Made by a program: the position numbers and the translations under genes. From the NCBI GenBank assembly GCA_964419805.1, contig CAYQQA010000002.1, positions 825 to 25,056 on the forward strand: a stretch of 24,232 bases of DNA, in the 5' to 3' direction. Source of the stretch: Candidatus Woesearchaeota archaeon. GTDB lineage: Archaea; Nanobdellota; Nanobdellia; Pacearchaeales; GW2011-AR1. Shown here piece by piece: positions 1-24,232 of the stretch (the stretch's first letter is position 1; the number at the start of each line of letters is the position of its first letter). Below the pieces are notes generated by a model that was given only the letters and a program-made list of their open reading frames with translations, ran no database searches and was not told the DNA's origin.

Positions 1-759
1 AAAAAAGTACTGGCAATAATCCAAGCCAGAATGAACTCTGGCAGACTTAGAGGGAAAGTAATGGCCAAAATAAATGGAGAACCTTGTTTAAGACAATTGT
101 ATAGCCGGTTGAAATATTCAAAGTATGTGGATGAAGTTGTTGTGTCCACGTCTAAAGAAGAAGATAGTAATATAATTGCAGAATATTGTTCAAAGAAAGA
201 AATATCTTTTTTTCGAGGAGATGAAAATGACTTGTTGGACAGAATTTATAAAACAGCTAAAAAATTTGAGGGGGAAATTTTGGTGAGGATAACTGGAGAC
301 TGCCCTTTGGTTGATCCAAAAATTGTTGATAAAACTTTATTTTTATTTTACAAAGGCAACTATGATTACTTTAATAACTTTGCGGAACCCACATTCCCCC
401 ACGGCCTTGATGTGGAAGTATTTACATACAAATCATTGGAAGATGCATGGAAAAATGTAAAAGACGCTCGGTTAAGATGCTTGGCAACTTTTGCAATATA
501 TTATAATAATGATGGCATTAAGATGGGCACTTTTAAAAATGAGAAAATTTTGAATAATATTAGAATTACTCTTGATTACGAGGAAGATTTAATCCTGATA
601 AGAGAGATATTTAGAAGACTAGCCCCAAATAATGAAATATTTTACATGCAAGATATTCTGAATCTTTTAGAGAAACATCCTGAATTAAACAAAATAAATG
701 AAATGAGAAAGGTCCATACGAGGTATGATGATCTCAAGGAATTTATAAATAAAAAATAG
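1..759 (+). CDS. spsF: SpsF/PseF-like acylneuraminate (nonulosonate) cytidylyltransferase, 5'-truncated by the window edge
   Basis: Frame 1 is open from base 1 and reads KKVLAIIQARMNSGRLRGKV, the N-terminal IIQARMxSxRLxGKV motif, so the start lies upstream of the window and not at ATG 31. Also has RITGDCPLVDP, FPHGLDVEVF and RITLDYEEDL, typical of the SpsF family. Confidence 0.85.
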   Translation, partial: KKVLAIIQARMNSGRLRGKVMAKINGEPCLRQLYSRLKYSKYVDEVVVSTSKEEDSNIIAEYCSKKEISFFRGDENDLLDRIYKTAKKFEGEILVRITGDCPLVDPKIVDKTLFLFYKGNYDYFNNFAEPTFPHGLDVEVFTYKSLEDAWKNVKDARLRCLATFAIYYNNDGIKMGTFKNEKILNNIRITLDYEEDLILIREIFRRLAPNNEIFYMQDILNLLEKHPELNKINEMRKVHTRYDDLKEFINKK

Positions 760-760
760 A

Positions 761-1312
761 ATGATAAAACCCTATTACCATGAGGAACTTTTTAGTTTAG
801 AAGGATTTGGAAGAAGGGATTTCCTCAGAGTTATGCCTGATTGGATAAACAATGAAAAGGTCACCCATTATATGGTCACAGGGCTCTATCCAGCAAACTA
901 CCAAAAACTAGCAGAGGTGTATGATCATGATTTGAAAGAAGGGAACATTGTTTTTGCAATTAGGGCAGGGGAATCTAAAGATATTGTTGGATCCACGGGC
1001 CTTTATAGATTTGATTGGCAATCAAGACATGCAGAATTTAGGATTATTATCGGGGATGAGGGAATGTGGGGAAAGGGAATTGGATCTAATGTTTGCAAAT
1101 TTTTGGTCCAGTATGGGTTTGAAAGATTGAATCTTAATAAAATATGGCTGGGAGTGAATGAAGAAAATAAGGCGGCTGTGAAATCATATGAAAACGCCGG
1201 TTTTCATCATGAAGGAAGTTTAAGACAAGAATTATTTAGAAATAATAAATATTATGATATCTTGAGGATGAGCATTTTAAAAGAAGAATATGAAACACAA
1301 AACAAAAACTAA
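761..1312 (+). CDS. GNAT N-acetyltransferase, RimJ/RimL/PseH-like
   Basis: 183 aa ORF with acetyl-CoA-binding WGKGIG, AEFRIIIG, LNLNKIWLGVNEENKAAVKSYENAGF and EGSLRQ. Starts 1 nt after the upstream stop. Confidence 0.85.
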   Translation: MIKPYYHEELFSLEGFGRRDFLRVMPDWINNEKVTHYMVTGLYPANYQKLAEVYDHDLKEGNIVFAIRAGESKDIVGSTGLYRFDWQSRHAEFRIIIGDEGMWGKGIGSNVCKFLVQYGFERLNLNKIWLGVNEENKAAVKSYENAGFHHEGSLRQELFRNNKYYDILRMSILKEEYETQNKN

Positions 1313-2366
1313 AGCAATTATAATTGGATGTGGAAACATTGGTTGTGGTTTGGACAACTTCAGTCCTGGATTCGTCTCAACACATCTTTCTGCGTACAAA
1401 AACAATGAAAATGTTTCTTTAGTTGGGGTTTGTGATTTGGACTTAAAAAAGGCCAGAGAAATTTCAGAAAAAAATAATATTCCTTTTTACTCAGACAATT
1501 TAATAGAAATTATGGGGAAAACAAATCCTGACGTGGTGAGTATTTGCGTTCCGGACGAGTCTCATTATGGTGTTTTTAAAAAAGTTGTTAATTTTAAATG
1601 TGTGAAAGGAATATGGTGTGAAAAACCAATTGCTGTGACTTTGGAACAAGCGGAAGAAATGTTGGCAACGTGCAATAAAAAAAATATTAAACTTTTGATA
1701 AATTATTACCGAAGGTATGATCAATTTTATAAAACAATTAAAAAAAATTTAAAAAATTTGGTTGGAGAAGTTCAGTGTGTTAGCGGTTATTATAGTGGCG
1801 GAATTGTGACTAATGGATCACATTTAATTGATTTACTCTGTTATTTTTTTGGTCCATGCAAATCAGTTTACGCTGCAATTAATAAAAATGAAAATGAATT
1901 AAATGATTTAAATTGTGGGTTAATTTTCAATGAGAATATTTTTGTAAATTTATCTCCTTGCAACAATGATAATTTTTCTATTTTAGAGCTTGACATTGTG
2001 GGGACTAATGCTAGATTAGATATTGTTGTTAAGCCCTTTGGTAGATACGATTACAGGTACTACGTAAAACAAAAAGATTCCTTGTTGAATGTAGAGTATA
2101 TTGGCAACAAAACTCTTAATTTAATTGATAAAAATATGAAAAGAGATTATTTTGAAAAAGAACTACTGGACCTTCTTCTTTCTATCGATAATAATTATAT
2201 GCCTCAATCCTGCACTAATGCAGTGCACGTTGTAGAAATCCTTAGCGCACTTGTTTTTTCTGCTCAAAACAAAAGTGTTTGGGTGGATTTGCCTTTTCAT
2301 GAAAAAAAAATTTTAATCCCAAAACAACAAGGAGATCTTAAAAAATGGAAAAACCAGCGATCTTAG
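1290..2366 (+). CDS. Gfo/Idh/MocA family NAD(P)-dependent oxidoreductase
   Basis: Rossmann IIGCGNIG, DVVSICVP..SH, the family CEKP motif, NYYRRY and NGSHLIDLL. Overlaps the upstream gene by 23 nt. Confidence 0.88.
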   Translation: MKHKTKTKAIIIGCGNIGCGLDNFSPGFVSTHLSAYKNNENVSLVGVCDLDLKKAREISEKNNIPFYSDNLIEIMGKTNPDVVSICVPDESHYGVFKKVVNFKCVKGIWCEKPIAVTLEQAEEMLATCNKKNIKLLINYYRRYDQFYKTIKKNLKNLVGEVQCVSGYYSGGIVTNGSHLIDLLCYFFGPCKSVYAAINKNENELNDLNCGLIFNENIFVNLSPCNNDNFSILELDIVGTNARLDIVVKPFGRYDYRYYVKQKDSLLNVEYIGNKTLNLIDKNMKRDYFEKELLDLLLSIDNNYMPQSCTNAVHVVEILSALVFSAQNKSVWVDLPFHEKKILIPKQQGDLKKWKNQRS

Positions 2367-3616
2367 GGGGAGACCCCGTACTTCATGAAGGTTTGCCTGT
2401 AACCAATAACATTGGCTTTGAAGAAAAAAAAGAAGTTTTAGAGGTGTTGGAAAGTGGTGTCCTTTCAGATTTTTTAGCCAATGCAGGAGATAAATTTCTA
2501 GGGGGAAAAACTGTCTTAGAGCTCGAAAGCGAGTTTAAAAAAAAGTTTGGAGTGAAATATGCAATATCTTTTAATTCCGCAACTACTGCTCTTGATGCAG
2601 CTGTTTGTTGCTTGGATATATGTCCGGGGGACGAGGTAATTGTTTCTCCTTACACAATGTCTGCTTCAGCAACCTCTATTTTAATGAATGGAGCAATCCC
2701 TATTTTTGCAGATATAGAAGAAGATAGTTTTTGTTTGAATTCCCATTCAATAAGAGAACGAATAACAGAAAAAACAAAAGCAATTATGGTGACAAATATT
2801 TTTGGAGGATCTGCACGGTATGACGAAATAATTGAAATTGCAAAAAACTTTAATTTGAAAATAATCGAAGATAATGCCCAAGCTCCTGGAGGAATTTACA
2901 AAAATAGATTATTGGGAACTATTGGAGATGTTGGAGTTTTTAGCTTTAACCGTCACAAAACTATGCAGTGTGGTGAAGGAGGAGTTTTGATTACCAACAA
3001 TAAAGATTATGCATTCAGAGCCCAACTAAAAAGGAATCATGGAGAGGTCATACTTGACGATTTAAAAATAGATGAAAAATTTATTCTAGGAAGCAATTAT
3101 CGGCTTACAGAAGTAAATGCAGCAATAGCCAAGGCCCAACTAAAGAAATTAGATTTTTTAAATGAAAGAAGAATACTCTTAGCAGAATATTTATCAGAGA
3201 AATTAAAAGGCATTGAAGGATTAACCCCTGTTTATGTTTTGCCAGATTCCACTCATGTGTATTATTTATACCCTATAAAATTTGATGAGCAAAAATTTGG
3301 AATCTCGCGAGAATTATTTGTCAAGGCAATGAAAAAAGAAGGATTTAATTTAAACTCAGGTTATCTCAAGCCATTGCATCTTTTATCTTTATTCCAAAAA
3401 AAGAAAATTTATAAAAATTCTGGATATCCGTTTACCTTAAATAAGGATCTAAATTATTCTAAAGGAATTTGCCCTGTGGCTGAAAAATTTTATGAAAAAG
3501 AACTAATCTTAACAGACATCTGCAGATATCCTTTGAGTAAACTCCATGTGAATCTTTTTATAAAAGCTATTGAGAAAATAATTTCAAATAAAAAATTATT
3601 GAAACATATAAAATGA
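2345..3616 (+). CDS. DegT/DnrJ/EryC1/StrS family PLP-dependent sugar aminotransferase
   Basis: FNSATTAL, PGDEVIVSPYTMSASA, IIEDNAQAPG, FSFNRHKTMQCGEGG (PLP lysine) and GSNYRLTE. A GGAG lies about 10 nt upstream of the ATG. Confidence 0.92.
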   Translation: MEKPAILGGDPVLHEGLPVTNNIGFEEKKEVLEVLESGVLSDFLANAGDKFLGGKTVLELESEFKKKFGVKYAISFNSATTALDAAVCCLDICPGDEVIVSPYTMSASATSILMNGAIPIFADIEEDSFCLNSHSIRERITEKTKAIMVTNIFGGSARYDEIIEIAKNFNLKIIEDNAQAPGGIYKNRLLGTIGDVGVFSFNRHKTMQCGEGGVLITNNKDYAFRAQLKRNHGEVILDDLKIDEKFILGSNYRLTEVNAAIAKAQLKKLDFLNERRILLAEYLSEKLKGIEGLTPVYVLPDSTHVYYLYPIKFDEQKFGISRELFVKAMKKEGFNLNSGYLKPLHLLSLFQKKKIYKNSGYPFTLNKDLNYSKGICPVAEKFYEKELILTDICRYPLSKLHVNLFIKAIEKIISNKKLLKHIK

Positions 3617-4662
3617 ATGTTTTATTTGCAGGTCAAGACTTAGGAGGTTCTGAGGCTATCCTTCCCGTTGCATTAGCTCTAAAAAAAAATCAGAATAATA
3701 AAATAGTTTGTTTTATGGAAAGCTTAGGCAAAAAATTATTTATCAAAAATAATTTGTCTTGTGAGGATTTAGAATTTTTAAGGGATTCTCAAATCCATGA
3801 AAAAATTGTATCATTCAAACCAGACATCATAGTTACAGGAACTAGTCTCGGTTTAACCATCGATAAAAAAATAATCAAACACGCCAAGAAATTATCTATA
3901 AAATCTTTGAGTATAATTGATTACTGGGCTAATTACAAAAAAAGATTTTTAAAAACTGGAGACGGCACTTTTTATTTACCCGATTTTATATGCGTTATTG
4001 ATGATTTTATGAAACAAGAAATGATTGATGAAGGCTTTGATGGCAAAAAATTAAAAGTAACCGGTAATCCCCATTTCGACGAGTTTGCAGAGAAAAACCA
4101 TAACTCTTTAAAAAACCAATTGTTATTCATTGAGCAACCTATGTTTGACCTCAAAAAATTTGGATTAGAGGTGGGATACGACGAAGTTGAAGTTTTATCA
4201 GATATTTTGGAAATACTGAAATTTATAAACAGTAAAAATAAAAAAAAATGTTATTTATTATTGAGAATTCATCCAAGAAGTAACAAGAATCGGTTTTTGC
4301 CTTTATTAAAAAAATTTCCCGATCTTATAATATTGGACAAAAATAAAAACCTATCCGAATCAATCTCAAAATCGAGAATCGTTTTAGGGATGTCTTCTGT
4401 CGGGCTTTTTCAAGCATTTTTGGGAGGTGTAGAAGTAATGAGCTATCAACCAAATATCTCTTCAAAAACAGACGCATCTATATTAAATAAATTAGGTGTC
4501 GTAAAATCAATTTACTCTAAAGGAGAATTAAAAAGTAAACTCATAGACACATTGGCTTCAAAAAATTATGTTTTCAAAAAACATGATATGTTTAAAAAAT
4601 ATGTTGAGAATAACTCTACTGAAAAAATCATAAAATTAATCTCTCAAATTGTTTCTACATAA
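3613..4662 (+). CDS. GT-B-fold protein of CDP-glycerol glycerophosphotransferase/polysialyltransferase-like type; candidate CMP-nonulosonate transferase
   Basis: 349 aa ORF with ATGA overlap. Motifs QDLGGSEAILPV, IIDYWANY, LPDFICVID, VTGNPHFD and an HP motif (LRIHPRS) followed by LGMSSVGL, as in GT-B enzymes that use cytidine-nucleotide donors. The exact activity is inferred from context. Confidence 0.55.
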   Translation: MNVLFAGQDLGGSEAILPVALALKKNQNNKIVCFMESLGKKLFIKNNLSCEDLEFLRDSQIHEKIVSFKPDIIVTGTSLGLTIDKKIIKHAKKLSIKSLSIIDYWANYKKRFLKTGDGTFYLPDFICVIDDFMKQEMIDEGFDGKKLKVTGNPHFDEFAEKNHNSLKNQLLFIEQPMFDLKKFGLEVGYDEVEVLSDILEILKFINSKNKKKCYLLLRIHPRSNKNRFLPLLKKFPDLIILDKNKNLSESISKSRIVLGMSSVGLFQAFLGGVEVMSYQPNISSKTDASILNKLGVVKSIYSKGELKSKLIDTLASKNYVFKKHDMFKKYVENNSTEKIIKLISQIVST

Positions 4663-4718
4663 AACTTATAATCTAATTTAAGCAAATTGAACCTATGTCG
4701 TAATTTACCACATATAAA

Positions 4719-4726
4719 CTTAAAAA
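4719..4726 (+). promoter_or_regulatory. Putative archaeal TATA box (CTTAAAAA) for the pseB-like module
   Basis: Octamer ends 21 nt before ATG 4748, the same spacing seen at six other gene starts. A second candidate, ATATAAAC (4712-4719), would fit ATG 4739. Confidence 0.5.
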
Positions 4727-4747
4727 TAACAAGATTCAATGAAATCT

Positions 4748-5809
4748 ATGATTAATTTAAAAAAGATGTTTAAAAACAAAACCATTTTAATAACTGGTGG
4801 AACAGGATTTCTTGGCAGATCTTTAGTTAAGGAAATTTTAAAATATTCTCCCAAAAGTATAAGGGTCTTTAGCAGAGATGAATTAAAACACCATGAAATG
4901 GAATCAAAGTTAGGCAAAGATTATCGTGTTGACAAAATAAGGCATCTTATTGGAGATGTAAGAGATTATGAAAGAGTATTAAACGCAACAAAAGGCGTCG
5001 ATATATTGATCCATGCTGCAGCCCTAAAAAGAATAGATCTTATAGAATATAATGTTGAAGAAGCAATAAAAACCAATATCCTAGGATGTGTGAACATTGC
5101 AAGGGCAAGCCTTAAAAATAAGGTTAAAAAAGTAATATTTGTCTCAACAGATAAAGCATGTTCTCCAATAAATACTTATGGTGCATGCAAGTTCCTAGGA
5201 GAGAGATTATTTTTGGAAAGCAACTATAGTAGAGGATCTTCAATAACCAAGTTCATAGTAGTAAGATATGGGAATGTTTTAGATAGCACAGGATCGGTTA
5301 TTCCCTTTTTCAAAAACAAAATAAAAAATAATCAAATAATTCCTTTAACAAGCACAAAAATGACTCGGTTTATAATTACTCCTCAACAAGCCGTGGAGCT
5401 TATTTTTAATGCAATATTTTATGGGCAAGGAGGAGAGATTTTTGTTCCAAAACTGCCTGCAATGAGACTTCCAGATTTAATAGATCTTTTAAAAGAAGAA
5501 ATTGGAACGAGCCCTCCCGTTAAGGTAATAGGTTTAAGACCTGGAGAAAAAATAGATGAATTAATGATCAACGAATCAGAATCTTCAAGAACATATGAAT
5601 TTAAAAAAATGTATGTGATTATGTCGATTATCGAAGAATTTAAGCCATGGCATAAACAACTAAAAGAAATGGCCTGGGCTAAGGAAGGAAAAAAATTAAA
5701 AAAAGATTTTAAAGAATATAACTCAAAAGATGCATGCTTGCCTAAAGAAAAAATCAAGAAAATTTTAATGCCTTTAATTGAAAATGAAAATTTTAATAAC
5801 TGGAGCTAA
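4748..5809 (+). CDS. pseB: UDP-N-acetylglucosamine 4,6-dehydratase, PseB/FlaA1/CapD family
   Basis: ITGGTGFLG, VFSRDELK, IGDVRD, HAAALK, KTNILG, STDKACSPINTYGACK, VRYGNVLDSTGSVIPFF and GLRPGEKIDE. In-frame ATGs at 4739, 4748 and 4766; 4748 was chosen from the TATA spacing. Confidence 0.88.
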   Translation: MINLKKMFKNKTILITGGTGFLGRSLVKEILKYSPKSIRVFSRDELKHHEMESKLGKDYRVDKIRHLIGDVRDYERVLNATKGVDILIHAAALKRIDLIEYNVEEAIKTNILGCVNIARASLKNKVKKVIFVSTDKACSPINTYGACKFLGERLFLESNYSRGSSITKFIVVRYGNVLDSTGSVIPFFKNKIKNNQIIPLTSTKMTRFIITPQQAVELIFNAIFYGQGGEIFVPKLPAMRLPDLIDLLKEEIGTSPPVKVIGLRPGEKIDELMINESESSRTYEFKKMYVIMSIIEEFKPWHKQLKEMAWAKEGKKLKKDFKEYNSKDACLPKEKIKKILMPLIENENFNNWS

Positions 5810-7808
5810 CGGGCTCTTAGGATCTAATTTAGTTTTTTTATATTCCAAACACAATGAAGTACATGCAACAAGCAGAAGTAAAACAACCTTTAAAAATTGC
5901 TTCAATCATAAATTAGATATTCTTAATTTTGAAGATTTGAAAATAATTAAAAATATAAAACCTGATTTGGTGGTCCATTGTGCAGCACTTACAAATGTTG
6001 ATTACTGTGAAGAAAATACTCGAGAAGCATATGAAATTAACGTGGAGGGAACAAGAAATTTAATAAATGCGTGCAAGAATCTCAATTGTTATTTTGTTCA
6101 CATTTCGACAGATGCGGTTTTTAATGGAAATTTGAGCAACTATTCCGAAGAGAATATTCCTGATCCAATAAATGTATATGGGCGGACAAAATTAGAAGCA
6201 GAAAAAATAGTTCAAGATTCTGGACTTGACTATTGCATTCTTAGGACAAATATTTATGGGTGGAATTTTAAAGATAAACAAAGTCTTGCAGAGTGGATTC
6301 TTTCTGAGCTCAAAGAAAATAAAAAAACTCCAGGTTGTAAAGACATTTTTTTTCCTCCAATTACTGTGACCAATTTAGGAAGAATTATTTTAGAAATCTA
6401 TGAAAAAAATTTAAGAGGAATTTTTCATGTGGGGGGATCTGAATCTTGTTCGAAATTTGAATTTACAAAATCTATTGCAAAAATTTTTGGTTATGATGAA
6501 AATTTGATTTGTCCAAAAAACTCAGATGAAATTAATTTCAAAGCCAAGAGAGCTAAAAACATGATTCTAAATGTCCAAAAATCCAGACAGCTTTTAAATA
6601 CTAAGATAAAAAATATTGTTGAAGGAATTCAAGAATTTAAAGATTTAAAAGACAAAGGATATGTGAAAGAATTAAAAGAATCTGATAAAAAATTACTATT
6701 AAGCCTACAAAAGATTAATAAGCAAAGTAATTGTCAAGAAAATATGGAAATAAAAATAGGAAATAACTTTTTGGGAAATTGTAGGCCAGTTTATTTTATA
6801 GCAGACATAGCTGCAAACCATGATGGAGATTTAGAAAGAGCTAAAATGCTTATAAGACTTGCAAAAGAAGCAGGAGCCAATGCAGCAAAATTTCAACATT
6901 ATGATGTAAAACATTGTGTGAGTGAAAAAGGTTTTGAATCTCTTGGGGGGAAATTTTCGCACCAATCAGAATGGAATAAATCTGTTTTCCAAGTATACAA
7001 AGATGCAGAGGTGCCCACTAATTGGACGGCCGAGCTAAAAAAATACTGTGATGAAATTGGCATAGATTTTTTTTCCACGCCCTATGATCTTTATATGGTG
7101 GATCATTTAGATGAATATTCTCCTGCATTTAAAATTGGATCAGGTGATATTAATTTTTCCCAAATGCTTGAAAAAGTTGCAAAAAAATTGAAGCCCGTTC
7201 TTTTGTCTACCGGAGCTTCAACCTTGGGAGAAGTTCAAAAAGCAGTCGAACTTGTAACCTCAATAAATAAACAGGTTATATTATTGCAATGTAACACAAA
7301 TTATACTGCACAAGATATGAATTTTGACCACATAAATCTAAATGTTCTTAAGACTTATAGACAGATGTATCCAAATATGGTTCTTGGTTTATCCGACCAT
7401 ACAAAAGGGCATTCTACCGTTCTTGGTGCGGTTGCATTAGGTGCGAGAGTAATAGAAAAGCATTTTACAGATGATGTAACAAGGCTCGGTCCGGATCATC
7501 CTTTTTCAATGGATCCTAAAACATGGAAAGAAATGGTGGATAGGACTAGAGAATTAGAGAGATCCATGGGAAGCTCCTTAAGAAAAGTTGAAGAAAATGA
7601 AAAGGATACAGTTATCCTCCAAAGAAGATGCATAAGGGCAAGTAGGGATATTTTCCAAGGGCAAACACTAACTTCGGCGGATTTAGAATTCCAAAGGCCT
7701 GCCCCCAAAGGAAGTTTGGAACCTTGTTTTGAAAATGAAGTTATAGGAAAAAAAGCCAAAATAAACATATTCAATGAAGAACCCCTCAGCTTTTCAAATA
7801 TAGAATAA
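5784..7808 (+). CDS. neuB: Fusion ORF: N-terminal RmlD-like (dTDP-4-dehydrorhamnose reductase family) SDR plus C-terminal NeuB/PseI/SpsE-type nonulosonate synthase with SAF/AFP domain
   Basis: N-half: ITGANGLLG, HCAALTNVDYCE, HISTDAVF, PINVYGRTKL. C-half from Met at 6744: FIADIAANHDG, AAKFQ, FFSTPYD, KIGSGD, LSTG, GLSDHT, IEKHFT, GPDH, RRCIRA..DI..G. The ORF track start at 5778 is TTG; ATG 5784 (MKILITG) is more plausible. Confidence 0.88.
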   Translation: MKILITGANGLLGSNLVFLYSKHNEVHATSRSKTTFKNCFNHKLDILNFEDLKIIKNIKPDLVVHCAALTNVDYCEENTREAYEINVEGTRNLINACKNLNCYFVHISTDAVFNGNLSNYSEENIPDPINVYGRTKLEAEKIVQDSGLDYCILRTNIYGWNFKDKQSLAEWILSELKENKKTPGCKDIFFPPITVTNLGRIILEIYEKNLRGIFHVGGSESCSKFEFTKSIAKIFGYDENLICPKNSDEINFKAKRAKNMILNVQKSRQLLNTKIKNIVEGIQEFKDLKDKGYVKELKESDKKLLLSLQKINKQSNCQENMEIKIGNNFLGNCRPVYFIADIAANHDGDLERAKMLIRLAKEAGANAAKFQHYDVKHCVSEKGFESLGGKFSHQSEWNKSVFQVYKDAEVPTNWTAELKKYCDEIGIDFFSTPYDLYMVDHLDEYSPAFKIGSGDINFSQMLEKVAKKLKPVLLSTGASTLGEVQKAVELVTSINKQVILLQCNTNYTAQDMNFDHINLNVLKTYRQMYPNMVLGLSDHTKGHSTVLGAVALGARVIEKHFTDDVTRLGPDHPFSMDPKTWKEMVDRTRELERSMGSSLRKVEENEKDTVILQRRCIRASRDIFQGQTLTSADLEFQRPAPKGSLEPCFENEVIGKKAKINIFNEEPLSFSNIE

Positions 7809-7809
7809 A

Positions 7810-8511
7810 ATGAAAATATTAGTAATTTCGGCACACCCCGATGATGAAATACTTGGGTGTGGGGCAACAATAGCCAAATATATCAATCAAGGCCACGAAG
7901 TAGAGATTTTAATAGTTGGAGATGGAATTACCGCGAGGCATGAGGAATTTGAATTGGGCAATCCCGAAGTAATCCAAAAAATAGAAAGTATAAACATGGA
8001 TGCAAAAAAAGCTTCTTTAAGGTTGGGGGTAAAAAATATAGAAATTAAAAGTTTAAAATGTATGAGGTTTGACAAATATCCTTTTCTTGATATTGTTAAC
8101 ATACTAAGAAAAAAAGTAAGAAGCTTTAAACCAGATATTGTATTCACACACCATTATGGGGACTATAATCCCGACCATAGAATAGTCCATAATGCAACTC
8201 TTTTTGCATGCAGGCCTGCTTTTGGAGAATTTTATCCAAAAGAAATATATTGTTATGAGGTTCTTTCATCGACTGAAAGAGCTTTTCAAGGACCTCAATT
8301 TATTTTTTGCCCAAATGTTTTTGTTAACATCAAAGATACAATTAAGGATAAGTTGGATGCAATGAAGAATTATCTTTCGGAAGTCAACCCATACCCTCAT
8401 GCAAGGAGTTTAGAAGGGATAGAAAACTTAGCAAAAAAAAGAGGAAACGAAGTAAGTTTAGAATATGCGGAAGCATTTATGTTAGTTAGGTCTCTTAAAG
8501 ATGAAAAATAA
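7810..8511 (+). CDS. PIG-L/LmbE family N-acetyl-sugar deacetylase
   Basis: AHPDDEILGCG metal motif, FTHHYGDYNPDHRIV, YEVLSSTE, YPHARS and AEAF. Confidence 0.9.
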   Translation: MKILVISAHPDDEILGCGATIAKYINQGHEVEILIVGDGITARHEEFELGNPEVIQKIESINMDAKKASLRLGVKNIEIKSLKCMRFDKYPFLDIVNILRKKVRSFKPDIVFTHHYGDYNPDHRIVHNATLFACRPAFGEFYPKEIYCYEVLSSTERAFQGPQFIFCPNVFVNIKDTIKDKLDAMKNYLSEVNPYPHARSLEGIENLAKKRGNEVSLEYAEAFMLVRSLKDEK

Positions 8512-9415
8512 ATATGCATGGGTAACATACAGAAATTGGTCTCTTAAAGCATTAGAAGGAGTTCTTAATACGAATGACTGGAAGCCTGGATTATTGATAA
8601 CAACAAATGATTGTGTTTATGATTTTTCGAGGTTTAAAAAAAAAGGGGTGCCTGTTTTGAGAATCGATCCTAAAAAAGAACTAAAAAAAGGAACTTTAGG
8701 TTATAACGCGCTTATGGATTTATCCCCTCAAGCAATATTTTACAGTGGATGGTCATGGATTGTTCCAGATGAACTTTTAAAACCAATTTCAGGAATATCT
8801 AACTTAGTATTGCATCCGGGAATGCTCCCAAAAGATAGAGGTGGAAGTCCTATTCAAAACCAAATGAGAGCAGGGAGAAAAAGCACATATGCAAATCTAA
8901 TAGAACTTGAAAAAGAAGTTGACGCAGGCCCAATTTATTTTAAAGAAAAAATTTCTCTTGAGGGGCAAGCAGATGATGTATGGGCAAGAATGACTTCAGC
9001 AGCAATCACCACCGCAAAAAAATATCTTAAAGCTTATGCAGAAGGAAATTTATATCCAAAACCTCAAGTTGGAACACCTAAAGTACATAAAAGAATAAAA
9101 TCAAAAGATTCGAAATTAACTCCCAAGATTCCTTCTTTGCAAGCAGAAAGAATAGTAAGGGCACACAATGAAACAGATCCTAATTCATACGTCACACCAG
9201 CACATATAAACTTTCAAAGAGGAAAATTAAACATAGAAAGAGCAAGCCTTTCAAAACCAAAGGGGACAAGAGAAGTTCTATGGAAACCAGATAAAATATG
9301 GTCAGATTTAACTTTGGATGAACTTCTTTTAAGATTAAATAATGGAGATATTGTGATATCTTTCCCAGATAATCAAGAAGGCAAACTATATTTAACAAGA
9401 TCTCATAGAGTATAA
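8501..9415 (+). CDS. Formyltransferase (Fmt/ArnA-N-terminal family), probable sugar N-formyltransferase
   Basis: FYSGWSWIVP, LHPGMLPKDRGGSPIQNQ and EVDAGPIY, plus a C-terminal VRA domain. Overlaps the deacetylase by 11 nt. Confidence 0.8.
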   Translation: MKNKYAWVTYRNWSLKALEGVLNTNDWKPGLLITTNDCVYDFSRFKKKGVPVLRIDPKKELKKGTLGYNALMDLSPQAIFYSGWSWIVPDELLKPISGISNLVLHPGMLPKDRGGSPIQNQMRAGRKSTYANLIELEKEVDAGPIYFKEKISLEGQADDVWARMTSAAITTAKKYLKAYAEGNLYPKPQVGTPKVHKRIKSKDSKLTPKIPSLQAERIVRAHNETDPNSYVTPAHINFQRGKLNIERASLSKPKGTREVLWKPDKIWSDLTLDELLLRLNNGDIVISFPDNQEGKLYLTRSHRV

Positions 9416-9416
9416 G

Positions 9417-10730
9417 ATGGCTAAAGACAAAATATTCATATTCGATATGGATGGAGTTATTGTAGACAGTGTTGGTTCTTTATTATCAATGTATGGGGAT
9501 TTTTTAAAAAGATTTGGAAAACAACACCAAGAGCATGAATTAACAAAAATTAATGGTATGAAAATTAGAGAAATAGCCACATTCATGAAACAAAACCATA
9601 ATTTAAAAGAGGATGTGGAATTTTTAATAAAAGAATATGATGAAGAAATGAAACGAATATACACAAAAGTTTTGCCTATGAAAGGAATAAAACAAGCCAT
9701 AGAGTTATTAGCTAAAAATTATCTTTTATGTGTGGCTAGTTCTTCAAAAAAAGAAAATATAGAATTCATGTTAAATAAGTTTGGATTAAAACAATATTTT
9801 GAATATATTGTTTCTGGAGATGATATAACCAATGCAAAGCCTTCCCCCGAAATCTATAAAAAAATCATAAAGAAGTATGGTGAGAAAGAATATTATGTTA
9901 TTGAGGACTCTTCTAATGGGTTAACTGCTGCAAAATTAGCAGGAGCAAAAACAATTTTCTACAATCCAAAAGGAAAGAAATTAGATCAAAAGGTTGATTT
10001 TAATTTAGCAAGCTTGGAGGAAATAAAAAAACTTTTGATAGAAATTAATGTGGGAATAAAAGTTTTAGATAAGATTGATAATATAGAATTCGTTCAAAAA
10101 GATTTTAATTTATATACTGATAATGAAAAACAAGAAAAAATACATAAAATATGGCAAGAACAATCAAAATTAAAACCAACACTATTCAACGGAAAAATTT
10201 CTTCTTACATTTCACATAAAAGCGAAAGTGGAAAAATAATAGTAAATTATTTTGTTACAGATTATAAAACTTATTTAGCTAAACTTTTGGGAAACATTGA
10301 TTTGGAAATCTATCCTTTGGCAGTCAATGGAATAACAATAGTTGATGAAAACAGATTTATTGTAGCTAAAAGAAGAGGAGTTAGCGAGTATGAGGGTTAT
10401 TGGGAATTTGTTCCTTCTGGAGGAATTACTTTCGAAAATATAAAAAAAGAATTCCCTCACAAACAACAAATAAATGAAGAGTTATATGAAGAACTAGGAG
10501 AAAAAGTAAACCTCGATAAAATTAAGCTTTTTTATTTATTTTTTGATAAATGCCATAGATTATATAGTGTTGGTTGCCAGATTAATGTCGATTCAAATTT
10601 TAACTTAGAAAATTTCAAAAAAGGAGAATACTCGGAGTATAAAGTCTTTGATAAAAATGAAGTAAGAGATTTCATAAACAACAATAATTTTGTTCCAATC
10701 TCTAAGGCAATTTTTGAGCTTTTAGAATAA
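9417..10730 (+). CDS. HAD-superfamily phosphatase fused to a Nudix-like domain
   Basis: HAD motifs FDMDGVIVDS, ASSS, AKPSPEIY and IEDSSNG in the first ~210 aa. The C-terminal part has LFNG, AKRR..SEYEGYWEFVPSGG and a degenerate Nudix box (INEELYEELG). Confidence 0.8.
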   Translation: MAKDKIFIFDMDGVIVDSVGSLLSMYGDFLKRFGKQHQEHELTKINGMKIREIATFMKQNHNLKEDVEFLIKEYDEEMKRIYTKVLPMKGIKQAIELLAKNYLLCVASSSKKENIEFMLNKFGLKQYFEYIVSGDDITNAKPSPEIYKKIIKKYGEKEYYVIEDSSNGLTAAKLAGAKTIFYNPKGKKLDQKVDFNLASLEEIKKLLIEINVGIKVLDKIDNIEFVQKDFNLYTDNEKQEKIHKIWQEQSKLKPTLFNGKISSYISHKSESGKIIVNYFVTDYKTYLAKLLGNIDLEIYPLAVNGITIVDENRFIVAKRRGVSEYEGYWEFVPSGGITFENIKKEFPHKQQINEELYEELGEKVNLDKIKLFYLFFDKCHRLYSVGCQINVDSNFNLENFKKGEYSEYKVFDKNEVRDFINNNNFVPISKAIFELLE

Positions 10731-10745
10731 TAAAATACAATTAAT

Positions 10746-10753
10746 TTTATAAA
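10746..10753 (+). promoter_or_regulatory. Putative archaeal TATA box (TTTATAAA) for neuA
   Basis: Ends 21 nt before ATG 10775, in a 44 nt intergenic gap. Confidence 0.62.
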
Positions 10754-10774
10754 TTAAACAATTTATAGACAATC

Positions 10775-11497
10775 ATGCAAAAAAAAGAAAACATTGTCGC
10801 AATAATTCCTGCGAGAGGAGGGAGCAAAGGCATTCCTAGAAAAAACCTTAAGCTCTTAGAGGGGAAGCCTTTAATTGCACACATTATAGAATCTGCTTTA
10901 AAAGTAGAAAAAATAAACAGAGTTATTGTTTCTACGGATGACCAAGAAATTGCTCAAGTAGCCAAACAACATGGGGCAGAAGTTCCATTTATAAGGCCAA
11001 CAGAACTTTCAGGAGATAAGGTTTTAACAGCCCCAGTTTTACAACACACGGTTGATTGGCTAAAAGAAAAAGAAAATTACAATACTGACATAGTTATTTT
11101 ATTATATGCTACTTCTCCTTTACTTCAATCAAACAAAATCAGCGAAGCAATAGATAAAATACAAGGAAAACCAGAGATTGATTCAGTAGTAAGCTTAGTA
11201 ATGGATGATAAATATCATTGGAAAGAAGACAGTGGAAAATTAATAAGGTTTTATCCCCATAAAATAATGAGAAGGCAAGATATGAAGCCCCTATTGCGTG
11301 AAAACGGAGCTTTGTATATAATTAGACAAAAGCTTCTAAAACAGACGGGAGATTATATGGGCGGAAATATAGCGTATGTGATTATGAATGATAAGGAATC
11401 TTGGGATATTGATACTGAAGATGATCTAAGAATCATAGAGGGATTAAAAAAATTTCCGCTAATTTCCTCCGATGAATTAGGTAATCAAAACATATAA
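10775..11497 (+). CDS. neuA: CMP-N-acylneuraminate (nonulosonate) synthetase
   Basis: AIIPARGGSKGIPRKNL, VSTDDQEI, VPFIRPTELSGD, TSPL, RRQD, ENGALY and DIDTEDD. Confidence 0.92.
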   Translation: MQKKENIVAIIPARGGSKGIPRKNLKLLEGKPLIAHIIESALKVEKINRVIVSTDDQEIAQVAKQHGAEVPFIRPTELSGDKVLTAPVLQHTVDWLKEKENYNTDIVILLYATSPLLQSNKISEAIDKIQGKPEIDSVVSLVMDDKYHWKEDSGKLIRFYPHKIMRRQDMKPLLRENGALYIIRQKLLKQTGDYMGGNIAYVIMNDKESWDIDTEDDLRIIEGLKKFPLISSDELGNQNI

Positions 11498-11500
11498 AAA

Positions 11501-11508
11501 TTTAAATA
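11501..11508 (+). promoter_or_regulatory. Putative archaeal TATA box (TTTAAATA) for the UDP-sugar dehydrogenase
   Basis: Ends 21 nt before ATG 11530 and is preceded by an A-run. Confidence 0.62.
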
Positions 11509-11529
11509 CTAATTTTTTATTTGATAATT

Positions 11530-12387
11530 ATGAATATAGGAATAATCGGCATGGGCGTTGTGGGAAAAGCTACTGCACATGTATTAAAAAAAGTTCATTC
11601 AATACTTCCTTATGATAAGTACAATGCCCCCTATGACAATGAATCTTCTCTTGATGAAATTGCAAAGGAATCAGATGCAACATTTTTGTGTGTTCCCACA
11701 CCCATGAAATCTTCTGGTGCAATAGATTACTCTGCAATTCATAATAGTTTAGATTATTTTTCACAAAGGACTTCTTTTTGTTGTAGGAAGTTAGAAAATC
11801 ATTTAATTGTTGTTCGATCTACTGCTACGAGCGGTACTACGGATAATCTTTCTGAAAGATACAATTTCCGGTTTGCATTTAATCCAGAATTTTTAACAGA
11901 GAGGAATTCATTTGAAGATGCCGAGAATACTGATAGGGTTGTGATTGGGTCTAATAACGAACAGGATTATAATTTAGTAGAGTCTATATATAGGCCAGTC
12001 TTTCCTAATGCAAAATATATAAATGTAAACAGAAAAACTGCTGAAATGATTAAATATGCTTCGAACGTGACTCTAGCTGGCCAAATAGCTTTAGCAAATG
12101 AGTTATTTCAAATTTGTAAGGTTATGGGGGTTAGTTGGGAAACAGTAAGGAAAGCAATCATTCTTGATAAAAGGATAGGGGCCTATACGGAGGTTCCGGG
12201 GCATGATGGAGACTTGGGGTTTGGAGGGAAATGCTTCCCAAAAGATTTGAATGCTTTAATTTACCTTGCAAGAGATCACATGTACCGACCATATTTATTA
12301 GAAGAAATTTGGAGACTAAATGAAAAGGTAAGAAAAGATAAAGATTGGTTAGAAATAGAAGGAGTAACAAATATAAAAAATGATTAA
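11530..12387 (+). CDS. UDP-glucose/GDP-mannose dehydrogenase family protein, short form lacking the C-terminal domain
   Basis: IGMGVVG, FLCVPTP, RST, FNPEFLTE, AEMIKYASN and GFGGKCFPKD (catalytic Cys). The ORF track start at 11521 is TTG; ATG 11530 was used. Confidence 0.87.
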   Translation: MNIGIIGMGVVGKATAHVLKKVHSILPYDKYNAPYDNESSLDEIAKESDATFLCVPTPMKSSGAIDYSAIHNSLDYFSQRTSFCCRKLENHLIVVRSTATSGTTDNLSERYNFRFAFNPEFLTERNSFEDAENTDRVVIGSNNEQDYNLVESIYRPVFPNAKYINVNRKTAEMIKYASNVTLAGQIALANELFQICKVMGVSWETVRKAIILDKRIGAYTEVPGHDGDLGFGGKCFPKDLNALIYLARDHMYRPYLLEEIWRLNEKVRKDKDWLEIEGVTNIKND

Positions 12388-13424
12388 ATTTCCTTTAAAG
12401 GATTTATTCTGAATGGAGAATCTGGAAAATCATCTTGTAATTTTTTCCAACTTTCATGGAGATTTTCTTCTAACTCAACACATTCCCAAATAATTGGTTC
12501 CATCGGTCCTTTTTTCTTTGCCCATTCAGCTGTTTTTTTTAGCCCATCTTGCAAATTTGTTTTGTCGGCGAATCCTAGAATCTTTTCTGATTTTTCAGTC
12601 GTGCAATGAGCATGTTTTACTTCATGTCTTTCCTCGACGTGAACGGGTTTTAGATCTGACCCCATGACATTCAGTACTTCTTCTGCAAGTTGGTTAAGAG
12701 TGTATGGTTTCGCAGCACCGATATTTATAATTTGGTTTAAAGGATCCTTCTTGAAAGGAGCTTCAGCAATGCACGGGACAATATCCGAGATGTATGAAAA
12801 TGCTCTTGTTTGCTCGCCGTCCCCAAAAATTAAGGGAGGAAGTCCTTTCATAATTCGGTTCATGAATATTGTTATAACATTTCTGTAAGGATCCCCTAAA
12901 AATTGTCTTTCTCCATAAATGTTGTGTGGCCTGAAAACAATATAATCTAAACCAAATTTTTCTTTAGCACATTTTAAATCCATTTCAACTGCAAATTTTG
13001 CCACCCCATATGGATCAGTAGGTGAAGGAATATCTTCTTCACTAAATGGGGGTTTTCCCTCCCCATAAACTGCCATGGATGAAGTAAAAACAAAACATTT
13101 TACTTTATTTTTGATAGAAGCATTAATTAAATTTAATGAACCGACTAAGTTGTTCATGTAATTAAAAACGCGAATATTATGAGATAACCCTTCTGCAGCG
13201 TATGCTGCAATGTGGTAAACAATATCAGTTCCCCTCATTATTTTATTAACAAGTTTTTGATTTGTAATAGACCCCTTGATAAAAACTGCTTTAGGATTAA
13301 CATTTTCAATTAACCCTCCAGACAAATCATCCAAAACATATACCTGGTGACCTTTCTTAACCAAATAATCAACCAAGTGGCTTCCAATAAATCCTGCCCC
13401 TCCAGTAACAAGCACCTCTGCCAT
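12384..13424 (-). CDS. NAD-dependent nucleotide-sugar epimerase/dehydratase (GalE-like extended SDR)
   Basis: VTGGAGFIGSH, DDLSGG, FTSSMAVYG, YGVAK (YxxxK), RPHNIYG, GDGEQTRAFSYISD. Confidence 0.9.
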   Translation of the reverse strand: MAEVLVTGGAGFIGSHLVDYLVKKGHQVYVLDDLSGGLIENVNPKAVFIKGSITNQKLVNKIMRGTDIVYHIAAYAAEGLSHNIRVFNYMNNLVGSLNLINASIKNKVKCFVFTSSMAVYGEGKPPFSEEDIPSPTDPYGVAKFAVEMDLKCAKEKFGLDYIVFRPHNIYGERQFLGDPYRNVITIFMNRIMKGLPPLIFGDGEQTRAFSYISDIVPCIAEAPFKKDPLNQIINIGAAKPYTLNQLAEEVLNVMGSDLKPVHVEERHEVKHAHCTTEKSEKILGFADKTNLQDGLKKTAEWAKKKGPMEPIIWECVELEENLHESWKKLQDDFPDSPFRINPLKEI

Positions 13425-13476
13425 ACTACTATTTTTTTTATGTGTTTATATTTATTGTGGTGGTAAAATACTTATT

Positions 13477-14403
13477 TTAATTAAATTTTGGAACCAATTT
13501 ATAGTCTGTTTTGTCAGTAATTCCATGCCAAACCCCTTTAAAGTAAGGAAAAATAAGTTCTGGCTGCTTTCTTTTAATAAATTTTAGAGTTCTTATCAAT
13601 CCAAATATTGTGGCCTGTAAAAAAGACACTTTCCAGTAAAATAACTTCCCCTTATTTCTTTTGATTACCCAAATCCAATTTCTACAATCTAAATAAGTGG
13701 TTTTTTTCCCTGCTGTAGAAAGGGCTGCAGATACCTTGTGCCAAATAATTGATTCTGGAACATAAAGACATTTGTATCCTTTTTGAGTCAGTCTAAAACA
13801 AAACCCAGTTAATTCGCACATTACAAAAAAATCCGAATCAAACAAACCCTCTTTTTTTAAAACATCACTTCTTATCATCTGTACACAATCCAAGGCATCC
13901 ACATATTTATCTCCCTCTGTTTGCCCTTTATCAATCTCTTTTTGATTTCTAGGAATAAATCCTCTAACATTAAAATCACATCCTGCTCCCCAAATCATAT
14001 TTTTCGGCTCCATGTAATATATTTTGGGTCCGGAAACAGCCACTTCAGGATGTCTTTCCATTCTATCAACAAGAATATTCAAAAAATCAGGGTCCACAAC
14101 CATGTCATTGTTCATTGTCAAAATATACTTGCTACCCCTTTTTAATCCTTCTCTAAATCCCATATTTGTTCCTTCAGCCAACCCAAAGTTTTTTTTGTTT
14201 TCAATCAATGTAGCATAATTTGAATATTTTTTTTTAAATTCTTTTTGAGTTCCATCAAAAGAATCATTGTCAACAACAATAATGTCATAATTTTTATAAT
14301 TTATTTTTTTCAAGGATTCTAATAAATCAAACGTATATTTTTTTCCATTCCAATTAACAAAAACTATCGAGACTCTTGGCCGATGTTTTGGGTTTTTATT
14401 CAT
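13477..14403 (-). CDS. GT2 family glycosyltransferase (WbbL/rhamnosyltransferase-like)
   Basis: VSIVFVNWNG, VVDNDSFDGT, NFGLAEGTN.G, MNNDMVV (DxD-like) and IWHKVS. Confidence 0.88.
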   Translation of the reverse strand: MNKNPKHRPRVSIVFVNWNGKKYTFDLLESLKKINYKNYDIIVVDNDSFDGTQKEFKKKYSNYATLIENKKNFGLAEGTNMGFREGLKRGSKYILTMNNDMVVDPDFLNILVDRMERHPEVAVSGPKIYYMEPKNMIWGAGCDFNVRGFIPRNQKEIDKGQTEGDKYVDALDCVQMIRSDVLKKEGLFDSDFFVMCELTGFCFRLTQKGYKCLYVPESIIWHKVSAALSTAGKKTTYLDCRNWIWVIKRNKGKLFYWKVSFLQATIFGLIRTLKFIKRKQPELIFPYFKGVWHGITDKTDYKLVPKFN

Positions 14404-14404
14404 T

Positions 14405-15187
14405 TCAATAATCCATAACTCTTTTATTAAGAATTTTTTTATTTTTTACATATTTAAATATCTCTTCAAGGATTCTTAATTTGAATCTGGCCTCAAATAA
14501 TCCATGTATATAAAACGAACATATCTTGTTTCCATTAATTTTCTTTTTAATTTCATTTATTATTTCATCATCTTTTTTTCTTTTTTCTACTAAAAATTCA
14601 ATTATAGGCATTTTGTTTTTCCCAAGTATGGTCATTGGAATATTTTTTATTTTTCCATATTTCTCTACTTTTTTGTCTTGAAAATCACTTATAAAGGTTA
14701 TTCCCTCGTTTTCTAACAATTTTAGAACTTTTTCATTAATGTTAAAACCAGGGGAAGCAAAACTTATAGGACTTTTTCCAAATAAAGATTTATATTTTAT
14801 CTTGCAAAGTTTTATTCTATTTGGAACATCTATTTTGTTTAACCCTCTGGTCCATTCCCGATGTTTCCACCCATGTAGCCCTAATTCATGGCCTTCATCT
14901 AAAATTCTCTTTAAAATAGAAATATTTTTTTTTGCAAAATCTCTTGGTAATAAAGCCATTCTTAATTTTTCTTTTGTTCTCCAAAGTTTTATTTTCCTTT
15001 CTCCAGAACTTTTCATTCCTCCTCTGTGTTTGATAAGCTCTAAAAAATTAGACTCTCCCCCTATCACCAAATAAAATGAAGCTTTCAAATCGTATTTTTT
15101 TAGCAAATTCAGCAATTTTGGAAGACCTTCTTTTATTCCTTTGTCTGATTCTAAATCAACCCTTAATGTAAATATTTTATTTTTCAT
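14405..15187 (-). CDS. NodB-fold polysaccharide deacetylase, ArnD-like deformylase/deacylase
   Basis: LRVDLESDKGIKEGLPKLL.LL...KASF, HELGLHGWKHREW, ASPGF, IPMT and YIHGLFE follow the ArnD motif order as recalled (LRxDxD..G.REG.P.LL, HEVGLHAWDH, IPVT, YTIHAE). Confidence 0.75.
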   Translation of the reverse strand: MKNKIFTLRVDLESDKGIKEGLPKLLNLLKKYDLKASFYLVIGGESNFLELIKHRGGMKSSGERKIKLWRTKEKLRMALLPRDFAKKNISILKRILDEGHELGLHGWKHREWTRGLNKIDVPNRIKLCKIKYKSLFGKSPISFASPGFNINEKVLKLLENEGITFISDFQDKKVEKYGKIKNIPMTILGKNKMPIIEFLVEKRKKDDEIINEIKKKINGNKICSFYIHGLFEARFKLRILEEIFKYVKNKKILNKRVMDY

Positions 15188-16394
15188 TGTAAAATTTATT
15201 GTATGTTTTTAACAACCTATTAAAATCATCTCTCCAATCAAATTTCATATTGTGGCTTTCTTTTCCCATTTTTTTCATTAAACTTTTATCATTTAAAATT
15301 TTTATTATTGCTTTTGAAATTTCTTTTGGATTATGGGGCACTATGAATCCATTTTTTTTATCTTTCACATATCTTTTCATTATTTCTAAATCTGTAGTAA
15401 CAATGGGCAGCCCTGCTGCCAAGTATTCATACAATTTGTCAGGGTCGGCCGTTTTTGTCAATAACGTTGGTTGATGGCAAATAATTCCAAGATCTGATGA
15501 ACAAACAAATTGGGCATATTTTTTTTCATCCATCCATTCTTCTATAAATTTAATATTTTTTTGCAAACCATAATTTTTTATTTTCTGTAAAAGATTTTGA
15601 TAGTACTCTTTTTCTTTAATTTCCTCTGCTATCTTTATTATGCATAAAATATTTGGAATTTTTTTAACCACCATTGCTATAGCTTCAATTAACAAATCAA
15701 TCCCAAAATAAGGAACAATGCAACCTGTGAATAAAACAACTTTTTTGCCTTGCCACCCAAATTTCTTTTTGTTTTTTATTTTTGGATTAAAATAAGATTC
15801 ATTAGCAGTGGCCGCAGAATTACTAACTATCGTAAATATATCTTCTTTTAGATTATGCTTTTTCATTATAAGTTTTTTTTGAGGATTGCTAACAACAACA
15901 ACATGATCTATATTTCTTAACGAGATTTTTTCAAAAGTATGGAAAACTTTAATTTTTATTTTAGAAATCCAACTTATCTCATCCCCTTCTTTTAAAGTAG
16001 ATTCTCCGCTCCAAGGATCATGATAATCTAGGATTATTTTGGCTTTAACTCCTAAAAGTTTAGATATAAATGCGGGAAGTAATGAAGAATGTCTATGGCA
16101 GTGGATTATCGAGATATTTTTTTTGTTATCTATTTTTTTTAATTTTTTTGCCCCGAAAAAACCAAAAAAAATTAAATCAAAAAAAGATATTTTGTTTACA
16201 GGTTCTTCCGACAAAAATCCTTTTTTCTCGACAACAATTGTTTTAAATTTTTCTGAATAGTTTTTTTTTCTTTTTTTCTTTTTCAGTAATAACCTATAAA
16301 CTCCAAAACCTTCCTTTGAAAGATCTCTACACATTTGAATAATTCTCGGAGGTTCTTGAAAATCTCTTGCAAAAATCTGGACAATTGTTTTCAT
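15177..16394 (-). CDS. GT4 family glycosyltransferase
   Basis: IHCHRH, LDYHDPW, VLFTG....FGIDLLI and PDKLYEYLAAGLPIVTT. ATG 16394, 1 nt after the upstream stop, is preferred to the ORF-track start at 16415. Confidence 0.88.
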   Translation of the reverse strand: MKTIVQIFARDFQEPPRIIQMCRDLSKEGFGVYRLLLKKKKRKKNYSEKFKTIVVEKKGFLSEEPVNKISFFDLIFFGFFGAKKLKKIDNKKNISIIHCHRHSSLLPAFISKLLGVKAKIILDYHDPWSGESTLKEGDEISWISKIKIKVFHTFEKISLRNIDHVVVVSNPQKKLIMKKHNLKEDIFTIVSNSAATANESYFNPKIKNKKKFGWQGKKVVLFTGCIVPYFGIDLLIEAIAMVVKKIPNILCIIKIAEEIKEKEYYQNLLQKIKNYGLQKNIKFIEEWMDEKKYAQFVCSSDLGIICHQPTLLTKTADPDKLYEYLAAGLPIVTTDLEIMKRYVKDKKNGFIVPHNPKEISKAIIKILNDKSLMKKMGKESHNMKFDWRDDFNRLLKTYNKFYNEK

Positions 16395-16395
16395 C

Positions 16396-17493
16396 TTATT
16401 TGAGAGCCTCTTCATAAACCTTTTTTAATTTTTTGTTTCTTTCTTTTATTGAGAATTTTCCACTTTTAACTATTTTTAAACCTTCCTTTGACATTTTTAT
16501 TCTTAAATTTTCATCTTTTATCAACTCAGATGTTCTTTCTACAATTTTTTTAATCACTTTTTCTTCTTTTTCACCTATAAAAGTTTGATTTATTTTTCCG
16601 TTTGTTGAGACCACAAATCCATTCTTTCCATCTTCAATTATCTCCTTTCTTGTGGGGACATTGACAGTTACTACAGGCAATCCGAATGCTAGGGCTTCTA
16701 CAAAAGGAAACCCAAATGTATCACTATATCCCGGACATACATAAATGTCTGTAGAAGGATAAATTTCCTCTAGAAGTTTTTTGTGATCAATTAGATTGAA
16801 CCATTTCAACTTTTTATTTTTAGAATATTTTTTCCTTATAAATTCAGGAATTTCTCCCACAACTAACGCTTCAACATTTTTGAAGGTTTTTGTTAATCTA
16901 TCAAACGCTTCTACTGTGTGGAGCCCTCCCTTTCCCATAAAGTATCTTCCTATAAACAAAAGCCGAATATTCTTACTTTTTGTTTTTTTAAAATTAGAGG
17001 GAGCAATCCCGTATGTTACAACTTCTACTTTATCCTGCACCCTAGGAAATTTTTTTATTATGTCTTTTTTTGTCTCTTCTGTCCAAGCGATAATCTTTTT
17101 ACAATTATCTTTTTCAAGAATTTTAGATGCTTTTTTTAGCCCTTTTAGAGTTTCATGATCTGTTATCAACATTTGCCACACAGATTCAAAATCTGCAACC
17201 CAAGGAGCATTCCCAGAACTTAAACAATGGGCGCAATGAAGTAAATTGTAGTTTTTGTTTTTCGGTTTTTTATGAATGTTCAGTAATGAAATGCCCATTC
17301 TCCTCAAATTCCTCCTTATTAATTTTTTTAGAAAGTTAAAAAAGAGCATTTTGCTTTTACTGGTAATCATCCCGTGTTTTTTTCCTTCAACAATATATTC
17401 AATTCCTTCTGGAGGAGAATCCAAAATTGATTTGTAATATTGAGAATCTGAAATTTTCCAAGGATACTGAAGGTACACTTTTATTTTTTCCAT
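16396..17493 (-). CDS. GT4 family glycosyltransferase
   Basis: LLFIGR...KGG, DIYVCPGYSDTFGFPFVEALAFGLPVVT and EIIEDGKNGF. Confidence 0.9.
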   Translation of the reverse strand: MEKIKVYLQYPWKISDSQYYKSILDSPPEGIEYIVEGKKHGMITSKSKMLFFNFLKKLIRRNLRRMGISLLNIHKKPKNKNYNLLHCAHCLSSGNAPWVADFESVWQMLITDHETLKGLKKASKILEKDNCKKIIAWTEETKKDIIKKFPRVQDKVEVVTYGIAPSNFKKTKSKNIRLLFIGRYFMGKGGLHTVEAFDRLTKTFKNVEALVVGEIPEFIRKKYSKNKKLKWFNLIDHKKLLEEIYPSTDIYVCPGYSDTFGFPFVEALAFGLPVVTVNVPTRKEIIEDGKNGFVVSTNGKINQTFIGEKEEKVIKKIVERTSELIKDENLRIKMSKEGLKIVKSGKFSIKERNKKLKKVYEEALK

Positions 17494-17514
17494 AAATTGA
17501 AATTAAGCAAATTA

Positions 17515-17522
17515 TTTATAAA
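17515..17522 (-). promoter_or_regulatory. Putative TATA box (TTTATAAA) for the GT4-GT4-deacylase-GT2 operon
   Basis: Ends 21 nt before the - strand ATG at 17493, in the divergent intergenic region. Confidence 0.62.
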
Positions 17523-17565
17523 CATTATGGACTAATCATTTTACATATATCTGTGTTTAGGAAAG

Positions 17566-17573
17566 TATAAAAA
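17566..17573 (+). promoter_or_regulatory. Putative TATA box (TATAAAAA) for the LbH acyltransferase
   Basis: Ends 21 nt before ATG 17595 and is preceded by purine-rich GGAAAG (BRE-like). Confidence 0.58.
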
Positions 17574-17594
17574 ACCTAAATTAAATGAATTTCA

Positions 17595-18104
17595 ATGGTA
17601 GAAAAAAGTAAGAAGAAATTTGTTCACAATATCAAGCTAAGTTTTTTTAGAAAATTTATCAATCGTATTTTCTACTTTTTAGGTTATTTTGGGCCAGGAA
17701 ATAGTTTAAGAGTTTTTGCAAACAGAATGAGAGGAGTCAAAATAGGGAAAAATGTTTTTATTGATGCCTTTGTCCATTTGGACACCGCAGTTCCTCATTT
17801 AATCAAAATAGAGGACAATGTAAAACTTTCTGTAGGTGTAAAAATATTTGCGCACAACTCTGTTTTTCAAGATATAAATCCTTTAGACCCAATTGTAATT
17901 TCTCCGGTGTTGATAAAAAAAAGAGCTCAACTAGCGCCAAACTCAATAGTGCTGGAAGGAGTAACCATCGGTGAAAACTCTATAATTGGAACTTCCGCAG
18001 TTGTAAATAAAGATATTCCTAATGGAGCTATTGCAGTAGGAATTCCCGCAAAACCTGTAAAAGATTATAAAGAAGCAAGAAAATTTATCTTTGAAAACAA
18101 TTAA
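17595..18104 (+). CDS. Hexapeptide-repeat (LbH) acyltransferase, sugar O-/N-acetyltransferase-like
   Basis: GVKIGKNVFI, IKIEDNV, GVTIGENSIIG..AVVNKDIP...IAVGIPAKPVK. Confidence 0.88.
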   Translation: MVEKSKKKFVHNIKLSFFRKFINRIFYFLGYFGPGNSLRVFANRMRGVKIGKNVFIDAFVHLDTAVPHLIKIEDNVKLSVGVKIFAHNSVFQDINPLDPIVISPVLIKKRAQLAPNSIVLEGVTIGENSIIGTSAVVNKDIPNGAIAVGIPAKPVKDYKEARKFIFENN

Positions 18105-18106
18105 AG

Positions 18107-18862
18107 TCATATGAGTTTTTTCAACACTTCATCTTTTTCTTCTTTGATTTCTAAGTCTCTAATAGCCAAGGGGTCAATTTTTTTTATTTCCTCTTCATTT
18201 TTTTCATCTACAAGAAGCATATTTCTAACAGGTCTTGCCACATCAAATTTAAAATTTGTGTTTTCAATAACATTTGCGATTTTGTAGCTTGGATTTATTT
18301 TGGTTAAAGTAATTTTCTTGTCAATAAATTCAAAAACACACATATTTGAGATTATTTTATCCGGACCTTTTCCTTTGTCCCATCCACTTGCCGTAACAAA
18401 ATCAACTTTATCAACAAAAACTTTTTTACTATGATCTGGAACGTACAATACTGATTTCCTCGCGAAATGAACCACATCATCAATGCCCATGCCTCCCGGA
18501 AGCCTAATCTTCGGGAACTTAAAATTTCCAATACATGTATTATTTATATTTCCAAATTTATCAACTTGAGCTGGTCTCAAAAATTCTAAGTCTATTTTTT
18601 TTCCAATCAGCATTTCAAGGAATTCTGATAATCCAGAAATTTTGCCGTCTGAATAATTTTCAAAACAAAAAGTTGATGGAACCTTAGGATTTATTTTTGG
18701 GTTCAAATAGAATCCTGCAATAAGATTGATTTTTTTCTTTTTCATTGCTAAAACTGTGGCGACTAATGGGAGAAAGGTGGATGTTCCTTGAACTAAAGTT
18801 GTTCCTTCTTCAAGTTCTTCCGCGAGATTAATGACCAAAAAATCAGAGGTTTTCATTTCCAA
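18107..18862 (-). CDS. Family I CoA-transferase beta-subunit homologue (GctB/IpdB-like); canonical catalytic Glu not evident
   Basis: GT..LPL, AQVDKFGNINNTCIG.F..PK.RLPGG.G, H.KKVFVDKVDFVT.SG, IISNMCVFEF and C-terminal IDP..IRD.E. Confidence 0.82.
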   Translation of the reverse strand: MEMKTSDFLVINLAEELEEGTTLVQGTSTFLPLVATVLAMKKKKINLIAGFYLNPKINPKVPSTFCFENYSDGKISGLSEFLEMLIGKKIDLEFLRPAQVDKFGNINNTCIGNFKFPKIRLPGGMGIDDVVHFARKSVLYVPDHSKKVFVDKVDFVTASGWDKGKGPDKIISNMCVFEFIDKKITLTKINPSYKIANVIENTNFKFDVARPVRNMLLVDEKNEEEIKKIDPLAIRDLEIKEEKDEVLKKLI

Positions 18863-19580
18863 TAAATTTTAATATTTCTTTAATATTTGGTCCATAAAAA
18901 TTTTTACATCCTGTAGGGTAAGCCCCTTTTTTGCAAACCACAACATAATCAACATCTTCTTTTGGAATTGTTATATGTTCTTTACAGATTGTTCCAACCT
19001 CTTCCACGCTGAAGATTGTTGTTTTTGAAGCTTTAGCCATTTCTTTTTCACAAAAATCAGGTTCTTCTAAGAGAATATTTCCTTGAGCATCTACCTTTTG
19101 GGCATGTATGAATGAAAAATCAGGATTTATCTTTTCGATTTTACAAAATTTTTTTCCATCCAAAAATATCTTTTGGCAATAAGAATTTATTTTTAAGATA
19201 TCTGAATTAATAACTGACTCTGTCAGGAGAAAAGGCTTGTTTTCTGCACCTGCTTTTAATCCAAAATAATAAATTATTTCCGTTAAATCTTCAAATAAAA
19301 TTTTTTTTGATTCTATAGCTTTTCTAGTAATTTTTGAAAGTCCTAACCCTTCATAACCCACATAGGCTGCAGAGATTTTGCTTACCTTTGATTCCCTGAC
19401 CATTAAATCCACATCGATTGATCCGGCAAGAAGGAACAAATTTAAATCTTTTATTTTTTTATTTTTTATTATTTCTTTTATTATTGAAAGGGGTTTTCTA
19501 TTTATTGTAAACCCTCCTATCGCGATTGTGGAATTTGGTTTTACTATATTTTTTACTTCTCCTAATTCAATGAACTTCAT
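18843..19580 (-). CDS. Family I CoA-transferase alpha-subunit homologue (GctA/IpdA-like)
   Basis: IAIGGFTINRKPLSIIKEI, GLKAGAENKPFL, PDFSFIHAQKVDAQGN, TIFSVEE and VDYVV...GAYPTGC. Confidence 0.85.
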   Translation of the reverse strand: MKFIELGEVKNIVKPNSTIAIGGFTINRKPLSIIKEIIKNKKIKDLNLFLLAGSIDVDLMVRESKVSKISAAYVGYEGLGLSKITRKAIESKKILFEDLTEIIYYFGLKAGAENKPFLLTESVINSDILKINSYCQKIFLDGKKFCKIEKINPDFSFIHAQKVDAQGNILLEEPDFCEKEMAKASKTTIFSVEEVGTICKEHITIPKEDVDYVVVCKKGAYPTGCKNFYGPNIKEILKFIGNENL

Positions 19581-20118
19581 TTTTTTCTTTTAAATCTTTC
19601 ATGTACTCAGTCAAAGGTATATTAAAATTTATTTCTTCGTTAATTTCTGGAACCCCTTTTTCATCAATATGGTATGCAAACTGATATAAAGTTTTGCCTC
19701 CTGGAGTGTGATTTCTCATTTTAGCCTCAATTTCAAAACCCAATTTTTCAAACATTGATGAAACTGAAGGATTTTCTCCAACTAATGAATCGGTAATTTT
19801 TCTTCTTCCTTCCATATGGAAAATTTTTATGGCTGATTTATAGAGAAGTTTTCCAATTCCCTTGCCCCTATATTCCGGCAAAACTGCAACTTTACCACCT
19901 TTCCCAATATGTGATTGGGGCCTGTGCAATTTTAATGCTCCAACAATTTTTCCATCAATCTCCACAACAATTATTGAAATTTTTCCTTTTTCATTTTCTT
20001 TTAAACATTTATTTATTTCTTTAATATCAGTATAGGGCAGCCAAATTCCTCCAGATTTGTAAACGTTAAGTATTTCTTCAGCCTTTTCAATACTAGCTTT
20101 TTTCACTTCCTTCTTCAT
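19567..20118 (-). CDS. GNAT family acyltransferase
   Basis: VAVLPEYRGKGIGKLL acyl-CoA motif and FEKLGF. Overlaps both neighbours. Confidence 0.85.
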   Translation of the reverse strand: MKKEVKKASIEKAEEILNVYKSGGIWLPYTDIKEINKCLKENEKGKISIIVVEIDGKIVGALKLHRPQSHIGKGGKVAVLPEYRGKGIGKLLYKSAIKIFHMEGRRKITDSLVGENPSVSSMFEKLGFEIEAKMRNHTPGGKTLYQFAYHIDEKGVPEINEEINFNIPLTEYMKDLKEKNEVH

Positions 20119-21212
20119 CTCAAAACCTCCACAATCGCTTTTGTTAATCCTTCATGCCCATAAGGATTTTTAAAATTTTTTATTTCTATTTCTTTGTTTT
20201 CTATTTTTTCAATTATCTTTCTTCCGTATCTAACATTTACTCCTACTAAAAAATTTATCCCAGTATAAAGGCCTTCCTGCCTTTCAGTTTTTTTCCTCAG
20301 AATAATGCAAGGTTTTTTAAAAACAAGACTTTCTTCCTGAATGCTTCCTCCGTCGGTAACTAAGTATTCACAATTTGCAAGAAGAAAAATAAAATCAGAA
20401 TAATCCGTTAAAGGTAAAATTTCAACATTTTTCATTTTTTTTAAATGCCTCAAAAGTCCATATTTTTTCAAATAGTAAAGAGTATTGTCGTGAATTGGCC
20501 AAATTGTTTTTATTTTTATGTTTCCCAAAATCCTTATAATTTTTTTCATTCTTTCTTTGCTCCGCAAGTTTTCATGACGGTGAAGATTAACAAGGGCGTA
20601 TTTTTGTTTTTTGTTTTTATTTTTTTTCAAAACAATTTTAGCAGAATCAACAATTGTGTTTCCTGTTTTAATTATTATTTTATTTTTGAATTCTTTTTTT
20701 AACGTTTTTTCAGTTAAATCAGACACGGCCAATAATATGTCTGAGAAATTGTCACAAATTTTTCTGGATATTTCCTCGGGAAAAGGTTCAAACAGCGAAC
20801 CACTTCTTAGGCCTGCTTCAAGATGCACATTTTTCCATTTTTTCCCCGGATTAAAAAATTTGCTTGATCCTATCGCGGCACTGCTCGTACTCATTGTGTC
20901 TCCATGGTAAACAACATATTTTGGATTTATTTTTTTCAACATTTTTTTAATTTTAAAAATAATTTCAATGTTCCAGAAAAATGAAGCCCGATTTATTTTT
21001 GACCAAAATTTGGTGCTTATATCTGGTTCTTTGCTCAAAATAAAATCCGGTTTTTTAATCCCAAATTTTTCACAAGCCTTCCCTAAAGGGTGCTGACCCG
21101 TGTGGATAAAAAAATAATCAAGGCTTCTATTTTGAAATTCTTTCATCAAGGGCATGCATTTTATAAGTTCCGCTTTTGTTCCGATAATTATTGCAACCCC
21201 AGAATCTTTCAT
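20115..21212 (-). CDS. wecB: UDP-N-acetylglucosamine 2-epimerase, non-hydrolysing type
   Basis: GTKAELIK, HTGQH, HGDT, HLEAGLRSG..EPFPEE..R, HRHEN, TDGGSIQEE and TERQEG. Confidence 0.87.
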   Translation of the reverse strand: MKDSGVAIIIGTKAELIKCMPLMKEFQNRSLDYFFIHTGQHPLGKACEKFGIKKPDFILSKEPDISTKFWSKINRASFFWNIEIIFKIKKMLKKINPKYVVYHGDTMSTSSAAIGSSKFFNPGKKWKNVHLEAGLRSGSLFEPFPEEISRKICDNFSDILLAVSDLTEKTLKKEFKNKIIIKTGNTIVDSAKIVLKKNKNKKQKYALVNLHRHENLRSKERMKKIIRILGNIKIKTIWPIHDNTLYYLKKYGLLRHLKKMKNVEILPLTDYSDFIFLLANCEYLVTDGGSIQEESLVFKKPCIILRKKTERQEGLYTGINFLVGVNVRYGRKIIEKIENKEIEIKNFKNPYGHEGLTKAIVEVLR

Positions 21213-21233
21213 AACAATATTCTTTGATTAACT

Positions 21234-21241
21234 AATTTAAA
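21234..21241 (-). promoter_or_regulatory. Putative TATA box (TTTAAATT) for the wecB-GNAT-CoA-transferase operon
   Basis: Ends 21 nt before the - strand ATG at 21212, in the 31 nt gap after aglB. Confidence 0.6.
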
Positions 21242-21243
21242 TC

Positions 21244-23946
21244 TTATGGATTTGTTCTAACCTCTAAATCATCAAACTCCGCATATTTCCCTTGTCTTCT
21301 TAAGAATTCTTCTTTTTCTAAAATATAATCCGGATAGTCAACATCCCATATCTTGATAGGTCCCCTAAATCCTTGATAATAAATAAATTCTCCAAGATTA
21401 GCTCCTTGAGATTTTAAACTTTCAACAACAGGATCATCTTGTGAATGGGCTAGTTTTATCGTCGGGTACTTGTCAAGCGGATCGTCCATCAAGTACATTT
21501 GTGCAAACAAACTATTTTCTGTTTTTTCAGAAAGGTAAAGCATTGCGCCAAAATTATCAATCCCTGTACCAGAACTCGTCTGTTCCAAAGAAGGGATAAA
21601 CACAACTGTCGCGTTCACACCTTCTTCATATTGAATTAACTGTCCTTGGACATAAATGTTTTTTATAGGGATCCTTATCTGTTGATCATTATACAAGTAA
21701 ACCCCTATAGGTTGCTTAACTCCAAAAGAGCCTTCATCATTTCTCATGTCAAGTATCACTCCAATCACTGCCGCCCTGCCTTGGGGGAGCAGAATCTCAT
21801 TGCCCTCCTGACTATAGATTATGTCTTTGTCCAATGAAAATCCTCCTTGGAAAACTCTCAAAGTGGTGTTTTGGGTTTCTTGAGTTTGTCGCGGATCATT
21901 TGGCATTAACGGAATCCAGCTATTTCTGTCACTCCCTGTTTTATCACTCCCAATGCTACTATATGCCCCATATTTTCCTAAGTCAGTCGGATCTATGAGT
22001 AGATTTGTGATTTCATTAGACTTCATAAAGCTTAGCGCTAAATCTGGAACCGGATTTGTCAAAACATATCTTCCAATCATGTGGTCCCTGAATTCTCCTT
22101 GAAAATGTCCTCCATCAGCAATTGTTTTTCTTTCCCCCAAATACTGCACCCAATACCCATAATCCCACCAGTGAACAAAAACACTTTTTTCAGCAGTATT
22201 ATCTCTGACCCATTCCATCGCCTTCTGCCACTGGCCGTTTGCACTTGGCCCAGTGTATTTAGCTTGTGCCGTGGAAACTCCTACAAAAAAATTAAAACTC
22301 AATATTAACAATATTAAAATAATTACGCTTCCTGCTCCAAAAAACAATTTTGACATTTCTTCTTTAGAACTTTTAAACTTTCTGACAACTTGGTCAAAAC
22401 CATATCCTACCATCATGCAAGTAACTGGCGTTATTACAAAAAATAATCTTACAGCTCCTCTGGTCCCGACAATCATTGGGATCAGCAAAGATGCGAAAAC
22501 CAAAAACCTTCCATCAATACCGTTTATTTTTTTGTTAAAATACAAATAAAGTGCATATACTCCAAAAATCGCAATGCCTCCAAAATACAAAAGTTTGCTG
22601 ATAAAATTAGTCCCATTCAAAATAGAGCTTGAAGAAATTCTGCTCAAAGAAATTCCTAAAATCATGGCTATCCAAAAAATTGCAAATAAATATTTGTCTT
22701 TTTTCTTTTTAGCTATTTTTGACATTTCAATTCCTAATAACGCTGAGCCTAGCAAAAATATCCAAAAAAATCTCGGTCCTATTTGTGAGGTCCAATCCTG
22801 AAGAAAAGGTTGCTTGTTTTCAGCCACCGTCAAACCGACCCTGCCAGTTCCAAAAGGATGTATTAATCTGGAAAAGAAATCAGAAACCAATGAAAAAGGA
22901 TCCATCCCCAAAATAGGAAGCAACAAAAATCCCAGAATAATTGTTATCACAAAGCTTGCAACAATTCTGTATTTTTTTAACAAACCTTCTTTTCCATAAT
23001 ACTTCTGGACAGCAAAATCAACAATTAGAAAACCAAAAACAAAAAGAAAAATTATGCCCTCAGTACCTGAAATAAATCTATCCAAAATTCCTCCTGCTCC
23101 ATATTTAGTAAAAATACCAAAAATAATTCCCGAAACAAACCAAATCAGATATGATAAAACAAAATAGTTTCTAATTTTCCCATCAATTTTATGTTCGTTT
23201 ATAATCCAATAAAGAAAAAAAGCCAGAGGAACTACCATGAAGACAAATTTAGCAATCCCTCCCCAAGCTACTATTGTCAAAGTTGTTAGTGCCCCCAAAA
23301 TCACCGAAGCTGTTACAGAATTTTTCAACTTTTTTTTGTCGGTTTTTTCTTTTTCAAAATTATTAAATAAAAGTATTAATGGAATTAATGATAAAAAAAA
23401 CGCAGCCATACCTATTGATTCGTGGTCTGCAAATCCTGCGGTAGATCTATAAATATAACTTGGAATAAACGCAAGAAAAATTGAGCTCACCGTCGAGGCA
23501 GTTTTTGATTTTGTTAAAAGCAATACTAAAAAGAAAAAAGCAATAAATCCAATAATATAAAAAATAACTGGTGAAATAACATCGATGTATTGAATGGAAA
23601 AATCTCCAAAAACATTTGAAATTTTATGGAATAAAACAACCAGGTCTGGAAGAATTTCCGGACTCCACCCAACGTTAAAAGGACCTCTTAACGGATCAAA
23701 TTCAGGCAAACCTCCTTGGCTTATTGTTTCAGCCATCCTCAAAAAATAAAACGGATCCAAAGCAGTAGGGATGTATTCTCCCGTTGTTTGGTCCTTGAGG
23801 AGATGAAGATTGCTAGTCCTTATAGAAGTGCTCCAAATAAGTGTCACCAGAAGAATTATAAAAACAACAGCCAGCTGAAATTTTTTATTCAAAAAAAGAT
23901 TCTTTATTTTCTTAAAATCAATTTTGATTTCATCTTTTTCTTCCAT
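21244..23946 (-). CDS. aglB: Archaeal oligosaccharyltransferase AglB (STT3 family)
   Basis: 900 aa multi-pass membrane protein with ALDPFYFLR, GFADHE, TVAE (TIXE-like), HWWDYG, ADGGH and a DxxK (DLGK) DK motif. Confidence 0.95.
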   Translation of the reverse strand: MEEKDEIKIDFKKIKNLFLNKKFQLAVVFIILLVTLIWSTSIRTSNLHLLKDQTTGEYIPTALDPFYFLRMAETISQGGLPEFDPLRGPFNVGWSPEILPDLVVLFHKISNVFGDFSIQYIDVISPVIFYIIGFIAFFFLVLLLTKSKTASTVSSIFLAFIPSYIYRSTAGFADHESIGMAAFFLSLIPLILLFNNFEKEKTDKKKLKNSVTASVILGALTTLTIVAWGGIAKFVFMVVPLAFFLYWIINEHKIDGKIRNYFVLSYLIWFVSGIIFGIFTKYGAGGILDRFISGTEGIIFLFVFGFLIVDFAVQKYYGKEGLLKKYRIVASFVITIILGFLLLPILGMDPFSLVSDFFSRLIHPFGTGRVGLTVAENKQPFLQDWTSQIGPRFFWIFLLGSALLGIEMSKIAKKKKDKYLFAIFWIAMILGISLSRISSSSILNGTNFISKLLYFGGIAIFGVYALYLYFNKKINGIDGRFLVFASLLIPMIVGTRGAVRLFFVITPVTCMMVGYGFDQVVRKFKSSKEEMSKLFFGAGSVIILILLILSFNFFVGVSTAQAKYTGPSANGQWQKAMEWVRDNTAEKSVFVHWWDYGYWVQYLGERKTIADGGHFQGEFRDHMIGRYVLTNPVPDLALSFMKSNEITNLLIDPTDLGKYGAYSSIGSDKTGSDRNSWIPLMPNDPRQTQETQNTTLRVFQGGFSLDKDIIYSQEGNEILLPQGRAAVIGVILDMRNDEGSFGVKQPIGVYLYNDQQIRIPIKNIYVQGQLIQYEEGVNATVVFIPSLEQTSSGTGIDNFGAMLYLSEKTENSLFAQMYLMDDPLDKYPTIKLAHSQDDPVVESLKSQGANLGEFIYYQGFRGPIKIWDVDYPDYILEKEEFLRRQGKYAEFDDLEVRTNP

Positions 23947-23967
23947 TTTACTATTTAGAAAACTTTC

Positions 23968-23975
23968 TTTTTAAA
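23968..23975 (-). promoter_or_regulatory. Putative TATA box (TTTAAAAA) for aglB
   Basis: Ends 21 nt before the - strand ATG at 23946, in a 30 nt gap. Confidence 0.62.
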
Positions 23976-23976
23976 T

Positions 23977-24232
23977 TTATAGAATTGTTAAAAAGCCCAA
24001 AATTATGAACAATATCTGAACACCGTTAATAAGCCACACGACTTCTTTTTCAAAAACTTTCTTTGAAGGTTTTATCTTTTTGAGAACCTTAATTGCAAGG
24101 TGTTCAAGCCCGTAAATTTTTTCATACATGAGTTCAAGACTGCCATCCCCATTTGGTTTTCCAAAGCTGTGTTTTTTTAGTTTTCCTTTTACTTTTAAAA
24201 AACATTCAATCATGTAAGGAATAAAAATTATT
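23977..24232 (-). CDS. aglH: C-terminal fragment of a probable UDP-GlcNAc:dolichyl-phosphate GlcNAc-1-phosphate transferase (AglH/Alg7/GPT, MraY-like); gene starts beyond the window
   Basis: The frame is open to the window edge: IIFIPYMIECFLKVKGKLKKHSFGKPNGDGSL...KIYGLEHL...EKEVV plus a terminal TM helix. This matches from memory the FIPYxxEFxLK...SFG...DG.L....KIY C-terminus of archaeal AglH/GPT proteins. Only ~85 aa are visible. Confidence 0.6.
   Translation of the reverse strand, partial: IIFIPYMIECFLKVKGKLKKHSFGKPNGDGSLELMYEKIYGLEHLAIKVLKKIKPSKKVFEKEVVWLINGVQILFIILGFLTIL

Follow-up and report, generated by a model that had tools for sequence, protein, structure and literature searches.

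The CMP-pseudaminic acid pathway of Helicobacter pylori and Campylobacter jejuni (PseB-PseC-PseH-PseG-PseI-PseF) starts with a PseB-type inverting dehydratase that acts on UDP-GlcNAc, and ends with a NeuB-family condensation with PEP and activation to the CMP-sugar. In Vibrio cholerae O37, WbvB, WbvR and WbvD form a route to the UDP-2-acetamido-2,6-dideoxy-L-hexoses L-RhaNAc or L-QuiNAc, in which an RmlD-family C4 reductase takes over the UDP-HexNAc keto sugar from a PseB/FnlA-type dehydratase, and which ends at the nucleotide sugar. An archaeal N-glycan with a nonulosonate is described for Halorubrum sp. PV6, where the sugar is N-formyl-legionaminic acid (PMC6137143), a 5,7-diamino sugar made via an aminotransferase route. 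A 7-hydroxy-9-deoxy nonulosonate has been known chemically since 2017 from Fusobacterium nucleatum: as far as PMC7371886 relays its reference 4, ATCC 25586 is the one Fusobacterium strain known for a 7-hydroxy nonulosonate, and its O-antigen contains 6-deoxy-L-AltNAc and a 5-amino-3,5,9-trideoxy nonulosonate. Searching the open-access literature, we found no biosynthetic route for this sugar, no characterized enzyme of the corresponding F. nucleatum locus, and nothing relevant on an RmlD-type enzyme in nonulosonate synthesis or on the F. nucleatum annotation.

We analyzed a stretch of 24,232 nucleotides (hereafter called the window) from a tiny, uncultured Candidatus Woesearchaeota archaeon. 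An earlier note on this DNA had read the combination of a dehydratase with a reductase-synthase fusion as a reductive route to a mono-amino 9-deoxy nonulosonate. Judging from sequence comparisons, we consider it fairly probable that the core run of genes at 4739-11497 represents a branch of the pseudaminic-acid-type pathway that is reductive and does without an aminotransferase, and with which this archaeon probably makes the rare 7-hydroxy type of nonulosonate for its protein glycans. The features of the core run, and of the N-glycosylation island in the same window, are the following:

4739..5809, + strand: PseB-like UDP-GlcNAc 4,6-dehydratase, C5-inverting type (Polysacc_synt_2, E 2e-89)
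5784..6638, + strand: predicted RmlD-like NAD(P)H 4-ketoreductase domain (RmlD_sub_bind, fusion aa 3-287, E 1e-60)
6639..6743, + strand: interdomain linker, which stops at ATG 6744 (MEIKIG), the start point of stand-alone NeuB homologues
6744..7808, + strand: NeuB-family synthase with SAF domain (NeuB, aa 358-600, E 2e-73; SAF, aa 617-676)
7810..8511, + strand: PIG-L family N-deacetylase, tailoring (PF02585, E 3e-25)
8501..9415, + strand: formyltransferase, tailoring (Formyl_trans_N, E 6e-10)
9417..10730, + strand: HAD phosphatase fused to a divergent Nudix-like domain (HAD_2, E 2e-34)
10775..11497, + strand: PseF-like CMP-nonulosonate synthetase (CTP_transf_3, E 6e-32)
21244..23946, - strand: AglB/STT3 oligosaccharyltransferase of the N-glycosylation island (STT3 and STT3-PglB core domains)

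The Pfam scores of the dehydratase and of the fusion domains are far above chance. Position 4748 is the second in-frame ATG of the pseB-like ORF, and thus an alternative start. The fusion ORF ends at 7808 and starts at either 5778 (TTG) or, as is more likely, 5784 (ATG, MKILITGANG), giving a protein of 674-676 aa; with the start at 5784, it overlaps the end of the pseB-like gene, stop codon included, by 26 nt. The same RmlD::NeuB architecture is found in four proteins of Nanoarchaeota from separate samples (P0003-P0006, 59-64% identity), in which the linker is kept in length and partly in sequence, as well as in a further archaeal protein of 41% identity (P0007). Because fusion and linker are conserved in four proteins at 59-64% identity, a one-base sequencing error or a recent read-through was ruled out. 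ORF calls, Pfam domains and these relatives together confirm the earlier observation that the pseB-like gene overlaps a single ORF joining an RmlD-like reductase to a NeuB synthase. The reductase and NeuB genes of a close archaeal relative (L012) are unfused and adjoining, and the archaeal fusion arose at least twice. An apparent bacterial fusion (P0110) was rejected as an artifact, as its reductase part turns, over the C-terminal third, into the Arg/Pro-rich nonsense that frameshifts typically produce in GC-rich DNA; it still shows that the two genes are adjacent.

For the dehydratase, PseB (TIGR03589) is the top-scoring NCBIfam model at 344.5 bits, under its cut-off of 407.75, and the closest solved relative is FlaA1 of H. 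pylori (2gn4, 281 bits). Both the extended-SDR fold of PseB and the [ST]DK...Yx3K signature tabulated in PMC8987622 are present, with STDK...YGACK of the window protein aligning with FlaA1. The same signature occurs in the Pen 5,6-dehydratase. In the reductase domain, GxxGxxG (G9/G12/G15) and the Ser/Thr-Tyr-Lys triad (S110/T111, Y134 and K138) are invariant across all fusions.

The synthase half combines the NeuB TIM barrel and SAF domain with the PEP- and metal-binding motifs of NeuB-family synthases, and its KIGSG, LSDHT and EKHFT align with both N. meningitidis NeuB and PseI. It is nevertheless equidistant from the solved NeuB, PseI and SpsE structures (150-157 bits), and scores 277.4 bits against the NeuB/LegI model TIGR03569 (cut-off 399.65) and 241.1 bits against the PseI equivalog (cut-off 340.25). 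Proteins of its kind, characterized by the motifs [AV][YF]K[IV]GSGDI and L[LM]QCNTNY, occur in more than 584 species genomes at 52-64% identity to the window synthase. Two features concern the sugar substrate: at the C2-specificity position described for PseI (PMC7371886), the window has KIGSGD (Gly) whereas PseI 8h2c has KIASFE (Phe), and the loop reading C4-C6 of the sugar is longer by six residues, an insertion that is conserved. The earlier note had proposed placing the NeuB domain in a tree of characterized synthases. Our tree, for which canonical NeuB paralogues of the same phyla served as outgroup, separates the canonical NeuBs from the subfamily with a support of 100, while the characterized synthases were compared through NCBIfam cut-offs and through bit scores against solved structures instead. 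At sequence level, the synthase belongs to a large subfamily of its own, apart from NeuB, PseI and SpsE.

We then considered the genomic surroundings of this subfamily in 54 species loci that extend for 5 kb or more on either side of the NeuB gene. In 52 of the 54 loci, the gene immediately upstream of the subfamily NeuB is RmlD-like, which, together with the arrangement in the archaeon L012, bears out the adjacency that the earlier note had suggested looking for in other genomes. A PseB-like gene is found in 53/54 loci, and 39 loci contain the trio with no aminotransferase within 10 kb; a cytidylyltransferase is likewise present in 53/54, DegT in 13/54 and a class-III aminotransferase in 3/54. 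As the sampled loci are mostly from Anaerolineae, which dominate the set, these counts are not independent. In about a quarter of the bacterial loci, mostly from Acidobacteriota and Proteobacteria, DegT lies between the PseB-like and RmlD-like genes, showing that reductase and aminotransferase can coexist; in some cases the substrate of the reductase may be something other than the PseB product. This speaks against the reductive reading, as does a PseH-like GNAT that is retained by several relatives (Fusobacterium, L004, L059), though a second amine is not predicted. The NeuB and RmlD trees are congruent, grouping the window with P0003-P0006 and L012, and then with a locus from Balneolaceae (L013). 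Reductase and subfamily NeuB are co-inherited, fused or adjoining, usually without a nearby aminotransferase. The pair is distributed over scattered DPANN archaea and over environmental bacteria in their hundreds (among them Anaerolineae and Acidobacteriota), in which it is obligate. The pathway is not peculiar to archaea.

Among the Fusobacteriaceae, 3 of 131 species have a subfamily NeuB, always with an RmlD-like gene and without DegT, whereas the canonical NeuBs of this family occur with DegT and without an RmlD-like gene. In F. nucleatum ATCC 25586 (AE009951.2, about 176-183 kb), the RmlD-like gene, the subfamily NeuB, a GNAT and a flippase are consecutive; in strain CP144258.1, the wider locus also includes a PseB-like gene, and no DegT was found there within 9 kb. 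The subfamily NeuB of F. nucleatum is 52% identical to the window synthase and is overlapped by the RmlD-like gene, itself 35% identical to the window reductase, while the PseB-like protein is 42% identical to the window dehydratase. The window thus has the same cassette, consisting of a PseB-like gene, an RmlD-like gene upstream of or fused to the subfamily NeuB, and a cytidylyltransferase. The two loci also differ: in F. nucleatum, reductase and synthase genes are unfused, and the cytidylyltransferase is of the SpsF type and accompanied by an aldo-keto reductase, an SDR and a GNAT, unlike in the core run of the window. PIG-L and formyltransferase genes are absent from that locus, whose sugar is N-acetimidoylated, and the glycan is a bacterial O-antigen rather than an archaeal N-glycan. 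What ties the cassette to the F. nucleatum sugar is a correlation between genotype and chemotype. One name needs correcting: the earlier note had called the mono-amino sugar fusaminic-acid-like; fusaminic acid proper is a 5,7-diamino tetradeoxy sugar, of which the 7-hydroxy sugar is the "trideoxy counterpart" (PMC7371886).

In the pathway that we propose, the PseB-like enzyme would, judging by family and motif, convert UDP-GlcNAc to UDP-2-acetamido-2,6-dideoxy-L-arabino-hexos-4-ulose. The RmlD-like domain would then use NAD(P)H to reduce the 4-keto group, at the point where amination by PseC would otherwise take place, yielding a UDP-2-acetamido-2,6-dideoxy-L-hexose, most simply 6-deoxy-L-AltNAc. 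Nucleotide removal is the weakest step; the HAD::Nudix-like protein is a candidate for a two-step release of the UDP-sugar. We call its second domain Nudix-like only, because Pfam Nudix gave no match in the protein at E < 0.1 and the remaining evidence is weaker (an NCBIfam Nudix match of the C-terminal half at E 8e-4, and NUDIX clusters among 56 of 100 Atlas feature matches of the protein, score 0.96). In relatives its gene is not kept, its place being taken by DUF218 (L001, L012) or a GT4-like gene (bacteria). Elsewhere in the window, an Epimerase_2 gene (20115-21212) was considered as a UDP-hydrolyzing enzyme of the NeuC/LegG type and rejected, with 204 bits for the WecB model and 40 bits for the NeuC model.

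The NeuB::SAF domain would next condense PEP and the free sugar, which would give a 5-acetamido-3,5,9-trideoxy-non-2-ulosonic acid hydroxylated at C7. PIG-L deacetylase and formyltransferase probably exchange its sole N-acetyl for N-formyl, so that the end product is probably 5-N-formyl; PIG-L follows the synthase in L001, L013, L132 and L133 as well, and is again joined by the formyltransferase in L001, L013 and L133. Finally, the PseF-like enzyme (170.9 bits for NCBIfam PseF, cut-off 205.7) would provide the CMP-sugar for an AglB-linked N-glycan. Its orthologues are the last gene of the cassette in L001 and L012, and the AglB/STT3 flank recurs in L001. Compared with CMP-pseudaminic acid synthesis, first and last steps would be shared, but an RmlD-like reductase stands in place of PseC and PseH, and the product is predicted to carry a single nitrogen, with a hydroxyl at C7; Pfam and NCBIfam recognized no PseC, PseH or PseG in the core run. 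The predicted first two steps resemble those of WbvB/WbvR/WbvD, with the difference that in the window a NeuB-type synthase is predicted to use the reduced sugar. With Halorubrum sp. PV6, the window would share an N-formylated nonulosonate on an archaeal N-glycan, though of the mono-amino type.

The same product could also arise in a different order: with the nucleotide taken off beforehand, the substrate of the reductase domain would be either the free 4-keto sugar or a 7-keto nonulosonate coming from the synthase domain. In that case the two fused domains would catalyze consecutive steps, as fused enzymes often do, whereas the standard order places a hydrolase step between reductase and synthase, and we found no conserved hydrolase candidate for UDP release in the archaeal loci. 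We nevertheless consider this order unlikely: the substrate-binding domain of the reductase is complete (RmlD_sub_bind profile positions 1-281 of 287), to our knowledge all characterized RmlD-family enzymes use nucleotide-linked 4-keto sugars, and the bacterial genes are separate, with a GT4-like gene beside the pair in 45/54 loci.

Another possibility is raised by the module directly upstream of the core run (31-4662), which comprises, by Pfam and NCBIfam domains:

1/31-759, + strand: SpsF-like cytidylyltransferase, accessory module
761-1312, + strand: GNAT, accessory module
1290-2366, + strand: Gfo/Idh/MocA oxidoreductase, accessory module
2345-3616, + strand: DegT aminotransferase, accessory module
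3613-4662, + strand: GT-B protein, accessory module

The DegT, 1.1 kb upstream of the core run, might aminate the PseB product and the GNAT acetylate it, giving a pseudaminic-like 5,7-diamino sugar, while the RmlD-like domain merely diverts part of the keto sugar to a 6-deoxy-L-HexNAc that enters the glycan separately. The position of DegT, GNAT, GT-B and a second cytidylyltransferase on the same strand speaks for this, as does 6-deoxy-L-AltNAc being itself a glycan residue in F. nucleatum 25586 (reference 4, as relayed in PMC7371886). We hold it to be quite unlikely, however, as the solved relatives closest to the DegT are BtrR and KdnA (180 bits) rather than PseC (130), and its 206 bits for NCBIfam PseC compare with a cut-off of 423. 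Its orthologues, together with the Gfo/Idh/MocA gene and the rest of the module, occur in nonulosonate clusters that already have their own PseB and PseC-like pair (L137, L138 and a JGI contig), and the archaeal relatives L001, L003 and L012 carry the cassette without any DegT. Moreover, the specificity site of the synthase is not PseI-like, and the window NeuB is the only one in the genome (82% complete). The core run is free of aminotransferases, as the earlier note had stated, and the upstream DegT turns out to be of an accessory type, not PseC; amination of the PseB product by this enzyme, which the note had named as an outcome that would count against its reading, looks unlikely from its BtrR/KdnA-like scores and the coexistence of its orthologues with PseC-like enzymes.

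That the reductase is an ordinary dTDP-4-dehydrorhamnose reductase for rhamnose, fused by chance to a sialic or legionaminic acid synthase, is highly improbable: although RmlD models are its best family matches in Pfam and NCBIfam, it stays under the rmlD equivalog cut-off (188.8 bits versus 224.05), RmlC was not found in the 82%-complete genome, its gene neighbors in the loci examined are the PseB-like gene and NeuB rather than rmlABC, and the NeuB-linked reductases, including that of the window, form their own clade, with the unlinked RmlD paralogues of the same genomes outside it (support 100).

The comparative tests that we ran all favor the reductive route to a mono-amino 9-deoxy nonulosonate put forward in the earlier note; synteny, congruent trees, the contrast within Fusobacteriaceae and strain ATCC 25586 support it, and the case follows from the fusion, its specialized halves, the F. 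nucleatum link and the non-PseC character of the DegT. The reductase-synthase pair is a concrete candidate gene set for the F. nucleatum sugar, and the archaeal fusion is independent genetic evidence that both enzymes act in one pathway. Since the pair occurs in hundreds of bacteria and scattered DPANN archaea, this sugar may be far commoner than its single chemical report suggests. For the host-dependent archaeal cell, the reductive route leads one to predict that the N-glycans are capped by a new sialic-acid-like sugar, probably in N-formylated form, relevant to cell-cell contact and virus recognition.

The end product may be further modified or aminated by the upstream module, whose Gfo/DegT/GT-B/cytidylyltransferase genes also lie beside the reductase-synthase pair in L008, L018, L075 and L134. 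Conceivably, though this is doubtful, the module acts after the synthase, oxidizing a secondary hydroxyl (C7, C8 or C4) of the finished mono-amino nonulosonate, then transaminating and acetylating it to a diamino sugar. Such a "reduce first, aminate late" scheme, as KdnA/KdnB make Kdo8N, would be a tailoring route so far undescribed for nine-carbon sugars, and the same module would lead to triamino sugars in clusters where PseC coexists; we found nothing relevant on late amination of nonulosonates in the open-access literature. For PseH, the GNAT of the module reaches 60.7 bits (cut-off 93.1). A reading of the GT-B protein as PseG found no support, with no PseG model match in Pfam or NCBIfam at E <= 0.001; its matches are all weak, the clearest being to the BFO_1060 nonulosonate-transferase family (PMC5420450).

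The window most likely encodes a pathway to a mono-amino, 7-hydroxy, 9-deoxy nonulosonate rather than to Pse or Leg. This reading, already proposed in the earlier note, is supported by synteny, co-phylogeny, a contrast within one bacterial family and a genotype-chemotype match in Fusobacterium nucleatum. The label "fusaminic-acid" that had been attached to such a sugar does not hold, since fusaminic acid proper is described in PMC7371886 as a diamino sugar. In the open-access literature searched, we found no published account of a reductase-synthase pathway. The window (GC ~30%) is nearly the whole of a 25-kb contig from a genome of 868 kb that is 82% complete, and its nearest protein relatives carry the label Nanoarchaeota. 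The central features are:

4739-5809, + strand, Polysacc_synt_2 dehydratase (PseB-like), E = 2e-89
5778 (TTG) or, likelier, 5784 (ATG) to 7808, + strand, fusion ORF in a single frame
Residues 3-287 of the fusion ORF, RmlD_sub_bind, E = 1e-60
Residues 358-600 of the fusion ORF, NeuB, E = 2e-73
Residues 617-676 of the fusion ORF, SAF

Because these three domains share one frame and the ORF overlaps the dehydratase by 26 nt up to the latter's stop, the arrangement noticed earlier, a pseB-like gene overlapping a single reductase-synthase ORF, was correct; only the start assigned to the pseB-like gene has to be moved, as 4748 is the second ATG of the ORF at 4739-5809.

In the proposed pathway, the PseB-like enzyme, which carries the inverting-dehydratase signature [ST]DK..Yx3K, would produce a UDP-4-keto-6-deoxy-L-sugar, and the reductase domain would reduce it at C4. 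Removal of the nucleotide is the weakest step; its candidate enzyme (9417-10730) combines a HAD phosphatase with a divergent Nudix-like domain, a fusion that could cut the UDP-sugar to the sugar-1-phosphate and then to the free sugar. The place of this candidate gene is occupied by a DUF218 gene in archaeal relatives and by a GT4-like gene in bacteria. The synthase domain would condense the free sugar with PEP, a PIG-L protein and a formyltransferase would swap the one N-acyl group, and a PseF-like enzyme would activate the sugar for an AglB-linked glycan; an AglB/STT3 oligosaccharyltransferase is encoded in the window. The PIG-L and formyltransferase pair also lies 3' of the synthase in three other loci (L001, L013 and L133), and the final sugar in the source archaeon is probably N-formylated and possibly further modified. 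The order of steps may also be hydrolysis, condensation and then reduction, with the same product. DUF218 genes stand beside NeuB in archaeal and Patescibacteria nonulosonate clusters without PseG (L001 12759-13370, L012 11041-11661, L137 6651-7265), and the DUF218 protein may be a non-homologous UDP-sugar hydrolase.

Both halves of the fusion score below their reference cut-offs. The synthase half reaches neither the NCBIfam cut-off of NeuB (277 of 400) nor that of PseI (241 of 340) and is equally distant from the solved N. meningitidis NeuB, a PseI and B. subtilis SpsE (150-157 bits). A very large number of stand-alone proteins share 52-64% identity with it, and in a scan of one genome per species its two signature motifs, [AV][YF]K[IV]GSGDI and L[LM]QCNTNY, were matched in more than 584 species. 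The carriers of this subfamily are mostly Anaerolineae, with Acidobacteriota, Proteobacteria, Gemmatimonadota, Verrucomicrobiota, Balneolaceae and Fusobacteriaceae also represented. At a position tied to the C2 configuration of the substrate (PMC7371886), the subfamily has Gly (KIGSGD), like NeuB and LegI, while PseI has Phe (KIASFE). A conserved six-residue insertion also sets the subfamily apart from PseI; it lies in the loop to which recognition of C4-C6 of the sugar has been ascribed. The reductase half scores 189 against an rmlD cut-off of 224, and no RmlC was found in the 82% complete source genome. In the reductase tree, a branch with support 100 separates all 84 NeuB-linked sequences from three RmlD paralogues that the same bacterial genomes carry unlinked to NeuB. 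A GT4-like domain is fused to NeuB once, in the bacterial protein P0069.

The earlier suggestion to look for rmlD-neuB adjacency in other genomes was borne out. We labelled neighbouring ORFs, using the window's own proteins as queries, in the best 80 species loci, and counted features within ~10 kb at the 54 loci where the synthase is flanked on each side by 5 kb or more; these loci are phylogenetically clumped, and the counts are descriptive rather than statistics. An RmlD-like gene lies directly upstream of NeuB in 52 of the 54, and a PseB-like gene and a cytidylyltransferase are each found in 53; the cassette is widespread in bacteria. A GT4-like gene is present in 45 loci, DegT in 13 and a class-III aminotransferase in 3, and 39 loci combine PseB-like, RmlD-like and NeuB genes with no aminotransferase. 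DegT is also absent from the cassette loci of the archaeal relatives L001, L003 and L012. Two bacterial cassettes (L011 10808-12903 and L010 11082-13205) contain an AAC(3)-type N-acetyltransferase with a DUF4910/M28-like protein, a pair that may be an analogue of the N-acyl exchange by PIG-L and formyltransferase in the window.

Fusobacteriaceae provide both a contrast within one family and a tie to known sugars. The subfamily synthase occurs in 3 of 131 species genomes, two of them Fusobacterium varium and Fusobacterium sp. oral taxon 370, each time with an upstream RmlD-like gene, a PseB-like gene, an SpsF-like cytidylyltransferase and a GNAT, and with no DegT nearby in any of the three, whereas the canonical NeuBs of the family (36-38% identity) are accompanied by DegT and a PseF-like gene but lack an RmlD-like neighbour. 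A search with the oral-taxon synthase led to a protein of 96% identity that bears the name F. nucleatum; one of the records encoding it is AE009951.2, the genome of F. nucleatum ATCC 25586 (PMC4234264). There, a cytidylyltransferase gene is followed by an RmlD-like gene overlapping the synthase gene, then a GNAT and a flippase; in another F. nucleatum chromosome (CP144258.1), the wider locus also encodes an aldo-keto reductase, an SDR and a PseB-like dehydratase, and shows no DegT over a distance of 9 kb. The F. nucleatum synthase is 52% identical to its counterpart in the window, the dehydratase 42% and the reductase 35%. The O-antigen of ATCC 25586 contains 6-deoxy-L-AltNAc and a 5-amino-3,5,9-trideoxy nonulosonate, according to a 2017 report as cited in PMC7371886 (its ref. 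4). These two sugars match exactly those predicted as the output of the reductase and as the product of that output's condensation with PEP, a genotype-chemotype correlation. The F. nucleatum locus (CP144258.1, L139 6237-8012; also L141-L145) encodes a 591-aa protein that joins a second, divergent NeuB-like domain to a CTP_transf_3 cytidylyltransferase; on AE009951.2 only its 259-aa cytidylyltransferase part is called.

A rival reading, in which the window's own DegT (2345-3616) aminates the PseB product and thereby undoes the aminotransferase-free scheme, was raised in the earlier note and now appears unlikely. The top solved relatives of this DegT are 2-deoxy-scyllo-inosose aminotransferases and the Kdo8N transaminase KdnA (180 bits, against 130 for H. 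pylori PseC), and its gene overlaps that of a Gfo/Idh/MocA oxidoreductase that best matches inositol and UDP-GlcNAc 3-dehydrogenases. Orthologues (55-57% identity) recur in the same module of Gfo, DegT, GT-B protein, cytidylyltransferase and often GNAT, inside nonulosonate clusters that carry a PseB-like plus PseC-like pair of their own. These comparisons therefore suggest an add-on, not a stand-in for PseC. Three further loci (L008, L018, L075) and the archaeal L134 have the Gfo/DegT/GT-B module next to a reductase-synthase pair; the module may, with rather low probability, serve in late oxidation and amination of the finished sugar. The GT-B protein (3613-4662, + strand) weakly matches the family of a Tannerella forsythia Pse/Leg transferase (BFO_1060), and a second GT-B-like partial ORF lies on the window's own contig (C2), at bases 3 to ~800, upstream of the window and before a run of N; both are candidate transferases for placing the nonulosonate on the glycan.

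That the fusion is a one-base error is ruled out, because its architecture, motifs and linker are conserved in homologues. A search of 5.8 billion proteins gave four further proteins of 665-671 aa with the same architecture and 59-64% identity, and one more at 41% (P0007); those bearing a name are labelled Nanoarchaeota. The nucleotide-binding glycines, the reductase Ser/Thr-Tyr-Lys triad (S110/T111-Y134-K138) and the NeuB motifs are invariant across the aligned fusions, and in the four closest the linker keeps its length and part of its sequence. Whichever of the two domains the tree is built from, the window clusters with these four, followed by L012, an archaeon with separate adjacent genes, and then the Balneolaceae locus L013. 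P0007 branches apart, with the unfused archaeal locus L134, and the trees therefore point to at least two origins of the fusion. Genes for an RmlC/FdtA-like isomerase and for a longer dehydratase (461 aa, with a faint CBS match) come before P0007 (L003 2838-4691), which suggests a variant with an extra epimerisation before reduction. In an apparent bacterial fusion, P0110, the reductase part looks frameshifted, and it was counted as adjacency only.

Some NeuB is present in 76 of 400 sampled genomes of the window's phylum and the subfamily in only 3, all unfused; no NeuB of any kind was found in the 27 genomes of the window's own family. As the subfamily is dominated by bacteria, lateral transfer is likely. 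Pathway fusions are common in these small DPANN genomes: cytidylyltransferase with NeuB (L130, L131), NeuB with a GalE-like (epimerase-like) SDR (L125), and PseB-like with SpsF-like cytidylyltransferase (L132, L133). Elsewhere in the source genome, a 3.6-kb contig (C84) encodes a GDP-mannose 4,6-dehydratase-like protein, a methyltransferase, a cupin, a Nudix protein and a second RmlD-like reductase (252 aa), a cluster with no relation to the fusion, whose product is probably a GDP-6-deoxyhexose. Within the window, a UDP-glucose/ManNAc dehydrogenase-family ORF (11521-12387, + strand) of only 288 aa covers profile positions ~68-296 of 413, is without the C-terminal UDP-binding domain and abuts a convergent epimerase gene (12384-13424); the ORF may have been truncated or have decayed.

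Follow-up and report, generated by a model that had tools for sequence, protein, structure and literature searches.

In true family I CoA-transferases, a glutamate of the beta subunit carries CoA. In the glutaconate CoA-transferase of Acidaminococcus fermentans (GctAB, PDB 1poi), which serves glutamate fermentation, the beta subunit contains Glu54 in a VESG motif and a GSGGA loop. To our knowledge, only two enzymes of this fold that lack the glutamate have known reactions, IpdAB and AibAB. IpdAB (PDB 6co6, 6coj and 6con) is a ring-opening hydrolase that acts on COCHEA-CoA in steroid catabolism; it has Gly in place of the catalytic beta Glu (Gly57 in the RHA1 enzyme) and does not perform CoA transfer between small acids (PMC5380842). 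AibAB of Myxococcus xanthus (PDB 5mzw) is a 3-methylglutaconyl-CoA decarboxylase with a Glu-less beta subunit, which uses Cys56 and Glu72 and whose Gly134 NH contacts the enolate (PMC7756340).

We analyzed a window of 24,232 nucleotides (contig CAYQQA010000002.1) from a tiny uncultured DPANN archaeon, Candidatus Woesearchaeota archaeon, with a genome completeness of 82%. Four genes, all on the minus strand, follow 3' of aglB and encode a wecB-type epimerase, a GNAT acyltransferase, and the alpha and beta subunits of a CoA-transferase-fold protein. Successive genes overlap by 4, 14, and 20 nt; the last overlap is 14 nt if the ATG of beta is used, and an alternative TTG start two codons upstream would extend beta to 18107-18862. 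These coordinates agree with the first-pass annotation, which had described four overlapping minus-strand genes directly behind aglB. The genes and motifs are as follows.

14405..15187, minus strand: ArnD/NodB-like polysaccharide deacetylase (PF01522, 4.4e-15), a putative source of a free sugar amine
15177..17493, minus strand: two GT-B glycosyltransferases (PF00534 and PF13439) between the deacetylase and the cassette, GT1 at 16396-17493 and GT4 at 15177-16415
17595..18104, plus strand: hexapeptide-repeat acetyltransferase, 169 aa (PF00132), convergent with beta
18107..18856, minus strand: CoA-transferase-fold beta subunit of 249 aa when read from the ATG (PF01144 CoA_trans, 8.1e-15)
18476..18499, minus strand: PGGMGIDD of beta, the changed GxGGA loop (GSGGAN in GctB, G(S/A/T)GG in outgroups)
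18707..18718, minus strand: AGFY of beta, residues 47-50, the Glu-less place of the canonical catalytic Glu, aligned to VESG of GctB, FEAG of the outgroup, and Cys56 of AibB
18843..19580, minus strand: CoA-transferase-fold alpha subunit, 245 aa (PF01144 CoA_trans, 1.6e-17)
19278..19295, minus strand: FEDLTE of alpha, residues 96-101, with Glu101 as the candidate catalytic base
19567..20118, minus strand: GNAT acyltransferase, 183 aa, matching several GNAT Pfam models
20115..21212, minus strand: wecB-type non-hydrolysing UDP-GlcNAc 2-epimerase (PF02350 Epimerase_2, 1.6e-58)
21213..21243, minus strand: aglB-wecB spacer, 31 nt, with TTTAAAT, TATA-like by eye, ~25 nt before the wecB ATG
21244..23946, minus strand: aglB, encoding an oligosaccharyltransferase of 900 aa and lying immediately upstream of the four genes (PF02516 STT3, 2.3e-16; STT3-PglB_core, 3.7e-08)

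The wecB product scores 204 bits against TIGR00236 (cut-off 210), as opposed to 40 bits for NeuC. The best NCBIfam matches of the hexapeptide acetyltransferase (WbbJ O-acetyltransferase, 62 bits) and of the deacetylase (ArnD deformylase, 61 bits) both lie under their cut-offs.

Profile searches support the earlier assignment of the pair to the GctAB family, with AibAB and IpdAB as repurposed relatives (PMC7756340, PMC5380842). GctAB is the top match for both subunits and IpdAB the lowest-scoring of the three solved relatives: alpha matches GctA at 5e-42 (147 bits), AibA at 5e-29 (105 bits), and IpdA at 9e-22 (81 bits), and beta matches GctB at 1e-40 (143 bits), AibB at 1e-33 (120 bits), and IpdB at 2e-17 to 2e-18 (66-70 bits). 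The pair also matches GctAB in subunit sizes and shares its alpha ED motif, and it has the two-subunit CoA_trans fold of IpdAB. The glycan-locus setting, however, is unlike the fermentative role of GctAB. It is also unlike the steroid (HIP) catabolism in which IpdAB acts: the neighbors here are glycan genes, the 82%-complete genome yielded no thiolase or enoyl-CoA hydratase, and no cyclic beta-keto-acyl-CoA substrate of the IpdAB kind is conceivable for the pair.

The beta subunit has departed from GctB at both catalytic motifs. Counted from the ATG, its Glu residues lie at positions 13, 14, 16, 17, and then 66, with none at 18-65. The segment reads KINLIAGFY in the window, and the clade consensus is GGF where GctB has VESG (IIVESG). 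Since the catalytic-position Glu is absent from 28/28 clade members, whereas both YESG/FEAG and G(S/A/T)GG persist in ~67 of the 70 beta homologues that score next best, its loss is not a chance event. The catalytic segment without Glu that the first-pass annotation had noticed is thus real and holds clade-wide. In the second motif, the clade has GGMG(I/V) instead of the canonical GxGGA, and only the last Gly is retained. This Gly124 is invariant in the clade and corresponds to Gly134 of AibB, with which beta aligns over its full length. Cys56 and Glu72 of AibB are not conserved: the clade has G/F where AibB has the Cys and STF(C/S) where it has the Glu. Of the canonical family I features, the pair therefore has the two CoA_trans (PF01144) subunits but neither the (S/Y/V)E(S/N/A)G motif nor the GxGG(A) loop of beta.

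In the alpha subunit, Glu101 is invariant in the 28 clade members. It aligns, with high posterior probability, with the sole residue that differs between the IpdA structures 6co6 (REMDE) and 6coj (REMDA). In IpdA, Glu105 reportedly acts as the catalytic base. An acidic stretch had been noted near this IpdA Glu, and Glu101 falls exactly at its position. In the alignment, the pair thus combines a replaced beta Glu with a Glu at the IpdA alpha position. GctA has Gln and AibA has Gly there, and Q or N stands at this alpha position in the three pairs examined whose beta does bear the Glu. The combination of an alpha Glu with a Glu-less beta was found in IpdAB, the cassette clade, a pair at locus L016, and four fused proteins. 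Since 73/147 diverse relatives have Glu at the alpha position, this residue is neither a specific IpdAB signature nor special to the clade.

The gene arrangement was compared across eight cassette loci and two cassette-less loci, on which all synteny counts rest. GNAT, alpha, beta, and the hexapeptide acetyltransferase stand together in 8/8 loci, with the GNAT gene immediately 5' of alpha and the hexapeptide gene convergent with beta in every one. Identities are 70-84% for the GNAT within the clade, 56-72% over the whole length of alpha and beta, and 70-74% for the hexapeptide enzyme. An ArnD/NodB-like deacetylase lies nearby in all seven loci that reach far enough. The wecB gene (61-64% identity between loci) has aglB upstream in L001, L002, L004, L006, L009, L010, and L013, but it is separated from the GNAT by methyltransferase or GT genes in 4/8 loci, and other genera have it but lack the pair. 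Of the wecB-GNAT-alpha-beta unit proposed earlier, the GNAT-alpha-beta linkage therefore stands, and wecB is separable; the constant fourth member is the hexapeptide acetyltransferase, which had been omitted. Nor, in the eight loci examined, do homologues of the pair lie mainly outside glycan loci and apart from this GNAT: all eight keep the pair beside the GNAT within AglB loci.

The cassette is rare. It was found in 1 of 60 sister genera, and searches of 300 genomes from the class and 400 from the phylum gave no match to the beta protein, leaving the cassette in none of the ~700 sampled. The search of representatives, in which the entire clade was merged into one entry, returned outgroups only. 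The nearest Glu-bearing outgroup pair adjoins an acetyl-CoA synthetase-like gene (ACAS_N/AMP-binding) without a GNAT. Block transfer among DPANN genomes could explain the flat identities of ~60-74%, as an alternative to strong selection.

The GNAT carries the CoA-binding motif R/Q-x-x-G-x-G/A as RGKGIGK and a clade-specific C-terminal extension of ~50 aa. The solved structures closest to it come from uncharacterised acetyltransferases, 2ge3 among them; neither these nor its Atlas neighbors, all generic acetyltransferases, hold a clue to the acceptor. The predicted complex of the GNAT with alpha plus beta scored 0.00, which counts neither for nor against binding. In PEP-CTERM/XrtA exopolysaccharide loci (TIGR03006, TIGR03019), a deacetylase is paired with a GNAT-fold FemAB-family transferase, which could put an acyl group back on the freed amine, the same logic as in the cassette. 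Two cassette-less sister genera of this archaeon, the two genomes on which the argument for a module swap is based, have a FemAB-like gene adjoining the deacetylase, exactly as in the PEP-CTERM/XrtA pairing. The cassette differs from those loci in having a small GNAT, presumably using CoA thioesters, together with alpha/beta and the hexapeptide acetyltransferase. The neighboring deacetylase and the FemAB-like gene that sister genera have instead lend support to the idea that the GNAT may put an unusual acyl group on an amino sugar.

Taken together, we tentatively consider the GNAT-alpha-beta-hexapeptide unit to be an optional acylation cassette of a DPANN AglB N-glycan locus, in which the pair edits the acyl donor via Glu101, a reading that we put somewhat short of probable. 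The heterodimer keeps the fold of family I CoA-transferases, along with the Gly whose backbone NH polarizes the thioester. With the beta glutamate lost, ping-pong CoA transfer is most likely not the mechanism of the pair; given a Glu at the IpdAB position of alpha, its role is probably to make or modify an acyl donor for sugar decoration, not to exchange CoA among acids. It would bind acyl-CoA, and Glu101 would serve as a general base in an IpdAB-like manner, so that an acyl donor is made or edited. The ArnD/NodB-like deacetylase may free the amine of a hexosamine, onto which the GNAT would transfer this donor, and the hexapeptide enzyme may contribute an O-acetyl group. The data show the gene content, the loss of the motifs, the alignment of the alpha Glu, the synteny, and the distribution; the catalytic role of Glu101, the hand-over of the donor to the GNAT, and the acceptor are the parts that we infer. 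Several observations count against donor editing: the 82%-complete genome shows no acyl-CoA metabolism past acetyl-CoA synthetase, half of the diverse relatives share the alpha Glu, and GctAB outscores IpdAB. More speculative, and in our view somewhat unlikely as a whole, is the proposal that a non-acetyl N-acyl group is put on a DPANN N-glycan hexosamine by an undescribed CoA-transferase-fold chemistry. Here, Glu101 would act as a nucleophile or base on an acyl-CoA derived from acetyl-CoA and a scavenged acid, and at one and the same deacetylated sugar, the cassette and a FemAB-type aminoacylation module would be able to stand in for each other.

The pair may instead still be a CoA-transferase whose nucleophilic Glu has moved from beta to alpha (Glu101), making a non-acetyl acyl-CoA for the GNAT from acetyl-CoA and a scavenged acid. 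No other route to a non-acetyl donor would be as economical in a genome (82% complete) where acetyl-CoA synthetase is the only acyl-CoA source found, and both the invariant alpha Glu and the retained thioester-contacting Gly are in line with it. We nevertheless consider it unlikely, as the GxGGA loop has changed together with the loss of the Glu. It also counts against a relocated nucleophile that Crowe et al. in 2018 reportedly could not trap a glutamyl-CoA intermediate in IpdAB. This enzyme has the same alpha-Glu/beta-Gly arrangement without CoA transfer between small acids (PMC5380842).

It is more unlikely still that the pair is a pseudo-enzyme, namely a CoA- or acyl-CoA-binding regulator or scaffold of the GNAT, the hexapeptide acetyltransferase, or both. 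Pat-type acetyltransferases, with their dead acyl-CoA-synthetase-like domain, offer a parallel. The loss of both hallmark catalytic motifs and the strict co-inheritance with two acetyltransferases speak for such a role, but the invariant Glu101 and the whole-length identity of both subunits suggest more than binding, and the genes are separate, with no fusion in the clade. A function unrelated to glycans, with the locus position reflecting inherited gene order without functional coupling, is very unlikely. The same alpha-Glu/Glu-less-beta layout does occur outside glycan loci, as in the L016 pair beside DUF362, but the cassette genes stay adjacent in all eight loci despite varying flanks, their start and stop codons overlap, and the cassette is gained or lost as a block. 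Least probable of all is an AibAB-type decarboxylase that would act on a (methyl)glutaconyl- or malonyl-type CoA and so provide the GNAT with an unsaturated or shortened acyl-CoA. The likewise Glu-less AibB (PMC7756340) is the best single-sequence PDB match to beta (6e-16, full length), but the clade conserves nothing equivalent to its Cys56 and Glu72. Such decarboxylation is also unlikely since the 82%-complete genome, in which absence is not proof, yielded no thiolase (PF00108), enoyl-CoA hydratase (PF00378), HMG-CoA synthase (PF08540), or carboxyltransferase, and thus no visible supply of 3-methylglutaconyl-CoA.

The first-pass interpretation is thus supported in part: it fares well in its sequence-level claims and less well in taking wecB as a fixed member, in the weight given to an alpha Glu that is not clade-specific, and in invoking AibAB, for which no substrate supply is visible. 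The hexapeptide member, the neighboring deacetylase, the rarity of the cassette, the FemAB-like alternative, and the missing acyl-CoA supply genes were found beyond it.

No paper with a link between CoA-transferases and either AglB loci or DPANN turned up in our literature search. The survey suggests that there are many more Glu-less CoA-transferase-fold enzymes than those with known reactions, often with the alpha-Glu/Glu-less-beta layout. With the cassette clade, such enzymes are seen for the first time in connection with glycan decoration and with a GNAT of their own, and this defines where the product can be sought. DPANN archaea attach to their hosts through their cell surfaces, of which the glycan chemistry has hardly been explored. 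Both the patchy, block-wise distribution of the cassette and the presence of a FemAB-like gene in its stead in sister genera suggest that surface acylation varies among DPANN symbionts.

The entire window is a glycan locus. Besides the genes listed here, it carries a nonulosonate module, several glycosyltransferase genes and a polysaccharide deacetylase gene (Pfam/NCBIfam), in an 868-kb source assembly that is 82% complete with ~30% G+C.

21244–23946, minus strand: aglB, STT3-type oligosaccharyltransferase gene, upstream of wecB
20115–21212, minus strand: wecB, non-hydrolysing type (TIGR00236, 204 bits)
19567–20118, minus strand: GNAT (Pfam)
18843–19580, minus strand: CoA_trans α subunit (Pfam)
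18107–18862 (TTG start) or, more likely, 18107–18856 (ATG start), minus strand: CoA_trans β subunit (Pfam)

The ORF coordinates confirm the first-pass annotation of four minus-strand genes downstream of aglB overlapping by 4, 14 and 20 nt (the last 14 nt with the β ATG start), and Pfam and NCBIfam agree on its family assignments for wecB, GNAT and the α and β subunits. The wecB score lies slightly below the TIGR00236 cut-off of 210, and the NeuC model gives only 40 bits. The aglB-wecB spacer is 31 nt, and TTTAAAT occurs ~25 nt 5′ of the wecB ATG. Elsewhere in the window, a plus-strand UDP-glucose/GDP-mannose dehydrogenase-like ORF of only 288 aa (11521–12387) has N-terminal and central domains, with no C-terminal domain detected, and its 3′ end at 12387 overlaps a convergent epimerase gene (12384–13424); this ORF may be truncated. 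A 349-aa plus-strand ORF (3613–4662), whose sole match is a weak one (E 3.5e-4) to the C-terminal part of Epimerase_2, could be a PseG/NeuC-like UDP-sugar hydrolase candidate.

Glu-less enzymes of the CoA-transferase fold, proposed earlier as repurposed homologues, are indeed known: the steroid ring-opening hydrolase IpdAB (PMC5380842) and the 3-methylglutaconyl-CoA decarboxylase AibAB (PMC7756340). The canonical catalytic Glu is likewise missing from the β subunit, as had been claimed. Numbered from the ATG, Glu occurs at positions 13, 14, 16 and 17 and next at 66, leaving none at 18–65. When 28 clade members are aligned with 4 outgroups, FEA/YEA in three of the latter gives way to GGF and a variable residue in the clade, and a profile alignment against the PDB places this spot on the Glu of IIVESG in GctB (glutaconate CoA-transferase) and on Cys56 of AibB, the position mutated in 5n00–5n03 (PMC7756340). 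The GxGGA counterpart is also altered: the clade has GGMG(I/V), against GSGGA for GctB and GVAGA for AibB. Its last Gly, invariant in the clade, is equivalent to AibB Gly134, whose NH touches the enolate (PMC7756340). Since the clade and profile alignments and the altered GxGGA agree, and ~67 of the 70 next-best β homologues retain both Glu and G(S/A/T)GG, the Glu loss is, on sequence grounds, a fixed feature of the clade and not noise.

In the α subunit, the acidic EDLTE stretch noted earlier near the position of the IpdA catalytic Glu is borne out. FEDLTE (residues 96–101) is invariant across the clade, and Glu101 aligns in the PDB profile comparison with the sole residue differing between IpdA 6co6 (REMDE) and 6coj (REMDA), the latter presumably the published E105A. 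IpdA thus has Glu at this position, where GctA has Gln, AibA Gly and the nearest outgroup Asn. The residue is not unique to the clade, being present in 73 of 147 diverse α representatives, and it follows the β state in the cases examined: all four fused α-β proteins with the α Glu lack the β Glu, as does a pair outside the clade (L016, β reading GGFGI), and three Glu-bearing β subunits (GctAB, the fused protein P0289 and the outside pair L015) are matched by Gln or Asn. Separately, the 2024-aa protein P0250 contains 22 separate stretches matching α residues 208–239 and appears to be a repeat protein made of a short CoA_trans C-terminal segment.

The pair retains the fold and the thioester-contacting Gly, has an invariant α Glu where IpdA has its catalytic residue, and lacks the covalent-catalysis Glu and the canonical oxyanion loop. 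Our leading, still tentative, reading is a non-ping-pong acyl-CoA-processing enzyme serving the GNAT. A CoA-transferase with a relocated nucleophile is conceivable but unlikely; a CoA-binding pseudo-enzyme is rather improbable.

The order GNAT-α-β-convergent hexapeptide acetyltransferase recurs in all eight cassette loci (the window, L001, L002, L004, L005, L006, L008 and one contig labelled Omnitrophota), and source labels of the homologues include Pacearchaeota and Nanoarchaeia, which places the window in a DPANN archaeon. An ArnD/NodB-like deacetylase lies downstream in 7/7 loci of sufficient length. The proposed wecB-GNAT-α-β unit stands in part: GNAT, α and β are adjacent and wecB is upstream in 8/8, but methyltransferase or glycosyltransferase genes separate wecB from GNAT in four. 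The proposed linkage to glycan genes holds, the GNAT-α-β block lying within archaeal AglB loci; a function unconnected with glycans is very improbable. Identity to the window is highest for GNAT (72–74%) and the hexapeptide enzyme (70–74%), followed by β, wecB, deacetylase and α (57–65%) and AglB (38–49%). Because wecB always accompanies the cassette, the glycan would contain ManNAc, and the acceptor is probably a de-N-acetylated hexosamine of this lipid-linked glycan.

The 10.9-kb contig labelled Candidatus Omnitrophota (proteins P0032/P0163/P0186) carries wecB, methyltransferase, GT, GNAT, α, β, Hexapep, deacetylase and GT4 in exactly the DPANN layout, and is probably a mis-binned archaeal contig rather than a bacterial copy. 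Two DPANN loci have a gene for the RuBisCO large subunit ~9 kb away from the cassette (L001:19124–20398; L006:20333–20765), where it adjoins NTP-transferase and GDPD genes; downstream of the glycan locus, 4/5 loci share DUF7796 and GDPD.

Judged by identity, GNAT (70–84% inside; next matches outside ~31–37%), α (51–67%; ~31%) and β (56–72%; ~33%) each form a tight, isolated clade. The cassette is rare. The α search returned just three sequences among 1.84 billion representatives at E 1e-30, and β was found in none of 300 sampled genomes of the class and 400 of the phylum. Among 60 sister genera, GNAT was found in 1, wecB in 12 and the deacetylase in 2.

The pair is the sole CoA_trans of the 82%-complete genome. 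Searches there for thiolase, enoyl-CoA hydratase, HMG-CoA synthase and carboxyltransferase came up empty; a single acetate-CoA ligase was identified (TIGR02188, 789 bits). Next to the nearest outgroup pair that bears the Glu lies a gene resembling acetyl-CoA synthetase (ACAS_N/AMP-binding domains), and GNAT is lacking there, a setting of ordinary acid activation. By score, IpdAB is more distant from the clade than GctAB and AibAB are; AibAB or Gct substrates have no visible source in the genome as assembled, acetyl-CoA being the sole evident thioester, and an AibAB-type decarboxylase is the least probable reading of all.

The two deacetylase-positive sister genera (L009, L010) have AglB, wecB, GT and deacetylase, lack the cassette, and encode a FemAB-family/Acetyltransf_6 protein (356–358 aa) upstream of the deacetylase.

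L009:11046–12116, plus strand: FemAB-family gene, directly 5′ of the deacetylase gene
L010:17342–18418, plus strand: FemAB-family gene, one methyltransferase gene away from the deacetylase gene

In NCBIfam, the protein scores best against TIGR03019, the PEP-CTERM-associated FemAB model (151 bits, under cut-off), and its close orthologues are absent from the two cassette carriers. With only two genomes on each side, this pattern is no more than suggestive of a FemAB-like gene as an alternative to the cassette.

No paper was found on a GNAT/hexapeptide-partnered Glu-less CoA-transferase pair in AglB loci; what is new is that, within such archaeal loci, a GNAT and a hexapeptide acetyltransferase are fixed partners of this clade. 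Also new here are the α-Glu alignment, the second-motif loss, the four-gene cassette definition and its rarity, the FemAB-like alternative and the missing acyl-CoA metabolism of the 82%-complete genome. The FemAB/cassette pattern is compatible with a scheme of re-acylation, from either an aminoacyl-tRNA or a CoA thioester, of the amine that the deacetylase would free, and the FemAB-like protein may perform aminoacyl-tRNA-dependent decoration of an archaeal glycan.
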